A DNA stretch of 64,000 nucleotides from an uncultured virus (IMG/VR IMGVR_UViG_3300036715_000919) (lineage: Duplodnaviria > Heunggongvirae > Uroviricota > Caudoviricetes), in the IMG/VR virus record IMGVR_UViG_3300036715_000919. The stretch is one strand, 5' to 3'. This document shows positions 1 to 64,000 of this stretch, in pieces. A program made the translations under genes and the position numbers. The notes beneath the pieces are model-generated. The model made no database searches. It saw only the letters and a program-made list of their open reading frames with translations, and was not told the origin of the DNA. Position 1 is the stretch's first letter, and each line of letters starts with the position of its first letter.

Positions 1-396
1 TTCTTGTGTCCTATCAGTTCAATGCCCCTATCTAAGGTAATACTTAGGAGAATAGCCTGGCAACAGAGAGATGAATTGAGTGGTTGTTGTATTATAGGAA
101 TAGATTGAGTGCAAAGTAAAAAATTTCTAAAATTTTGAAAATATATTTTGAAGAAGTGTGTGTTGTTAACTGGTGGGACCACCTCCGTGAAGAGCCCCCT
201 ACTAAGTTTTGCGGGTGAAGGTGTCCGTCATCAGCAATTCAGCTAATCTGGTTGAGTTGTCTTCTTTGTTGCCAGTAATCAATACTGGATGAAAGCCAAT
301 AGAACATGGCAGCGTTAACCGGCTTCACGGTTGCCCTTTTTAATTCAACGCATCTTAACTTTAAACCTTTCGGTCATAGGTCAACCGAGTCATATT

Positions 397-954
397 ATGA
401 GCACACGCATCAACATCGACGCAGCAAGAGCAATTGCCATCATCAACAGCAGAACACCACTGTCACGTACACACGTAGGACAACAGGTGTTGCTCACTGT
501 ACAAGGCGCAGGAACATTTCAATCTGCTACACAGCAGGAAGCCAAGACTCCAGGCCAGAAGGCGTACTTCGACAAGTACATCCACAACCTGAAAGCCAAC
601 AGTACAGAGGCCATGAGCCGTCCAGAGAACAAAGCCATCTTCGCCGCAGCAATGAAAGCTGAAGCAGCAGGCAATGTGGATGAAGCATCTGAACTTTTCA
701 ATGAATACCTGAACAATGTACAGGTGAGCTTCAACGCCATCGCACGTCCGGGTGTACGCAAGTTCGAAGATGGAGACATGTGTACTGCACTTGTTGAAGA
801 GGCAGATACCAAGAGTGGCAACAGAGCCATCGTGGTGAACCAGGTGAAGTACAAGGCTCCAACAACTGTGGAGAAAGTGAAGTTCAGTATCACAGACCTG
901 TTGGGAGAAGAGGCACCAGTTGCCGTAGACAATGCAGCTGTAGTAACAGAGTAG
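397..954 (+). CDS. Hypothetical protein, first early gene (possible OB-fold/ssDNA-binding, acidic tail)
   Basis: Strongly coding-like codon usage from ATG 397 (MSTRINIDA...), beta-rich core and acidic C-terminus; function not recognised. Confidence 0.7.
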   Translation: MSTRINIDAARAIAIINSRTPLSRTHVGQQVLLTVQGAGTFQSATQQEAKTPGQKAYFDKYIHNLKANSTEAMSRPENKAIFAAAMKAEAAGNVDEASELFNEYLNNVQVSFNAIARPGVRKFEDGDMCTALVEEADTKSGNRAIVVNQVKYKAPTTVEKVKFSITDLLGEEAPVAVDNAAVVTE

Positions 955-1648
955 CATTCATCTGCTGTAGAGAATTGGAGGAGAAGTCGGTAATCCTTCA
1001 ATACACAGCAGGAGTCTTAACGTCAGGGCACACAGTCGAGAGATTGTGTGCTCTTTTTAACAGATCAATCGTTCAGGATAGATACACAGCGGGCTTCACA
1101 GAGATGTGGAGTCCATTTTTTCCAGGGTACGGAGTATACTACTCCTGCTGTAGAGAGTGAGAAGATGAGATCTGCTGGTGATCGAGAGGCGTGTCCTCAA
1201 TACACAGCAGGCAGGAGTGGTGCGGTAAGAGTTGGAACTGGTGCAGTACGCAATGAGAGGTGGTGCACTAACCCCTCTTTCTACGCAGCAGATGAATTTT
1301 TACTGGCCTCAGAATATACTAGTCAGAATTCCATACCTTAGTGAGATGAAACAAGAAGATGACAATGGGGTTGCACTGATCGGGATTGTCTGTGTATGGG
1401 TATTTGGAGCTTACGTGTTTGGTAGGGTAGTGCTGTGGTTAGTGAGCCTGATGTGAGGATCTATTTGAAATTTAATTTCAAGTGCTGATGCGTAAGTGAC
1501 TGAGTCTGTGGCTCTTCGAGCCTGGACCTACACATCCCTCTAACACCTATTCAATACTACCTCAGATACTACCCCACTATTCTCTCAACACATCTATCAC
1601 AGCTTCTATTCTTTCCCGTTATCCTACTATTCACTGAAACAGTAGCCG

Positions 1649-1690
1649 ATTTCACTACTAAATAGCACATTTGTAGTGAATTTCACTACT
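1649..1690. repeat. Iteron-like repeats ATTTCACTACT x2 plus an inverted copy (GTAGTGAA-T-TTCACTAC)
   Basis: Seen at 1649-1659 and 1680-1690, inverted copy at 1673-1680; another TTCACTACTA inside repL (~2147). Confidence 0.55.
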
Positions 1691-1704
1691 GGCAATTCAC
1701 AAAT

Positions 1705-2190
1705 TCAATCATTTAACTCCTTCTGTGTAACATACACGGTTTTTAGTTTTAACTTACGATCCTCAAACATAGTAAGTCTATTTCCTGCACAATAGAAACG
1801 TGGATTGTACCAAAATGAGTTATCCTTCTTATTTCTAATACTAATCACATCATGCCTGATAAGTTCGCGTATAGTATCTTCATACTTTCGTTTAGATACC
1901 TTCTCTGGATGTCGGAGTTCTTTTATCTTATCCAAAGAAAGAATCACATACTCATAAGAGTCATTGGTAAAATACTGAATAGTTAAGAACATATCTCTGG
2001 CATAAATTGTCATCTTTAAGATAACATCTCTATATTTCTTGGCAGTATACATCCTGGTATAATCCTCAGCTTCAGTTTCAAAGCCATAAAGTATTTTAGA
2101 ATTCTTACCTTTGATAGGTATAATATCAGTGACATTTTTAATATACTTCACTACTAAAGGAGCAGTGAATGGATTGGTTGGTTGATACAT
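1705..2190 (-). CDS. RepL-like (plasmid-type wHTH) replication initiator
   Basis: Motif 'IRELIRHDVI...FWYNPRFYCAGNR' matches the RepL C-terminal pattern; RepL-like genes are known near crAss-like genome ends; flanked by repeats. Confidence 0.6.
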   Translation of the reverse strand: MYQPTNPFTAPLVVKYIKNVTDIIPIKGKNSKILYGFETEAEDYTRMYTAKKYRDVILKMTIYARDMFLTIQYFTNDSYEYVILSLDKIKELRHPEKVSKRKYEDTIRELIRHDVISIRNKKDNSFWYNPRFYCAGNRLTMFEDRKLKLKTVYVTQKELND

Positions 2191-2375
2191 TTGAGTATGA
2201 TTTGAATAAAGGTATGTATTTTATGCAGTAATTCTACACGATTTAAAAAAGTGTGTAGAATCTCTGCATATCAAATCAGCTATAATGCACTGGTAGTAAG
2301 CATTTCAGAAATATCCTTCCCTAAATAGTACATTGAGGGAAGCCAACAATTATTATCACTTTCAATTACACTCCA

Positions 2376-2759
2376 ATGAGTAATCAAAATCCATTTGTAA
2401 CAGGAGAATATATTCCACCGGTAAATAAGGTGCCTCAAGACAGGGCAGATAAAATAACTAATGAAATACTTGAAACACTTACATCTGACCAGTTATTAAC
2501 TGTAATAGCCGAAGTAATTGGACCTTCCAGTAACAGTGTACTTGTAAGAGTACAAAGTTTAGAATATGGTGTAGTGGATGTATCTATAGATTTGAACATT
2601 ATATTCTTACTACTACTTAAAACAATCCCTTGCAACAATCGCAAACAAGTAGAAAAATTATTAATGGGAAATAAAGTTTGGCCAAATCATATCTACTTAT
2701 TCGATGAAGATGAGTCAATAGCTGAACCAGATTATCCACCAATGTGTGTGACAAGTTAG
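2376..2759 (+). CDS. Hypothetical protein
   Basis: 127-aa ORF with AT-rich leader, followed by a terminator. Confidence 0.6.
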   Translation: MSNQNPFVTGEYIPPVNKVPQDRADKITNEILETLTSDQLLTVIAEVIGPSSNSVLVRVQSLEYGVVDVSIDLNIIFLLLLKTIPCNNRKQVEKLLMGNKVWPNHIYLFDEDESIAEPDYPPMCVTS

Positions 2760-2783
2760 CACATTTTAAATATTTATAGTTTC

Positions 2784-2810
2784 AAGCCTCACCTAACCGT
2801 GGGGCTTTTT
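2784..2810 (+). terminator. Intrinsic terminator
   Basis: AAGCCTCAC-ctaacc-GTGGGGCTT hairpin followed by TTT. Confidence 0.7.
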
Positions 2811-3329
2811 CAATTCCATCCACTTAATTCCATAACAACTTAAATCAACTCCAATGAGCGCAATTATCAATGGCACACTCATGAGCACAACTGATGCTCA
2901 GAGCTGGGACTTTCAATAGTCCACTTAATTCACAACATCTGCTGGTCAATGAGTAGCAGATGTTTACCTTCACAATTCAATCAATTAACATAGGAGCAGA
3001 CAAACATTTAATATGGAAAAGAAACCACGTAAACCAATGATTAAAGCTATCCGCAAATGTCTCAGATGGAACCATGACTTCCAAAGCTGAAGCCTATTAA
3101 GACTCAACTCACAGGTACAAAGACACCTGTTATTGATATTGTTCTCAGGGGACAGATAATTACCCGGCTCTAACCTCTAATCCAAACGTCTTCCTATGAG
3201 CACTCCTTAATTACACGAATCTCTTAATTCTTAATGGTACAGGTACTCTGTATAAATGAATGTTCGCACACATCTGCCGTGAGTTACGGACTCCGGCAGA
3301 TATATTCCTCAAATTAAAAACCCCGCTAT

Positions 3330-3752
3330 ATGCAAAATCTATTCAACTGGGTTACCGCACACCCATACAAAGCCGGTACATTACTATGTGTAATGATCAT
3401 ATTCGCAGTATCAATGTGGTACTTCTTCGCCAGCAGAGCCATTCCCCTTGAAGAGGAACAATTAGATGACTATGAGTCACCCGAGCCTGCTGTGCAGAAA
3501 GAGAGGAACTACATCAATATACATGCAGGCTGCTTAGGCACATGCTGTGTGGTTTATGAATATACGCCTGGGATTCCTACATTGAGTGGGCATCCTATTC
3601 GATTTGGAGAGATCAATCTGATCAGGGTAAAACTGTCTTTTGGACTCACATCCAGTGAGGACATTCTTCCCCTGCTTACATTTCATCAAAGAGATTTGTT
3701 AGCTCAGAGTGTTTATAAAGAACATGAATTAAGAGCATTATTACAGAATTAA
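3330..3752 (+). CDS. Hypothetical membrane-anchored protein
   Basis: N-terminal hydrophobic helix (LLCVMIIFAVSMWYFF). Confidence 0.6.
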   Translation: MQNLFNWVTAHPYKAGTLLCVMIIFAVSMWYFFASRAIPLEEEQLDDYESPEPAVQKERNYINIHAGCLGTCCVVYEYTPGIPTLSGHPIRFGEINLIRVKLSFGLTSSEDILPLLTFHQRDLLAQSVYKEHELRALLQN

Positions 3753-3896
3753 TTTACTAACCCAGTAAACCGGAGAGAGGGATCGTAGCCTGATAGGATA
3801 TGTGAAAAAGTGATGTGAGTAAATGTATCCGAGGGATAGGATTTTGTGGAGGCACCACAGTCCCTCTCTCTCTTTCGGTTTTTAAAACTTAATGAC

Positions 3897-4211
3897 ATGC
3901 TAACTAATGAACAAAAGATTGAAGCTTATAAGTATGTGCTTGAATGTCTGGCAGATGATAGAAATCTGAAAGAATACTCCGGTATCTGCTGGTATTTAAA
4001 AAAATGAGTGAATGGCAGTACCGACTATATTATACATGATTTTTTAAGACTTCCAGAATTCTTTCCTGAGTTTTTTATATTACCTCAAGTAAGAAATCTA
4101 TTTGAATTCTGGTGGCCGAAAACAGAAGAAGGTTACCAGGAACGTGTAAAAGCTATTAATTCAATTCTTAAAACTCTTAAATCCACAGCAGATGTCGCAA
4201 TTATTAAGTAA
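3897..4211 (+). pseudogene. Paralog-family small protein with in-frame TGA at 4005-4007
   Basis: MLTNEQKIEAY...GICWYLKK*VNG...FPEFF...FWWP is one frame from ATG 3897 and aligns by eye with 4192..4485 and 4975..5274. Confidence 0.6.
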
Positions 4212-4485
4212 AGAAGAAAGACTTGCTGCCTATGAGAAGGCACTGGCTTGGTATACAGCAGATGAACAGAACAATACTGGACTGTGTGTTGTTTTAGGAA
4301 GATCTCATTGGAGAAATTTTATGGATTCTCCACTAACATACTGGTATAATATGGAAGAGTACTTTCCAGAAATATTTATTCAGGGACATCCTTACCCTCA
4401 TAATACAAGCTATGAAAAGACAAGAAATAGACGTATTTTCTGGCTTGAAAATGCAATAATGCAATTAACACAACCTATAAATTAA
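4192..4485 (+). CDS. Hypothetical protein (paralog family 'L..E.R..AY...GLC...FPE...R...LE')
   Basis: Shared motifs with neighbouring ORFs. Confidence 0.6.
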   Translation: MSQLLSKEERLAAYEKALAWYTADEQNNTGLCVVLGRSHWRNFMDSPLTYWYNMEEYFPEIFIQGHPYPHNTSYEKTRNRRIFWLENAIMQLTQPIN

Positions 4486-4486
4486 T

Positions 4487-4774
4487 ATGGCTAGAGGACC
4501 CGTTGGGCATACATGCCCTGATATTGATGCAGTGATAAATGGTATTTCATACGCTATGAGTGATTTGAGAGGACTTGAATCTATTTTAGAGAGTTTACGT
4601 AGTGACAACGATGCATTACGTACTTGGGGATCTGAATGGGAAAATAAGGCCAATGATACAATTAGTGATCTACAATCAGACTTAAAAGATGCCAAAGAAC
4701 AAATAGAATCACTCAAAACAAAACATGATGAACTCAAGGAAGAGCTTGAACGTCACAAATTATCTAATTACTAA
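4487..4774 (+). CDS. Coiled-coil hypothetical protein (HTCPDID...LRxWG)
   Basis: Heptad pattern; tightly packed operon. Confidence 0.65.
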   Translation: MARGPVGHTCPDIDAVINGISYAMSDLRGLESILESLRSDNDALRTWGSEWENKANDTISDLQSDLKDAKEQIESLKTKHDELKEELERHKLSNY

Positions 4775-4974
4775 ATCAATTAACATGATAACAGGAACAA
4801 TCTTAAAGAATGGAGTGATCAAACTGTTCCTCACGGGAACAGACTCCATTGATGAGGCCATACTCAAGGAGTTGAATGGTGCTCATTGCAAATTAGTCAC
4901 GGAAAATTTCAGGCTTGGAGATAAAAGTATCACTGGTGCACTTATCATTGAAAAGCCTGTGAACGGAACTGGAA

Positions 4975-5274
4975 ATGATTCTTCATTTAAAACTGCTGAA
5001 TAATATGATACTAACTAATAAACAAAAGAAAGCTGCCTATCAATTTACTATAAATGAGCTTAATCGTGGGTATAAAAGTGTATGTGGGAGACTGCAAACT
5101 TGGTTAAATATCAATTTACAGTTGCACTTTAATACTTGCGCAGAAGTTCTTAACTGCTTTCCAGAGTTTTTAGTGTTAAAACCTAAAGATACATACATAG
5201 ATGGCTTTTGGTGGCCAAGTATTGATAAAAAAATTAGAATTAAGCATCTTGAATCAATTATCTCAAATCTTTAA
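4975..5274 (+). CDS. Hypothetical protein (paralog family; likely start at internal MILTNKQ)
   Basis: 'LTNKQKKAAY...VC..L..W...FPEF...FWWP...R' motifs. Confidence 0.6.
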   Translation: MILHLKLLNNMILTNKQKKAAYQFTINELNRGYKSVCGRLQTWLNINLQLHFNTCAEVLNCFPEFLVLKPKDTYIDGFWWPSIDKKIRIKHLESIISNL

Positions 5275-5276
5275 TC

Positions 5277-5714
5277 ATGGAAAGCAGAATATCATCGGAA
5301 CATGTGTACGACTATTTGCTGAGCGGTAGAGTACACGCCAACTTCTACAATATACTTACTAACAATCAGCTTCACGTCAACATCAACCGTAAAAATGCAA
5401 GCCTGGTGTGGTATGTGTACGCTGTGGATAAAAGTTACCTTGGGTACATTCGTGGAGATGTGTTTATCTGGGCAACACCAGGCAGTGGATTCGTATCATC
5501 AAACGGTAAGCTTGCAATGCAGAGATTTAGCTGGATCTGGAAACAGATTGTGGCTAAAACTATACCTGATACTATGTACATATTACATGATGGTAGCTGT
5601 GGACATTGCGGTCGTACACTGTCAGACGCGACAAGTCTCAAGGTTGGCATTGGCCCATCATGCAGGAAGAAACTTGGAATCGTATATTCATCACAAACTC
5701 AACTTGAACTTTAA
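5277..5714 (+). CDS. DUF6011-like zinc-finger protein
   Basis: C-terminal 'CGHCGRTLSDATSLKVGIGPSC' is the DUF6011 signature. Confidence 0.75.
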   Translation: MESRISSEHVYDYLLSGRVHANFYNILTNNQLHVNINRKNASLVWYVYAVDKSYLGYIRGDVFIWATPGSGFVSSNGKLAMQRFSWIWKQIVAKTIPDTMYILHDGSCGHCGRTLSDATSLKVGIGPSCRKKLGIVYSSQTQLEL

Positions 5715-5716
5715 TA

Positions 5717-6070
5717 ATGGAACTGATACCAGCAGATGATACTATCAAATCCGAAGTAGTTATTCCTGCAAAGACAGAACATAAGTTCATCGGTACGCTT
5801 ACACCACATCCAGGGCACACCTGTTATCAGTTCAATCTTATAACTAAGAAGATTACGCTTGCTGTATTTGAAACAACCACTTCTAATCTGAGTGGAAAAA
5901 ACGGGCGTAAGCTTATCGTTCAACCTGACTGCATCTACTGTACTGCGTTGAATCCGAAGAATGCTATCAAGAGATTTTTCAAGATGCTGCAACTGAATGC
6001 GGCTATTCAAATGATTAAACCTAAAACCGATGAGAAAGATCTTAATCTCAGTAAAACAGAAACTCAATAA
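5717..6070 (+). CDS. Hypothetical protein
   Basis: Operon-packed ORF. Confidence 0.6.
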   Translation: MELIPADDTIKSEVVIPAKTEHKFIGTLTPHPGHTCYQFNLITKKITLAVFETTTSNLSGKNGRKLIVQPDCIYCTALNPKNAIKRFFKMLQLNAAIQMIKPKTDEKDLNLSKTETQ

Positions 6071-6536
6071 TGCTATTCAACGTAGTATATTGGTGAATTG
6101 TCCTCAAGGGCATCATGATTGGGGATTCTCCGTACAAGATAGGTGGAATAAGCCTAAAACAAGAAAAATAGCTAAGGTTCAAAGGATTTGCTATGAGTGC
6201 ATTCGAATTAGACAACGAAATAAAATGACTCGGGAAAAAGCCAAGGTGAAAAATGCCAGAGATAATAAAATTCGTAACCTTAAAATGAAAAGAGATCCTG
6301 AATATGCTCAAAAAATACGAACTTCATTTGTCAGAAGAAGTACTAATGCATGTAAAATTTTAAATGATGGTTATATCAGACAATACATAAGGAAAACTTT
6401 TGCTGAGAAGAGTTTAAAAGCTTTAGAGATACCAGATCAACTGGTGGAGATTACCAGATATTATTTACAACTAAATAGAACCTTTAATGACAAAAGCACA
6501 ATTAATAGGGAAGTCACAAGCCCAACACATCCGTGA
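6030..6536 (+). CDS. Basic hypothetical protein, Cys/His (Zn?) N-terminus
   Basis: CPQGH...CYEC and a Lys/Arg-rich helix. Confidence 0.55.
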   Translation: MRKILISVKQKLNNAIQRSILVNCPQGHHDWGFSVQDRWNKPKTRKIAKVQRICYECIRIRQRNKMTREKAKVKNARDNKIRNLKMKRDPEYAQKIRTSFVRRSTNACKILNDGYIRQYIRKTFAEKSLKALEIPDQLVEITRYYLQLNRTFNDKSTINREVTSPTHP

Positions 6537-6714
6537 AGTTTCATACCAAGATGGAATGAAGTATAGAGAACTGGCTTTGAAAACTGGAAGTAAAGATCAT
6601 GCAATGTTTGCGATTTTAAATTTCAGAATTTGGATTCGAGCTGCTGTAATAGATCTTATTGAGACTAAACAGTTAGCTTCTGGTACAGTGAAACCAATCA
6701 AACAATTAAAATGA
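6487..6714 (+). CDS. Hypothetical protein
   Basis: Overlapping operon ORF. Confidence 0.5.
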   Translation: MTKAQLIGKSQAQHIREVSYQDGMKYRELALKTGSKDHAMFAILNFRIWIRAAVIDLIETKQLASGTVKPIKQLK

Positions 6715-6920
6715 ACTGGAATCTATTTAATCCCACCGGCGTAACGGGAGGAGATGATGAAGATCTCCTCTACAGATCCGAAATCACTGGTCCACAGGGT
6801 GCCAGATATGAATTACTACGGGAGAAAACTCACATCCATGCTGACGTGGAAAAAGCTAAAAGGTATTTAAGAAGAAACTTTGATGTAGTGAGTATCCAAA
6901 TAATTCATGAAACTGATTAA
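6711..6920 (+). CDS. Hypothetical protein
   Basis: ATGA overlap with the upstream ORF. Confidence 0.55.
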   Translation: MNWNLFNPTGVTGGDDEDLLYRSEITGPQGARYELLREKTHIHADVEKAKRYLRRNFDVVSIQIIHETD

Positions 6921-6940
6921 CTTTGTAAATCAATCACAAC

Positions 6941-7570
6941 TCTGCGGGTAGGTGGATAACAAGATACCGGCCCCCATGCCAGGCTCACTGAAAGCAGTTT
7001 AAAATGTATCCATGATTGAATTTGTTGCAATGAGCCATGCTTTTACCTACGAAGACTAAGCAAACCTCAAGTGTCTGGGATGCTAAAACCTACCCAGTTA
7101 AACTATGAGTTTAGCTTAGCCAGTGGTTTTAAGACCAGTGTTCAAGGTGATGATGCCAGTACTATTGAGTTATCCCCTTAGATCAGAAATGAACCTATCG
7201 TAAAGGGCATACTTCACTTTATCCTGATTGAAGTTATCGTAAGATGGAGGTCAAAATGAGTTCTTTAAGGAGCAGTACCATATATGTAAGTGGTACGTCC
7301 CGGTAACGGCACAAACTGGAGCCGAAAGCAAAGTCGAGCATACCTCTTTGGATATGAGCAATCATTGAGAAAGTCGCTAAGCCTCGATCGGGTGCCCAAC
7401 GTTAGGGCCGCATGTACAAGAACGACGTAAGAGATTGGTGGATGTTAGTAGAAAACCGAGGCTGGCCAGCCGGAGTATCAAAAACATACACCTGCAAAAC
7501 GGGTGAGATCCGTACGTTGGTGAAAACTCTCTCAATGCCCGGTGTCCCAGTGATGGGTATCCGGGCACTA
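6941..7570 (+). ncRNA. Large structured noncoding RNA candidate (GOLLD/ROOL-like size and style)
   Basis: GC-richer gap without a credible ORF; many nested stems and GNRA-type loops; TAACTTTG -7 element at 6918-6925; strong terminal hairpin 7536-7568. Confidence 0.6.
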
Positions 7571-7855
7571 ACCACACACTTACTGTTCAAATCACACGTA
7601 AATTGGAAATTATCGTCCTTAATGTCACACCTATGCCATTCAGAAAAGCAATTGAAAGAGCACTTACTGAAATTCACCAAGTTCAAGCACTCAACATACA
7701 AGCCGCATAGAAATTCATCAATGCACGCAGACATCTTGAGGAGTTGTTTGCAAACGTTCAACCTCGCAGATCTCCTAATGTTTTGACGGATACGGAGATC
7801 ACTCGGCCTCTGGAGAAGAAGCTAAAGAGATAATTTATTCACCATTTAATTAACA

Positions 7856-8347
7856 TTGATGCAAACATTATTAAAATCTCACAATGCTTGTGAGGAGGCC
7901 AGAGAATGGGCCCTAAATAAATCCTGGAAACAAATCTTTAAAACTTGTCATAGAGGAGATTGGTTTCTATGGCTATTTAAAAAGACTAATCCAAATGACT
8001 TACAGTTACTGACTTTAGCAAAAGGACATTGCGCTAATACTGTTAGACATCTAATGAAAGATGCTCGAAGTATTAAAGCTGTTGATATTTCTATTGGTTT
8101 TGGGGAAGGTAAAAATACAAGAGAAGAACTTAGTGCTGCTGGTGCTGATGCTTATGCTGCTTATGCTGGTGCTGATGCTTATGCTGGTGCTGATGCTTAT
8201 GCTGCTTATGCTGCTGCTTATGCTGCTGATGCTTATGCTGCTATTTCTAATAGAGTAAATACTATGAAAGCCAATCAACTTTTAACAGCAAATATCTGTC
8301 GGCAATATTTACCGTTAGAAGTTTGGAACATACCTCAGGACTTATAA
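7856..8347 (+). CDS. Phage protein with Ala/Tyr/Asp low-complexity repeat
   Basis: 'ACEEAREWA...CHRGDWFLWL' followed by (AYA/ADA/AGA)n encoded by gct-rich tandem units ~8134-8242. Confidence 0.7.
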   Translation: MMQTLLKSHNACEEAREWALNKSWKQIFKTCHRGDWFLWLFKKTNPNDLQLLTLAKGHCANTVRHLMKDARSIKAVDISIGFGEGKNTREELSAAGADAYAAYAGADAYAGADAYAAYAAAYAADAYAAISNRVNTMKANQLLTANICRQYLPLEVWNIPQDL

Positions 8348-8419
8348 TCTATAATAGACGATAAGTTTTCTATAGAGGAGACCAAGAAAATAATTTACTT
8401 AATACTTAATTAACAATTA

Positions 8420-9631
8420 ATGGAATTTCCAACACTATACAAACGCACTAAGACAGGTGCGATACAACAATGGTCTGTCTTTGTCACAATTGGTTTAGCG
8501 GGAGCAATTATTATTAAAAGAGCAGGTCAACTTAATGGTACACTTACTGAACACAGAGAAGTAATATCTGTAGGTAAGAACATAGGTAAGAGTAATGAAA
8601 CCACTCCTTTACAGCAGGCAGAAGCACAGGCTCAATCTGACTGGACAAAAAAACATGATGAAGGATATAAGAGTTTAAATGATTTGGACATTGTATTATG
8701 TACTGATAAAATTCATTTTCCAGGATTGTATATGTATCCAGGATGTGGTATTATGTTTATGAATTTGGAGTATTCATTGAATCAAACTTTACCAAAATTT
8801 AATTCGGATGCTGCTGGAAATGCAAAACCGATGCTCGCGAAGCCCGTAGACTGGAAGAAGGTTACATACCCATGCTATGTGCAACCAAAACTGGATGGTG
8901 TACGGTGTTTGATGATTGTGAAATCATATCATCTTACAGCGGATATAACTTTTCTAAGTCGGAGTGGTAAAGAGTATACAACACTTAATCACATTAAAGA
9001 TGATGTTCTCAATTATATCGCCGGTAGTGAGCAAGAGTTTATTTTGGACGGGGAGATATATTCAGAAAATCTAAGTTTCCAGGAAATTGTATCTGCTGTA
9101 AAGAAGCAACGACCGGAGTCACTAAAACTTCACTTTCGTGCCTACGACATTGTAAATGATAAGAAGCAACATCAGCGCATTGAACAGGTTCGTGAATTAA
9201 TTGATCTAATTGATTCAAAGTATATCCAGTATGTAATCACAATTACAGCTGCTGTTAAAGATGATGTCACTCATCACCATGATAAGTGGGTATCTGAAGG
9301 AAATGAAGGCGCTATGATCAGACACTACAATGGTATCTATGGACAAGGCCAACGTTCATCTGACTTACTGAAAGTGAAAGAATTTGATGAGACTGAGTTT
9401 GAGTTCAAGTGTTTTGAACAAGGACAACGTGAAGAAGATCTCATTGCTGTATGTGAAACTCTTGAGAAGAAAGAGTTCCGTGCAAAGATGATTGGTAACA
9501 AACTATCTAAAGCTACAATGCAAACTGAGTGTGGTGAGCTTCTGGGTACTCAACTTACAGTGAAACATTTCGGTTGGACTACTGATGGTCTCCCACGTTT
9601 CCCGATTGGTAAATCATTTCGTGACTATTAA
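8420..9631 (+). CDS. ATP-dependent DNA ligase
   Basis: Motif I QPKLDGVR, LDGEIY, EGAMIR, LLKVK and C-terminal GLPRFP. Confidence 0.95.
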   Translation: MEFPTLYKRTKTGAIQQWSVFVTIGLAGAIIIKRAGQLNGTLTEHREVISVGKNIGKSNETTPLQQAEAQAQSDWTKKHDEGYKSLNDLDIVLCTDKIHFPGLYMYPGCGIMFMNLEYSLNQTLPKFNSDAAGNAKPMLAKPVDWKKVTYPCYVQPKLDGVRCLMIVKSYHLTADITFLSRSGKEYTTLNHIKDDVLNYIAGSEQEFILDGEIYSENLSFQEIVSAVKKQRPESLKLHFRAYDIVNDKKQHQRIEQVRELIDLIDSKYIQYVITITAAVKDDVTHHHDKWVSEGNEGAMIRHYNGIYGQGQRSSDLLKVKEFDETEFEFKCFEQGQREEDLIAVCETLEKKEFRAKMIGNKLSKATMQTECGELLGTQLTVKHFGWTTDGLPRFPIGKSFRDY

Positions 9632-10613
9632 TACGCAGCAGATGATACGATATGACATATACGATCAGCAACTCAATCCAGGTGACTTCATCTGCTGTAT
9701 AGTGAGAGGACAGTTCTCAGCAGCAAGGATAGCATCTATTAGTTTGAAAGGTACTATTCACATCAATCCCTGGAATGACCAGTCAAAGACATACCACAGC
9801 GTTGTAAGGCAACTGCGAGGATACAACATTATTAAAACAGCGGGGATGCCCGTACATCAATTTACTTTATTCAAAACAGATAATTATGCTGGCAAGAAAC
9901 TTTTGGAATCAGCTTAAAGAAATCATAGAACTCCCATTCGAATTGGAAAGTGTAACTGCTGTGTCCGGTAACTGTGGAACAGTACACATTGATATGGAAG
10001 ATGGAAGTACTTATTACATTGACATTCAAAAATGTGAGAGTGATGCCAGGGAATAAGAAGTACATGATATTCAGAAGTGAGGCATCTGGCCATCACTACA
10101 TATTCAATGGAGAGGATGTCATTGACTTCACCCCCAATCCCAAACAGACCTGGGATGGTCCTACTGAGAAAGTAGAAGAGGCGTTCAATAATGCCCGAAA
10201 GAAAGGTTTCATTACCAGCAGAGGCCGGCACATCGTAGTGTCCAGAGGGACATTCATAGACAACTAACTAAGGGGGGCAGTCAGTGTTTTTCAGAACTTA
10301 AACAATCTAAAACCATCCGTAACAGGGTGCAATGGATTATTGATATGGAGACGACGGGAGCTGACTGTTCCTCTTATTTTACACACTCAAAAACAAGAAC
10401 ACATGTGGGGATTATTTGAAAAGAAAGAAAGGAAAGAAGATGAATTTCTTGGAGCTGAGCACGCAGTGGTACCGATGAACTTTGAGAGTACCATTGAAGA
10501 AGTTAAGAAGTTAAGTCCAAAGGCACAGGCAACATTCCTGTATAAGCTGGTAGGCGCACTTCCACAAGGAGTTGCCAGGACATTACATAAATACACGTCA
10601 AACAGATTGAGCA

Positions 10614-11099
10614 ATGGTACGTATCCTAACATCAGACAGAAAGAGCGTAACCTTGATAGAAGTGTTACGCAGGGGGGTGGCCTCGACAGTTAGTCCCAAC
10701 TATTACAACACGCTGTACCAACGGTTCTCAAACATACGTATAGCAAAATTCTTAAAGACACATACTGAAGAACAGATTAGGGTTTATTTACAGACTCATC
10801 CGGAATTACACATCTATACAATCATTGACAATGAGCCACTTTTGTCTGCTGTTGATCAACAGCAGGTGGATGTTAATATCACAACGAGATCAAAGATAGC
10901 TGCCAGGCAACGGGTAAAGGATGAGGATGGAGATGACTACATTGATGAGTTCGGTCGGTATGTGTATATCACAAGTAGGATTGGTACAGAGGCAGATAAA
11001 GATTTGCGGTATGAGGATAAAGCCGATCCTGAATTATTCACAGTTCAATACATAGCAAATGAATTATCGCATAATAGAGACAGGCAGCACATTACCTGA
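10614..11099 (+). CDS. Hypothetical protein
   Basis: 161-aa ORF in a packed operon. Confidence 0.6.
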   Translation: MVRILTSDRKSVTLIEVLRRGVASTVSPNYYNTLYQRFSNIRIAKFLKTHTEEQIRVYLQTHPELHIYTIIDNEPLLSAVDQQQVDVNITTRSKIAARQRVKDEDGDDYIDEFGRYVYITSRIGTEADKDLRYEDKADPELFTVQYIANELSHNRDRQHIT

Positions 11100-11349
11100 T
11101 GTTATTCTTTATAGAGAATTCGACTCTGAAACCAATAATTGTGGAGAACAGGGTCATGTTGTAGTTATCTGTGCAATAGGTGCAATAGGTACAGTAGATC
11201 AACAAAATGAGGTTGAAGGACAAGAATATGAGTGGATTGAATTTCAATCTGCATCCTCAGCTAAGGCATTTATTCAATCTTATACAGTCGCTAACGCAAA
11301 GGCTTGGTGCACAGAAAAAAGGAATCACTTATTAATACACAGCAGATGA
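11059..11349 (+). CDS. Hypothetical protein
   Basis: Packed ORF. Confidence 0.5.
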   Translation: MNYRIIETGSTLPDVILYREFDSETNNCGEQGHVVVICAIGAIGTVDQQNEVEGQEYEWIEFQSASSAKAFIQSYTVANAKAWCTEKRNHLLIHSR

Positions 11350-11530
11350 TAAAGAAATTAAAATGGCTGTTCAGACCATATAAGTACGAAGTGATTTTAT
11401 TCTCCAGGTTCTCTCTCAATGGTTATAATGTAGTAAGAATAAACAGATACACTGGTATACAGAAAATACTGGATGCACAAGTACCCCTGAAGATAGCTGT
11501 AAATACTGCTAACCGTTTAAATACTCAAAC

Positions 11531-13723
11531 ATGATACATGTGATAGGAAATCCGACAGAGCAGTCTGCTAAATATCAAGCAGGAGATTGGAATCAGTTCA
11601 AGCCCTGGATACTGGAATTAGCAGAAGTTGAGTTTGATGTTGAGACCACCGTGAGTCCATGGTGGTCAGAGAAAAAACTCATCACTGTTCAATTTGGTTG
11701 GAATGGTACAGAGTGGGTATTCCAATGGAGTGAACTGTCTGTTGAGCAGAAAGATTGGATCAAACAGATTTTGGAAAGCAAACGTATCCTCAAACTCATA
11801 CACAATGCACTCTTTGAATGTACTGTCTGTCTCTTTCATGATATTCGTGTACAGAATGTATATGATACTATGTTGGCTGAAATGGTACTACAAGGAGGTG
11901 AGCACACAGTAGGCTATGGCCTGGATGACATTTGCTTAAAGAGATTGAACATTGTACTCGACAAGTCGCAACAATTGTTATTTGGGGACAACATTCTTAA
12001 TGAGGCTAAAGTGATTTATGCAGCCCAGGATGTGAAATATCTGAGTAACATTCGTCTCTCTATCCAGCAGGAGGCTCAGGCTAAGAACTATGAGACCTTA
12101 AACAAAGTGATAGAGTTGGAGAACAGCATTGTACCTGCTTTTGCAGAGATGGTGTTTCATGGAATGGAACTGGATAAGGAGTGGTGGTTAGGGCTTGCAA
12201 GAGAAGCTGAGCCCCTGGTATCCGCTGCACAGCAGAAGTTAAATGAGTGGTTACAACAGGAGCCATTCAGGACAGTAGCATATCAACTCAATTACCTCAG
12301 TGATAAAGATAGAGTACTGATTAACTGGAACAGTCCCAAGCAGAAGGAGAAACTCTTTCAGGATTTGTTTCCGGAGTTACCCGGTACCAGTAAGGCTGTA
12401 TTGAAGAAGTGGCAATCCACTCAACTCAAAGCACAACAGCCGGTACCTGAGTGGCTCCCCTATTACCTTGATGGTGATAGTACTGAAGTGTCCAAAGTGG
12501 TAGTCAATGAGCACAGGGATTACTTGATTGCTGAACAGCAGCTGATTCCTGCCGGCACGCCTACGATCAATTGGAATAGTACCTATCAGGTATTGCCGCT
12601 AATTCAATGTGTGGAACGTGTGAATGATTTGTCTGCTGAGAGTTTAGGTAGAACATCCCATCCAATTGTTGCAGACTATGAGGAGTACAAAGATACTGCT
12701 AAACTACTCTCATCTTTTGGAGAGAAGTGGATAGAAAAATATGTAGAGCCTGATGGAAAGGTTAGAACATCCTTTAGACAAATTCTCGCTACAGGAAGAA
12801 CTTCTTCATCTGGCCCCAACCTTCAGCAATTACCAAAGAACAAACGTGTAGGTAATAAATATCGTAATGCATTTATTCTTCCACCCAAATGGAAATGGGT
12901 ATCAACTGATTTTGTATCAGAAGAGTTGGTGATTGTTGCTTACTTATCACAAGAGACTGTATGGCTTGAAGCGTTATCTAAGGGATGCGACTTACACTCG
13001 AGTGTAGCTGAAGTTGTGTTCAAGAAGAAGTGGAAAGATGCCGCAACAAGTACATGTGAGTTTTATCATCCTCATGTAGATGATAAAGGTGTTTTGTGGC
13101 CTGCATATTCACGCAAGAAATGTAATTGCAATGCTCACAAATATCTTCGGGACGCTACTAAGACTGTGAATTTCATGTTAGTATATGGTGGGTCTCATTT
13201 CAAACTTGCATCAACATTACGCATTACAGTTCCTGAGGCACAGCAGATCATTGAAGATTATTTTAAAGCATTGCCGAAACTCAAAAAAGTACTGGATTAC
13301 TTAGGAGAATTTGGAATTACTAAAGGATACATTCAAACTATTTGGCCCTACTATAGGAGACGTTGGTTTCCTAATTGGCAATTCTACACAAGGTTCATTG
13401 ATGCTCATCTACAAAGTGCACAATTTCATGGTGGATTAGGTGAAATCGAAAGAGCCAGTAAAAACACCCCGGTTCAGGGTAGTGGGGGGGATATTCTTAA
13501 ACTCTCTATCAGAAATGTTTACAATTATATTCACGACAACGATCTGTCCTCTAAGGTTCATCTCAAAATGGAAGTACATGATTCACTTGATACAGCAGCT
13601 AAAGAAGAGTATGCTGAAGAGTGGAGTATTATCCAATCACGATTGATGGAAGATGCTGGTAGAGTATTGATACCGACTGGTATTTTAAAGACTGATACTA
13701 CACTTACAGTGCGTTGGTCTTAA
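11531..13723 (+). CDS. polA: DNA polymerase family A (3'-5' exonuclease + polymerase)
   Basis: Exo motifs FDVET, HNALFE, YAAQD; ATGRTSSSGPNLQQLP; motif A DFVSEEL; motif B RDATKTVNFMLVYG; NTPVQG; motif C VHDS. Confidence 0.95.
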   Translation: MIHVIGNPTEQSAKYQAGDWNQFKPWILELAEVEFDVETTVSPWWSEKKLITVQFGWNGTEWVFQWSELSVEQKDWIKQILESKRILKLIHNALFECTVCLFHDIRVQNVYDTMLAEMVLQGGEHTVGYGLDDICLKRLNIVLDKSQQLLFGDNILNEAKVIYAAQDVKYLSNIRLSIQQEAQAKNYETLNKVIELENSIVPAFAEMVFHGMELDKEWWLGLAREAEPLVSAAQQKLNEWLQQEPFRTVAYQLNYLSDKDRVLINWNSPKQKEKLFQDLFPELPGTSKAVLKKWQSTQLKAQQPVPEWLPYYLDGDSTEVSKVVVNEHRDYLIAEQQLIPAGTPTINWNSTYQVLPLIQCVERVNDLSAESLGRTSHPIVADYEEYKDTAKLLSSFGEKWIEKYVEPDGKVRTSFRQILATGRTSSSGPNLQQLPKNKRVGNKYRNAFILPPKWKWVSTDFVSEELVIVAYLSQETVWLEALSKGCDLHSSVAEVVFKKKWKDAATSTCEFYHPHVDDKGVLWPAYSRKKCNCNAHKYLRDATKTVNFMLVYGGSHFKLASTLRITVPEAQQIIEDYFKALPKLKKVLDYLGEFGITKGYIQTIWPYYRRRWFPNWQFYTRFIDAHLQSAQFHGGLGEIERASKNTPVQGSGGDILKLSIRNVYNYIHDNDLSSKVHLKMEVHDSLDTAAKEEYAEEWSIIQSRLMEDAGRVLIPTGILKTDTTLTVRWS

Positions 13724-13732
13724 ATAACAAAG

Positions 13733-14197
13733 ATGAAGAAGAATATTAATTATTTCGGTTTCCCCGGAATGCAGAATGTTGAATGGTCTGACAAAATTGA
13801 CTTATGGGAATTGAGTCGGGTACGAACTAAAGAGTGTCTTGATATAGTAAGGGATGTGATCTGCGAACATTATGAAATTACTTCTAAGAATTTTCACAGT
13901 AGTGAACGCTTTGAGCCATTTCCTGCAGCTAGACAAGTCTTCTGCTGGATAGTGAGAATTGAACTGTTCTCTCACATTTATCTCAGAGTAATTGGTGAGT
14001 ACATTGGTATCAATCCAATTAGTAAGAAGTCTTATGATCACACTACAGTAGTACATGGGATCAATCAGGTAAAGAACATGCTATTTACCGGGGAAATAAC
14101 ACAACAATGTATTGATAACATTACTGAATTATCTCGTATCAAATTCGCAAAGTTGTGGGGATTGTATCAGTATCAAAAGAAACAAATTAAACTATGA
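13733..14197 (+). CDS. DnaA C-terminal-like (domain IV) HTH DNA-binding protein
   Basis: 'ARQVFCW...IGEYIG...DHTTVVHGINQV' mirrors the DnaA_C signature. Confidence 0.75.
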   Translation: MKKNINYFGFPGMQNVEWSDKIDLWELSRVRTKECLDIVRDVICEHYEITSKNFHSSERFEPFPAARQVFCWIVRIELFSHIYLRVIGEYIGINPISKKSYDHTTVVHGINQVKNMLFTGEITQQCIDNITELSRIKFAKLWGLYQYQKKQIKL

Positions 14198-14421
14198 TCA
14201 TTTCAATATCAGGAAAGATTGAATCTGTCTGTTGTAAGGAAAGCGGGAGGCATCACCATTCGAATCAACAGGGTATTTGCGAGACCGTTTAGTGAAAAAC
14301 ACTTGTAAAACATACTTCAGAAACATCATTAGATGATACTCAATTAGATCATGTGATCGACAACAAGACGATTGAAGAATTAGCACAGAAACTATTACCA
14401 ATCATATCAAATCTTAATTAA
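14194..14421 (+). pseudogene. Internally deleted, frameshifted dNMP kinase remnant
   Basis: N-terminal MIISISGKI (P-loop start), then in other frames VRKAGGITIRINR and HTSETSLDDTQLDHVIDNKTIEELAQKL, the C-terminal motifs of phage dNMP kinases. Confidence 0.65.
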
Positions 14422-14422
14422 A

Positions 14423-14866
14423 ATGGGTACAATCAAACAGCCGGGATGTAAGGATAAGTCCTACATCAAATTAAAGACAATGCATGAAGAATGCCGCTGC
14501 TGTGGCAAAGGTCGCGAATGGGTATGCGACAGTTGTAATGCTCTGCTTGACAGGGGACATGCATTCTTCATTGAGGTGAAAGATTCCTCAAACGAACAAC
14601 ACAAGAAGCCCACCGGCTATGCGATTGCATTCATTGCAAGAGAAGCCTATGAACACGGACATCCTGAAGTCACACTGACGCCAGGCATTTACTTCATCAG
14701 AGAGAGTGATCTCAAACAATTCTTAGGAGATGGATATAACAAATTTAATCATTCCGCCCGATCCGGAGCGCCAGGAAGATTCCTTCACAACGGTGCTGGA
14801 AGCCGCCCCCGCGTTAACAGCGGAGCAGCAGATAGTTCACGATCAGCTACTGAACTGGCTCATTGA
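14423..14866 (+). CDS. Hypothetical Cys-containing protein
   Basis: CRCCG...CDSC; the 3' end overlaps the helicase. Confidence 0.5.
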   Translation: MGTIKQPGCKDKSYIKLKTMHEECRCCGKGREWVCDSCNALLDRGHAFFIEVKDSSNEQHKKPTGYAIAFIAREAYEHGHPEVTLTPGIYFIRESDLKQFLGDGYNKFNHSARSGAPGRFLHNGAGSRPRVNSGAADSSRSATELAH

Positions 14867-17155
14867 TAAGACGAATAAAAAACCAGCAGTCTTTAAAGGA
14901 TTTGCCGGTGTCGGTAAGAGTTTCACACTGACGTACTTTGTACAATCTGTACGTAAGATTTACTCTACTATCTACAATATAGGCATGACAGCGCCAACAC
15001 ACAAGGCTGTTAAAGTGCTCCGTAAGAATGCTATCCTTTCCGTGGACTACCGCACTCTTCACAGTATGCTTGCTCTCAGGGAGCAGATTAATGAATACAC
15101 AGGGGAAATCACTTATGAACCAGAGAAGTTTTCTGCTGTTCCACCGCCAATTACTGATATTAATCTGCTGATAGTTGATGAAACGTCAATGCTCACAGAT
15201 CAGTTATTTAATTATCTGGTGCCATGGATCAAGAAAGGGCTCAAGGTAATATTTACCGGTAGATAAGATTGCCGGTATAAAATCTTTCTAATTGCTGGAA
15301 ACTCTTGAAGAGGTAGCAACCACAACGCAGAGCCAAAGCTCAATCGTGAGGGTTTGAAAATGCTACTTTATAAGACAATCAGCAGCGAAGCCTCTTTAAT
15401 ATGAGGAACGTTCAACGACTATCCCGAAAGGGAGTAGGGACAACTGTCCCGAAACGGAAGAATCTAATAATCATTAACTCTAAAATTATGACAAGAACAA
15501 TTTTAAGGCACTCAGCAAAGGTTAGAGAGTTGATGACAAAATCTACAGAATTATACAAACAAGGAAATCCTAATCATTTCTACGTTTATCAACACCGTAT
15601 TGGACATAGTATATTCTATGTTGGTATGGGCTCCCATGATAGAGCAGTTCGTGTTGCCGGACGTTCAGCGGCTTGGAATAACCTTGCAGATCTTGAACAA
15701 ATCAATGTGATAATAATTTCAAATCTTACCAGCTGCGAGAAAGCTGATATTATTGAGAAACAGCAGATTCAAATTTTTGATAAGGCAGTGAATACTCAAC
15801 ATTCCTTTGATAGAGGACATTGCTTTGATCCCATACTTCAATTCTCGAGAGACGGAGAGTTGAGGGCTAAATATTTGAGCGCAACAGATGCGCAGTTATT
15901 AGGATTTAGTAATGGGTGTATTAGGGCGTGTTGTGATGGAACAAGAGGACTTCATAAGAATTTTATTTGGATGTATCAGAGTGATTATAACAAATTTGGT
16001 TTCCGACATACTGTCAAGCCAAATGAAGTTAAACTTATACAGCAGGTATCATTAGATGGGCAAGTCATCAGAGAACTTTCACCAGCATCTGCTTTTAATC
16101 AATTTGGATTTACAACTAAGAATGTACAACAAGTTTGTACAGGACAAAAGAAATCACATGGAGGTTTTAGATTTAAGTATGTAGAAAATTAGATAAGATA
16201 TAGTCTGATCTTACCAGTAATGGTAAGTTAACAAGAAATGGATCCATTTCAGGTGCCGCCTGTGAAGCATGAAGACTGTATTCCATTCAGAAACTCAGTT
16301 GCCTGGGATTTGCCTACATGGCAACTCTCCAATATCATGCGGCAGAAAGAGGGTAATCCAATTATTGAGTTTGTAACCCTCATCAGGGACAACCCATTTG
16401 AAGAACACTATGATCCTAAAGAACACCTGCTGGATAATGGGACAGGGATCAGTCTTGTGGATGAAGGCAGCCAGAGAGAATCGGCATTGCTTAAAGAATT
16501 ATTCACTGATCAGGCATTCAAGAAAGACTCTGACTTCATGAAAGTGATAGCCTGGAGAAATGCTACTGTGAATAAGTACAATGACATCATCCGGTCAATC
16601 ATCTATCCTCAGCATGAACACCTGCTGAGGATTATGCAAGGTGAGAAGCTCATCATGGAAAAGCCGTATGTCATCAATCCGCGATCGTTGCTTACAAAGA
16701 ACGATGAGATAGAAGTGAAAACTGTCTCCACTCTTAACAAGCAGATCACCTGGACAGATGCTTATGGAATCTTTGACAATGCTAACTTCAAATTCTACCA
16801 GGTAGGCATTGAATGGTACACAGAGAGGGGCATGAAGCAGGGACACATCCCGATTATTCATGATGACTCTCTACCAGCTTTCGCTAAGCTGATTGACAGC
16901 CTGAAACAGATGGCCCTTTCAGCACCGGCAGACAAGCGCAGCCGGATGTGGAGGCAGTACTATAAGACCATCGGTGAATCCGCATGGACTAAGTACAACT
17001 ACTCTATAACCACACATTTGTCTCAGGGAAGTACTTATAAACAGTCAATCGTCCTGCAGTGGGACATATTAGCTAACAAGAAAGTGAGCGAACGTAACAG
17101 GATACTGTATACAGCCTGTACGAGAGCTTCTGACACATTATTTATTGAAGCATAA
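14730..17155 (+). CDS. Dda/RecD-like SF1B helicase, spliced: exon 1 14730-15260, exon 2 16241-17155 (481 aa)
   Basis: Walker A GFAGVGKS, TAPTHKA, DETSM; splicing restores IFTG|DPFQVPPV (GDxxQxPPV); TTHLSQGSTY and YTACTRA. Confidence 0.9.
15261..16240 (+). mobile_element. Group I intron (IA2-type)
   Basis: P1: exon ACCGGU pairs with IGS GCCGGU (U.G); P AATTGCTGGAA; Q AATCAGCAG; R GTTCAACGACTA; P7.1/P7.2 hairpins; S AAGATATAGTCT; P9 CTTACCA-GTAA-TGGTAAG; terminal G at 16240. Confidence 0.93.
15488..16192 (+). CDS. Intron-encoded GIY-YIG homing endonuclease with two NUMOD1-type repeats
   Basis: FYVY...FYVGMG...R; two 'Q.S.DG..+..+.S......I...C.G......F.+.Y' repeats; lies in the P8 loop (ATCTAAT...ATTAGAT). 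Confidence 0.85.
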   Translation: MTRTILRHSAKVRELMTKSTELYKQGNPNHFYVYQHRIGHSIFYVGMGSHDRAVRVAGRSAAWNNLADLEQINVIIISNLTSCEKADIIEKQQIQIFDKAVNTQHSFDRGHCFDPILQFSRDGELRAKYLSATDAQLLGFSNGCIRACCDGTRGLHKNFIWMYQSDYNKFGFRHTVKPNEVKLIQQVSLDGQVIRELSPASAFNQFGFTTKNVQQVCTGQKKSHGGFRFKYVEN

Positions 17156-17278
17156 CAGATCAACAACAAGTCGAGTATTTAGCAAGTCCTTTTCATTGTC
17201 CATATTGTAATAGCACTAATATTGATGCGGATACTGTTGAAATGAATGGTACTGGAGGTATTTCTAAGATAACCTGTG

Positions 17279-17403
17279 CAGGGCTTGTCGAAGGAAAGGA
17301 ATTTGAAAAATCGAATTTCAGCCCTTATTCCACAGCCAAATAGCGTTACAAATGTTCATAGCCTGTTCGTCCAGCCTTTCTTTTGCCAAACCGTTTGTTA
17401 GGC
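17279..17403 (+). repeat. attC-like site 1 (left end truncated)
   Basis: Arms CAGGGCTTGTCGAAGGAAAGG / CCTTTCTTTTGCCAAACC, ending in core GTTAGGC (17397-17403). Confidence 0.65.
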
Positions 17404-17465
17404 GTTGTTGTGGGTAGTTTAAGGTTCTCAATGGTCGCAATAAAAAAAAGATTTTCAAAAATAAA

Positions 17466-17498
17466 TTTGTTCGTTTCAAATAGCTTCACTTATCTTCG
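17466..17498 (+). promoter_or_regulatory. Bacteroidota sigma-A promoter (-33 TTTG, -7 TATCTTCG)
   Basis: TTTG at 17466-17469, 21-nt spacer, TATCTTCG at 17491-17498, ATG at 17533. Confidence 0.7.
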
Positions 17499-17532
17499 CA
17501 TAGCAATTAAGCAAAATTAAATTTTAAAGATT

Positions 17533-18156
17533 ATGGAAAAAATGACAATCCACAGAGCATTATCAGAATTGAAACTGATTGATGCCAAAATTGAAAAGCA
17601 AATTAACGAAGTGCTGCCTTCTGGTATTTTACAGAAAGGAAAATTAGTTAACGGTTACATTCAGGAAGCTGAATTTGAAAAATCGGCTAAATCAAAGTAC
17701 GATTCAGTAAATGATTTGATTGACAGAAAAAACAAAATCAAATCTGCTATTGTAACTGCCAACGGCGTTACACAGGTAAAAGTTTCTGATAAGCAAATGA
17801 CCATAGCCGATGCTATCAACTTCAAAGCGGTAATTAAGTTCAAAAAGAAACTGATTGCAACCTTAAAGCAAAGGCACTTACAGGCTGTTGGTGAATTAAA
17901 TAAACACAACGAAGCTGTAAACGCAAACGTACAAAGGATTTTGGAAGCAACGTTTGGAAAGGAAAATGTAAAGGTTGGTAAAGAAGATGTTGAATCAGTT
18001 AGAAAGCCTTATATGGATGCAAACGAATTTCATTTGTTTGACCCTTTAAAAGTTGATGCTACTGTGGAAGCATTGGAAAAAGAAGTATCTGAATTTGAGG
18101 CAGAGGTTGATGCCGTTCTTTCTGAAATTAACGCAGTAACAATAATTGAGTTCTAA
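17533..18156 (+). CDS. DIP1984/DUF6847-like coiled-coil protein
   Basis: 'MTIHRALSELKLIDAKI', 'IKSAIVTAN..T.V....MTIADAI', 'FEAEVDAVLSEINAVTII' fit this family as recalled. Confidence 0.7.
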   Translation: MEKMTIHRALSELKLIDAKIEKQINEVLPSGILQKGKLVNGYIQEAEFEKSAKSKYDSVNDLIDRKNKIKSAIVTANGVTQVKVSDKQMTIADAINFKAVIKFKKKLIATLKQRHLQAVGELNKHNEAVNANVQRILEATFGKENVKVGKEDVESVRKPYMDANEFHLFDPLKVDATVEALEKEVSEFEAEVDAVLSEINAVTIIEF

Positions 18157-18160
18157 AAAT

Positions 18161-18502
18161 AATTGATTGGCTGCCCGAAAATCTCAGACACTATTCCTGC
18201 CGCTCTAACAGGTAAAATTGAGCAACCTAATGTTAATAGGCAATCAACATTTAATCAATGTTTTCAAGGTTCAAGTCCTTGCTTCTCGTAAGAGATGTGG
18301 CGGAACTGGTAAACGCAATTGATAAAAAAAAACTGAAAAGTTTAAAGATGAACGCTTAAAGATAAAAGGTTAAAATTTAAAGCTCTTTACGATTAAAGCT
18401 GAAAACGCAAAGTGTAAAGTTCTTTTGAATCTACGGTAAAAGTTTGATAAGTTCTGATAGTATGGCTTGTTGGTTTGAACGTAGCTGGGTAGTCAATCAA
18501 TT
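18161..18502 (+). ncRNA. Structured RNA with permuted tRNA-like domain and heptamer repeats
   Basis: 16-bp closing stem 18161-18176/18487-18502 with G.U pairs; T-arm 18265-18281 precedes a GUAA-capped acceptor stem and a D-arm (18300-18316); 7-nt repeats 18333-18425. Confidence 0.8.
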
Positions 18503-18518
18503 TTTTAAATTATGTAAA

Positions 18519-18683
18519 ATGGCAAAAAAAGCAATAACAGCAAGTATAGAAGAAACAACTATTGATGCTGTAAAGAAACAGGCAAAATTAGAAAAAAGGT
18601 CTTTCAGTCAAATGACAGACCTTTTGCTATTAAAAGGATTAGAAACTGTCCGAAAGAAGCAGGGTGGTAGCAATAACGCCTAA
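18519..18683 (+). CDS. Ribbon-helix-helix (CopG/Arc-like) DNA-binding protein
   Basis: MAKKAITASIEETTIDAVKKQAKLEKRSFSQMTDLLLLKGL: beta-strand, helix, RS.S, helix. Confidence 0.75.
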   Translation: MAKKAITASIEETTIDAVKKQAKLEKRSFSQMTDLLLLKGLETVRKKQGGSNNA

Positions 18684-18876
18684 CGAACAGGGCTTGGCGA
18701 TGCTTGGGAAATCAAGGCTCGTCTGCCCGTAACAAAAGTTTAATTAATAACTAAAATTTCAGATGATGAACAAAAGTAAAATTGAAAAACAAAAGCTGGA
18801 ACAGAAGCCAAATAGTAAACAAAAAGCTGGTGCAACTTCCGTCCACCCAAGTATTGCCAAACCCAATGTTAGCTGC
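18678..18876 (+). repeat. attC-like site 2
   Basis: GCCTAAC ... GGGCTTGGCGATGCTTGGG / CCCAAGTATTGCCAAACCC ... GTTAGCT. Confidence 0.75.
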
Positions 18877-19191
18877 TGGGCATTCAATATGAACCAAAGT
18901 GTCCGTGTCAAACTTAAAGATTTGGGATATGAATTATTAGTCAAAAAGCATAATAAATATTTAGGCGTCATTCCCACTTGGGAAAAACGAACAGTTGAAG
19001 ATTATAAAAAAATGGCTGATAAAGATGGATATACAAGTTTTCAACTTTGGAATTTTATGGAAGAATTTGGGGCTTTTACTGGAATGTGTAAGCCGCAATA
19101 TTATGATAACAGAATTATTTTCAATGCTGCCGATTTTGAGGAGTGTCCGCCTTGCAGCCAACAATGTGCTTTATTCAATACGGGTATTTGA
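18763..19191 (+). CDS. Hypothetical cassette protein (may start inside the attC-like loop or at MNQSV)
   Basis: 'FNMNQSVRVKL...G...DGYTSFQLWNFM..FG', a small phage protein pattern. Confidence 0.6.
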   Translation: MMNKSKIEKQKLEQKPNSKQKAGATSVHPSIAKPNVSCWAFNMNQSVRVKLKDLGYELLVKKHNKYLGVIPTWEKRTVEDYKKMADKDGYTSFQLWNFMEEFGAFTGMCKPQYYDNRIIFNAADFEECPPCSQQCALFNTGI

Positions 19192-19254
19192 AATACAAAT
19201 GCTCGGAGCGAAGCACCACGTCAGCCCGTATTGAATAAAGCACATTGTTGGCTG
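19155..19254 (+). repeat. attC-like site 3, perfect 30-bp inverted repeat
   Basis: 19155-19184 is the exact reverse complement of 19225-19254; cores AGCCAAC/GTTGGCT. Confidence 0.8.
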
Positions 19255-19315
19255 ATGTACGGTTTATAGTAAGATAGTCAGGTTTAACCTTATTTATTAA
19301 CTACAAAACATAAAA

Positions 19316-19624
19316 ATGGAACATACAAAAGAAGCACAAGAGTTTTTTGAATTATTTAGAAATGTCAGAAATGAAATTGCAACAGAAGATGGCTACCATT
19401 TAGCTGCCGCAATTATGCTAACATTTGATAGATGGAATGCATGGCGTTATGATATGCCTGATTTTGATGGCGAATATCTATGCTATATCAGAAGAAATAA
19501 TGAATGTGGTACAGTATCTTATTACAACCAAGTCTGCCAATGTTTAATTAATAACTGGATATTGAAAGACAGCGAAACCGTTTTAGCATGGCGTAAAGTG
19601 TCAAATAGCGGAGTGGTAGTATAG
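19316..19624 (+). CDS. Hypothetical cassette protein (DUF551-like C-terminus)
   Basis: 'MP..DGEYLC...W......VLAW' pattern. Confidence 0.55.
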   Translation: MEHTKEAQEFFELFRNVRNEIATEDGYHLAAAIMLTFDRWNAWRYDMPDFDGEYLCYIRRNNECGTVSYYNQVCQCLINNWILKDSETVLAWRKVSNSGVVV

Positions 19625-19755
19625 CCTACAACGGCCAGGGCTTGCTGCTGCTGTGGCTTTAGGTGTCAGACCCCAAACGTACTTAGTTGGGCTTTGCAAA
19701 TAGTTGAAGCTAACAACGTCAAGCCACAGTAGAAGCAAACCAAATGTTGTAGGCT
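19623..19755 (+). repeat. attC-like site 4
   Basis: AGCCTACAAC ... GGCTTGCTGCTGCTGTGGCTT / AAGCCACAGTAGAAGCAAACC ... GTTGTAGGCT. Confidence 0.75.
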
Positions 19756-19801
19756 GAACGGGCTATTACTTAGGGATTGTCAAACCAAAAAATAAAACAT
19801 A

Positions 19802-20167
19802 ATGATTAACGAATTAGCAAAAGAAATTTACAAAGCCAATGTTGCAAAAGGCTTTTATGAAAAAGAAAAAAACACTGGCGAAATGCTTTGCCTTATCCAT
19901 AGCGAAGTATCAGAAGCATTAGAAGCTGACCGAAAAGGAAAGTTTTTTGAAGGTGCAATACAAGGTGTGAATGGTTGGGTAGCTGATGAAGATTTCAAGG
20001 CTTCATTTAACAGCCACGTTAAAGGCACATTTGAGGAAGAAATGGCTGATATTTTCATTCGGGTTTTAGATATGTGTGCTTACAGAGGAATTGATTTAGA
20101 GCAACACGTCAAGGCTAAAATGAGATACAATTCATTACGTCCACACAAACACGGCAAAACGTACTGA
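19802..20167 (+). CDS. MazG-like NTP pyrophosphohydrolase
   Basis: LIHSEVSEALEA...EEEMADIFIRVLD...KMRYN..R..KHGK. Confidence 0.85.
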   Translation: MINELAKEIYKANVAKGFYEKEKNTGEMLCLIHSEVSEALEADRKGKFFEGAIQGVNGWVADEDFKASFNSHVKGTFEEEMADIFIRVLDMCAYRGIDLEQHVKAKMRYNSLRPHKHGKTY

Positions 20168-20221
20168 TAGTATTGCTTGCAACTCATAAATAGACGCAAT
20201 TCAATAAATTGAACTAAAAAT

Positions 20222-20425
20222 ATGAAACATTCAGAATCAATTTGTAGCGAAATATCCAGGCTAATGCAGGAAGGCAATCTATCAAATATTGACTTGGTGC
20301 AAATTATTGAACATTGTGGATTGTATTTAAATCTGGCAACAGAACACTTCTTTGCAAAACCGGAAAGGGCTTTAACGATGACTGGCATTTACAACTTTAT
20401 AAATGGAAAAGATGAAAGAATTTAA
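20222..20425 (+). CDS. Small hypothetical protein, probably chimeric at the insertion boundary
   Basis: LVQIIE.CG.YLNL N-part; character changes near 20340-20373. Confidence 0.4.
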   Translation: MKHSESICSEISRLMQEGNLSNIDLVQIIEHCGLYLNLATEHFFAKPERALTMTGIYNFINGKDERI

Positions 20426-21644
20426 TAGCGTCAAAGACGAAATCCAGCAGCAGGCTCATGCAGTTTGGCTTGCTACTGGTAGGAATGGCACACTGGCCTG
20501 TGGCACCGGGTTTGGAAAGAGTAGAGTTGCTGTATTAGAAATTGAAAGAATGATTGAGAATGTAAAGTTTGATGGGCTTCAACACATACTTATTGTCTCT
20601 CCAACTGAAAAATTGAGAGATGAGAATTGGCCCGCTGAGTTTGATAAATGGGGACACTCTGATTGGGCATGTATGATAGAATCTATCTGCTTTGCATCGC
20701 TCAAGAATAAGATGAATTCTCCAAATCAATATAAGTTAATCATACTTGACGAAATTCACAAGCTAACCTCTCTATCAGCTTCAGCATTTATAGAAACTGG
20801 TGAAGACATTCTTACAACTTTCATGGCATCCAACTTAGCAGACGCAGTTATGGGACTCACTGCTACCGTACCAGATCCAAAGCGTGATCCGGAGAAGGCT
20901 GCTATCATTGCCAAGATTGCACCTGTAGTTTTCACGTACTCTCTGGATCAGGGAGTAGCCGATGGCATGATTGCAGACTATGAGATCAGGGTCATTGAGA
21001 CTTACCTGGATGACAGTACTAAGAATATCACTGCCGGTACTAAGACTGCTCCCTTCATGACTACTGAGTATGCTCAGTACAATTACCTGGAGAAGCAAAT
21101 CAAGAAATACCGTGCACAGGCTGGTGGAGCAAGTAATCCTAAGACTAAAGCAGGACTAGAGAAGCTGGCCATGTTCGCCACGATGGCGAGGAATAGATTC
21201 ATCTACAACTTACCCAGTAAGACAGCGTTGGCTGCCAAGTGCATCAAACAGATCTCTGCTGGAAAGAGGACATTGGTCTTCTGCGGTAGCATTGCTCAAT
21301 GCGAGCTGCTGTTGGGTGACAAGGTGTACCACAGTAAGAGTGGATCTGTCGCCTTCAACAAATTCAATGCTCAGCAGATAGATATTCTCGGTGTGGTCAA
21401 CGCAGCTAACGAAGGGATCAATTTTGTAGACCTGGATCAAGCACTCATCCTCCAAGTGGATAGCAATGAACGCAATTTAGTCCAGCGCACAGGTCGTGTC
21501 TTGCGACTTCGTGATGGTCACAAAGCTATCATCTACATCCTGTGTGTTCAAGGCACAGCAGATGAACGCTGGCTGGAGAAGAGTCTCCAGGGATTTGATC
21601 AGAGTAAGATACAATATTTCTCATCTAAAAGTGTACCGGCATGA
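20403..21644 (+). CDS. Superfamily 2 helicase (UvsW/XPB-like)
   Basis: GTGFGKS, DEIH, GLTAT, NEGIN, QRTGRVLR. Confidence 0.9.
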   Translation: MEKMKEFNSVKDEIQQQAHAVWLATGRNGTLACGTGFGKSRVAVLEIERMIENVKFDGLQHILIVSPTEKLRDENWPAEFDKWGHSDWACMIESICFASLKNKMNSPNQYKLIILDEIHKLTSLSASAFIETGEDILTTFMASNLADAVMGLTATVPDPKRDPEKAAIIAKIAPVVFTYSLDQGVADGMIADYEIRVIETYLDDSTKNITAGTKTAPFMTTEYAQYNYLEKQIKKYRAQAGGASNPKTKAGLEKLAMFATMARNRFIYNLPSKTALAAKCIKQISAGKRTLVFCGSIAQCELLLGDKVYHSKSGSVAFNKFNAQQIDILGVVNAANEGINFVDLDQALILQVDSNERNLVQRTGRVLRLRDGHKAIIYILCVQGTADERWLEKSLQGFDQSKIQYFSSKSVPA

Positions 21645-21866
21645 AATACTACTTTGTGAGCTATCATTTTAATAATACAACTCAATCAGGGTGTGGTAAT
21701 ATTACATCTCAACGATCTTCTATGTTTTCGAATTTAGGACTTACAACTATGATAGCAAATAACCTTACAAAAAAGGGATTTTCTGCTACTCCAAATCAAG
21801 TAGTATTACTCTACTGGCAAGAGATTTCATTGGAAGAATATACTGCTTACAATTCAACAGACAATA

Positions 21867-22415
21867 ATGAACTTAAAGGAAACAGTACAGCAACTGATGG
21901 AACACGGCTACCTGGTGTCGATCAAGGGGAAGTACAAAGTGACAGCGAAGTTCAACAAGGAGATGACCGGGAAGGAAGTGGGTCTGCTGGTAGTGAAGGG
22001 AGTGCCGACAGTGATCGAATCGGACCAACTAATCCCGACTGGCCTCCAGGTAAATGGCGTCACGGTTGACTGGCGTCAACTCTATCTCAACTTCATCAAG
22101 GAAGCTGAAGTACCTACTCATGGAGAGGGAAGAGATGGACGCTACGATACTAATAAGTATTCTGAACCAGCAATGAAAGCATTCAGGAAAGCAATCGAGA
22201 GTGGCATCAACTATCCTGTTCTGGTGAAAAGCACAATGCTCTATTACAAGACGAGGAGAAGTTACCCACTCAAGATTGGGAATTACATAGCTGATGGTGC
22301 GTGGAGGAGTGACTACGAGGCATTGCTATCATCAGCAGAAGATGGAACAATTATCAATCACATTCAAAAAGAGATAGATGACAACACAGAATTCTCAAGA
22401 TTCAAACTCGGTTGA
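21867..22415 (+). CDS. Hypothetical protein preceding DnaB (possible loader/initiator)
   Basis: 182-aa ORF with a wHTH-like N-terminus; genomic position. Confidence 0.55.
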   Translation: MNLKETVQQLMEHGYLVSIKGKYKVTAKFNKEMTGKEVGLLVVKGVPTVIESDQLIPTGLQVNGVTVDWRQLYLNFIKEAEVPTHGEGRDGRYDTNKYSEPAMKAFRKAIESGINYPVLVKSTMLYYKTRRSYPLKIGNYIADGAWRSDYEALLSSAEDGTIINHIQKEIDDNTEFSRFKLG

Positions 22416-22531
22416 GTACTATGTAGGTTTTGATCCTTACAAGAGGGAAACTAAGTGGCAAAGACTCCTGATATTTCTGAGGTTACGTAAGCGTGACAAG
22501 AGTGTTGTTACCTTCTATAAAAAATATCCTG

Positions 22532-23746
22532 ATGGAACAATTGAGTACCTCGGCAAAAAAGCCTAAAGTAATCTGGCAACTCCCGGATGAGGAAGTTGCC
22601 TGGCCAGAGCTTGAAGCCAAGTGGGCAGATCAGGAAGAAGACAATAGTTTTATTGCCCAGGTTACCCGTGGAAGAGAAGGATTGAATGAGGGGATTGATA
22701 ATGGGTTGAAGAATATCAATGTTCACATTCACGGGACACACCGGGCCAGATACATACTCATCGGTGCAGATTCTGGAGTTGGTAAGACAACCATAGCTGA
22801 CTTCATGTACTTCTATTCTCTCTGGAGAGCTGCAAAACTCAAAGGAATTAAACTCTACATCAAGTACTTCTCATTCGAGTTATCTGCTGCAGAAAAGAAA
22901 GCCAAGTGGGTGTGTCAATGGATAAAAGCAATGTTCAGTATTGACCTGTCTACGGACTATGTCATGGGTAGGATACCCGGTCTGCTGTTGAGTGAGGAAC
23001 ACCTCAAGTTAGTAATGCGTGCTTACACAGTAGTAGAAGAAGTACTGAAAGATGTAACCATGATTGATCACATGCTTCATCCAACTGGTATGCTCAATAC
23101 CCTGATAGAGGAGCATTATGAGAAGATTGGAATCGTGACCAGAGATGCTCCTAAGGAGGGTAGAAAAAAGGGAATAATCAGGAGCTATAAGCCCAATGAT
23201 CCTTCGGCAATGACAGTGGTAATTGTGGATCACTTAGCCCTAATCAATGTGGAAGCCGGCTGTATTTCTACCAAACAGATCATGGACAGATGGTCAATGT
23301 ACAGTGTACAGTTGAGAAACATCTTTCAGACTACTCTCATCCAGATACAACAGTTTTCAACAAGCATGATGAGTGCTTACAGAGAACAGAAGAAGAGTGA
23401 AGTGGCTATAGCACCACAGCGACTTGACTTCGGTGACTCATCATATACATTCCGGGATGCGGATCTGGTTTTTGGATTGGTGAAGCCGATACAGTACAAT
23501 CTTAAAACCTTTATGGGTTACCAGATTGAAGACATTGCACAATACTTCATTGCACTTTACCTCATGAAGCACAGGTATGGACCAGCAGATCGCATGATCC
23601 CACTGTTCATGAATCCCATCTCAGGTATGTTCTATGACATGCCACTTGACCCGATGAGTGCATCAATGAACTTTTTTATAACAGAAGCTAAAAGGATAGA
23701 AAACGTATGTCTACAATTCAACTCCCCACAAGGGAAACCCCAGTAA
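22532..23746 (+). CDS. DnaB-like replicative helicase
   Basis: GADSGVGKTT, FSFEL, IVDHLAL, QIQQF, DADLVFGL, KHRYG. Confidence 0.88.
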   Translation: MEQLSTSAKKPKVIWQLPDEEVAWPELEAKWADQEEDNSFIAQVTRGREGLNEGIDNGLKNINVHIHGTHRARYILIGADSGVGKTTIADFMYFYSLWRAAKLKGIKLYIKYFSFELSAAEKKAKWVCQWIKAMFSIDLSTDYVMGRIPGLLLSEEHLKLVMRAYTVVEEVLKDVTMIDHMLHPTGMLNTLIEEHYEKIGIVTRDAPKEGRKKGIIRSYKPNDPSAMTVVIVDHLALINVEAGCISTKQIMDRWSMYSVQLRNIFQTTLIQIQQFSTSMMSAYREQKKSEVAIAPQRLDFGDSSYTFRDADLVFGLVKPIQYNLKTFMGYQIEDIAQYFIALYLMKHRYGPADRMIPLFMNPISGMFYDMPLDPMSASMNFFITEAKRIENVCLQFNSPQGKPQ

Positions 23747-24516
23747 AGGCCACGAGGATAGGACCTCGTATCGCCATATTTTATAGTTTGCCTAAGGTTG
23801 GCAAAACACAACAACTCACGGAGTTAGCAATTAAAGAAAACTGTCTCATTATTGATGCAGAGCGTGGTACAGAAACCTACGATACTACTACAATTAAAGT
23901 GGGCTCTATCGGAGAGATCTATAATGTAATTGCTGCTATTAAAGAGCAAGGAGGTAAGAATGCTGCTGCTGGAAAGAAAGGAATGGATTTGTTCCCATAC
24001 AAATTTATTGCTCTGGATACTCTTGATAAGATCGAGGAATTAGCAGAGGTTTATGCAACTAAAGTGTACAAAGACACAGTAATTGGAAAGAATTTCAAAG
24101 GCGCCAGTGTATTAGAACTACCACAAGGTGGTGGATATTACTATCTCCGGAATGTGATTACAGAACTTATTGATGATTTGGCTGCCATTTGTCCTTATCT
24201 GATTCTCATCGTTCATGTGAAGGAAAAGATCATGCTGGATAAAGCTAATCAGGAAGTGAAAGTAAATGACATTTCCCTGGCTGGTAAACTCAGCTCTATC
24301 GTATGTGCCAAGGCAGATTGCATCTCATATCTGTATCGTAACCAGAGGGGTGAAATGAGGATGAGCTTCAATACTTACGATGGGGCAGTGATGGGTGCCA
24401 GACAGCGATACCTCGCCGGACAAGACTTTCCCTTTTCATGGGAGACAATTTACCCCGACGTATTTCCTCAATCTACAGCAGATGTAAGTACACCTGCTGT
24501 AGCTCAAACTGTTTAA
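23707..24516 (+). CDS. AAA_24/Sak4-like P-loop ATPase
   Basis: YSLPKVGKT, IIDAERG, LDTLDKIE, GGGYYYLR. Confidence 0.8.
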   Translation: MSTIQLPTRETPVKATRIGPRIAIFYSLPKVGKTQQLTELAIKENCLIIDAERGTETYDTTTIKVGSIGEIYNVIAAIKEQGGKNAAAGKKGMDLFPYKFIALDTLDKIEELAEVYATKVYKDTVIGKNFKGASVLELPQGGGYYYLRNVITELIDDLAAICPYLILIVHVKEKIMLDKANQEVKVNDISLAGKLSSIVCAKADCISYLYRNQRGEMRMSFNTYDGAVMGARQRYLAGQDFPFSWETIYPDVFPQSTADVSTPAVAQTV

Positions 24517-24902
24517 CTATGTTACAAAATAATAACTTACACTTGACTTTTGATCCAAGTGAGGCTAAAGTATTAGGTGTATTTGGTGAACTTATTCATG
24601 TAAAAGTTTCAGATAGAATACTACAAATTCCCGAAGAAGAATACTTGAAAATATGGAAAATTTGGATTGAAAGTAAGCGGAATTACTGAGAAAGATTTGA
24701 ACACTACCGCGGAGTTATGGGATATACTGTACCAATTGATTTTATACAAAGTTCAGACATTACTATCAATGAATGAGATGAGAGGTACAGTGTTTTCAAA
24801 TAAGTAATTTTTCCATCTTTCATTGTTACCAAATTTGAAGATCTCTGTGACTTCGAACATGGGTAACAGAATTAATCACGTATTTATAAATCAATCATAA
24901 TT

Positions 24903-25685
24903 ATGTTAGATTTCTTAGCAAAAGCTACCATCGCAGATGTAGCAGAAAAAACCACAGGACGCACTGGCGGGCCTCGTAAACAACGCAATCCAGAGGGATT
25001 AGCTATCAGGGTATTCCGTGACGGAAGTGTGTTCCCTTCAACAGAGTTGATTGCCAAGTTCAACCTGGAGTACAAATCAAAGGGTACCGAAGCAGGCACC
25101 AACGGGTTCGATGTAATTGATACAGATTTGTATCCGTCATTTGAGATTGGCAAACGTATCCTGATTATTCTGCCTACCAGCAAAACTGCTCCTAAAGTAG
25201 ATCTGTTTGGTTCAACTACCTATGATGAGGCCGGTGCTCCCAAGAGCAGCGTGCTTGACCAGGGTAGCAAGACCTTTGGTATGGATGATTTGATTCCTTC
25301 TATCGAAGCCATCTATGGTATAACATTCTTCAAACCTGAAGTATTGGCCAAAGGTGACGTGTTGCCTCAGCCGGAAGTAGTAGGTGTTGAATATGTGGAC
25401 ATGGTATTGGTATCTAATCCAACTACAAACAAACCATGGGGATTACCTAATGGTAAGACTGTGACTTACATTCCAAAGAAGGTAAGCCGTGGTGCCGATA
25501 AAGGAACTGTTACCACTATTCGCCGGGAAAATCCCGAGTTCTACGCTTTCCTCCCTGCTGAGATGTTGAAAGAGGAAGAGCAACCTGCTGGTATTCAGCA
25601 GGATGTATCTGATACTACAGAATTAATAGAAGAAACGGAAGAAATGTATGCAGATGCCGAGAATATGACGCCGGTAAGACTATAG
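24903..25685 (+). CDS. Hypothetical protein with acidic tail
   Basis: 260-aa ORF. Confidence 0.65.
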   Translation: MLDFLAKATIADVAEKTTGRTGGPRKQRNPEGLAIRVFRDGSVFPSTELIAKFNLEYKSKGTEAGTNGFDVIDTDLYPSFEIGKRILIILPTSKTAPKVDLFGSTTYDEAGAPKSSVLDQGSKTFGMDDLIPSIEAIYGITFFKPEVLAKGDVLPQPEVVGVEYVDMVLVSNPTTNKPWGLPNGKTVTYIPKKVSRGADKGTVTTIRRENPEFYAFLPAEMLKEEEQPAGIQQDVSDTTELIEETEEMYADAENMTPVRL

Positions 25686-25748
25686 GAATAAAGCTCTATA
25701 GAGACTTGAAATTATCAGGTAATCTACTGGTAGCTTAGACGTCCTTTT

Positions 25749-25781
25749 GAGGCAGAGAAGATTCTATTCTCTGCCTCTTTT
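25749..25781 (+). terminator. Intrinsic terminator
   Basis: GAGGCAGAGAA...TTCTCTGCCTC followed by TTTT. Confidence 0.75.
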
Positions 25782-25808
25782 ATCTCTTTCACATTTAAAG
25801 TATATATT

Positions 25809-26528
25809 ATGATTGGTGTTGGAATTAATTCCGATATAGTTATCAAATCTGCTGTTATCAATGACAAGAAACGGTTAGAATTGGAACTTATTGAAGCAAA
25901 CAAAGTGGGCACAGTTAAGAAGAGTGTATTCGATACGCTGTTAACTGCCCGTACCGCAGAAGAAGGTACAAGTTTTAAACTGAGCATCTTTGGCCCATTG
26001 TTGCCAAAGAAAGATGACCAGAAAACAGAAAAGAAAGTTGAACTGATTGGCCTGGATCTGACCAAACTGATCAAACAGTTGAGTCAAATACTGGAACAGT
26101 TTATTCCCGTTGACCAGATTGACCTGGATAGTCTGGATGTACAGTTTGCGAACACTGGTATTACTGATGGTGCTTCCTTTGAAGCTCGTATCCTGGACCA
26201 GGATGTGCTCAACCGTATTTACGATAACATTGCCTCTAAGTTCATTACACTTATCACTCCTTTCGTAGGGTCTGTTGATAATGCTGTAAGGTTTAAACTC
26301 ATCCGGCAGAGTAAGGATAAGCATTACGCTTCAATACCCAGTAGGTTCATAGCTGATAATCCGTTCATTGAACTGATGACGGTGCCTGCCGATCAGAGCA
26401 GGGTGAAGTTTACTAAGTGGGAATTGGAACAGGGCCTGGACAGTGGGGCGCCTATAGCAGCAGCTGATAAAGCTGAAGCTAAACAGGCTGCGACAGTAGA
26501 TGCCAATCCATTTGCACCACAGCCCTAA
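25809..26528 (+). CDS. Putative single-stranded DNA-binding protein
   Basis: Position before primase; flexible Ala-rich tail ending ANPFAPQP; function inferred. Confidence 0.45.
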   Translation: MIGVGINSDIVIKSAVINDKKRLELELIEANKVGTVKKSVFDTLLTARTAEEGTSFKLSIFGPLLPKKDDQKTEKKVELIGLDLTKLIKQLSQILEQFIPVDQIDLDSLDVQFANTGITDGASFEARILDQDVLNRIYDNIASKFITLITPFVGSVDNAVRFKLIRQSKDKHYASIPSRFIADNPFIELMTVPADQSRVKFTKWELEQGLDSGAPIAAADKAEAKQAATVDANPFAPQP

Positions 26529-26540
26529 ACTTACTCACCT

Positions 26541-27488
26541 ATGATACTCGGATTCCTGGCTGATGAGGAGACCTTACTACAGCATATTGATGAGTACACG
26601 TTGTACTGTCACTACCTGGGGTTTGCTCCTGAAATTAAACTGAACTATAATTCTCCACTTAGACAAGGAGATGAATCTCCCTCATTTGGAATTTACAACT
26701 GTAAGAAACTAAATAGAGAGTTCATGTGGAAAGATAGTGGGGGATTGGGAGACAGTGGGGATATATTCAAGTTGATAAAGAAGCTTTATGGGTACCAGAC
26801 AACAAGAGAAGTATTGACTCGAATCATGGGTGACTTCAATCTTGGCCCGAAAGCTGAGAAAAAAGATAAGATCGTTAAACAATCGCCAATCATAAGATCA
26901 GATGCGGATTATAGAATCAGAACAAAGAATTTCAGAACGGAAGATCTTATTTGGTGGTCGCAGTTTAACATCAAAGAACCTATTCTCGCTCAGTACAGGA
27001 CATCTGCATTGTATTGCTATTGGCTAAGTCCAAAACATAGAGTCCCGGTCTTTGTATCGGGACTCTCTTATGTTTACCGTGTGTATGACCGTTACCAGCT
27101 TTACTTTCCGGAAAAACCAAAGGGAATGAAGTTCAGGAATGATCTCCATGAGGAGCATGTGATGGGCATGGAACAGTTACAGGGGAAAGATACACTCATC
27201 ATTACTAAAAGTATGAAAGATGTAATGTGTCTGAGATCCTACGGGTATGATGCAGTAAGCCCAAGGAGTGAGAATACACCGATGCCAGAGCAGGCATTCA
27301 ACTGGTTCAATGAAAGGTACAAGAATATCTATGTGATGTTCGATAATGATATGAAACACCGTGGGGAATGGTATCCTTACCCAAAGATTTACGTGCCGGT
27401 TGAGACTGGCAGTAAGGATATATCAGACTTTACACGGGATTACTCACCACGGGCAGCCAGTGAGCTGCTGCAACAAATAGTACAATGA
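26541..27488 (+). CDS. DNA primase (crAss-type, Toprim)
   Basis: SPLR.....PSF, GDIF, IITKSMKDVM, SEN, FDND, KDISD. Confidence 0.85.
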   Translation: MILGFLADEETLLQHIDEYTLYCHYLGFAPEIKLNYNSPLRQGDESPSFGIYNCKKLNREFMWKDSGGLGDSGDIFKLIKKLYGYQTTREVLTRIMGDFNLGPKAEKKDKIVKQSPIIRSDADYRIRTKNFRTEDLIWWSQFNIKEPILAQYRTSALYCYWLSPKHRVPVFVSGLSYVYRVYDRYQLYFPEKPKGMKFRNDLHEEHVMGMEQLQGKDTLIITKSMKDVMCLRSYGYDAVSPRSENTPMPEQAFNWFNERYKNIYVMFDNDMKHRGEWYPYPKIYVPVETGSKDISDFTRDYSPRAASELLQQIVQ

Positions 27489-27639
27489 CAGAGGAAGAAT
27501 TACAAGTCTTGAAAGAGAAGGCTGCAAAATACGACGAGCTTGAAGAGGGCATTGGTAAATTTTATGATAAAGACGAAGACAATGATGATATTGATCTGGG
27601 TATCATCGGTGAATTTGCCGCTTCGTTCTTTGGCTATAT

Positions 27640-27933
27640 ATGAGTAATGAATTAACCCGGCGTGACATTGAATTAAGACTTGAGAAAGGTTTAGTCGGGA
27701 AGAACATTCAATTCCTCACCATTCACTCACAGCAGGTGATTGGAATGGTGCAGCGACTCTCAGTCAATATTGACATCGGAGAGGTAATGGTTGTATTCAC
27801 ACTTGGTAGTAAAGCAAAGTTAACCAGGTATGAATGTGACATCAGGTATTTTAACGAAAACACAGAAATTTTATATGGCGATACTTACACAGGAGACAAG
27901 CGAAATATCAGGCGGCTTCTCGAAAACGATTGA
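27640..27933 (+). CDS. Hypothetical protein
   Basis: Packed ORF. Confidence 0.5.
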   Translation: MSNELTRRDIELRLEKGLVGKNIQFLTIHSQQVIGMVQRLSVNIDIGEVMVVFTLGSKAKLTRYECDIRYFNENTEILYGDTYTGDKRNIRRLLEND

Positions 27934-30538
27934 GGAGGGAGCACAGGATCTGATGTTTAATATCCTGCAGCAACACCAGTATTCCATGCCATTTAAGAGC
28001 ACAGTCAGGGAGATTGTAAGCAATGGCTTGGACAGTCTTACAGAGAAACACATTGCACGGGCTATTCTTTCTGGGGAGGCTCAGGTTTCAGATTTCTTTG
28101 TTGAAAAGGAAGGAGCAATTTATAAAGACAGTCATTTCAATCCTGAGTATTACGACTTGCAGTATCTGTCTGCTGTAGATGAAGTGGACATTATCTATAC
28201 TGATGGTGGGGAAACAGGAAAGGATAAAATCGTTATCTGTGATCACGGTGTTGGATTGGGAGGCAACAGACTGGAGAAGTACTTCAATCTTGGTTATAGC
28301 AGCAAACGTCTGCTGAGCAAGGCCCTGGGTAAGTTCGGTATTGGCGCTAAAGCACCGCTGTCAGTTGGCGTTCCCTTTTACACAATCACCAGCAGGTACA
28401 ATGGAGCAGAGTTCTGTTTCAATGTATACGCTCACCGGGTAGAAAGTGTAGTTCCACAGTATGATATGGAGAAGATGGTGGAGAATCCCTCTTACACATT
28501 CGCCAATGGTTACCTGTGTTACTACAAGCGTACAACAGAGTCTAACATGCTGCAAATTGAGATCGCGGCAAAGAAGCATCACAAGACCTCTTACATTGAC
28601 GCTGTGCAGTCTCAACTGTTGTACTTTAAGAATGTACGCCTATTTGAAGGATTGGCCGGCAAAGAGCAAGAGCTACCGGTGAGAGCTGAAATATTGTATG
28701 AGGATGATATGATTGTACTGTCAAAGAACAGTGCCTACAGTAAGCCTCATATTCTGCTCAATGGAGTGAACTACGGTTACATCAATTTTGAAGAATTGGA
28801 ACTGGAACAGAAGCTTGGTAATATCGGTATCAAGGTAGATCCAGACAAGGTGAGCATCAATCCAAGCAGGGAATCCCTGATCTGGGATGATGTAACCCGG
28901 GAAGTAGTAGTCAGCAGATTTCATGAAGTAGTGAAAATAGCCGAAGCTACCATCAACTCTCAATTGAAAGAGACAGACTTCTTGAAGTGGCTGAGAATAT
29001 GTGCGAATGCATCAGCCGCCAACAGCTTTTGGTCAACAGCAGACGATAATACAGTTATTGGCCGGTTGTCAAAGATCGTGGACATGAGTAAGGTTGAATT
29101 GGCGTATTCGCCCGCACCTGAATTCAAGTACGCGAACAGACTCATGGATGGTTTGAGAGTCGCTCGGGTAGAGATGGTAACTGAACGTGAGGGTTCTAAA
29201 ATCAAGAGCAAAGTTGAGTATCAACAGAGCTGGAGAATGGCACTCACTGAGGGTTTACCCATCATCATTGTACAGGGAGATATTTCTAATCGTAAGAACA
29301 AGTACATACTGAGTAAGTTGTACAAATCCGGGTTCGTCATGATTCAGGTACAGCTGGAAGGCCCAAGTGAGCAACGTCTGCTGGAAGCTGTGTATGGGGA
29401 ACTTACCAAAGAGAAGTTCGAAAAAGCGGAAAAAAGAATAACTGCCCTTACAGGGTTCATTATGGCGTCTGCTGATAAGATGATGTATGAAACTATCATT
29501 GTACCAGATGATTTCAAAGCCAATGAAACTGAAGAAGAAATTGAAGTGGAGGAAAAGACTGTGGAGGCTACAGAGTCTGCTACTGCAAGGAGAAAGGCGA
29601 GTGGTACTACTGTGTTGCATACGTTAAGACATGCTGAACGATACCTAAGTACTTCAGATAGAAATATTGTTAAGCTCTATGAGATGCAGAAAATAGAAAT
29701 GCCAATTCATCTTGTGGATACTTGGAAAAATGAAGAAGTGTTTTGGAGTAACAGTGACTTTGAGCCTCTATTGCATACGGCAGGTTTACTTACAAGATTC
29801 AATATTTATACTTCAGATAGCAGACCTCTTAGAGAAACAAATCCACTGTTTGATGTTGAGAAATCAAATAAACTTCAGTGTATAAATGGCTATGAATATT
29901 CAAAATGTGAGCAATTTCACAGTGATTCTCGTGTCCGTCTCATCAAAGTGGCTCAGAACAATGTGAAGTATTACAAGGACTTCAAGCATATAACCAAATT
30001 TTTCAAAGAGATAAAGAACAAGACCATTACTATGAGTAACGCATTGGTAAGATGGAATACAGCTCGTCTGCTGCAGGATAAGATTGAGGATTTACGGTTT
30101 CTTGCCGGCATAAGTGGAATCAATCCTACCCGTCAGTCTCAGTACGAGTCTATCACTAAGTATATAGCTGTTAATTGGAGATCCTTGAACATAAATACGA
30201 ATCTGTTAGGAGCTGATGAAACTACTACAGGACAGCTTATTGCTCATCTGGATAAGGTAGGACAGTTCCAACTGTTTGTAAAGCAGAATCCAGAAGACAA
30301 GGACAATATTGCTCAGCTTGCACAGGAGTTATTCAATCCCGATCCAGGCGTTGAGATACAGGATGGTTTGGCCATTGATAACTGGGTGTATGATCTATAC
30401 CTGGAACTTGTGGACTGGGCACAGCCGGTGAAAACGATGTTAAATATGGTTGAACCATTAACAAGAGGCAAACCTTTAACTGTTGAGCAGGAAGAGGAAG
30501 TACTCAGGTATTTCAAGTACAGAGGAGTGCATATCTAA
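27875..30538 (+). CDS. rIIA: rIIA-like protein (GHKL ATPase N-terminus)
   Basis: YS...STVREIVSNGLDS, DHGVGL, SSKR...GKFGIGAK, NPSRESL; followed by a rIIB-like gene. Confidence 0.85.
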   Translation: MAILTQETSEISGGFSKTIEEGAQDLMFNILQQHQYSMPFKSTVREIVSNGLDSLTEKHIARAILSGEAQVSDFFVEKEGAIYKDSHFNPEYYDLQYLSAVDEVDIIYTDGGETGKDKIVICDHGVGLGGNRLEKYFNLGYSSKRLLSKALGKFGIGAKAPLSVGVPFYTITSRYNGAEFCFNVYAHRVESVVPQYDMEKMVENPSYTFANGYLCYYKRTTESNMLQIEIAAKKHHKTSYIDAVQSQLLYFKNVRLFEGLAGKEQELPVRAEILYEDDMIVLSKNSAYSKPHILLNGVNYGYINFEELELEQKLGNIGIKVDPDKVSINPSRESLIWDDVTREVVVSRFHEVVKIAEATINSQLKETDFLKWLRICANASAANSFWSTADDNTVIGRLSKIVDMSKVELAYSPAPEFKYANRLMDGLRVARVEMVTEREGSKIKSKVEYQQSWRMALTEGLPIIIVQGDISNRKNKYILSKLYKSGFVMIQVQLEGPSEQRLLEAVYGELTKEKFEKAEKRITALTGFIMASADKMMYETIIVPDDFKANETEEEIEVEEKTVEATESATARRKASGTTVLHTLRHAERYLSTSDRNIVKLYEMQKIEMPIHLVDTWKNEEVFWSNSDFEPLLHTAGLLTRFNIYTSDSRPLRETNPLFDVEKSNKLQCINGYEYSKCEQFHSDSRVRLIKVAQNNVKYYKDFKHITKFFKEIKNKTITMSNALVRWNTARLLQDKIEDLRFLAGISGINPTRQSQYESITKYIAVNWRSLNINTNLLGADETTTGQLIAHLDKVGQFQLFVKQNPEDKDNIAQLAQELFNPDPGVEIQDGLAIDNWVYDLYLELVDWAQPVKTMLNMVEPLTRGKPLTVEQEEEVLRYFKYRGVHI

Positions 30539-30560
30539 ATTTTTAATAAATAAACATCAC

Positions 30561-31724
30561 ATGATGATCACAGTAAATGTAGTTAACGATACTATTTCAG
30601 GATCGTATAACGGTAAACCGTTCGGGATTCAGTTCTCAGAACAGAAATATGCCCAGATGAAAGATATGGAAGCCAAGGCCAATGCTGTTTCTTCTATGGA
30701 AGAACTCACTACAATCCTGGAAGATTTTGAACTGTTAACCAAGGAAGATTACAAAGAATTGGTTGAACATGCTGCTGGCGGGCAATTTCTTTGGGTATCA
30801 AGGGCTAATGGAAAGATTTTCTTAGCTATCAATGGTAAAGTAAGTTCTATTGCCATTCCCAAGACCCTGGTTGATCGCATCATCACTTCTGTAGAAAAGA
30901 AGATTGATGTATTACCACTGGTTAAATGCTGGGCAAGGTATATTCGTCCGATAGCCGGTCGCCCTGCATATACAGCAGAACGTGGTGCTACCTTTGCACA
31001 TTATATTAGTTCTACCTACACTGATCCAGCGTATGCCGCTCAGTTAGTAAAAGAGAATGGGTTGTCTCAGGAAGTGGCCAATACCCGTGCAACCAATGTA
31101 CAGGTTTCTATCACTCAGGAAGGATTGTTAAACTGTTTTAAAGTTAGTCGTGAAATACTAACTCGTTATGAGTTAAATGAAGATGAAGACGTGGTACAGA
31201 AAAGCCGGTATACCAAAAGCGTTGACCCAGACAGTGGATTAGTTACTTATGACGAGCCCAAGTATGTCGAAGAACGGCTGTTTGAACCTGCTATCATGGG
31301 TAAGCGTGGAGATGAGTTCTATTGTGGAGATAAGCCCGGTCACTTTATTCGTGTAGGGCAGACTCATTACTTAGATAGTTGGGATAAGGTTGGAGTTCCC
31401 GGTCAAAAAGGCTGTCATATAGGGGGCCTTAAATATATCGCCGGTTATCAGACAGAAGGTACTGTAACGCACAATGTGTTTGCAGATCCGATGGATATTC
31501 ATACAGTGAATGCCAGTGAGCATAGTGATGGCGCTATGACTGTTAAACGTTATTTCGTACACAGCAGTTTTGCCGGTGTGAACAAAGGTATCTATCACAG
31601 CAGTGAATACGCTAAACTGACAGATGCAGAGTATGCTAAACTGATCGAAGAAGCCGTAGAAGCTTCCCAACAAGCAGTGGATCAAATCGCTGCTGACCTG
31701 GATGAGAGGAAGAACCTTTTGTAA
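30561..31724 (+). CDS. rIIB: rIIB-like protein
   Basis: Directly after rIIA; 'PLVKCW', 'ITQEG', 'GCHIGGLKYI' resemble rIIB motifs. Confidence 0.75.
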   Translation: MMITVNVVNDTISGSYNGKPFGIQFSEQKYAQMKDMEAKANAVSSMEELTTILEDFELLTKEDYKELVEHAAGGQFLWVSRANGKIFLAINGKVSSIAIPKTLVDRIITSVEKKIDVLPLVKCWARYIRPIAGRPAYTAERGATFAHYISSTYTDPAYAAQLVKENGLSQEVANTRATNVQVSITQEGLLNCFKVSREILTRYELNEDEDVVQKSRYTKSVDPDSGLVTYDEPKYVEERLFEPAIMGKRGDEFYCGDKPGHFIRVGQTHYLDSWDKVGVPGQKGCHIGGLKYIAGYQTEGTVTHNVFADPMDIHTVNASEHSDGAMTVKRYFVHSSFAGVNKGIYHSSEYAKLTDAEYAKLIEEAVEASQQAVDQIAADLDERKNLL

Positions 31725-31738
31725 ATTTGTAGAGAGTC

Positions 31739-31832
31739 TGCTGTATGGCGGAAATGGTATACAGCTGTTGAAGATGCTTGCATCGAGGTAACTAACCAGT
31801 AATGGTTGAAGGTTCGAATCCTTCTATGGTAG
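31739..31832 (+). tRNA. tRNA-like element (class II Leu/Ser-like scaffold) with aberrant anticodon arm, no CCA
   Basis: TGGCGGAAATGGTATAC D-region, long variable arm AACCA-GTAA-TGGTT, T-arm GAAGG-TTCGAAT-CCTTC; TAAATTTG -7 element at 31722. Confidence 0.6.
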
Positions 31833-31853
31833 TCTCTCTCATTTTATATCCCT

Positions 31854-32246
31854 ATGGCAAAAGCAAAACTACCCAAACCCCGCAATGGCGGAACAATGAC
31901 TGAAGCACAGTACTTCGGCAAACTAAGAACGACACTGAGAAGAGCTTTCAGATGGTGGACTCCCATGAGACTTGCACTGGAAGCAGCAAAGAGACCTTCA
32001 ATCAGCAGTAACAAGCGGTTGAAGTTTGAATACATCTGCTGCAAGTGTAATCACTGGTTCCCTCGGAAGGAAGTAGAGATTGACCATGTCGATCCCTGTG
32101 GTTCTCTCAATACCCTGGCAGATGTGGCTCAGTTCATTCAGAAGCTCACACCAGAGGATATTGATGCTTTCCAGATACTGTGTAAATCCTGTCATCAGGA
32201 GAAGACCAACTCCGAACGTAAATCAAGAATATGCCACAAGCAATAG
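31854..32246 (+). CDS. HNH endonuclease
   Basis: CCKC...IDHVDP...LCKSCHQEKT. Confidence 0.85.
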   Translation: MAKAKLPKPRNGGTMTEAQYFGKLRTTLRRAFRWWTPMRLALEAAKRPSISSNKRLKFEYICCKCNHWFPRKEVEIDHVDPCGSLNTLADVAQFIQKLTPEDIDAFQILCKSCHQEKTNSERKSRICHKQ

Positions 32247-32524
32247 CAGATGCAGCTTACAGAAGAGCTGCTGAAATCTACACAATTTTATCACATTCAA
32301 CTGCACTTCATATCCTGACTGTGCTAAGTGAGTATCAGAACCGTGAGTGTTCTGCTGCTTTTCTGGTAACAGGAGGTATACCTCTGTCTGCTGTAAGCTA
32401 TCAACTCAAACGGTTGATCAGTATTGGAGCAGTACGCAGGGAAACCTTAGGGAACAAAGTGTATTATAAATTATCACATGGAAGGATTGAAACAATCAAT
32501 GCCGCTGCCGCAAGACTTCTGTAG
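32231..32524 (+). CDS. ArsR-like winged HTH protein
   Basis: 'LHILTVL...SAVSYQLKRL...G.V.....GNKVYYKL'. Confidence 0.7.
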   Translation: MPQAIADAAYRRAAEIYTILSHSTALHILTVLSEYQNRECSAAFLVTGGIPLSAVSYQLKRLISIGAVRRETLGNKVYYKLSHGRIETINAAAARLL

Positions 32525-33335
32525 TTTGCTGGTGATTGACGGAGACGCCATTCCCTACATTCTGGGATGGTTCAACAGAGAGCATGCGCATGTGGAAATG
32601 ATGTACCAGGCTATTGATACCTGGATGCATGATTTCCTCACTATCACCGGAGCACCACAGTTCTTAGGAATACTGGCAGCGCCACAATCTCACTGTTTTC
32701 GGTACGCCATTTACAAGTACAAACCGTATAAGGGTAACCGGCAAGAGAAAGATGAGTGGATCAAATTCTGGGAACCAATAGTGAAAGACTACCTGGTTGA
32801 CAAGTATCATTTTAAATATGCACCGGATTATTTGGAAACTGATGATGTTGTTGCTACATTAGCACTTGGAAATCCGAAAGCAATTATCTGCAGTCCGGAT
32901 AAGGATCTCAGACAAATACCTGGGTATTTCTACAACTACAAAGACTTCGGAGGTGAGAAACATCCTGGATTGGAAACAGTTGATCTGAAACAGGCCACTC
33001 GAAATCTGCACATGCAACTACTCACTGGTGATGGCGTAGATAATATTAACGGCATTACGAACATGGGTGAGGTCAAAGCCAATAAGCTATTGAATGAAAC
33101 CAATCCGATGTTATGGACAAACGCTGTAAAGATGGCGTACCAGAAGCAATACGGCCCGCATTATGGTGACATCATCTACCAGCAGACGTTAGAAACAATT
33201 CAAATGATAACACCGGATCATCCCTTATGGAGTAAGTTCGGGTTTGACGTTGAGCATTATTTGGCCGGAGTAAAGAACAGTGTAGATTATGTCAGATCCA
33301 TTCATAGAACAATTGAACAAGAAACATTTATGTAG
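32478..33335 (+). CDS. 5'-3' exonuclease (T7 gp6/FEN-like)
   Basis: IDGD, YKGNR, ETDD, SPDKDLRQIPG, TGDGVDNI.G...GEVKA. Confidence 0.9.
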   Translation: MEGLKQSMPLPQDFCSLLVIDGDAIPYILGWFNREHAHVEMMYQAIDTWMHDFLTITGAPQFLGILAAPQSHCFRYAIYKYKPYKGNRQEKDEWIKFWEPIVKDYLVDKYHFKYAPDYLETDDVVATLALGNPKAIICSPDKDLRQIPGYFYNYKDFGGEKHPGLETVDLKQATRNLHMQLLTGDGVDNINGITNMGEVKANKLLNETNPMLWTNAVKMAYQKQYGPHYGDIIYQQTLETIQMITPDHPLWSKFGFDVEHYLAGVKNSVDYVRSIHRTIEQETFM

Positions 33336-33816
33336 TTGGTATATATTACCACTGATAGGGCTCAACATTGATATTTTCGGAGCATCAAACTTTCTGGATA
33401 CATTCATTGTACGCGATAAGTATATGATAGCAGTGCAGATCATTGATGTGCACCTCTGTCCAATGGCATTGCGTTCAAAGTATATTAAAGGAGAATTCTC
33501 TGCAGATGAACGGGACTTCCTGTTATTTGAGATACCCAGATGGTGGAGAGACGATTACGATTTGTTTATTCAGGGAGCGTACAGCAAGATGAGCGATGAG
33601 GCGAAACAGAAGATCAGAGAGGCGAGTGGGTTGAAATATGAGGTACTGGATGATTATGGTAATAAGATAACAGACGCTATCCTGATGGCTCTTGACAATC
33701 ACCCTGTATTGAGGAAGAAGTGGATGGAAGTAATTGGAACATCTGATTATTGGATACCGGATGAGTTACTTTCACTTCCAGCAGAATCAAGTTTTATAAC
33801 AATAGGAGATTTATGA
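33289..33816 (+). CDS. Hypothetical protein (last + strand gene)
   Basis: 175-aa ORF, 'YDLFIQGAYSKMS'. Confidence 0.65.
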   Translation: MSDPFIEQLNKKHLCSWYILPLIGLNIDIFGASNFLDTFIVRDKYMIAVQIIDVHLCPMALRSKYIKGEFSADERDFLLFEIPRWWRDDYDLFIQGAYSKMSDEAKQKIREASGLKYEVLDDYGNKITDAILMALDNHPVLRKKWMEVIGTSDYWIPDELLSLPAESSFITIGDL

Positions 33817-33817
33817 T

Positions 33818-33849
33818 CAAAGGCAGAGTTTAATAGCTCTGTCTTTTTC
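33818..33849. terminator. Bidirectional terminator at the convergence of the early and late arms
   Basis: AAAGGCAGAG...CTCTGTCTTTTT between convergent genes. Confidence 0.75.
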
Positions 33850-33860
33850 AAACCCATTGG

Positions 33861-34586
33861 CTATGCAATACTCACTTGAATCTTTGGCGTATCAGTTTCA
33901 TCTTTGGTTTTATAATCCAATACAATGAAGGGCTGATCGAGCATCCAGTTGTTCTGCTGTATAGCATACAGGAAGCTATCAGTGCGATAATCAGTATGCT
34001 GTAACAGTACAGAGGTATTATTTTCCAGCCATGAGTCTCTTGCATTCACGTAAGCAGTGATCCATCTCTTCTCATCTCCTCCCTGTGAGGGAACCATCTC
34101 AGCAAACTTATCTCTCAGGAAGGTCATAATTGATCCTGAATGTACAAAGCTATCATAGATCACGAGCATAGATAGCGGTAGAGTGAGGCCATTACGTTCA
34201 CACCACTGCCGGGCAGGGTTGAAGTAGTAGATGTTGAAAAATCTGTCCTGTGTACTCTGCATGATTATATCTGTGGATGCTTGCTTGAGCAAATTCAGGA
34301 ATGAGCTGCTGGTAGCTAAGGAGGCTCTGTTTCGGTCTCCCATCCAGGGCATGTAACTGGAGAAGTCTTTGGCATATTTACCCCCGGCATCAATGTACAT
34401 TTGAATAAGTGTTTTCAAGTTTCCATATTCTGTTGTTTGCGCACTTCCGTATGTTAGCTGTAAAATATGACCAGGACCATCGTGAAATGTAGCAATAGCA
34501 CCGTAGTCGGCACCAATGATCTTAGAAGTTTCAAAATACCGTACTATCTGACGGATTTTGGCTATGAGTTGTGTTGTGAGTTCCAT
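33861..34586 (-). CDS. Endolysin, chitosanase (GH46)/lysozyme-fold
   Basis: From MELTT: 'IVRYFETS...YGAI...DG....LTYG..QTTEYGNL', 'IYDSFVHSG'; located in the lysis cluster. Confidence 0.75.
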   Translation of the reverse strand: MELTTQLIAKIRQIVRYFETSKIIGADYGAIATFHDGPGHILQLTYGSAQTTEYGNLKTLIQMYIDAGGKYAKDFSSYMPWMGDRNRASLATSSSFLNLLKQASTDIIMQSTQDRFFNIYYFNPARQWCERNGLTLPLSMLVIYDSFVHSGSIMTFLRDKFAEMVPSQGGDEKRWITAYVNARDSWLENNTSVLLQHTDYRTDSFLYAIQQNNWMLDQPFIVLDYKTKDETDTPKIQVSIA

Positions 34587-34587
34587 A

Positions 34588-34887
34588 TCAATAATGTGTT
34601 TCAGGTTGAATCCAGTACGTCCATTTGTGGAGAGGACATTGTGCTGTGGGAGCTGCAGTCTTTCCCGCCAGTGGACAATGACACTCCCCACAATAGAACG
34701 TAGAGGCTCTATCATTCAGCGCCTCGAGGATATTTTTTCCCATTGGGCTTAGTTGTTCCTTACTTGGGCAGGTGTCACAAATCTGTAATCTGTAAGCTAT
34801 CATCTGCTTGTGATCAGGGGATGCATGGATGAAGTTGTACCATCCGGTAGCTATTTCCAGCAGGTTCATGGTAGTCTTGATTTCCAC
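34588..34887 (-). CDS. Small Cys-rich protein (R..IC..CP...CG.C.CPL..KT...CP..KW)
   Basis: Cys pattern visible in the translation. Confidence 0.65.
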   Translation of the reverse strand: MEIKTTMNLLEIATGWYNFIHASPDHKQMIAYRLQICDTCPSKEQLSPMGKNILEALNDRASTFYCGECHCPLAGKTAAPTAQCPLHKWTYWIQPETHY

Positions 34888-35447
34888 TTAGCAAATACTA
34901 TAGCGCCTAATCCTGCGGTGAGTCCAAGCACTATCCAGAAGAGTACATTGCGTTCTTTTTTAAATCCATCTGCTGTGGCTTGAAGGGAGGCTACTTTAAA
35001 CTCAGCAGTTTTACGTGCATCATTGGCAATCTCCAGTCCTCTCCGATTTACAACAGTATTATCTACAGTATCTGGAGCCGGTTTAGGAATTTTCACATCT
35101 TTCATCAGCTTCTTTGCATCCTGGAATCCCAGGTTGTATGCTACCTTGCCTGATTCCCAGCAGATACCATCTGAACCCACAAGACTATCTAATAGTCGTT
35201 TGCGATTGGTAGTATCAACCAGCATGGGAACATATACAGAGTAGAGAATACTGTCAATTCTGCCGGGCCGGAACTTAGTAGAAGTATCACAGACTGCAGG
35301 CCAGAGACTATCTACGGCCGGCTTCACTCTATTCAGCAAAGTCCTGCTTGCAGTAACTCTCTCTACTGCCTTTATGTCCTTGGTGGCACGGCAGGAAACT
35401 AAAAAAGCAAGAATCATAATGACTCCTGCTATATGTTGCATTTTCAT
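34866..35447 (-). CDS. Lipoprotein with C-terminal TM helix, candidate unimolecular spanin
   Basis: Lipobox LVSC after a hydrophobic leader; C-terminal VLFWIVLGLTAGLGAIVF. Confidence 0.65.
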   Translation of the reverse strand: MKMQHIAGVIMILAFLVSCRATKDIKAVERVTASRTLLNRVKPAVDSLWPAVCDTSTKFRPGRIDSILYSVYVPMLVDTTNRKRLLDSLVGSDGICWESGKVAYNLGFQDAKKLMKDVKIPKPAPDTVDNTVVNRRGLEIANDARKTAEFKVASLQATADGFKKERNVLFWIVLGLTAGLGAIVFAKWKSRLP

Positions 35448-35453
35448 AGGGAT

Positions 35454-35627
35454 CTATTGTTGTTTGGTACCGCCAGTTACATTATTATCCTTAGCTGCTA
35501 CAAATCCCAGAGATACCAGAATAGTAGCAATAGCTGCTGCTGTATCAGAACTAATGTAATGCAAGGCTACAGCTGCTCCGGTTAAGGCAGTTAGAATAGC
35601 TACTAAAGTTGTTTTCCAGCTTTTCAT
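35454..35627 (-). CDS. Holin-like 57-aa membrane protein (not in the ORF track)
   Basis: MKSWKTTLVAILTALTGAAVALHYISSDTAAAIATILVSLGFVAAKDNNVTGGTKQQ; two TM helices. Confidence 0.7.
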   Translation of the reverse strand: MKSWKTTLVAILTALTGAAVALHYISSDTAAAIATILVSLGFVAAKDNNVTGGTKQQ

Positions 35628-35908
35628 ATTGTGTATTTTATTAGGTTTTGAAATGTGATTTCCTTTTCAATGAGTGCTTCAGGATTGAGCCAATGTATCA
35701 TCGCTGAATGTGACTTTAATCCTTCGACATCCTTTTCCAGCCTGTTCAACCGTAATTCGGTTCTTCCTTGTTCAATAAGAATACTTTCAATACTGGCCAT
35801 TCTACCCGCTATTTCTTCAAGTTTACTTTTTACCAAGAATCCTACGATCACTATAAGTAATGGTGTGATGGCCCGAAAGAGATAATTTTCTGTGGTTTTA
35901 GGGATCAT
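35624..35908 (-). CDS. TM plus coiled-coil protein (lysis-associated?)
   Basis: One TM helix followed by heptads. Confidence 0.55.
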   Translation of the reverse strand: MIPKTTENYLFRAITPLLIVIVGFLVKSKLEEIAGRMASIESILIEQGRTELRLNRLEKDVEGLKSHSAMIHWLNPEALIEKEITFQNLIKYTI

Positions 35909-36017
35909 AATTAAGCTTTTTCAGAGTAAAGACGGCGCTGGGATTTAAAATTACCCTTGTCTAAGTTCAATACGTCTGCTGTATAGAGAGCTTATAGCCT
36001 GCTATAATTTTAATGTT

Positions 36018-36200
36018 TTAGCCACTTACAAAAGCGATCGGTAATATTATAGCCTGGTTAATCCCATCCGCACCCTCTGCAATAAATTGCAATAAAAGCA
36101 CCTGTTTATCATTCTTGCTAAAGAAGTGCTTTTTTACTAAGCGCTGCTGACATAAGCAACATGTTGGAAACAGCAATAGTATAATTATCAGTTTTTTCAT
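36018..36200 (-). pseudogene. Short signal-peptide ORF, probably truncated
   Basis: MKKLIIILLLFPTCCLC|QQ..., only 60 aa. Confidence 0.35.
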
Positions 36201-36210
36201 AAAATACTGT

Positions 36211-38760
36211 TTAAAAAATTACTACTCGTTTCAGTCGAATTTTATCAGTAGATGTTGGCACGGGTGCAGTGCCATTTGCAAATAAAATGGCACTACTATA
36301 AGGTTGTAACGTGATAAAATTGTTGTACGTAGATGACCTTGCATCCTTATATTGTAATCCTAAAAATCCTACGGTCTTTAGCACATTCGTATTATTTACT
36401 TCAAAGCGAAAATAAGTATCAGGATTAGCAGTAGTTACAGAGGAAGTCTCATACACCTGAACATCTTCAACATACACGGTATTCGCATCTTGTGAAAACT
36501 GCAAAAGAATTGCACCAGTCGTAATGCTAGGCCCTGTCCATGTCATTGTCATTTCGTGTTGCTGTATGGTAGTATCAACCCCATCACGAACATCAACAGA
36601 AGTTCCGGTGTAGTCACCATACCACTTTTGAATATATGCCCGAACTGTTGTGAATTTATTGCCCCTTGTTGTGAATCTTACAACGTAAGTAGTTCCTGTG
36701 TTAATCGCCCCAACGGTGCTTATTAGCGTAGTTTCATTGTTTGATGAAACTGTAGAAGTGATTAATTTTAAAGATCCGCCAGTACCAAGCTGATTCGTAT
36801 TATCCCAACTTAATGTATGAACCGTTCCCGTAGATGATGCTGTCCATCCGGTTATGTTGCTCGTAAAAGCGCCGTTCGTACATTTATCTGAACCTGTTGT
36901 TACAATGGTATTGTAAGGGATTGATATTGGTGACCCCACTGAAGTTGAATTGTAAACCGGGTGGTCGTTCTTCCATTTTTGTAGGGTGTAAAATGTATTC
37001 TGTGTGTTGCTGCTATTAACATGGTAGAACGGGAAATTATTAAAAGGCATTGCATAAATATTGTTATTAATTGTGCCGATGCTGTCAAGATTTCCGGAAA
37101 TATTGCTATGGTACATTAGTAATTGATTGGGGGACTTTGCAAAAAATATATTGTTTGTGATGGTGTTGTATTTCGTGTTGTTGTACCCGTCGTCAAAATT
37201 AAATTGCCCACCGTAAGCAGTGTTATCATTCACGTTAAAATTTCCGGAATTATAAACCGTGTTTCCGCTGAACGTGTTGTTTTGTGAAGCAGATATTGAT
37301 AGCCCAATGAAACAGTCATAAACCGTATTATTGAGAATATTTACCGCCAAGCTGGATGAATCTAAGTAAATCCCTTTGGCATGAGGGTTGTTTGGGAGTG
37401 TAGTTCCGCCGGGGGCGCCAACAGAGTTGTGGACGATATTACTATCAATATACACTCCGGTTGCCGCAGCCAATCCTCTTTGCCCGCCATTGTAAATTCC
37501 GCCTCCATCATTCTTTACAATGCAGAAATAACTAACCTCATTCTTTCTTACAATGGTGTTATTCCTATTTTGGCGCAAGGTGATACCGTTGTAACCGATA
37601 TAAGATAGATTGTTGTTTTTAATCAATACATTGTCGGAGCCTACAGCTATACCCGTGCTGCTGTTTCCGGCTGCATAAGTAGCATTTATCGGTGAAATCA
37701 TGCCAGGATTTACTCCAACTCTTGTAAGGGTATTATTTATAAAAGTACTATTTGTGCAGCCTGTATAATAAACCTCATAGATACCGCACATATTTATATC
37801 AACGCCGGTGCAATTACTAATAGTCGGGTAAGTGCTGGTAGCATATTTGAACATTGAAATTCCACCGTAAGCAAAATCACAACTGTCAATATTTGTATAG
37901 TTAGCATAAACATTGTCAACCATCTCACCGTTACTTCCAGTGAAATTTATGTTCCGAAATGTGATTCCAGTTTTTGTAGTTGGAGAAGTAAAAACTAAAT
38001 TAACAAGCTTGTCAACTGTACTTACCTGGATAGTTCCAGGATTTCCAACACTGTACATTTGAATCTTTTTTGTACCGCTTGCATCATAATAATACCATTC
38101 ATTTTGAGCATCCAAAGTTGCCGCTGCGTTCTGAATAAAATAACCGTTTCCATCGGTCAGATTGTTATTTGCTGTAGAGCTATAAGTTATCGTTGTGGTA
38201 CTGTGATTAGTAATTGGCGCTCTCACAGTTGACCAATCAGCAACACGTATAACCACTTCTGCTCCTGTCCAGTTAGGCGTTCCTGTAAGAGTTGGATCAG
38301 TGATTGAAGTGTATGCGCTATGACTTGTATATACAGCATAACCTGCATTTGCAGTACCTGCATTAGGCCACCGACCCATAGGAATTAATGCTCCCCCCTT
38401 CACAACGACGCTCAACGTTGATAGTCCACCTGGAACGGTTGCTTCCCAAATATTACCACTGATATTTGTCCAGCTTGAAATTGTTGTAAGGCCAGTAATT
38501 ATGGGTTTTGCACCAGACCCGTAGGCTGCAAATGTTACATTACTCGCAGTTGGCGAAAGTGTGCCGGACCAAACCTCCCCACGTTTTAAATAGATGTTGT
38601 TACCCGCTGTTCCGGACAGCGTGTTAATGACGCTGATTGTCTGCTTCGGTGATCCGATTGTACCTGCGTTAGCATCCAGACCATTCGTTGCGTCGAAGTA
38701 ATAATCTGTCGCAAAAAGATGTGAAGAAACCAGTAGTAATATGCTTAGTAATCTTTTCAT
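36211..38760 (-). CDS. Right-handed beta-helix (pectate-lyase-like) protein with CBM-like domain and signal peptide; candidate depolymerase/receptor-binding protein
   Basis: YYF....G.D.N.GT...P..TI, DGGGIY, GIYLD, Asn-rich PbH1 repeats; 'NGAFTSNITGW' CBM start. Confidence 0.8.
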   Translation of the reverse strand: MKRLLSILLLVSSHLFATDYYFDATNGLDANAGTIGSPKQTISVINTLSGTAGNNIYLKRGEVWSGTLSPTASNVTFAAYGSGAKPIITGLTTISSWTNISGNIWEATVPGGLSTLSVVVKGGALIPMGRWPNAGTANAGYAVYTSHSAYTSITDPTLTGTPNWTGAEVVIRVADWSTVRAPITNHSTTTITYSSTANNNLTDGNGYFIQNAAATLDAQNEWYYYDASGTKKIQMYSVGNPGTIQVSTVDKLVNLVFTSPTTKTGITFRNINFTGSNGEMVDNVYANYTNIDSCDFAYGGISMFKYATSTYPTISNCTGVDINMCGIYEVYYTGCTNSTFINNTLTRVGVNPGMISPINATYAAGNSSTGIAVGSDNVLIKNNNLSYIGYNGITLRQNRNNTIVRKNEVSYFCIVKNDGGGIYNGGQRGLAAATGVYIDSNIVHNSVGAPGGTTLPNNPHAKGIYLDSSSLAVNILNNTVYDCFIGLSISASQNNTFSGNTVYNSGNFNVNDNTAYGGQFNFDDGYNNTKYNTITNNIFFAKSPNQLLMYHSNISGNLDSIGTINNNIYAMPFNNFPFYHVNSSNTQNTFYTLQKWKNDHPVYNSTSVGSPISIPYNTIVTTGSDKCTNGAFTSNITGWTASSTGTVHTLSWDNTNQLGTGGSLKLITSTVSSNNETTLISTVGAINTGTTYVVRFTTRGNKFTTVRAYIQKWYGDYTGTSVDVRDGVDTTIQQHEMTMTWTGPSITTGAILLQFSQDANTVYVEDVQVYETSSVTTANPDTYFRFEVNNTNVLKTVGFLGLQYKDARSSTYNNFITLQPYSSAILFANGTAPVPTSTDKIRLKRVVIF

Positions 38761-38763
38761 AAA

Positions 38764-39681
38764 TTAGTTGTAAGCCATTGTTAATTGAATATCCCCCGCA
38801 ACCAGCACGGTATTATCTAGTGCTGCCTGCAACTTTGTAATATTGAATCCGATACCTGTTGCGAATTTTAGGCCTACATCACTAATCGGTATATCTATGC
38901 TGCTGTTGGCAGGTATAGCCCACTCATACAGATTCGCATCGGTTCCAGTAACCGGCGCAGTTGCCTTATTAAACAGCCTAAAAAAGCAGGCATAAGCTGC
39001 ATAATTGGTAAGGTGTATTGTATAAATATTTCCAGTTGAAGCCTTTAATAATGTTTGGTTATTTGATGCTGTTGCTGTATAGGTGTATACCGTTGTTCCA
39101 TTATTAAAACTACCGGTATTAATGGCTGCCTGAACTTGCAAGTTCGGCCCATACGAACTCGTTGCTGTCAGCGACGGTGGCACTGCTGATGTTGTAGAAT
39201 AGGTGCTAATCATTTGTACCCCCGTAGTTGTACCTGTGACAGCGGTCCCAAGTCTTACCCTTACAAATCTTGAAAGTAGCTGTCCTGAAAAACTCCGTGA
39301 TGCTGTGGTTAAAGTATAGGTGGTAGTGGATGCTGCGGTTATGTTGTCAGTTACAAACCACTGGTAAGTATTAGCGGAGGATGAAGTGTCGGCGCTTTGT
39401 TCAAAAAACAATGTTCCAGCAGTTACCGTACCCGTTGCTACGAGTAAATTCATTCGAATTGTATTGTATATGCCGTTCCCTGGCAGCCTCGTGTCAATCC
39501 AATACCCGCCAAGTTCTTTAAGCATGATATTGTCGTTAGCCACTGTCCTGCTGCCTAAGCCAACACTGTCTACTGGCTGATATACTTTTTTCCAAATTGC
39601 TGCGACTTCGTCAATATTTTGTGCAGAAGCAAAAAGTACAAAAAGAAGAAGCGATGTCGTTATTGTTATAATCTTACCCAT
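38764..39681 (-). CDS. Thr-rich beta protein with signal peptide (tail region)
   Basis: MGKIITITTSLLLFVLFASA|Q; C-terminal 'LFNKATAP..GTD...GLKFATGI' domain. Confidence 0.65.
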   Translation of the reverse strand: MGKIITITTSLLLFVLFASAQNIDEVAAIWKKVYQPVDSVGLGSRTVANDNIMLKELGGYWIDTRLPGNGIYNTIRMNLLVATGTVTAGTLFFEQSADTSSSANTYQWFVTDNITAASTTTYTLTTASRSFSGQLLSRFVRVRLGTAVTGTTTGVQMISTYSTTSAVPPSLTATSSYGPNLQVQAAINTGSFNNGTTVYTYTATASNNQTLLKASTGNIYTIHLTNYAAYACFFRLFNKATAPVTGTDANLYEWAIPANSSIDIPISDVGLKFATGIGFNITKLQAALDNTVLVAGDIQLTMAYN

Positions 39682-41696
39682 GTTGAATTTGTGAATTTAT
39701 ATGTGAAAATTGATGTTTTAGAATTAGCAAAACTTGGTGTTAAATATTCAAACAACGTCTGCCCTGTGTTTGCGGATATAGTTAGCGCTGAAACAACAGG
39801 GTTATTAAAAGCTATTGTACCCCCAAATATGATAGTTAGCGGTTGCCCTTCCTGCGGGTTGGCCGGTAAAGTAATTGTTAATGTAGATTGTAAATTTGAT
39901 GGATTGTATTTCACAGTCTGTACACTATCTGCCACTGTGTAAGTGCTTCCACTTGTAAGCGTAACAGATGCGCCATTAGCCCTAAAGCGACTGGAATCAA
40001 CCGCAATAGAAGGGTATGTTTTACCCAGCGTAACATCGGTATAAGTGCTTACCAATATGCCATTACCTGCTTTTAAGCTGTCTCTGGCTGTGCTGTCTTT
40101 TAGTTGCTGAAGATTTACTGCATCGGTTGCAGATGTTGCCGTTGGAACGGTTACATGCCCGCTAAATGTAGGGTATGCGGAGGGTGCTTTTAAAGCACTA
40201 TTTCCGTCTATTTTTTGTATAGCTTGTAAAATATTATCTGTACTTGCAACAGTGCCAGATCCCGGAGTATAGCCTGTCAATAATTTTGCAATTACTGCTG
40301 CGTTACTTATTGTTGCGGCTGCTGTTACGTTTGCTGTTCCATCAATTGTTGGGCTGGTATAAATAACTTCCCCAGTTAATGATAAGGTTCTACCATTAGT
40401 CCATTTAGCTGCGCTTCCTGTCGTATTCTGATTGAATGTGGGAAAACTTGTTAATGCTGCCGCACTGCCTGTTGGTGTAAGGTAATCAGTACCAGCAACA
40501 GCGGCAGACATCGCAGCACCGTTGCCTTTTAAAAGCCCCGTTAAATTCGTTGTAATTGTAATGGCAGGCGTTGCCCCACCACTGCTACTACCGCTAAACC
40601 CATTCGCCGTAGTAACTGATACACCTGTAAGTGTACCCGCTGGTGTGGCTATCCAGCTCCGTACACCAGCGGTAGTGGATGAAAGTATATATCCGTTTGC
40701 TGCGGGATTACCCAATGCGGTTTCTGCATCAGTAATTCCGTAACCGGCAATGGTAGTAGGTTTGCTGGTGAGCGATGAAAAAGTATGTGTATGCGCAAGT
40801 GCAGCCGCGTCTGTAATACCGTACCCGGCCAGCGTTGTAGGTGATCCTGTAATACTGCCCCATGCAGTGGATCCACTACCTGAAATAACCTGTGCTATTT
40901 TGTGAACTCTCCCGAGTATGTCAATACTTAGGATACTATCAGTTGTGGCGCCTACAGCCAGGGGAGCTACTACTCTTAATGCATTTGAGTCAGTTGCTTC
41001 AATCTCCACTATATGTGACCAGGTTGGGGAGCCCCCAAAGTTGAATTTACCACTTCCCAAGGTTCCTAAAGTTAGCAGATCAAATCCATTCAAAGAACCG
41101 GGCGCCCTCAATGAGAGCTGGTAAGGACCCGCAGATAGCAGGTAACTGGGCCCACTGAAAATTGATATGTCCTTGAAGTCGTTATTTATGTGTAAGGACA
41201 TTGCAGAGAAGTCATAACTACCAAGCGTTACAGCATCGACACCAATCTTTACCCCGTTATTAAATACAGATGGATAAGTGCTTCCAGATGTTGGACTTTG
41301 AAAAGCCAGGCTGTGTGTACCGAGGTAGACGTTTCTGTTCGCCGCTATGTTACCGTCTGCTGTGTATAGGGTACTAACAGTTTCGGTTGGTACAATATCC
41401 GCTACCTGTTTTCTCAGGTTAACACCTGCTATTCCCCCTACAAACTGCCAAACACGTATATCATTAGTTGTAGACCCGTATATATAGGCTATCTCCCCAA
41501 TATGCCTTCGAGTAGGTGGTACTGTTGCTAAAAAATCTGCAGTATCTGCGTATGGTACATGCTTATTATCTACAATTTTATACTGCTTGCCATCAACAGA
41601 CCTTTGAGCACTTACAGCAATATCTTGATTTAATGTAAGTTGTGCTGAAGTAAAGAGAGATGTCAATGTAAATACTGCTAATAGTACTTTTTTCAT
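39666..41696 (-). CDS. Tail fibre-like protein with N-terminal signal peptide
   Basis: PTTLAGYGITDA/PTTIAGYGITDA repeats, AAKWTNGRTLSLTG...IDGTANV, ATDAVNLQQL stalk motif; MKKVLLAVFTLTSLFTSA|Q. Confidence 0.8.
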   Translation of the reverse strand: MKKVLLAVFTLTSLFTSAQLTLNQDIAVSAQRSVDGKQYKIVDNKHVPYADTADFLATVPPTRRHIGEIAYIYGSTTNDIRVWQFVGGIAGVNLRKQVADIVPTETVSTLYTADGNIAANRNVYLGTHSLAFQSPTSGSTYPSVFNNGVKIGVDAVTLGSYDFSAMSLHINNDFKDISIFSGPSYLLSAGPYQLSLRAPGSLNGFDLLTLGTLGSGKFNFGGSPTWSHIVEIEATDSNALRVVAPLAVGATTDSILSIDILGRVHKIAQVISGSGSTAWGSITGSPTTLAGYGITDAAALAHTHTFSSLTSKPTTIAGYGITDAETALGNPAANGYILSSTTAGVRSWIATPAGTLTGVSVTTANGFSGSSSGGATPAITITTNLTGLLKGNGAAMSAAVAGTDYLTPTGSAAALTSFPTFNQNTTGSAAKWTNGRTLSLTGEVIYTSPTIDGTANVTAAATISNAAVIAKLLTGYTPGSGTVASTDNILQAIQKIDGNSALKAPSAYPTFSGHVTVPTATSATDAVNLQQLKDSTARDSLKAGNGILVSTYTDVTLGKTYPSIAVDSSRFRANGASVTLTSGSTYTVADSVQTVKYNPSNLQSTLTITLPANPQEGQPLTIIFGGTIAFNNPVVSALTISANTGQTLFEYLTPSFANSKTSIFTYKFTNSTWVRL

Positions 41697-41706
41697 GATT
41701 ATTTAT

Positions 41707-42441
41707 TTATCGGCTAAAAATTACTGCGCCTATAATAGTTGTTTGAGAACGAGTTAAATAAAGTGCATTTCCAGCCCTGGTAGTTTTATACCATACCCCC
41801 GATCCTGTCCCAAATGAACTGTCAATAGGTTGATTTTGTTGAAATGGATTTCCTACTTCGCTCCATTTAGTGAATGGAAGTTCAACAGGGGGAACTTGTA
41901 AGAATAATACCTTATCAGTTGCATTGTAAAAAGTTGTTACAGTAATATCAAGGTCATGTATCTGAGTACTTGAGTATTCTCCCAGTGCAGCCAAAACAGC
42001 ATCAACAGAAGCAATGTAATTTGCATCTGTAAGTGGGGCTCCGGTTGTATCAGCAGCAGTTGATCCGAATTTGAATTCAAAAGTTACTGGTGGAGGTATT
42101 ATGACAGGGGCGTCTGGTACTGCATCCTGTACTATTTGAGTAGCATTATAACAAGGTTTTATCCAAATAGAATGATCTGTACTGCAGGTATTGGTAAGAG
42201 GATCACGATGAGCATAAGCAATTTGATCAAATATGGCATTCTTCTGCTGTGTAGTGAGCCATAATTCATGGTCCAGGGCATACATTAACAGAAGAAGGTT
42301 ATTATCTAAATTTGAATTCTTATATTGTACCCCGTACAGATCCTTGACGAATTTATTGAAAGTAATATTCGTCAGATATTGTGTTCCTTTATCTATTATA
42401 GATTGAGTTAACAATTGCAGGGAGTTGAAGGAGTTAAACAA
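41707..42441 (-). CDS. Putative structural (tail) protein
   Basis: Late-arm position. Confidence 0.55.
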   Translation of the reverse strand: MFNSFNSLQLLTQSIIDKGTQYLTNITFNKFVKDLYGVQYKNSNLDNNLLLLMYALDHELWLTTQQKNAIFDQIAYAHRDPLTNTCSTDHSIWIKPCYNATQIVQDAVPDAPVIIPPPVTFEFKFGSTAADTTGAPLTDANYIASVDAVLAALGEYSSTQIHDLDITVTTFYNATDKVLFLQVPPVELPFTKWSEVGNPFQQNQPIDSSFGTGSGVWYKTTRAGNALYLTRSQTTIIGAVIFSR

Positions 42442-43187
42442 TCGCAGTAAGTAGCCAGGCTGGTAACCAGCATATTAGCATCATTCAAGTAATTTTGTGA
42501 AAATTTACTCTTGAGTGCTATCTGTTGTTTGTACCTTTTCCAGATGTCCTTGAAATTAGCATCCTGACATCCAGTATCAGCCCAGATAGCAATATCCTCT
42601 GTAAGACACCGAGCGCCAGCTTTATCAACTAATATCATCAAGTCTCCAACATAAATCACTTCAAAAGCAACAGTAACTCCAGTTACCGGCAAAGACTCTG
42701 TTACCCATCCACCAGCAGCATCCAGTGTCTTTGTTCTGTCTATATAATAAATCTTACTGGTATTATCCGGTAGTACAAATCCTATTGCATCTGCAAATAC
42801 AGTGGAAGCATTAGTCAGTGTAAATTGCTTAGCAGATCCTGTGAAAGTGATACTTCCCGTACCAGTATAGAGTATATTGTATTTTAAACCATACACTTTA
42901 TCAGGGAAGATTGTACCAGCACTTAAACCTGGAAAACTACTGGCAAGAAGTGTTTCGCCTGCTGAGAATAAATTAATAATCCCGGAAAGTCTGTAGGGGA
43001 CAATAATGTCAGGAGAGGAGAATGCATACAATCCTATAATTACTCCAGTAATTCCCGCTTGTGGGGGATTAGGGGCTTCAAATCCACCTGGATTAGAAAC
43101 AGAGTAGTTACCTGTAATTTCTTTTACAGTAATTGAGCTGGCATCATCTGCCACTGAAATAAGTTGGAGAGTAGGTTGTAAGGCCAT
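42408..43187 (-). CDS. Putative structural (tail) protein, Cys-rich C-terminus
   Basis: 'ITGNYSVSNPGGF..PNP' N-terminus; ends CDC..PCNC. Confidence 0.55.
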   Translation of the reverse strand: MALQPTLQLISVADDASSITVKEITGNYSVSNPGGFEAPNPPQAGITGVIIGLYAFSSPDIIVPYRLSGIINLFSAGETLLASSFPGLSAGTIFPDKVYGLKYNILYTGTGSITFTGSAKQFTLTNASTVFADAIGFVLPDNTSKIYYIDRTKTLDAAGGWVTESLPVTGVTVAFEVIYVGDLMILVDKAGARCLTEDIAIWADTGCQDANFKDIWKRYKQQIALKSKFSQNYLNDANMLVTSLATYCDCLTPSTPCNC

Positions 43188-43245
43188 TGTATGAAAGTAG
43201 ACCACATGAGTCTACTTTCATTTACAGCTATAGGTAGCATTGCTA

Positions 43246-46200
43246 CTATTGAAGTGCATCCAGGTCCTTGTTGGCCATGTAAATGCTCTTGTTGATGAGC
43301 GTCGTCTGCGGAATTGGGATACCAGCTTTGGTCATTTTCAGTGCCCACTTTCCAAATGTGTAATCATCGTCAATTATCAGCCTCATGGTAGCGCCAATGG
43401 CTTTACCATAGTCTGTTAACACTGAGGTAGCAGGGATGACATTCTTGGTTACAGATTCAAACACACCCGGAGAAGCATAGAAGTCAATATCCTGTTTACC
43501 ACGGATAAGCATATTGAGTAGCACTTGTGTGGTGTAAGCACTCTTCTTGTCATCATCTCCTGCATTGAGATGTTTGAGCATAGCGATGGAGCCTGCGAGT
43601 ACCAGGAAGTAACCGAGTTCAGATAAGTTCTTCCTCATATTTTCTGTATCCACACTTTCTTCATCTGTCAGTAGCTTACCACCAATGGTAGTGATACCAC
43701 TGAAAGGATTGACTTTTACTCCCGGTAGCAGGCCTATGAGCTGTCTTCCCATTACCATGGCATACCCACCGATACCGATCTGATTATCCAGATTAAAGAA
43801 GGAACGGTAACGTCCTTTTACTGCACGACCCAGGTTCTCATCAAAGCGTTCATCCTGGAACCTATTATACCATCCCTCAGGTAACCAGCTTGCTCTGAAC
43901 TGACCAAGCAGTCTACCCAGAATTGTTTTGTTGATCATCTTGGGAGCATTCTTATCCTGGTTACCGTGTAGGATTACATTCACACGGATAGCCTTATTAC
44001 GAAACTTGTCCCATTTCGTCTGCTGTTTAGCAGAAGTACCACTAACCCAATCCTCACTTGGTCCGTGTTTAGCACTGTCATAGTAACCATTTTCATCCAG
44101 GCTATCCCAAATAGATAACTCAGGAGTGATCTTATCGTGCATAGCCATGGCCACAGTAGTAACTCCTTTCATGAAGAAATCAGTCTCCCGCATCATACCG
44201 AAAGGATCAGCTATCTTCTTCCAGGTAGATTTGTTATCACGGAACTCAGGTGCCTTACCATATTTGGATTCAACGTAATCTCCAATGATACCGGCTCTAT
44301 CCATCATACCCATCACTTTTGTAGCCAGCTTCTTATCAAAGAGTGCCCTGGTCATCAGAGTACGAGCAGCAGCAACGTGTGCATGGGTAAAGTCCCTTCC
44401 TCCAGCAGCATGAATGCTGATGGAGATAAGTCCAAAGGTTACGTTCGCCACAGCAGAGAATGGGTTATAAGAGAGTGCCTTCAGTTGATTGATACCGATT
44501 AGTTTGTCACCGATCTTCGAACCATACATAGTGAAGCCTTCGTACTTACCAAGCTGCTGGTTGATAGGCTCAATGGCAGCTCCGTACTCTTCCTCTGTCA
44601 GTTCTCCTGTTCTGAACTTCTCTTCCAGTTCTTCCCGTTGAGCAGTCAGTTTTTTCACATCCCGTGTCATCTTGATATGCTTGATAAGATTGAGAGAAAA
44701 CTTACTTCCCTTTCCGGTATTCTTAGAGTACAGTTTGCTATTGGTGTTACCCTCCAGTTCCTTTGGTTTGCGGAACATAGAGTAATCCTTTAGGTACTTC
44801 AGTGCATCCAACGTATTACGTAATCCCTTCTGTACTGTAACAACTTTACCATTCTGTTCCATTTGGGTAGAGCCTTCAATCTGAGCTCTATTCACTTCTT
44901 TGAGAATAGTTTCTCCCATATCAATGTAATCTTTGGCAGCAGAAAAATGTTTGTAGTGAATGGCCATCATTGCAAACAGGCGTCCTATACCAATCAGGTC
45001 CTTGCTTCTATCCTCAAGAACTAACTTATTAGCATTTACAAAGTCAATCGGTATCTTATCAAAGGCACGGTCACTCATCTGTTCTTCCCAGCCGGTAGCA
45101 GTTATACTGCGTACAAACTTTTCATTGAAAGTCTTCACCCAATCTACTACATTGAACATGTTAGCCATCACCTCTTTCCTTACAGCAGGTAGAAAGTCAG
45201 CACCTTGCCTGTCTTGTACTGCTTTAGGCATATAAGAAAGAAACTCATCTATCATATTTTTGTAGTCGTTGTAAAATTGGCTTACTTTAGAATCTTCCAT
45301 CAATCCTTTGTAATCGTCATTCCACAATTCTTTACTGCTTAACTTGGGAGCCATAGCAATATACTCTTCTGTAGCTTCAGAGAAAGAACGTGCGCTGTTG
45401 TTACGGTCGAAGAATACATTGGGACTGTGCTTATTCTGCCACTCCTTCTTCATTACCTCAGCTTCTTCTGCTGTATGCTCATGCAGGACAACGCGTTCAT
45501 CCAGTACATCAAAATGTGTGTTCTTATCTTCAATATACTTCAGGTAACGTTCCTGAGCTCTTGCAAGTAATATCTCTACGTGGTCAGCCCCTACATGTAT
45601 GGCCAATTCTTCCCGTGCACCTGGGTTATCAATCAACTCTCCTGTCGTGGGATTGAAGAAGCGGCGGGTGTCAACGAAGACAGCTTTCTTATCTACCTCC
45701 TTCCAGAAAGCTTTCCAGGCTGCTTTCTTAGGTCCAATAGCGCCGACAGTATCATTGCCAAAGTTCTTCTCAATATCGGCAATAGTTGCATTACGTTTGG
45801 CAATGATGGAGCGTCTCCATTCAAACCATTCCTTACTATACTGCATAGTCAAACCCAAAGATTTGGCACTGGTTTGAGTCATCTTATTATACAATGCTTC
45901 CAGTCCCTTCTTTCCACCTGTATGAGCAAGCATGTTTTTCTCCAGTTTGTTGAGTTTCTGCATCGCCTCATAACACTCCTCATCTCTTTGACGGGCTGTA
46001 GTTTCAATAAAATTAGCCACATGAGAAGTCACTGTACTCTTAGCTGCTGAAGAGAGTGAGCGTAGTAGCTTCTGATCCATACTAATGTCTTCTACCTGTT
46101 CAAAGTCTTTGGTACTGCGAATCACTCCAGCACTCACATCTACCATATAGTCTTTGCCTTTACTCAGTAACCTATGTACAAAGTTACCAGACTGGTTAGC

Positions 46201-49200
46201 CAACTGAGATAGTTCGGGATCAACACTCGTGGCACTATCACCATACAGCAGCTCAACTATGCCTCTCCACATCTGAGCGATGCGTACAGCATTCATGATC
46301 TCATTTTCATTGGGCTTCTCCTTAGCGTCTATACGGGCAACCCACTGCAGATGTTTCTTTCCAATTTCACTCACCTGCATTAGATCCTGGCTATCCGCCA
46401 GTTTCTTAATATCCTCTTCAATCTCTTTAATCTTATACCGTTTATCTAACCGTGATCTGTTGTCAGTTACTCCGGTGTAGGAGTTAATGAGATCCTGTTT
46501 TTGCTCAGTAAGTTTACCGATCACTTTGTCAATGGCTGAGATTTCTTTAGTATTGATACTTGCATTGCTTAGATCACTGAACAGTTCAGTTGAACTCATT
46601 ACACTGGCAGGAGCTCTCAATACCATATCGTGTGTTAGCAGATCCAAAGTACGCTTAACACTGGTCTCAGCGAGTGTACCATTCTGTACTCCCAGTGCAG
46701 TCTGCAATGCATTCCACACTTTGGCAAACAGGTCCTTGATCTTATTCAGCAGACTGGTTTTGTCCTCAGATTTAATTGAATTGAGGAAAGTAATCGTTCT
46801 GCTGTCAGAAAGAATATGGGAGACAAACTCAGTAGCATTGTTCAATGAATAGTACAGTTTACCATATTCAGTATCATGATCCGTTTTCAGCAGTTCAAAG
46901 TACTCACTGCCAAATTTGGTAACTACTCTTTTCCTCAATTCAGCCATAGCTTCCTTCCTTGCATCTTCTACAGCAGATAATTTCTGTTGCAGTTCAGGAT
47001 GTCCATCAATGAATGCCTTAGCTTCACGTAACTTAGCCAGGGTACGGGAATTGACTCCCCGTGCGGCCCAACTGGCTTCGCCTTCCATAGCCATAGTCAT
47101 CAGAGCTGTGTGGTAGTGAATGTTCTCATGAATGATGTTAGCTGCCAGTAGTTGTTTGTTACCAATTCCTGGAATAGAGAAAGTCATTTTGTTACTACCA
47201 GAGTTAAATGTAGCTGCTGTACCAGATGGAAGAGAACTGAACTCATAGCTGAAAGCCCTATTCATTCCAAACACATTTTCATAGGCAAACGCTTCAGCCG
47301 GGTTACGCTGCATGTTACCCAGTACTTCAGCCATAGCACGGATGTGCGCTGGTTGACCTCCGTCTCGGGCAATGACACTCATAGAGTTGATTATATCTTG
47401 CAGACCCCCAGTCTCTTTAGTGATACCTACTTGACGCATGGCAATAGTATGAGCACCAGCAGTTGTAAGACTATCCATCACACTGTTGCTTAGCTTTCGG
47501 TACTCAGGACTGATGTGTTCAAACCAGGGAGCACGGTTATCGGCCACAACTGAGCGTAAACCTTTCTGATCTACCTGTCCGGCAGACTCTGCATATTCAC
47601 TGAGCTGCAGTTTGCTGTCTCCTAGTGTGTCGATGCGTGCAAACAGTGGCTTAGCCGTTCCAGGTACCATCCCCATATTCTTGTACAGGTACCACTTGTT
47701 CTCTTTTCTGTAAGAGAGGTATGTTGGGTAATCTGTGAATTTCTTTCCATCATCTGTAGTCATGGTTACTGCCAGAGCAGCTGCAAGATTACCTGTATTA
47801 TCATCTGCGTTGTATATAGGCAATGCGAATGTATCCGGAGCTATAGCTGGTTTTCCGATCTCATCCAATTCAGCAGACAACTGCCGGGCGAGATGTGGAT
47901 TGTGCTGAAAGATCTGTTCTACCAGAGCTTCACTATCATTGAACTTACTGATCTCATTGAACTGTTCCCGCAGACCGAAAGCAATCTGACTTCCCTCAAT
48001 GGTTGCCCATGGAATGTACTTGATGAAGTTCCTGGTTCCCTGTAAGCCTCCGATGAGGTAGTTGTATCTCACCATATCAAATCCCAGAGCTTTCTTCACA
48101 GGATCTTCAGAGGTAAGCATAGTTAGCCACGCCTTTGAATTTTCCACATCATCGGCCATACTGGCCTTGGATGCATTGTACTCAATCATATCAGGACGTA
48201 CACCGTTAGGATCAATGTCTGTCTGTAACCTCTGTAACAAATAATCATTTTTTCCCCAGGTACTCTTAGCTGAAAGTAATCTCTGTGCTAAGCTAAGATT
48301 ACTTCCATGAGAGAAAAGTAATCTTACCCGTTCAGTATAGGCATCACTGTAGAGACCAAGTTTCTTGGAATTGAAAGCAAAGGACTTCATAGCATTGAAG
48401 ACAAGTTTCTTCTGCTCATTATTCAATCCATCCTTACCCGCTAATTCCATCACACTGTTGTAAGACTTTTGAAGAGCCTTGTACGGAAGTTCAGGACTAT
48501 AGAGATCCAGTGCTGTATTCACAGTACTGTCATAAGTCACACCCACTTCAGTGAGACCATTCTTCTTGTTACCAAACACCTGCTGTGTATTAGAGAGGAA
48601 CTTCTCACTGGTAGTATTTGGCTTGGCACGTTTCTCAACTGTGTTCAGCACACCCAGCATATCTTTGCCGGCACCACGGGTATCCTGTGCCATAGTAGAC
48701 TGCAAGGTTACCAACTGTGAGCCTATGTCATCAAATTGTTTAAAGAGTTTCAATGCGGCCTGCTGTAAGGTATTGAACTCAGTAGTACCAGGTTTTAGTT
48801 TCAATGCTTCCCGCATCTTCTCTGGATTAAGTAGTACTTCATCTACCTTCTCCCAGTCAACATCAGTTTCATATTTAGTGGTCAGATCAATGAATACCTT
48901 ATCTTTCACCTTGCTTTCAAAATTCACACTCAATGTATCATTAGCAGTACTTAATGCAGCAGAGAATTCCCTCACTATTGGCTGCATCAACAGCAAGGCG
49001 TTGTATTCCAGGTTGATTGATTTACCGGGTACAAAGTCAGCTTCTCCTGGTGTACCCTGATCTGCTGTTTGCAAACGGGACATGGCCAGTGAAGCAGCAG
49101 ACGTATTCGGGTCCAAATTGATCTTATCAATTACACGGTTCTTGGCGTGATCCACAGACTCACTTTGTTGTATCTGTACGTTATCAGACTTTGTCCGACG

Positions 49201-52200
49201 TTCCCCCTTGTAAGTAGTCTCACCGAAGCCAGACAGCTCGCTCAGGTGTAAGGGGTTACCTTCTTCATCAGCTACAGTGATAGCTGTAGACTGTGTATAC
49301 TTACCGGCTTCCTCAACTACCCATTCAGCCAATCCTACTGTACTGGTTTGTAATACAGCGTTACTGGTAAGGGCCAATGAGGTTTGACCTACAAGTACCT
49401 TGGCGCCTTTCATACTCTGGAAGTCACTCAGTTGGTAAGTGGGAGAGAAGTAGTACGGCACTTTTCCTTCAGCGGGTGAAAGTTCATCCGCCATATCTTT
49501 CAGGTCATTCTTATCCAATGGGCTCATGATGGAATCCAGCATTTCCGGATTGGTCAGTGTACTCCAGTGAACATCGAAGTAGTCATTATCCAATCCTTCA
49601 GCAGCTGAGAGTTTTCCTCCGTCTGCTGTATAAGATCTGTGGTAAGTGTAGAGCTTATCCACATCGAAGTCAGCTCCCATTTGCTTGGTAATACCAGCGG
49701 GTACCACAATCATGTCGCCCATGTTTTGAGGAAGGAAGCCAACGATTTCGATTGGAAGCATGGAGCTATGCCCCTGATTAGGAATACGAGCACCTACCAG
49801 TTGAAAGAGTTCCGGTGGCATCTTTTCTGTATCCAGCATCTTCTTATTATCCACTTCTTTGATGAAGTCTTGTATGTTTAATCTGCTGTCAGAAAAATAG
49901 TTAAAGCCTACGAGTACCTGAGCTGGAACTACAGCACCATCCTCCCCAATATGAGCAGTCTTCAGATTACCATCGAACGGCTTGGTCCATACTATCTGGC
50001 TGCGGTCAAGGTTGCTATCTTCCCATGTAGCCAGTGTCCTGAACCCGGCAGGTGAAGCCTGAATAAATGAATGGCCTGGCATCTTGATTTTGACGATCTT
50101 TTTTACCATAGACATCATCATTCCTTCGAATTTACTGAATGAAGGGGTGAATGCCAGTGGCACCACAAGTTCATCTTGTCCTTCCATGTAACTGGTAAGT
50201 GCCAGCAGATCATTGACAGTGTAACCATCACGATCTTTGGCTTCCTTAGCCAGCAGGTTGTAGAATTTCTTCTTATCCTTGAAGCGTATAACATCCTTGT
50301 CAACATCATAGATAGCTCCAACCTTATCCAGGAACTTAGCGTGAGACTGTGTAATGAGTTGCTTGCGTATGTCTTCTTTGATTTGTCTTAATTCAGCACC
50401 GCTTTTCTCCTTACCACGGTATATGAACTTCTTCTGTATTGTAGGTATTTTTTCAGTGATGTTCTTGTTCATCTGGCTCACAGTCAGGATAGCATCCTTA
50501 TCTTCATCGTAAGGATTGTCCTGCTGACGACCATTGAATTCTCTGGGTATGTACTGCCTGGAATCAGCGATCCAATCAGTTGTAGTGAAAGTATCATCTC
50601 TCACCTTACCATTATCGTCAAATAGTTTGAGAATTTTAACCGGTCCTCCCATTTTCTTAGCAGAAATGAAATTCAATCTGTCAATACCAGTTTCAGGATG
50701 CTCCATTGCAATTCTCAATTTGTCCAGTTCCAATCCTTCAATGAATGGTGGATAAAGTGGAAATGCCGATGCTTTAGTATAAGTATAGGGCATCATTCCT
50801 TCCATTGGTGGCATTAATCCAGCCTCAACATTCTTTCTTGGTTGTAGAATGATAGATTCAAGATCAGGTCCAAAGTTGTAGAACTTGCCATTAGCTTTTG
50901 TAATAATTCCAATAGCCTTATTGTACTGCTCCTGTGTAACATCCCCATAGGTACGGGCATCATTTAAGTACTCACGCATTGTCCAAATTTCCTGTGCATC
51001 TGTAGCATTAGCTGGTTTTTTGTAAGAAGGTATCTGACTTAATTCGTGTATCACTGGTTCCCAGTCTTCTGCTGTAACAGATGTATATCCAGGACTATGG
51101 CTTGTATCTCCATCCTTACGTGGAGCAATATCTTTAGCTAAACGTTTACCATATTCAATCAGCGTCGCATTAAGAACCTCGTCATGTTTACCTGTAAGTA
51201 CATTTTCTTCTCTATCTGTAGTTCCTTTTGGAGCTTTAAATGCATTGGCAGGGTCACCATAGAATAACTGGCTTAATCCGGTATTGAACAGGAATGAGTT
51301 CAGTGTGTAGTCTGCGGCGGCCAGATCAATATGTAATTTCTGAACCAATTCATCAGGTACTCTTTCTTCACCATCCATCCACACGAACTTGTTACCTTCT
51401 TTAGCCTGGCTCAATCCTATTCCTTTTAGCAGACCATTGTAGTACCATTTACTTCCTGGCAGTCCGGCTTTAATCAATTTACTATCAGTCCAGCTCTGTT
51501 TGGTAGCCTCAATCATTTCATTCAGCTGACGGGCGATGAGCTTCTTAGCTGTAGCCTCAAAAAGTACATTGTCCTGATTATTCAATACCCATTGTCCATC
51601 TTTGCCCTGATTCCAGATAGCTTTCATCTCACCCTCAGTAAGCTTTCTTTCTTTAACAGCAGACGACATCTGCTGGTGATTGAAAGCGGGGAATAGATAG
51701 AAGTACTTCTTGCCATTAGCATAGTTACGGATGTTCTCACCTCCAGGTTGAATGGCACGCTGATGTTCACTCAGGAATACACTTCTGTACATCGTGTCCA
51801 ATACTGTATCTGAGATATAGAGTTTACCATTCTTGCGTACTCTGGTGTCAGCGAGACGGGGGGCATTCATGAACACAGGTGTCTTGGTTTTATCTGAATG
51901 TGTCAATGAAACCATGTGCCCTGTCTCACGACCACTGTTCTGAAATAGTCCCAGTAGTGTCAGCCATTGTTCGCGATCGCTCATGTCAGGCCGGGTAACA
52001 CCATCGCGTGAACCATAGCGGTTCTTTAGTCCATCCAGATACACCAATTCGAATTTACTCAGTACACTGGGATTCAGTGCAGAGAGTAACCAACTGTTTT
52101 TGGCAAAGTAACTATTCTGAAATGACTGTCTGTAAGCTTCATCTTCTTTAAACTTCCTCACTGCATGGGATACAGCAGAATTTAATCCGAAGCTGTAGAT

Positions 52201-55200
52201 CGTCTTGCCCTCAGCAGACTTATGTGTCTGGCTATAGACTTGAGTAGTATATTTTAGTTGTGCCTTGGCCAGTATCTTGATAGCAGTGTTCTCCACATAC
52301 AATGGATTGTTCGCCTTGTATGCTTCATAGTCTTCACCATTCTCCAGTTCCTCTGGTCGGGCAGCTTGAGTCAATCTCCAGGCAAGTACATCAACAAGTC
52401 CTATCGGTTTACCCTCCTCACTTATACCAGCGTACATATTATTTAAAGATAATCCCTTTGACAATTGATTAAATAGTAATGAAGTATCTCTATCAGGAAT
52501 CAATTCTGCTATTGCCTTATCGTCCATAGTAATTCCTATAGCAGTAGACAGTCTTTTAAAGTAATCACGTTTTTCTACTACCCAATCTTTCTTCTGTTGT
52601 GCCAATTCTAAATCCTTCTTATTACGCTTCTTAGAGTATTCTTTAGGGTGCAGCTTATCATCCTCTTTAGTCATTTGATAGGCACGGGGCTGTCTGCTGT
52701 AGAGTAAAGTCAATTCTTTTTGAAACTCTTTAGCCTGATCTTCATCAATAATAGTCTGACCAGCAGCATTCTTTGTCAGTAGACCAGCAGTCTTTTGTGC
52801 TTCTTGCCAGTACCGCTGCAATGTCTGCACTTCACTTCCCCGGTTAGAGTCAATGACGCTGGGTTCCAGATAGCCATCTTTACTCCGCGTCATGAGTACC
52901 ATCAGCATACGCTGGTACTGAGAAGACATCACGGCAACGAACTGTTTTACAATATGATCTTTTTTATCTTCAATTGCTTTCTCCAATCTTTCAGCTATCC
53001 GTTGCATATTAGCGTTGCCTGTAGCTTTTAATGCAGCGAGGTACCCTTCAACCGACGGTTCTCTTCCAGCCAATAGTGCAGAAGCATCTTGAAATGTCTG
53101 TTCGAAGTTGGCCAATTTGTTAGCTCCAAGGAAGTTTACTTCAGGAGCAAGTACATGTGTCCTCTGAACGTATGGAGTAACATGGAGCACTACATCTCCT
53201 TCAGCAGGTGTATGGCCTTCCTGTTCCTGTATGCGTTTCACAGTAATTGCATCTGCAGAGTCGGCTGTTGTCCATGTACGGATGGCAGATAGTCGTAAAG
53301 GTTTACCATCAATAATGATTGTCTTTTGAGACCTTGAATCTCTTTCAGTAGAAATTAATTTGGGAGATAGATTTGATAAAGCAGTAATGCCTAAGTCCTT
53401 TGCATTTTTAGCAGTCATAATTAAATCAGACTTTAATCCCCTCTGTAGTAAACTTCTGGTTTCAGGGTTTCTAATGTAGGAATCAAAGTCTGCAGTCACA
53501 TCCTCAGGTTTAGGCTCGTTCATGAACTTACTCTCAGGAGTGCTCATGAACCATAACTTCAAATCAGTACTCATGGTATCTTTCATATCCATCTCAAAAC
53601 TGCTGTCACCTCTGTCCTTAGTAATAGCACCTTCTTCAATTTGCAACTCACCATTTTCATCTTCAATATAGGCGTTGCCATCTGCCCCAGTTTCTATAAT
53701 TTCACCTTCTTTCATTTTGATCTTCATACTACGTAACCGTTCTATAGCGAAGTTCCAAAGATGATTTTGCTCCTTGGCTATATAGAAAGAATTGATAATA
53801 TTGGTATAAGTATCCACCATAGACCTGGAATTTTCTGAAGCAGCAATCTTCTTACTCTTACCATCATTGATAATTCCCCACAGCTGACGTGATCTTTCTA
53901 ATTTACCGTGTACTTCATCTCTCATGTACTTCATGGTGGACTTACCGGCAAGCTTACCTTTCTGGTCAGTACTGTCCTGCAGATCAGAATAGATGTTATA
54001 GAACTGGAACAAGATCGTGTTTAGTACTTCATGCTGCACTTCCAGATCAAAGTACTTGCCCGTAGGTTGACCATCTATATCACGAATCTGGGCCACGATG
54101 AGCTTCATCTGCTTCTCTATAACAGTAGGATCAAGGTTGAGTGGATTGCCATCTTCCATTATCAGGCCTTTGGCGAAATTCTTAGGGATGTTCTGTATAG
54201 AAGCAAACATAGAGTTCTCAAACCGCACGTTAGGTGGTACGTTGTCCTTATCCAGTAGGTTTGCCAGTTGAGCACCAGTGACTCTTTCTTTGTTGTCAAG
54301 CCAGATTATATCTGTGGGAACCAGTGGTATAGTGAACTGCTTGGAAGGATTACTCCCTGCCTCAGTGTAGATGGATTCAATTGTTTTGTTCAGTTCAGGT
54401 AAAGTCTTTGCATTGAATCTATCTCGGGGAATAGAAGTCTCAGGTGCAGTTGATTTGCTGTAGTTGATCAGATTGTATCCATGTTGAGTACTCACCTTGA
54501 ACCAGTCATTCCCATGCTCATCGGTGATACGCTCTACATTCTGCTTACCGTACTGCTTGTTGAGTACATTCTGTACACGGGTTTCATAGAAGCTTTCGAT
54601 GGGTTTGAGCTTCTCAATACCTTGAGATTTGAGATCAGCTTTCTTCTGTTCAAGACTTTTAATCTCCTCTTCTATATTACTTTCATTCACATACAAATTC
54701 TTATCTACATACAACTGTCCATCATACTGAGGATTATTTTCTGTAGCAAATTTATCTGCCTCTTCAACAGTATTAAATGAGGCTCTTGCATCTCCAAATA
54801 AATATACGACATGCTGTTGAATATTCTTTTCCTTTAAAGCTTTTATTGAGGTATCTATTCGAGTAAGTTCATTAGCTAATGTCTCATGCCCCTCAATCTT
54901 AGCAGCAGTCTCACCAGCAGGAAACAGTACACTTTCATATCCTTTTTTGGCTGAGTCTTGTACGATGGACTTGACGAAGAAGGTTACCCAGTTGTTGTCT
55001 TTGTTGAGGAGTTGTAGGAACTGATTCTGTTTTACAGTTTCTTGGTCTAAAGTAGGTTGAGCTTTATCTATTAGGTCAAGCATTTCCGCATAAGAAATCT
55101 TCCCTTCGTCATGTTGTTCTTTGTACTTCATCCTAATATTATGCAATTCTTCACCTCTTTCAAAATCTTCATCAGGAGTACCATCAATTAACTCAGCGGC

Positions 55201-57330
55201 TAAATATTCACTATTCCGTCCCTTCTGAAACAGATCAGACTGTACCTCCAAAATGCGTCGAGTTGTAGGCTTAGCATCGGTTTCTTCCATAATACCAAGA
55301 GCATTGTCTTCATCAGATCGTACTATCTGTTCATCACTCCTGAACCAACCAATCCCATTATCTGTAGAAAACTGAGCATGTCCCTTGATACTGGGAACTA
55401 TCGCCGGAGTGGAGATTTCATTCTCTGTGTAGTTGGTTCCACCTGGGGCTGTGAGGTGAGCATAATGGTCTGTAGAACGGTAATTTCTATCCTCACCTTC
55501 CTCATAATCTGCTTCATAAATGTCATCTGCCGCATCTTCATATTGAATATTACTTTGCCTATGATGCGTCATAGCAGTATTTATCTGAACAGTATAACTC
55601 ATTTCAGCAGCAAGTCCTGTAGCCAGCTCAGCATAGGTAGTAGGCTGTTCTCTCTGTATGTAATCCTTTAGCCATTCCACCTGCTGCTTACCAGCAGATG
55701 CAGTGATTTCCTGATAGAACTTATCCGGATTACTCTTGAAAAATTTATTGAACAGTTGCTCTATCTTCGGAGTTTGCAATGCACTCATCAACTTAGGTTG
55801 AGCCTGTACATTATTCATACTCATCTCACGGTTTGCTTCATCAGCTGGATTTGTCGATTTACTCGCGTTTACCAATCCCTCATTAACGGCATCTTTATTG
55901 AAATTAAAATGTCTCAGCCCAGTGTTCTGAGCAATGCCGCCGGATAAGTCTACATTGTACGGATGGAAGTTGATAAAGTCTAATAGATCCTTAGCTCTCC
56001 CCATTCTAATTTTAGCCTTGAAGATATTTTGCCAATCCTGAAAACCTACTTCATTTGTATCAATACGTGCAGTAGGTTTGGTATTTACAAATAAATCAAT
56101 AACGTGCTCTCCAATTGTTCCACTGATAGTAACATCTCCAGGATTTAACCCAGGAAAAGTCTTTGTTACTTTGAATTCAGGGTATAAATCACTGATTTCT
56201 TTGAACCACTCATGACGCTGTACTTTTTTAGCAAGATTACGTTCGAAAGCTGTGTATATAAGTTTGACGCCCGGTTTAGATGCCCCTACAATTGAAGATC
56301 TTAATTCAGCTAGATCCTTTTGCATATCTGCTGCTAGATGGCTATGCTGGACAGTAAAATCTAAATCATGTAAATTCTCTCCAGCAGTTCTATACAATGT
56401 ACCCTGTTTGCGTATACTTAAAGACCCTGTAAGTGTTAATCCTAATTTCTGAAAGTTTTCAACAATGTCCTTAGCTTTAGAATCAGTAGCAATTGTATCC
56501 TGGAAATTTACAAGTTGTTGCTCCTTACTTAACTGAGTTTGATACTTAGAAACATTTGCAGTGAGTATATCATTTGCAAGGTCGTTAACAAGTGCATTAA
56601 AATCTTCTGAACTCAATTTACCATCACTGAACAGTCCGGTAATAAACGCTTTTATACGGGCAAGGATATAGTTAATTTGTTTTTCAATAGAACTATTTCC
56701 TGTTATTTTCCAAAACTCTCCTTCTCTATGAATATAACTTTCACGGGGAGCTTTGAAATTATTGTGTATTGCATCAGCGAGGTAATCTATTAGTATGAGT
56801 TCTTTGATTTTACTATTATATAAATTAGGAGACTTTTTCTTATACTGTTGAAATATTTTATCATACCCAGGTATCTGTGAGATAGAATGAATCAGATCTG
56901 TACGAATCTTATTCTTCTTACCCAGCAGGCTGTATGCTACGTATGCAGTCTCTTTAGGTAAGACTGTAATATCTCGATCACGTACTACACCAATTACCTT
57001 GTTAAGCAAATCAGTAGCATCTATCACATCATAGCCAGTTAACTCTTTAAGTTCATTAAATTCAGATACTCCAATATGTAACTTATCAAGGAAATTTAAC
57101 ATCCTGGTTTCTATAACTGAATTGGTCTTTACTCTATTCGGGTCCATAGAATTTTCTACAGCTTGTAATGTGGCATCACCATTGATGTCCTTATCTGCTG
57201 TAGAGAATGCAGGGCTTTTTACCCAGTTCCATATCTGAATAGCTTTGTCGTCGCCATACTTCTGAGACAGGCCAGCATATAGTAAAGAAGGCTCACCGTT
57301 CGGAGCAGAAAATTGGTTACAAAGTGACAT
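43246..57330 (-). CDS. Giant virion RNA polymerase polyprotein (4694 aa)
   Basis: RIPNQGHSSM and GADFDVDKLY (DxDxD at ~49656-49671), TDAQ, as in crAss-like RNAPs; zincin-like IIHENIH/EFVS; additional N-terminal domains. Confidence 0.9.
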   Translation of the reverse strand: MSLCNQFSAPNGEPSLLYAGLSQKYGDDKAIQIWNWVKSPAFSTADKDINGDATLQAVENSMDPNRVKTNSVIETRMLNFLDKLHIGVSEFNELKELTGYDVIDATDLLNKVIGVVRDRDITVLPKETAYVAYSLLGKKNKIRTDLIHSISQIPGYDKIFQQYKKKSPNLYNSKIKELILIDYLADAIHNNFKAPRESYIHREGEFWKITGNSSIEKQINYILARIKAFITGLFSDGKLSSEDFNALVNDLANDILTANVSKYQTQLSKEQQLVNFQDTIATDSKAKDIVENFQKLGLTLTGSLSIRKQGTLYRTAGENLHDLDFTVQHSHLAADMQKDLAELRSSIVGASKPGVKLIYTAFERNLAKKVQRHEWFKEISDLYPEFKVTKTFPGLNPGDVTISGTIGEHVIDLFVNTKPTARIDTNEVGFQDWQNIFKAKIRMGRAKDLLDFINFHPYNVDLSGGIAQNTGLRHFNFNKDAVNEGLVNASKSTNPADEANREMSMNNVQAQPKLMSALQTPKIEQLFNKFFKSNPDKFYQEITASAGKQQVEWLKDYIQREQPTTYAELATGLAAEMSYTVQINTAMTHHRQSNIQYEDAADDIYEADYEEGEDRNYRSTDHYAHLTAPGGTNYTENEISTPAIVPSIKGHAQFSTDNGIGWFRSDEQIVRSDEDNALGIMEETDAKPTTRRILEVQSDLFQKGRNSEYLAAELIDGTPDEDFERGEELHNIRMKYKEQHDEGKISYAEMLDLIDKAQPTLDQETVKQNQFLQLLNKDNNWVTFFVKSIVQDSAKKGYESVLFPAGETAAKIEGHETLANELTRIDTSIKALKEKNIQQHVVYLFGDARASFNTVEEADKFATENNPQYDGQLYVDKNLYVNESNIEEEIKSLEQKKADLKSQGIEKLKPIESFYETRVQNVLNKQYGKQNVERITDEHGNDWFKVSTQHGYNLINYSKSTAPETSIPRDRFNAKTLPELNKTIESIYTEAGSNPSKQFTIPLVPTDIIWLDNKERVTGAQLANLLDKDNVPPNVRFENSMFASIQNIPKNFAKGLIMEDGNPLNLDPTVIEKQMKLIVAQIRDIDGQPTGKYFDLEVQHEVLNTILFQFYNIYSDLQDSTDQKGKLAGKSTMKYMRDEVHGKLERSRQLWGIINDGKSKKIAASENSRSMVDTYTNIINSFYIAKEQNHLWNFAIERLRSMKIKMKEGEIIETGADGNAYIEDENGELQIEEGAITKDRGDSSFEMDMKDTMSTDLKLWFMSTPESKFMNEPKPEDVTADFDSYIRNPETRSLLQRGLKSDLIMTAKNAKDLGITALSNLSPKLISTERDSRSQKTIIIDGKPLRLSAIRTWTTADSADAITVKRIQEQEGHTPAEGDVVLHVTPYVQRTHVLAPEVNFLGANKLANFEQTFQDASALLAGREPSVEGYLAALKATGNANMQRIAERLEKAIEDKKDHIVKQFVAVMSSQYQRMLMVLMTRSKDGYLEPSVIDSNRGSEVQTLQRYWQEAQKTAGLLTKNAAGQTIIDEDQAKEFQKELTLLYSRQPRAYQMTKEDDKLHPKEYSKKRNKKDLELAQQKKDWVVEKRDYFKRLSTAIGITMDDKAIAELIPDRDTSLLFNQLSKGLSLNNMYAGISEEGKPIGLVDVLAWRLTQAARPEELENGEDYEAYKANNPLYVENTAIKILAKAQLKYTTQVYSQTHKSAEGKTIYSFGLNSAVSHAVRKFKEDEAYRQSFQNSYFAKNSWLLSALNPSVLSKFELVYLDGLKNRYGSRDGVTRPDMSDREQWLTLLGLFQNSGRETGHMVSLTHSDKTKTPVFMNAPRLADTRVRKNGKLYISDTVLDTMYRSVFLSEHQRAIQPGGENIRNYANGKKYFYLFPAFNHQQMSSAVKERKLTEGEMKAIWNQGKDGQWVLNNQDNVLFEATAKKLIARQLNEMIEATKQSWTDSKLIKAGLPGSKWYYNGLLKGIGLSQAKEGNKFVWMDGEERVPDELVQKLHIDLAAADYTLNSFLFNTGLSQLFYGDPANAFKAPKGTTDREENVLTGKHDEVLNATLIEYGKRLAKDIAPRKDGDTSHSPGYTSVTAEDWEPVIHELSQIPSYKKPANATDAQEIWTMREYLNDARTYGDVTQEQYNKAIGIITKANGKFYNFGPDLESIILQPRKNVEAGLMPPMEGMMPYTYTKASAFPLYPPFIEGLELDKLRIAMEHPETGIDRLNFISAKKMGGPVKILKLFDDNGKVRDDTFTTTDWIADSRQYIPREFNGRQQDNPYDEDKDAILTVSQMNKNITEKIPTIQKKFIYRGKEKSGAELRQIKEDIRKQLITQSHAKFLDKVGAIYDVDKDVIRFKDKKKFYNLLAKEAKDRDGYTVNDLLALTSYMEGQDELVVPLAFTPSFSKFEGMMMSMVKKIVKIKMPGHSFIQASPAGFRTLATWEDSNLDRSQIVWTKPFDGNLKTAHIGEDGAVVPAQVLVGFNYFSDSRLNIQDFIKEVDNKKMLDTEKMPPELFQLVGARIPNQGHSSMLPIEIVGFLPQNMGDMIVVPAGITKQMGADFDVDKLYTYHRSYTADGGKLSAAEGLDNDYFDVHWSTLTNPEMLDSIMSPLDKNDLKDMADELSPAEGKVPYYFSPTYQLSDFQSMKGAKVLVGQTSLALTSNAVLQTSTVGLAEWVVEEAGKYTQSTAITVADEEGNPLHLSELSGFGETTYKGERRTKSDNVQIQQSESVDHAKNRVIDKINLDPNTSAASLAMSRLQTADQGTPGEADFVPGKSINLEYNALLLMQPIVREFSAALSTANDTLSVNFESKVKDKVFIDLTTKYETDVDWEKVDEVLLNPEKMREALKLKPGTTEFNTLQQAALKLFKQFDDIGSQLVTLQSTMAQDTRGAGKDMLGVLNTVEKRAKPNTTSEKFLSNTQQVFGNKKNGLTEVGVTYDSTVNTALDLYSPELPYKALQKSYNSVMELAGKDGLNNEQKKLVFNAMKSFAFNSKKLGLYSDAYTERVRLLFSHGSNLSLAQRLLSAKSTWGKNDYLLQRLQTDIDPNGVRPDMIEYNASKASMADDVENSKAWLTMLTSEDPVKKALGFDMVRYNYLIGGLQGTRNFIKYIPWATIEGSQIAFGLREQFNEISKFNDSEALVEQIFQHNPHLARQLSAELDEIGKPAIAPDTFALPIYNADDNTGNLAAALAVTMTTDDGKKFTDYPTYLSYRKENKWYLYKNMGMVPGTAKPLFARIDTLGDSKLQLSEYAESAGQVDQKGLRSVVADNRAPWFEHISPEYRKLSNSVMDSLTTAGAHTIAMRQVGITKETGGLQDIINSMSVIARDGGQPAHIRAMAEVLGNMQRNPAEAFAYENVFGMNRAFSYEFSSLPSGTAATFNSGSNKMTFSIPGIGNKQLLAANIIHENIHYHTALMTMAMEGEASWAARGVNSRTLAKLREAKAFIDGHPELQQKLSAVEDARKEAMAELRKRVVTKFGSEYFELLKTDHDTEYGKLYYSLNNATEFVSHILSDSRTITFLNSIKSEDKTSLLNKIKDLFAKVWNALQTALGVQNGTLAETSVKRTLDLLTHDMVLRAPASVMSSTELFSDLSNASINTKEISAIDKVIGKLTEQKQDLINSYTGVTDNRSRLDKRYKIKEIEEDIKKLADSQDLMQVSEIGKKHLQWVARIDAKEKPNENEIMNAVRIAQMWRGIVELLYGDSATSVDPELSQLANQSGNFVHRLLSKGKDYMVDVSAGVIRSTKDFEQVEDISMDQKLLRSLSSAAKSTVTSHVANFIETTARQRDEECYEAMQKLNKLEKNMLAHTGGKKGLEALYNKMTQTSAKSLGLTMQYSKEWFEWRRSIIAKRNATIADIEKNFGNDTVGAIGPKKAAWKAFWKEVDKKAVFVDTRRFFNPTTGELIDNPGAREELAIHVGADHVEILLARAQERYLKYIEDKNTHFDVLDERVVLHEHTAEEAEVMKKEWQNKHSPNVFFDRNNSARSFSEATEEYIAMAPKLSSKELWNDDYKGLMEDSKVSQFYNDYKNMIDEFLSYMPKAVQDRQGADFLPAVRKEVMANMFNVVDWVKTFNEKFVRSITATGWEEQMSDRAFDKIPIDFVNANKLVLEDRSKDLIGIGRLFAMMAIHYKHFSAAKDYIDMGETILKEVNRAQIEGSTQMEQNGKVVTVQKGLRNTLDALKYLKDYSMFRKPKELEGNTNSKLYSKNTGKGSKFSLNLIKHIKMTRDVKKLTAQREELEEKFRTGELTEEEYGAAIEPINQQLGKYEGFTMYGSKIGDKLIGINQLKALSYNPFSAVANVTFGLISISIHAAGGRDFTHAHVAAARTLMTRALFDKKLATKVMGMMDRAGIIGDYVESKYGKAPEFRDNKSTWKKIADPFGMMRETDFFMKGVTTVAMAMHDKITPELSIWDSLDENGYYDSAKHGPSEDWVSGTSAKQQTKWDKFRNKAIRVNVILHGNQDKNAPKMINKTILGRLLGQFRASWLPEGWYNRFQDERFDENLGRAVKGRYRSFFNLDNQIGIGGYAMVMGRQLIGLLPGVKVNPFSGITTIGGKLLTDEESVDTENMRKNLSELGYFLVLAGSIAMLKHLNAGDDDKKSAYTTQVLLNMLIRGKQDIDFYASPGVFESVTKNVIPATSVLTDYGKAIGATMRLIIDDDYTFGKWALKMTKAGIPIPQTTLINKSIYMANKDLDALQ

Positions 57331-57339
57331 AGGGTGTAG

Positions 57340-60300
57340 TTAACATTTAATGAATGGGTTGTATCCGTCAGCTATCCTGCTGATGCCTAAATCCTGTAGA
57401 TATTGAAGTACCTGTGCAGGGGTCTTGGCGTTGCGTTCTTCTGTAGCTGTAAAGTTATACAATTGTTGAAGATTATCAAGGGTAAGTTCATCTCCATTTG
57501 GTGCAATTATATGGCGCACTGCTTCAAAGTTGATGCTACCATTCATGAGATCATTCAGCTCATCAGCCGCATCTTCGTATTCAGTAGTAACGGTACCTGC
57601 TGTGTCTGGTGTAGAAGAGATGAGTTCTGTTGCATTGGCAGTAGCTGCAGGCCTCAATTTAGATTCATCCAGTATCATCTGTCCATTGACGGCGTACACA
57701 TGTTTACCAGCTACAGTGTGTTTACCGTAGACAACAGTACTGAGGAATGATTTTGCATACGCGTTGTAGTTGGCATACTCTTTATGAGAGAGTACGTCAT
57801 TGGCATTGATGGTAACAGCAGTGATCGGCTTGGGATCACCTAAGCCCATCAATTTGCCCCCACTCAGATTTACATTCTTCATGCGACCATTGAGTCCGGC
57901 GATGAGAGCATCTCTGAATGCAGGATTGAGTTGACCATTCTTCAGGTCAGCTCTCAATGGACGTTTACCGCTGTAAGTAGTTCCCACTTTGATGTCAGCT
58001 TTACCATCAGTACGTGTTCCTAATTCATCTGGTACTTGGAAGAGCCAACGCAGTTCTTTTTTTCCCTCTACAGCTTCAGCGTTACCTTCAGTCTTGGTAT
58101 CAGCGAAGCCATTGGTCAGTGTAAAGTACTGCTCAATGAATCCTTTCAGTCCAGCAGGTGTACTGATGTCAAAGCCGGTATATTGTTGTATCTGGTCAAT
58201 AAGTTTCTGTCCCTTGTCCCCCAGAAAGTCAGTTCCATGCTGCATGTACAGCTCTATAGCACGCACAACAGTGTTGATTTCTCCTGGACGTTTGGACAGA
58301 GGAGCTGTGAGCATTGGTACTGGCATGTACTTACCATTGTTCATTGGTATGTAAGCTACAACTGAAGTACGAGGTTTCTCTGCTGTACCCATCAGTCTTT
58401 CCCGCTGCTGTGTAGTGAGGTCAATCATATCCAGTTTGGTACTGGCCAGCAGGCTTTTGCCAATCATCAGTCCATCCTTAGTAGCTACACCAAAGGTGAG
58501 ACTGGTATCAGGCAGTAATTTTTCAGCTAACTGTGGACGGTATTTCACCTTACCAGTAGATTCATTTAGATCCCCAAAATACATAAGCCTACCTGGAAGC
58601 ATACTACCAGTTGTGTGAAGCTTAGCTCCAGGATTGGCATTGTGCCGTTCAGCCAGTTCCTTTCGAATAGCCAATACATATTCCATCTGGCGAAGTACAT
58701 TACCGGGTTCTCTGTTACCATCTGCGTCAGGCGGCATCAGGTCTTCTACATTACGGAAGTTATCGCTTCCCTGTCTGGCAGTGATCCAGTCAGCTCTGGG
58801 AAAGTACTTCAGTGTCTTACCAGTTTCAGCATCTACAATCTTAATGGGTACATTGCCATACCCAATCATTGCTTCATGTGCTGCAGTCCTGATTTTTCCA
58901 TCTGTTGTGTATTGAGAGAAGGAGTCATTCAGTTTCACTTCATTCAGATCTTCATCCTGTACCAGTGCATCGTCATTGAGTCGTTGGCCATTCCAGTCAG
59001 TGTCAATCTGCAGGTACACCTTGTGTCCGGGTTGAATGGCACCGGGGATAAGGTTCTCTTTGTTAGCGTGCGGATCGAGTTGAGGAGCACCATTTACGGT
59101 GACATTCCTCAGCATACGTTTGCCATTGTACTCAATCGTCTTATACTGTAGATCAGAACTGTTACCTTTTACGGCATTAGTAGTTTTGGCTGAGTTCTCC
59201 CAGGGCAATGCCTCAAGAGTATCATCAGTGAACCAGGATGCATTGTCCAGAGTGAGAGGCTGCTCATTCTCTATCACAGCAGGAGTATCTGTCTCTTTCA
59301 GTTCAGCGGCTCCTTCTATAGGATCAACAGTGATCTGCTGTGCAGTAGTGGGGACAGCATTGTTTTTCTCCTTCAAGTACTCTCTCAGTTTGATCTGTAC
59401 CTCATTCACTTTCATCTGGCTAATCTCACCGGCCGCCAGCATTGGGCGGAAAGCATTCTTTAGTAAGTCGTAACTATAAGAAGTACCGGCAGTGTGTTCA
59501 GTTTCAATCTTGTCCAGTATCTTCAGTGCCTTAGCTGGTAATGAATTCTTGAGCTCCAGGTATCCATCTGTAGCAGTAGGCTCTTCGAAGTTGGCCAGTT
59601 CATCTGCTGTATAATGAGTTTGAGGCAGGTCGCCTTCAGTCTCCGGATTCTCCTGATATGGTTCCTGGTACTCAGCTTCTTCACTGTCAGCAGCCTCATT
59701 CTCTTCAGCAGGCCGGTTAGCTTCCACAGTTTGTTTCACTTCAGCAGTAGCTTTCTGGTCAGATAACAGATCCAGCTTATTCTGAGCTTCGCTGATCTGA
59801 CCTTTCAGTTGAGCAATTTGACTCTTGAGGATAGTCATCTTCTGAGTGAGAGGAATGGTCTTGTTCAGAGAAGTGAATGCTCCCATTCCCTTACGCAGTT
59901 CTTTCACCTGCTGTTCAAGACTGGTGTATTCATTGGTTGCCTGCTGGAGTTTAACAGTGTCCTCGGCCAGTTGCTTCTCAGTTTTGGCAATGAGCACTTC
60001 CTTTTCTTTCACAGACAGTCTATTCACAGCATCCCGGGACTGTTGTCTCAGGAAGTTTTCTGTGTTGTCCAGTTTGTTCTTCTCCTGCATCTCTTTGATG
60101 ATGGCTTCTTTATCTCTCTTTAGTGAGGCAGCTACTTTAGCCATACCCCCCTTGGTCATGATCTTATTGAATGTTCCATGTGCAACACTGAGCTGGAACT
60201 TCTGTAGCTCCAGGTTATTCCTGTCTTCAGTCAGCAGATGATTACTGCCTACCTGATCCAAGTATCCCTGAAAGGAGTGAGAGTTGTTCTTCTCTTTCCA

Positions 60301-62619
60301 TGCAGTGAAGCCTGTGCTATCCTCAAGCTGCTGTTTGAGATCGGCAATCTTATCAGCGTGTTCCTTCTTGGCAGCCAGTAGATCAGCTTCAACAGTCTTT
60401 ACTGTATCATCCAAATCAGCATCGCTGGTTCCTTCAGCACGGTACTTGGCAGCTATCTGTTTTTTAATTGCAAATTTCCCTGCAGGAGTAGCTGGTACTG
60501 AGTTTATTGCAGCAAGGTCATTGTCTATGTCTCTGGCTACAGTTGAGAGTGAACTGAGCTGCTGTGACAGACCAGAGTCTAAATCAGTGAAGCCAGTACG
60601 GTCAGTGAATCTATCTACAGCTTCCCGTTCAGCTATCTTACTTTCAACACGGTCAATGGCTTTTTGATGTAGAAAGAGTCCGGCCTTACGCATGAAGATG
60701 TGATCAATCAGATCAGGTTCTACCTGGCCATGGAACTTATTAGAGATTTCCTCATGCATCTTCTGCAGCGCCTTCAGGTTCCCTACAGCAGACAGGGCTC
60801 TTTCCTTGTACTCATGGTCATTCTTATCCTTGGCAAATCCAGCCTGAGTGGCAGCAGTCTGATCTTTCAGAGACGCCTGTTGTAAGGTAAGATCCTGATG
60901 TTGTTTCACCAGTTGATCATACTGAGCCTTAGCTTCCGGATCAGCTTCTATCTGGGGTTGAAGTTGTTCCATCTGCTGTGTAAGAGCATCGAGTTGAGGT
61001 TGTAATTGTTCACCTAAGCTGTGGGTATTATCCAGAGCAGCTATTTGTCGGTAAGTCTCCTGGAAGTTCTCTCCCTGGCCCATGGCGATGGGAGACAGTG
61101 TGTTGAAACCGAAGAGTTCATTCTTGGTTCTCTCTATAGCAGCTTCATCGTTCTTACTGTATGCCTGTTTGAGTTCTTCATGCTTAGCGTCCAGTCTGTC
61201 AATGTCGGCAATGATAGCATCCTTGACATTGGCGAAATAGGACCTGACTCCCATCTCATTTACCTTCTTACCCATTACCAGGTTCTTCTGTACTTTGTAA
61301 ACAGGTTCACCATTGGCGTCAGTGCCGGTTTGTATCTTGTTGCCTTCTTTATCAGTCTTGTAAACAGGATTATTGTTCTCATCGTAATGGGCCACCATAC
61401 GTGGACTATGATCCAGCAGAACGGCCATACCCACATCACCAAATGCACCCAGTGCAAAGTTTAATGCACCTTCGCTGTCACTTACATCTCCCAGGTAATT
61501 CTCCAGATCTGTCAGCGAGTCTTTCAGATCCCCATTGCCCTCACGACGTCCTTTGTGCTCAGCATACTGGGTGTTGATTTCCTCAAAGCCACCTTTAATA
61601 GCTTCCATTGGCATAGAGCTCCATCCATGACGCGGCATCAATGCTCGTTTTAATTCCGGATTATCCATCGTAGCCGCAGTAAGCCTTTCTTTCCAGGCTG
61701 TACGGGTTTCACCTACAGCTTGTTTACCTTCAGTACGTAGCCAGGCTTTAACTTCATCTGCTGGTTCATGAAACATGGGGGCCAACTCACCGAACTGCAG
61801 CATCGTGTTGAGAGCGACGTTGGTACGGATGGTAGTAGCACCGGCTTCAGATGCTGTATGACCTGCAGTGGTACGGGCTTCATCAGGATTCATTCCCTGG
61901 GCGATGAGCTTCTTATATTGAGTGTTGTATACTTCCTGAAATATCTGAGCTCCGGACTGTGCTCCTTCAGAGAAGGACTGTGTAGCAGCAGCTGCAACTT
62001 GTGGAATAGTAGAACGTACCACTTTACTGGCTATACTTCCAGCCTTCAATCCTTCTCCTGCTGCTTCAGCTAATGTCTTGAAGACAGTACCGAACGCCTT
62101 CTCCTCAGCAGCAAATGGTATCATCCATTCGGCAGTAGACTTAATCACCGTATCAAACCACCAGGCTGGATCTTTCCAGTCCCAGTTATCATCAGGGTGC
62201 TCATGGTATACAGGAAGCGGATCACGAAAAGACTGTAGTTTCTTAGTCAGTGCATTGGTGTAATCACTGTCATCATTGCCAGTAACACCTGCCCATACTT
62301 TAGGATCAAGTCCAGTGGCAAACACTTCACCAATACCAAGCACAGAGTTGGTTGCAGCATTGACAATGGAGTCTCCGGCTTGTGCGTACCACTTCTGGTT
62401 CTGTGCACGCAACATATAGTTGTCCGCATTCGTTTTGGGCTGAAATGAGAAGTCGCCAAAGTCTTCTCCTGTTACATTCCCAACAGCAGGCGAATTGCCA
62501 GCAGTAGGAGTGTTGGATATTTTATTAAGATCAAAACCTCCTGAAGTAGAAGGTTTTGAAGATTTAGATGCCGGTGGTTTGCCGGGATCAGCTATTTTGT
62601 CAAGGTCAAATCCAGGCAT
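57340..62619 (-). CDS. Large virion/ejected protein (1759 aa)
   Basis: Adjacent to RNAP; 'RAQNQ.W', 'W....WW', 'EE..TQY' and hydrophobic N-half, then coiled coil, typical of crAss-like internal proteins. Confidence 0.75.
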   Translation of the reverse strand: MPGFDLDKIADPGKPPASKSSKPSTSGGFDLNKISNTPTAGNSPAVGNVTGEDFGDFSFQPKTNADNYMLRAQNQKWYAQAGDSIVNAATNSVLGIGEVFATGLDPKVWAGVTGNDDSDYTNALTKKLQSFRDPLPVYHEHPDDNWDWKDPAWWFDTVIKSTAEWMIPFAAEEKAFGTVFKTLAEAAGEGLKAGSIASKVVRSTIPQVAAAATQSFSEGAQSGAQIFQEVYNTQYKKLIAQGMNPDEARTTAGHTASEAGATTIRTNVALNTMLQFGELAPMFHEPADEVKAWLRTEGKQAVGETRTAWKERLTAATMDNPELKRALMPRHGWSSMPMEAIKGGFEEINTQYAEHKGRREGNGDLKDSLTDLENYLGDVSDSEGALNFALGAFGDVGMAVLLDHSPRMVAHYDENNNPVYKTDKEGNKIQTGTDANGEPVYKVQKNLVMGKKVNEMGVRSYFANVKDAIIADIDRLDAKHEELKQAYSKNDEAAIERTKNELFGFNTLSPIAMGQGENFQETYRQIAALDNTHSLGEQLQPQLDALTQQMEQLQPQIEADPEAKAQYDQLVKQHQDLTLQQASLKDQTAATQAGFAKDKNDHEYKERALSAVGNLKALQKMHEEISNKFHGQVEPDLIDHIFMRKAGLFLHQKAIDRVESKIAEREAVDRFTDRTGFTDLDSGLSQQLSSLSTVARDIDNDLAAINSVPATPAGKFAIKKQIAAKYRAEGTSDADLDDTVKTVEADLLAAKKEHADKIADLKQQLEDSTGFTAWKEKNNSHSFQGYLDQVGSNHLLTEDRNNLELQKFQLSVAHGTFNKIMTKGGMAKVAASLKRDKEAIIKEMQEKNKLDNTENFLRQQSRDAVNRLSVKEKEVLIAKTEKQLAEDTVKLQQATNEYTSLEQQVKELRKGMGAFTSLNKTIPLTQKMTILKSQIAQLKGQISEAQNKLDLLSDQKATAEVKQTVEANRPAEENEAADSEEAEYQEPYQENPETEGDLPQTHYTADELANFEEPTATDGYLELKNSLPAKALKILDKIETEHTAGTSYSYDLLKNAFRPMLAAGEISQMKVNEVQIKLREYLKEKNNAVPTTAQQITVDPIEGAAELKETDTPAVIENEQPLTLDNASWFTDDTLEALPWENSAKTTNAVKGNSSDLQYKTIEYNGKRMLRNVTVNGAPQLDPHANKENLIPGAIQPGHKVYLQIDTDWNGQRLNDDALVQDEDLNEVKLNDSFSQYTTDGKIRTAAHEAMIGYGNVPIKIVDAETGKTLKYFPRADWITARQGSDNFRNVEDLMPPDADGNREPGNVLRQMEYVLAIRKELAERHNANPGAKLHTTGSMLPGRLMYFGDLNESTGKVKYRPQLAEKLLPDTSLTFGVATKDGLMIGKSLLASTKLDMIDLTTQQRERLMGTAEKPRTSVVAYIPMNNGKYMPVPMLTAPLSKRPGEINTVVRAIELYMQHGTDFLGDKGQKLIDQIQQYTGFDISTPAGLKGFIEQYFTLTNGFADTKTEGNAEAVEGKKELRWLFQVPDELGTRTDGKADIKVGTTYSGKRPLRADLKNGQLNPAFRDALIAGLNGRMKNVNLSGGKLMGLGDPKPITAVTINANDVLSHKEYANYNAYAKSFLSTVVYGKHTVAGKHVYAVNGQMILDESKLRPAATANATELISSTPDTAGTVTTEYEDAADELNDLMNGSINFEAVRHIIAPNGDELTLDNLQQLYNFTATEERNAKTPAQVLQYLQDLGISRIADGYNPFIKC

Positions 62620-64000
62620 TACTTATGGTTTTGAAATGTTTCTATAATACTGTTTGCAAGCTCATCTACAGAGGATGCAGCCACTTCTTTTGAGGTGCCA
62701 TTTTTTCCTGGGTAAGTGATTGTATACTCAGCTCCATCGTGTGCATTGAAAGTTGATTTATCTGATGGTGTGATACGTCTGATCTTTACAGACAGGTTAT
62801 CCCCTACAGGTAAATCAAGTACTCCTCCTGGTGCATTGTTCACAGCAGAGATAGACTGTGTAAGGAATTGACGTGCAGGAGTGATTTGCCCCTCTTTGAT
62901 CAGATTCTGTGCAGCGCCACTGTATGCCGGCATCTTCACCAGTACATCTTCACCAACTGTATTACCTTTAGCATCAGTCTTACCTGTTCCTACTTTGAAG
63001 AACATCTTGTACTGGCCATCCGTATCAATACCAATACCAGCGAACTTGGAAGCACCGGCAATTTTCTTATAATCGTCTGCTGCAAGTGGCGCACCAGACT
63101 TGTCGCCACTGGCCCAGGTCAATCCCTGTGCCCCGTACTTCAATCCTTTACTATCCAGATTCACAGATAAGTTATTGAAGTTATCATTGATAGCTGTGTT
63201 CAGCTTGGTATTCTTGAACGTAGTCAGTCCAATGACAGCTGAAGTGTTCTTGGTATTATCATTCAGCAATTGTTTGTAACGGGCATAGCCTGGGGTATCC
63301 TGTACAACAGCATCATAAGCACTCTGACCTCTCTTGGCAGCATCTTCACGGCTAAGGAGATTCTTAGGATCATTGATTGCATCCTGATAGTATTCCTGGT
63401 AAGCCTTGTCAGCTTTCTCTTTCAATGAAGGATCAATCTTATAACCGGCTTGCTTCTGCAATCTCTCTTTCAGATCACTCAGTTCCTGAGAAGACTTGGA
63501 AGCCTGCTTTTGGGTATCTATGAACTTCTGAGCCATAGAAGTAACTTCCTTGCCACTGGCATCGAACCACTTGGTTCCAGGATCATAGATGTTGCCATTT
63601 GGTTTAGCTTTAGTCGTATTCTGCCAGTCAAGCAGAGCAGTGTATGCATCTTTGTTGGCCTTATCATGAATAGCAATTCCAGATTCAATTGAAGCCGGGT
63701 TGCTGTATTGAGAACCATTGAGAGGTTGGATAATAGTTGACTGGATTGGTATAGACTGATTGTCCATATCCTTCAGTGTAAATGGATTGGCCTGGATACC
63801 TTGTCCTGTCTCCACATCGTGCTGAGTGTACTTATCACGGCCATAAGCATGTGCATTACTAAGCAACTGACTCACAATCTTATCTCCCTTGATACTCTTT
63901 ATAGCAGTAGTGAGGTCCTCTCCCTGAGCGAGTCTACTGTGCAGCGCCTCAGATAGGGTGACAGGTACACTATCTTTACCCTGATCTCCGGCTTTCATTC
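62619..64000 (-). CDS. Virion protein, 5' end outside the window
   Basis: Open frame runs to the window edge. Confidence 0.65.
   Translation of the reverse strand, partial: MKAGDQGKDSVPVTLSEALHSRLAQGEDLTTAIKSIKGDKIVSQLLSNAHAYGRDKYTQHDVETGQGIQANPFTLKDMDNQSIPIQSTIIQPLNGSQYSNPASIESGIAIHDKANKDAYTALLDWQNTTKAKPNGNIYDPGTKWFDASGKEVTSMAQKFIDTQKQASKSSQELSDLKERLQKQAGYKIDPSLKEKADKAYQEYYQDAINDPKNLLSREDAAKRGQSAYDAVVQDTPGYARYKQLLNDNTKNTSAVIGLTTFKNTKLNTAINDNFNNLSVNLDSKGLKYGAQGLTWASGDKSGAPLAADDYKKIAGASKFAGIGIDTDGQYKMFFKVGTGKTDAKGNTVGEDVLVKMPAYSGAAQNLIKEGQITPARQFLTQSISAVNNAPGGVLDLPVGDNLSVKIRRITPSDKSTFNAHDGAEYTITYPGKNGTSKEVAASSVDELANSIIETFQNHK

Follow-up and report, generated by a model that had tools for sequence, protein, structure and literature searches.

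The closest described counterparts of the locus examined here are the ROOL and GOLLD RNAs, which, in the passages of a preprint on which we draw, are encoded in prophages and phages and lie "often near tRNA islands", a setting that is typical of them and not obligatory (bioRxiv 10.1101/2024.12.08.627333). Measured against that partial account, the candidate resembles them in being large, phage-borne, of unknown function and, judging from its sequence, noncoding, and it differs from them in that no tRNA island lies near it. It also matches neither of the two Rfam models. ROOL and GOLLD are families with a conserved multi-pseudoknot secondary structure, defined by covariation over many members, whereas the candidate has no known relative, and they measure 570 to 800 nt or more, whereas the part of the candidate that bears a signal is a core of about 390 nt.

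Three further comparisons can be made. The group I introns of the lineage belong to the same phage group and lie on the same strand as the candidate, and one of them, the intron of the related phage L014, comes close to the core in its density of GNRA-capped hairpins (2.14 and 2.05 per 100 nt, respectively); unlike these introns, the candidate interrupts no gene and has no homing-endonuclease ORF. In the related phage L014 a tmRNA occupies a gap of about 680 nt, free of genes, in what is the same variable early block, and the candidate differs from this tmRNA in having no match to RF00023, no ARAGORN call, no T-arm and no sequence similarity to L014. With orphan noncoding inserts between phage genes the candidate shares its confinement to one lineage, the presence of other content at the same spot in relatives, and an ability to fold that is accompanied by no conservation to show function, but it is larger than these (0.7–0.9 kb) and has an excess of GNRA loops beyond all controls.

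The window, that is, the whole 64,000-nt stretch of DNA that was analysed, derives from an uncultured tailed phage of microbial-mat and sediment metagenomes. Its + strand carries a block of small genes followed by the replication genes, which include, besides the ligase and polymerase genes of Table 1, a Dda-like helicase, other helicases, a primase and RIIA, and its structural genes lie on the - strand. Open reading frames (ORFs) of at least 60 aa cover 88.5% of the window, and all three stop codons are used in it, with no stop-codon recoding. Among the structural genes is a giant ORF for a virion protein of 4693 aa (43246–57330, - strand), the sole match of which is phrog_16227 (virion structural protein, E 7.5e-36), so that the label 'N4-like' is unsupported; the two ORFs that come after it, of 1758 and 459 aa, fall in no family.

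No gap between plausible genes of the window is larger than that from 6921 to 7858, which measures 938 nt, and it is within this gap that the original prediction placed a large noncoding RNA of many stems. We find that the stretch is an orphan noncoding insert in the variable (hyperplastic) early-gene block of the phage, and we put the probability that it is, or is left over from, a structured RNA element at roughly 0.4.

Table 1. Positions in the window of the candidate, its predicted stems and hairpins, and the genes and open frames around it.
Feature	Position	Strand	Remarks
Candidate as first proposed	6941–7570	+	listed stems present; stem number at chance
Core	7180–7570	+	richer in G+C and GNRA loops; only part with above-chance signal
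Upstream neighbour, complete 69-aa gene	6711–6920	+	conserved small-protein family, function unknown
Downstream neighbour, complete gene	7859–8347	+	Ala/Tyr/Asp-rich repeats
'-7 element' TAACTTTG	6918–6925	+	chance match
Stem GTAGGT/ACCTAC	6948–6953 / 7045–7050		
Stem GGCTCA/TGAGCC	6982–6987 / 7031–7036		
Stem CTAAGCAAACCTCA/TGAGTTTAGCTTAG	7056–7069 / 7106–7119		
Stem GTACCA/TGGTAC	7275–7280 / 7291–7296		
Hairpin CCG-GTAA-CGG	7300–7309		
Stem TTGAGAAAG/CTCTCTCAA	7365–7373 / 7527–7535		8 of 9 pairs
Stem CCTCG/CGAGG	7382–7386 / 7457–7461		
Stem CCAACGT/ACGTTGG	7396–7402 / 7514–7520		
Stem TGCCCGG/CCGGGCA	7536–7542 / 7561–7567		
Terminal hairpin	7536–7567	+	7 bp, 3x3 internal loop, 4 bp, GTGA loop
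Long-range domain	7363–7537	+	closed by inverted repeat 7363–7374/7526–7537
Hairpin TCA-GAAA-TGA	7183–7192	+	in minimum-energy fold; closing-pair probability 0.83
Hairpin TTATC-GTAA-GATGG	7234–7247	+	in minimum-energy fold; probability 0.60
Hairpin ATGA-GCAA-TCAT	7354–7365	+	in minimum-energy fold; probability 0.66
ORF of 124 codons, judged spurious	7412–7786	+	no homologue, no family
Open frame of 108 codons	7507–7833	+	in-frame TAG at 7708–7710; no start codon before 7603
Segment of 1111 nt	6513–7623		flanked by GTCACA direct repeats, 6513–6518 and 7624–7629
ATP-dependent ligase	8420–9631	+	
Family-A DNA polymerase (polA)	11531–13723	+	
Group I intron splitting the Dda-like helicase gene	15251–15548	+	Rfam 52.2 bits

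The genes on either side of the gap are intact. The family of the upstream gene has 51 representatives at E ≤ 1e-3 (12 at E ≤ 1e-10), the homologues are about 62–95 aa long, their C-terminal ends coincide with its own in the alignment, and the coding score of its frame is positive. For the downstream gene, locus L021 provides a stand-alone homologue of 171 aa with an N-terminus of its own. Insertion of an intron was ruled out on these two grounds, and because both neighbouring genes are complete, with no exons to join, 6921–7858 is not an intron. The 69-aa family, for which there is no Pfam model, has four residues that are invariant in 22 sequences (G30, H41, A49 and D58), and its domain also occurs within longer proteins of up to 296 aa. 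The downstream gene contains an Ala/Tyr/Asp-rich tandem repeat (8130–8245) the length of which varies between samples, with insertions of 27, 21 and 6 nt as well as substitutions; assemblies break at this repeat, and many contigs continue from it into unlike sequence.

All of the stems that had been listed for the candidate are found in the sequence. Counting perfect stems with loops of 3–120 nt within 6941–7570, we obtain 14 of at least 6 bp, against 11.5 ± 3.4 in 1000 dinucleotide shuffles (254 of which reach 14) and 15.8 ± 4.1 in 206 windows of 630 nt taken elsewhere in this phage (of which 145 reach 14), and 5 of at least 7 bp, against 2.9 in the shuffles (162 of 1000); chance alone yields as many stems from 630 nt of a phage whose G+C content is 41%. 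The predicted fold of 6921–7580 (660 nt) has a z of -2.40 on the + strand and -2.10 on the - strand (20 shuffles each), and six coding controls of the same length give -0.71, -1.56, -0.18, -1.47, +0.94 and -3.12. Six 200-nt windows inside the candidate average -0.95, versus -0.81 outside it, and of the 154 running means over six windows, 56 are no higher than that of the candidate. Folded by itself, the core (7170–7580) has a z of -0.76, with 25 of 100 shuffles folding equally well, and there is no strand asymmetry in fold energy for either range. The same predicted fold of 6921–7580 includes the inverted repeat that closes the long-range domain, which is 12 nt long and 92% complementary.

A '-7 element' had been reported immediately upstream of the candidate. 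The window has 51 occurrences of TANNTTTG, where 57.2 ± 6.7 would be expected, so that the element carries no weight. No promoter or terminator delimiting a transcript was found, and the terminator scan gives no + strand terminator-like site inside the gap. The hairpin at 7536–7567, an inverted repeat with a pairing probability of 0.93, is followed by no T-run and is absent from the list produced by the terminator scan. Of the proposal of a large multi-stem noncoding RNA, the noncoding part stands as far as can be told, and the evidence that was offered for it, the stems and the -7 element, does not, being at the level of chance.

A different property of the core does exceed its controls. On the + strand of 6921–7602 there are eight mini-hairpins of at least 3 bp capped by GNRA, every one of them within 7180–7570, and on the - strand there are none; dinucleotide shuffles contain 1.37 ± 1.12, and 0 of 2000 reach eight. 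This density is the highest of all 682-nt windows in the 64 kb on either strand. GNRA loops cap 8 of the 36 tetraloop hairpins (8 of 25 within the core), compared with 3.9% window-wide, a difference with a binomial P of 5.7e-5 that is optimistic, the test having been devised after two such loops were noticed among the listed hairpins. In the minimum-energy fold four of the six tetraloops are GNRA, against a maximum of two in 25 shuffles and two in 36 sense-strand control windows, and in the predicted ensemble four of the eight GNRA hairpins have a probability of about 0. The G+C content of the core is 0.471, that of the window 0.412, the mean of the genes 0.398 and that of most intergenic gaps 0.28–0.41.

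The count was calibrated on 10,580 overlapping windows of 400 nt (273,512 bases, both strands) taken from this phage and from unrelated loci. Windows that reach seven GNRA hairpins occur in two places only, the core and the group I intron of L014, which is confirmed by Rfam and has six such hairpins in 280 nt. Other true RNAs have one (the intron of the window), two (the intron of L013) and one (the tmRNA of L014), and GNRA density is thus no general mark of RNA.

It is quite possible, all the same, that the stretch is a functionless spacer, debris that gene decay or illegitimate recombination left in a hyperplastic region and that is passively transcribed, with a GNRA excess that arose by chance or was inherited from the source DNA. 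The ordinary fold energy and stem counts suit this explanation, as does the restriction of the stretch to one phage population with no relatives found. Its carriers are two IMG/VR contigs and contigs of four DNA runs, with 0 differences among them; no RNA runs are among the sequencing runs listed as carriers, all four being DNA contig runs, possibly of the source samples. In the nearest diverged relatives, with polA 68%, 62% and 43% identical, the region is either not reached or absent. In L014, the relative at 62%, which is a complete 91-kb record with terminal repeats, the DUF6011 gene stands directly before the homologue of window gene 9974–10267, so that the whole block 5717–9970 is missing, and its complete genome has no match to the stretch. 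At three loci with homologues of the 69-aa gene (L029–L031) the next gene follows immediately, with no gap.

Searches for relatives by other routes gave a consistent result. There is no similar DNA in GenBank phages (distant mode) or plasmids. Synteny in IMG/VR by way of the ligase, polA, the 168-aa and 163-aa neighbours and the 69-aa family leads only to near-identical contigs that carry the stretch, the 162-aa neighbour leads to no relative of it in JGI metagenomes, and the 56 matches to a pattern for the 69-aa family in GTDB genomes include none. Against all other loci, blastn and nhmmer return only matches of 12–35 nt (E ≥ 0.014), and the whole records of five relatives only chance matches of 15–19 nt. 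Three purine/pyrimidine-degenerate patterns find only the two contigs of the same phage in IMG/VR, one degenerate pattern has 0 matches in GTDB genomes, and the window contains no paralogue of the stretch.

A possible natural deletion between 6-nt direct repeats would also agree with a functionless spacer. One low-depth contig in one DNA run joins 6512 to 7624, at a depth of 3.8, with a shorter side of 30 letters and 6 letters shared, a joint that is weak in that its side length is at the caution limit and that a left contig break at 6498 and a downstream depth of 8.3 fit it poorly. Contigs of the same run break near both ends of the segment, and if the joint is real, the candidate and the two small genes preceding it may be missing from part of the population. 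The patchy, weakly coding-like scores, which fall in different frames (7041–7190, and 7520–7700 upstream of any start codon), and the in-frame TAG, which gives 7507–7833 the look of a gene relic, are what decaying DNA might leave. Such a spacer would nevertheless have to account for a GNRA excess that is strand-specific and beyond every control, and for a core with G+C above the genome mean in a phage whose neutral spacers are A+T-rich; the lack of coding-like composition in any frame of 7190–7500 argues against a recently decayed gene of this phage, and the proteins that adjoin the 69-aa homologues in L029–L031 have left no trace in the candidate. Even as debris the stretch would be a useful caution, its loop-class bias alone having exceeded the controls.

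The overlapping ORFs had been regarded as spurious, and the data agree: ORF 7412–7786 has no homologue, no match in Pfam or PHROGs and a coding score of -3.5 to -9 in its own frame, so that the ORF, the interval of which the original prediction had singled out for such a check, has no coding signal. None of the 14 stop-to-stop pieces of the gap that were tested matches Pfam or PHROGs better than E 0.029, no frame of 7160–7500 has a coding signal, and homologues of three open frames in the gap were searched for and none was found. As far as can be told, then, the stretch is noncoding. Of the two frames with weakly coding-like composition, the first contains a 36-codon ORF and the second belongs to the open frame 7507–7833, for which no homologue turned up with the TAG read as X and which may be a gene relic or a micro-ORF of 25–35 aa.

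These same frames, at 7071–7181 (36 aa) and 7603–7710 (35 aa), provide the weakly positive coding scores that would be expected of a cluster of very small protein genes overlooked by gene callers, and tiny genes abound in the early parts of phage genomes. We consider such a cluster improbable, given that the open frames of 53 and 108 aa have no homologues or family match, that most of what scores positively in the second frame precedes the first codon at which it could start, and that about 320 nt (7182–7500) are left without any candidate.

Less probable again is an element that acts as DNA, whether an origin of replication, a single-strand initiation site or clustered hairpin promoters. Such an element could be noncoding and hold many short hairpins with stable loops, and a place ahead of the replication genes (the ligase gene at 8420 and polA at 11531) would befit it, but the stretch has no iterons, significant direct repeats or A+T-rich tract, the cumulative GC skew shows no turn, the hairpins share no sequence past their loop class, and a DNA cruciform would not explain GNRA loops on one strand only unless one strand is the active form.

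With regard to known RNA families, the suggestion that the candidate might be GOLLD or ROOL fails in the all-Rfam scans and the single-family searches alike, with no match at E ≤ 10. In the all-Rfam scan of the window the helicase intron alone reaches its gathering score, and at E ≤ 10 the candidate and its surroundings return just snoRNA, miRNA and lncRNA noise far below threshold. All-Rfam E-values are multiplied by 4227 families, and single-family searches were therefore added on the public record with the identical stretch. With GOLLD (RF02032, gathering score 150 bits) there was no match at E ≤ 10, three candidates being scored, and with ROOL (RF03087, 574 positions, gathering score 99.1 bits) again none at E ≤ 10, one candidate being scored in a search in which 14 control genomes were equally empty and which had no positive control. 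A group I intron was ruled out with RF00028, which has no match in the candidate though the same model finds the helicase intron, and a profile built from the three group I introns of the lineage likewise finds nothing in it. Group II introns were ruled out with RF00029 and RF01998 (D1D4-1), neither of which gives a match at E ≤ 10, and by the negative all-Rfam scans. A tmRNA was ruled out by the absence of a match to RF00023, of an ARAGORN call and of any T-arm-like hairpin on the + strand of 6800–7900; over the whole 64 kb, ARAGORN calls neither a tRNA nor a tmRNA.

Least probable of all is a member of one of these families (GOLLD, ROOL, group I or II intron, tmRNA) that has diverged past recognition by its model, an idea to which the size of the stretch, the group I introns of the lineage (in the window, L014 and L013), the tmRNA of L014 and the equal GNRA density of the L014 intron lend some colour, but which runs counter to the lack of any match at E ≤ 10 in all-family or single-family searches, to the silence of ARAGORN and of the lineage-intron profile, to the missing T-arm, and to the completeness of the neighbouring genes, which leaves no exons to join. 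The core appears to belong to no known RNA family.

The introns themselves are variously placed. The split Dda-like helicase gene of the window spans 14730–17155 (+ strand), with exons at 14730–15266 and 16238–17155, and an ORF at 15401–16192 that comes after its intron has a NUMOD domain of the I-HmuI type. The L014 intron (14321–14600, 84.7 bits) lies just past the helicase homologue of that phage, and the L013 intron (12067–12363, 78.7 bits) lies elsewhere in its locus.

Returning to the reading that we prefer, that of a structured RNA element or its remnant, the gap lies between two + strand genes and has no + strand terminator-like site inside it, and for these reasons it would most likely be transcribed within the rightward message. 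The 3' core, from about 7180 to 7570, would most likely be, or once have been, a compactly folded RNA, in which an array of small GNRA-capped hairpins is tied together by long-range helices such as 7363–7374/7526–7537 and ended by the hairpin at 7536–7567. GNRA loops in known RNAs dock into helices or receptors, and from such docking we infer that a self-contained folded module is the likeliest form, not a base-pairing regulator. The module might serve as a scaffold or a decoy, or it might lie ahead of gene 7859–8347 as a stabilising structure. If the core is truly a folded RNA, it would be a further family, one without relatives, among the few large phage RNAs that have no known role.

The genome of L014 also speaks for an RNA at this place. 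Its variable early block contains the tmRNA (6469–6930, Rfam 69.5 bits, not called by ARAGORN) and a tRNA (2386–2459, anticodon unassigned), from which it follows that RNA genes travel in that slot. A more specific proposal, which we offer tentatively and regard as rather unlikely, is that 7180–7570 represents a new class of structured RNA carried by phages, about 400 nt long and seen here for the first time, in which GNRA hairpins would be locked into a compact tertiary or multimeric particle, like ROOL and GOLLD in kind and unrelated to them in sequence, and which would occupy the same exchangeable early slot as the tmRNA of the related phage. A core that is a real folded RNA would also show that the variable early block of this phage group swaps RNA genes (tmRNA, tRNA and the core) as well as small protein genes.

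Two other loci contain six GNRA-capped mini-hairpins each, L007 at 10151–10550 and L015 at 10951–11350, both on the + strand and both with no Rfam match at the gathering score. In the window itself, a gene-free region at 950–1340 (+ strand, G+C 0.483) has no match in Rfam, is closed by a 19-nt inverted repeat (956–974/1279–1297), and contains three copies of TCAATACACAGCAGG and two of CTGCTGTAGAGA, in addition to two hairpins followed by T-runs. Its predicted fold has a z of -4.14, with 0 of 100 shuffles as good, and on thermodynamic grounds it is a stronger candidate for a structured element than 6941–7570.

Follow-up and report, generated by a model that had tools for sequence, protein, structure and literature searches.

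An unpaired heptamer-repeat arm in a conserved structured RNA that follows a helical protein gene in phages

What is a strictly phased seven-nucleotide repeat doing between two genes of a phage? The window, by which we mean the whole stretch of 64,000 nucleotides analysed here, comes from an uncultured member of the Caudoviricetes (IMG/VR record IMGVR_UViG_3300036715_000919), presumably a crAss-like phage by its look; it holds a replication module (ligase, DNA polymerase, Dda-like helicase, DnaB-like helicase and primase) and giant ORFs at 43249-57330 and 57343-62619. An A-rich tract with a period of 7 nt had been noticed in one of its intergenic gaps, and the original prediction was that one protein subunit binds each heptamer, in the manner of TRAP or a nucleocapsid, such that the RNA would template or limit the oligomer size of a coiled-coil protein encoded upstream. 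The tract is an unpaired arm of fixed length within a structured RNA. Phages of several bacterial phyla and one bacterial family conserve its period, phase and length, and a protein gene is linked to it. Because this structured RNA always follows one helical protein gene, in many phages and in some bacteria, the tract probably marks a new RNA-protein particle.

The heptamer tract and its conservation

The letters at 18333-18425 are as first transcribed, including the two run ends in GYTCTTT (GCTCTTT at 18382-18388 and GTTCTTT at 18419-18425). The tract consists of 7 + 4 heptamers of the type xUxAAAG, with GYTCTTT closing each run, and the 2-base phase jump after 18389 is real. Its parts are as follows.

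18334..18382, plus strand: heptamer run 1, seven xUxAAAG units, unpaired in the RNAalifold consensus and free of a covarying partner
Units of run 1: 18334 TGAAAAG; 18341 TTTAAAG; 18348 ATGAACG; 18355 CTTAAAG; 18362 ATAAAAG; 18369 GTTAAAA; 18376 TTTAAAG; after the run, 18383 CTCTTTA and then the extra bases CG
18382..18391, plus strand: U-rich punctuation 1 (GCTCTTTACG), which carries the 2-nt phase shift
18392..18419, plus strand: heptamer run 2, four units
Units of run 2: 18392 ATTAAAG; 18399 CTGAAAA; 18406 CGCAAAG; 18413 TGTAAAG; then 18420 TTCTTTT
18419..18430, plus strand: U-rich punctuation 2 (GTTCTTTTGAAT), which runs into a conserved AAAUCC

The strongest period-7 signal of the 64 kb lies at 18333-18430. 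When 9129 sliding segments of 98 nt were scanned for identity at a lag of 7, the top eight by excess identity all started between 18299 and 18348, the best excess being 0.346 where the mean is -0.005 (sd 0.052). In 5000 mononucleotide shuffles of the tract its lag-7 value was never reached, and Tandem Repeats Finder reported arrays of period 7 and period 14 at 18336-18382.

Relatives of the locus were gathered by the upstream protein, with the RNA ignored (80 metagenome and 80 IMG/VR loci), and an nhmmer profile built from four seeds was used to find the RNA 3′ of the gene. Across 122 non-identical homologous RNAs the next AAAG lies 7 nt away in 407 instances, 14 nt away in 144 and 21 nt away in 37; shuffled RNAs give about 3.4 AAAG neighbours per spacing. 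The tract block is nearly indel-free in a MAFFT alignment of 74 RNAs (hereafter A3), where its consensus, with capitals for conservation of at least 90%, reads ctgaAAAG tTnAAaG nTnAAag nTnAAaG nnnAAag nTtAAan nTnAAAG tTcTTnnnnn TnAAAg nTtAAan nnnAAAg ngtAAAG nTcTTTnaAAtCC. In most units U2, A4, A5 and G7 are conserved at 90% or more whilst x1 and x3 are free to vary; overall, five positions of the seven are held and two are not. Also conserved in A3 are the 2-nt phase jump and the U-rich ends of both runs.

Autocorrelation in the homologous loci found the periodicity present, with period and phase kept. An identity peak at lag 7 is seen in all five pooled groups of loci (0.42-0.50, against 0.15-0.29 at lags 3-5 and 9-11), and in nearly all of 17 single representatives, the exceptions being Erwinia phage AH06, which peaks at lag 8, and a T5-like locus with equal values at lags 7 and 8. 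Phages of Vibrio, Lactococcus and Cronobacter keep the period of 7 with units that are not A-rich, and the recognised motif is for this reason less clear than xUxAAAG. A profile of the heptamer block matches 232 of 248 sources. Hosts that are very far apart have essentially one repeat number, which makes a variable limiter of oligomer size look unlikely: of 73 close metagenomic relatives, 58 match the tract length exactly, and 56 of 58 Bacillales copies deviate from it by no more than -1 to +2 nt. In gut-type phages the tract is 10-12 nt longer (53 of 54).

At least one copy of GYTCTTT is carried by 59 of the 76 close RNAs, by 40 of 56 Bacillales RNAs and by 7 of 9 MAG RNAs, and by none of 32 gut-type or 6 isolated-phage RNAs. 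These counts bear on the idea that the GYUCUUU elements act as BoxA and recruit NusB/NusE, either conferring termination resistance over downstream tRNA genes or titrating Nus factors. The BoxA consensus given in the accessible part of a preprint is GYTCTTTAANA (bioRxiv 10.1101/091223); positions 18382-18392 (GCTCTTTACGA) match it at 10 of 11 positions, C4 included, the majority form of the second element in the 74 RNAs is GnTcTTTnaAA, and tRNA arrays follow the RNA in gut-type phages. We nonetheless rate a BoxA function as highly improbable: the element is missing from the gut-type RNAs and from those of the isolated phages, which include phages of E. coli, the host with the best-defined BoxA; the 7-mer occurs often in the AT-rich window (33 matches, 23.8 expected); and the heptamers themselves would be left unexplained.

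A structured RNA with a pseudoknotted core

That the tract lies inside an RNA, as had been proposed, is borne out by comparison: it belongs to a conserved structured RNA of ~335 nt (18164-18499) with covarying helices, which occupies a 362-nt gap between two ORFs. The elements of this RNA outside its variable region are listed below.

18164..18176, plus strand: 5′ strand of P1, the closing helix (13 bp), pairing with 18487-18499
18179..18184, plus strand: 5′ strand of P2, pairing with 18471-18476 and pseudoknotted with P4
18190..18195, plus strand: 5′ strand of P3, pairing with 18456-18461 in the P5 loop to form a pseudoknot
18196..18212, plus strand: 5′ hairpin CCTG...CAGG, read from the sequence and A3, outside the formal counts
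18431..18484, plus strand: 3′ domain, in which P4 encloses the P5 hairpin and the 3′ strands of P3 and P2
18431-18435/18480-18484, plus strand: P4, with compensatory changes in 4 of 5 pairs
18449-18453/18464-18468, plus strand: P5 hairpin, with compensatory changes in 4 of 5 pairs
18487..18499, plus strand: 3′ strand of P1, from covariation
18501..18506, plus strand: conserved U-run 3′ of P1 (a T-run in most rows of A3), the likely 3′ end

Three long-range helices were given by RNAalifold on A3 and two more were found by eye; P2 and P3 cross P4 and P5, which makes the core doubly pseudoknotted. Changes on both sides are seen in 12 of the 13 P1 pairs, with 91.2% of cells paired across the 74 sequences; the corresponding values are 98.2% of cells and compensatory changes in 4 of 6 pairs for P2, and 95.7% and 6 of 6 for P3. 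Taking the five helices together (35 pairs), 92.4% of 2572 cells can pair, compared with 31.8-44.1% when the partners are slid, a control that somewhat favours P4 and P5 as both were defined by eye on the window. Compensatory changes occur in 30 of the 35 pairs, and none of 500 shuffles reached the observed measures. The strongest mutual-information pairs in A3 are the P1-P5 helices, headed by columns 522-612 and 523-611 of the 3′ domain.

The structured RNA is previously uncatalogued and matches no Rfam 15 family. A search of 18100-18800 against Rfam 15 returned no meaningful score at E values up to 10; over the whole window the only match was a group I intron elsewhere, and no family reached threshold over the RNA in the T5-like, Pseudomonas, Bacillales, Erwinia and Klebsiella loci or in 20 metagenomic loci. 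The sole threshold matches in relatives are tRNAs embedded in two gut-type RNAs (L115 and L132). We found no published description of this RNA in a literature search that was thin for subscription journals and did not extend to supplements, so an existing description is possible; the accessible part of PMC10690425 mentions neither crAss nor a repeat.

Within this RNA the tract is unpaired. The RNAalifold consensus of A3 leaves the heptamer block single-stranded, and its columns have no covarying partner, the best mutual information being 0.37 with scattered partners, compared with 0.9-1.9 for the helices. The whole RNA has a minimum free energy z-score of -2.75, i.e. is more stable than shuffles, and the tract alone is no better than shuffles (+0.38). 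Self-pairing of the palindromic TTTAAA units was set aside for want of covariation, and a triple helix between the U-rich elements and the A-rich units because A3 conserves no AAAGAAC complementary to them. Neither a set of slippery frameshift heptamers nor an array of stops in three frames was retained, since each would need x3, which varies freely.

The same data weigh on a role at the DNA level (iterons, an origin or bent DNA) or as a tmRNA-like coding stretch. The window copy sits within the replication module; the order T arm, acceptor, D arm, single strand, pseudoknots recalls a permuted tmRNA, and some relatives carry N-CCA after the acceptor strand. Both versions are scarcely credible, since the flanking helices covary as RNA, the tract is always on the strand of the gene, and conservation has a period of 7, not 3, with stops in all frames. 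ARAGORN found no tmRNA gene in the window, the Rfam tmRNA model RF00023 had no match at the RNA, and the acceptor-like stem is closed by a tetraloop.

The acceptor-like stem belongs to a permuted tRNA-like insert in the variable region between the 5′ hairpin and the tract, which was read from the sequence.

18254..18323, plus strand: permuted tRNA-like insert
18254-18259/18318-18323, plus strand: outer stem of the insert, in the place of an anticodon stem
18265-18281, plus strand: T arm of the insert
18282-18297, plus strand: acceptor-like hairpin of the insert, with a GTAA cap
18300-18316, plus strand: D-arm-like hairpin of the insert

The A3 majority consensus at the insert runs GGTTCGAnTCC ... 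TAGCTCAGnTGGTTAGAGCA. The YrlA family (RF02553) scores below its cut-off of 69 bits on the insert of 8 of 20 loci (30.8-48.2 bits) and on that of Erwinia phage AH06 (L176; 37.3 bits), nine relatives in all, and has no match at the RNA of the window. The insert is absent from one further locus (L001), from the T5-like loci and from those Bacillales copies that were read, whilst the gut-type RNAs L115 and L132 contain in its stead a stretch scoring as a full tRNA (50.3 and 58.9 bits). As it is absent or replaced in some relatives, the tRNA-like module is considered accessory. An arrangement in which N-CCA follows the acceptor 3′ strand and a small hairpin precedes the 5′ strand was found in 3 relatives by a script whose false positives (e.g. 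L008, L013 and gut-type rows) make its counts rough, and by eye in L012, L039, L052, L060, L083 and L100.

YrlA is also the closest likeness in plan: the ends of the RNA close it, and an internal tRNA-like module consisting of T arm, capped acceptor and D arm is joined to the rest through the ‘anticodon stem’. In our RNA, by contrast, the module is optional and scores below threshold, and the partner does not appear to be Ro60; no Ro60 (rsr) was named in PHROG scans of 43 ORFs of the window. Neither a heptamer arm nor a pseudoknot core is known for YrlA.

The partner protein gene and its linkage to the RNA

The two ORFs on either side of the RNA are given here.

17533..18156, plus strand: listed ORF for a 207-aa helical protein (phrog_1491; T5.085 family)
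18519-18683: downstream ORF, a small Arc-like gene

The RNA had been tied to the helical protein encoded upstream, and this linkage proved strict. In the metagenome and IMG/VR loci the RNA lies directly after the gene and always on the same strand. Six of 149 loci with a called ORF lack an RNA match, each of them ending no more than 186 nt past the gene, and two more are cut; all loci with more than 190 nt downstream have the RNA, giving 121 distinct RNAs. In a scan of prokaryotes with one genome per species the RNA follows the gene in 69 of 69 loci, mostly on chromosomes of Lysinibacillus, Sporosarcina, Solibacillus and relatives, where the flanks are ordinary cell genes (an MFS transporter, a LytS-type sensor, an acetyltransferase); one upstream flank is common to 17 of 55 loci and the remainder form small groups.

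A blastn search with 17000-20500 against 50,697 phage records gave no match. By tblastn the protein is found in 800 phage records, including T5-like phages (T5.085), Pseudomonas Otagovirus, and phages of Vibrio, Lactococcus, Bacillus, Clostridium, Klebsiella, Erwinia and Acinetobacter. Each of the eleven phage records examined has an unannotated gap of ~300-500 nt 3′ of the gene, and the RNA follows the gene in T5-like, Pseudomonas, Erwinia, Klebsiella, Clostridium and Bacillus phages also. Read by eye, DT57C and phiPsa374 share a common plan: P1, CGAAAG, a 5′ strand complementary to the loop of the 3′ hairpin, CTGAAAAGYTTAAAG, then AAACC-P4...P4′-GGCTG-P1′. No RNA feature is annotated on the T5-like stretch among the 60 of 440 records listed. 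In sequencing runs X5-X18, 0.20-0.26 of the sampled words were present, a result silent on habitat.

In phage T5, promoters are annotated ahead of T5.086-T5.085 and further downstream than the RNA, and the stretch from T5.085 to the RNA has no annotated promoter; in the window, P1 begins 7 nt past the stop codon of the gene. From these two observations and the T-run after P1 we infer that the RNA would be made as the 3′ part of the transcript of the gene. A simple terminator scan found none after P1. Three contigs from RNA libraries cover parts of the region, X19 (18185-18429; 248 nt with 2 other letters and 1 gap), X20 (18313-18684) and, from a metatranscriptome, X21 (18239-18487); they speak for presence only, carry no transcript ends, and may include DNA carry-over.

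The protein matches phrog_1491, annotated as ‘tail fiber protein’, with an E value of 4.5e-56, whereas Pfam, NCBIfam and PADLOC return noise only and it belongs to no Pfam family. Its profile gathers at least 3642 clusters at 50% identity; among the 150 best profile matches every one is 198-238 aa long and no fusion was seen. An AlphaFold2 model built with 105 sequences (pLDDT 93.7) has long helices at residues 6-26, 45-79, 91-141, 150-164 and 174-202 and is otherwise all-helical save for one small sheet, built from both termini plus a hairpin (residues 81-90). In the PDB the top match is 3kdq, which comes from Corynebacterium and has no known function (Foldseek E 3.5e-3; VIA-align Z 9.9 over 150 residues); otherwise PDB sequence and fold searches return generic helical bundles, with no known RNA-binding fold among them. 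Matches in BFVD are uncharacterised proteins of diverse phages, and those in the ESM Atlas are unnamed viral clusters only.

Residues H7, L10, K70, N77, I95, D193, L196, S197, N200 and T203 are invariant, and the polar ones cluster at one end of the model. Conserved basic residues (R8, K14, K19, K22, R65, K66, K70, K98, K104 and K105) sit in helix 1, late in helix 2 and early in helix 3. The family as a whole is mildly acidic, with a median pI of 6.0 and a median net charge of -2 over 105 members. In the model, the single conserved end is easier to reconcile with one specific site per protein than with a nucleocapsid-like coat.

These properties bear most directly on the proposal that one subunit of the upstream protein binds each heptamer, with the RNA templating an oligomer of 11-13 subunits. 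The strict linkage of protein and RNA, the strict period of unpaired units, a fixed count that would define a stoichiometry, and the conserved basic residues all speak for it. TRAP is a β-sheet ring, whereas the predicted helical bundle with its one small sheet contains no TRAP-like fold; nor does the fold look nucleocapsid-like, and the acidic-to-neutral pI and the net charge argue against a coat. Given the fixed number of units, the acidic protein and the single end of the model at which invariant residues gather, we consider binding of one subunit per heptamer unlikely.

Interpretation of the heptamer arm

The reading that we would put forward, tentatively and a little short of calling it probable, is that the arm serves as a single-stranded, phase-locked, periodic landing strip for protein within an RNA-protein particle. 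The ~335-nt RNA would be transcribed as a 3′ extension of the ~207-aa protein gene; its 5′ and 3′ ends build the doubly pseudoknotted core P1-P5, and the variable region is either empty or filled by a whole tRNA or by the permuted tRNA-like insert. The core would hold the heptamer arm out at fixed length, where the cognate protein, or else a host RNA-binding factor that is conserved, could bind it sequence-specifically. In this scheme the binding of protein, the stoichiometry of that binding and the role of the particle are what we infer.

Gene context points to a particle role in tRNA or translation, or in host defence against them, because the module sits in tRNA/tmRNA gene regions. Several relatives have it among phage tRNA and tmRNA genes; a tmRNA-like gene adjoins it in one metagenomic locus (L104; 45.1 bits, cut-off 47) and an RF-1-domain gene in AbTZA1. 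In T5 the RNA lies near the tRNA region, which is dispensable. The accessible part of one report describes an sRNA of phage PAK_P3 (sRNA2) with a T-loop-like 11-mer between tRNAs (PMC4933390). PAK_P3 is absent among the matches listed for the protein (60 of 739 records).

This neighbourhood also favours a decoy or sponge, in which the array would mimic the preferred single-stranded target of a host enzyme or factor and titrate it, with S1, Hfq, an anticodon nuclease or an RNase E-type cutter as candidates. There is a putative likeness between the units and 7-nt anticodon loops (U33, and a purine at 37), and AG|xUx would fit the RNase E rule RN|WUU. We think a decoy very unlikely: the RNA is kept in Bacillales chromosomes outside prophage-like flanks, and no single such host factor is common to all the host phyla.

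An RNA-only account would have each unit form a U-turn with an adenine stack, like an anticodon loop or T loop, so that the arm becomes a rigid tertiary element or promotes RNA oligomerisation in the style of ROOL and GOLLD. By the UNR rule for U-turns, U2-x3-A4 of the units would fit. The fixed length and the ornate core are in keeping with this, and the position beside or around phage tRNAs recalls GOLLD and ROOL (compare PMC12286853). The tract nevertheless has neither covariation nor predicted structure, and a dedicated partner protein is always present; we hold the RNA-only account to be decidedly unlikely.

A more far-reaching version of the landing-strip reading is speculative and, to our minds, on the doubtful side. 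Phages (T5-like, crAss-like and many others) and Caryophanaceae would share a widespread, unrecognised particle whose pseudoknotted core displays a fixed-length array of eleven xUxAAAG units, each the size of an anticodon loop, as a molecular ruler, which lines up a defined number of protein subunits or captures components of tRNA metabolism or translation; this would be RNA-templated assembly of an undescribed kind. If true, a conserved RNA and its dedicated protein have been missed in the model phage T5 and in crAss-like phages, and there is a defined object with which to ask what the orphan ‘tail fiber protein’ phrog_1491 is; the result would also bear on phage activity around tRNA gene clusters and on how a single-stranded repeat in strict phase is read. 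Structural work would find attractive targets in the double-pseudoknot core and in the heptamer arm.

Several known systems share parts of this plan. Type III toxin-antitoxin loci, with ToxI repeats of ~34-36 nt upstream of a ToxN/AbiQ toxin gene, were considered and set aside, since our unit is 7 nt and lies downstream of the gene; PADLOC gave nothing meaningful, and ToxN_toxin matched only 1 of the 105 family members (E 0.0045).

TRAP has 11 sites and HutP sites repeat every 7 nt, and the tract likewise presents short tandem motifs at fixed spacing on unpaired RNA, in a fixed number of units. It differs in that the partner is a helical bundle, that 5 of 7 bases are conserved per unit, and that the tract is part of a stable structured RNA rather than a leader; binding is here putative. 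With tmRNA and SmpB our module shares the order of protein then RNA, a tRNA-like part, a single-stranded A-rich stretch and pseudoknots, and with tmRNA also the tRNA/tmRNA gene neighbourhood and, in some relatives, permutation with N-CCA; it differs from them in having no tag reading frame and no SmpB-like fold, and in that its tRNA-like part is frequently missing or capped.

GOLLD and ROOL are, like the RNA described here, ornate phage-carried RNAs next to or enclosing tRNAs and of unknown function. Ours is much smaller and has a dedicated partner gene, a heptamer arm and no Rfam match. OLE RNA with its Oap proteins offers a further parallel, being a structured RNA co-inherited with a dedicated protein of no known enzymatic family; its sequence and structure bear no relation to those described here, and in our case the partner is soluble-looking and helical and the hosts are mainly phages.

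Permuted, complete tRNA-like and tmRNA-like sequences at the RNA

In six of the homologous loci (L012, L039, L052, L060, L083 and L100) the tRNA-like module, an optional insert in the variable region of the structured RNA, runs in the order acceptor 3′ strand, one base, CCA, small hairpin, acceptor 5′ strand. Judged from sequence, this order is that of a permuted tRNA/tmRNA precursor; a permuted precursor of this layout could be processed into two pieces. The variable region in two gut-type phages of 100–150 kb includes a stretch scoring as a complete tRNA (L115, 2308–2380; L132, 2323–2394), with tRNA gene arrays located downstream of the RNA. A tmRNA-like match (RF00023; 45.1 bits, below the cut-off of 47; E 1.1e-14) lies at 1034–1441 of L104, a 100-kb viral contig, directly upstream of the gene for the helical partner protein.

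The module in bacterial chromosomes

Lysinibacillus, Sporosarcina, Solibacillus and related bacteria also carry the protein-plus-RNA module in their chromosomes (L189–L247), where it is flanked by ordinary cell genes and retains the 7 + 4 heptamer plan; in L194 it is followed by a classical terminator.

Examples of the chromosomal module
L194, 1186–2120: protein-plus-RNA module
L193, 1192–2110: protein-plus-RNA module

Sequencing runs and the downstream flank

Each of the 14 runs X5–X18 contained 20–26% of the words sampled from the 2-kb segment 17300–19300 as a whole; their sources are wastewater, groundwater, sludge, freshwater and mouse gut, and most are recorded as DNA. Contigs from the RNA library X20 carry 20–31 other letters in place of 58–67 bases at 18685–18770, which suggests that in related phages the Arc-like ORF is separated from the next ORF here by a variable spacer.

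Other features of the window

Two giant ORFs lie on the minus strand, and a PHROG scan of the shorter one gave no match. The Dda-like helicase gene is present as two ORFs split by a group I intron, for which the match (RF00028) scored 52.2 bits against a cut-off of 50; an ORF inside the intron has PHROG matches to HNH-endonuclease and HTH.

Giant ORFs and the intron/helicase region of the window
43249–57330, minus strand: giant ORF, ~4693 aa
57343–62619, minus strand: giant ORF, ~1759 aa
15251–15548, with 14730–15263, 15401–16189 and 16238–17152: intron/helicase region, from RF00028 and PHROG matches
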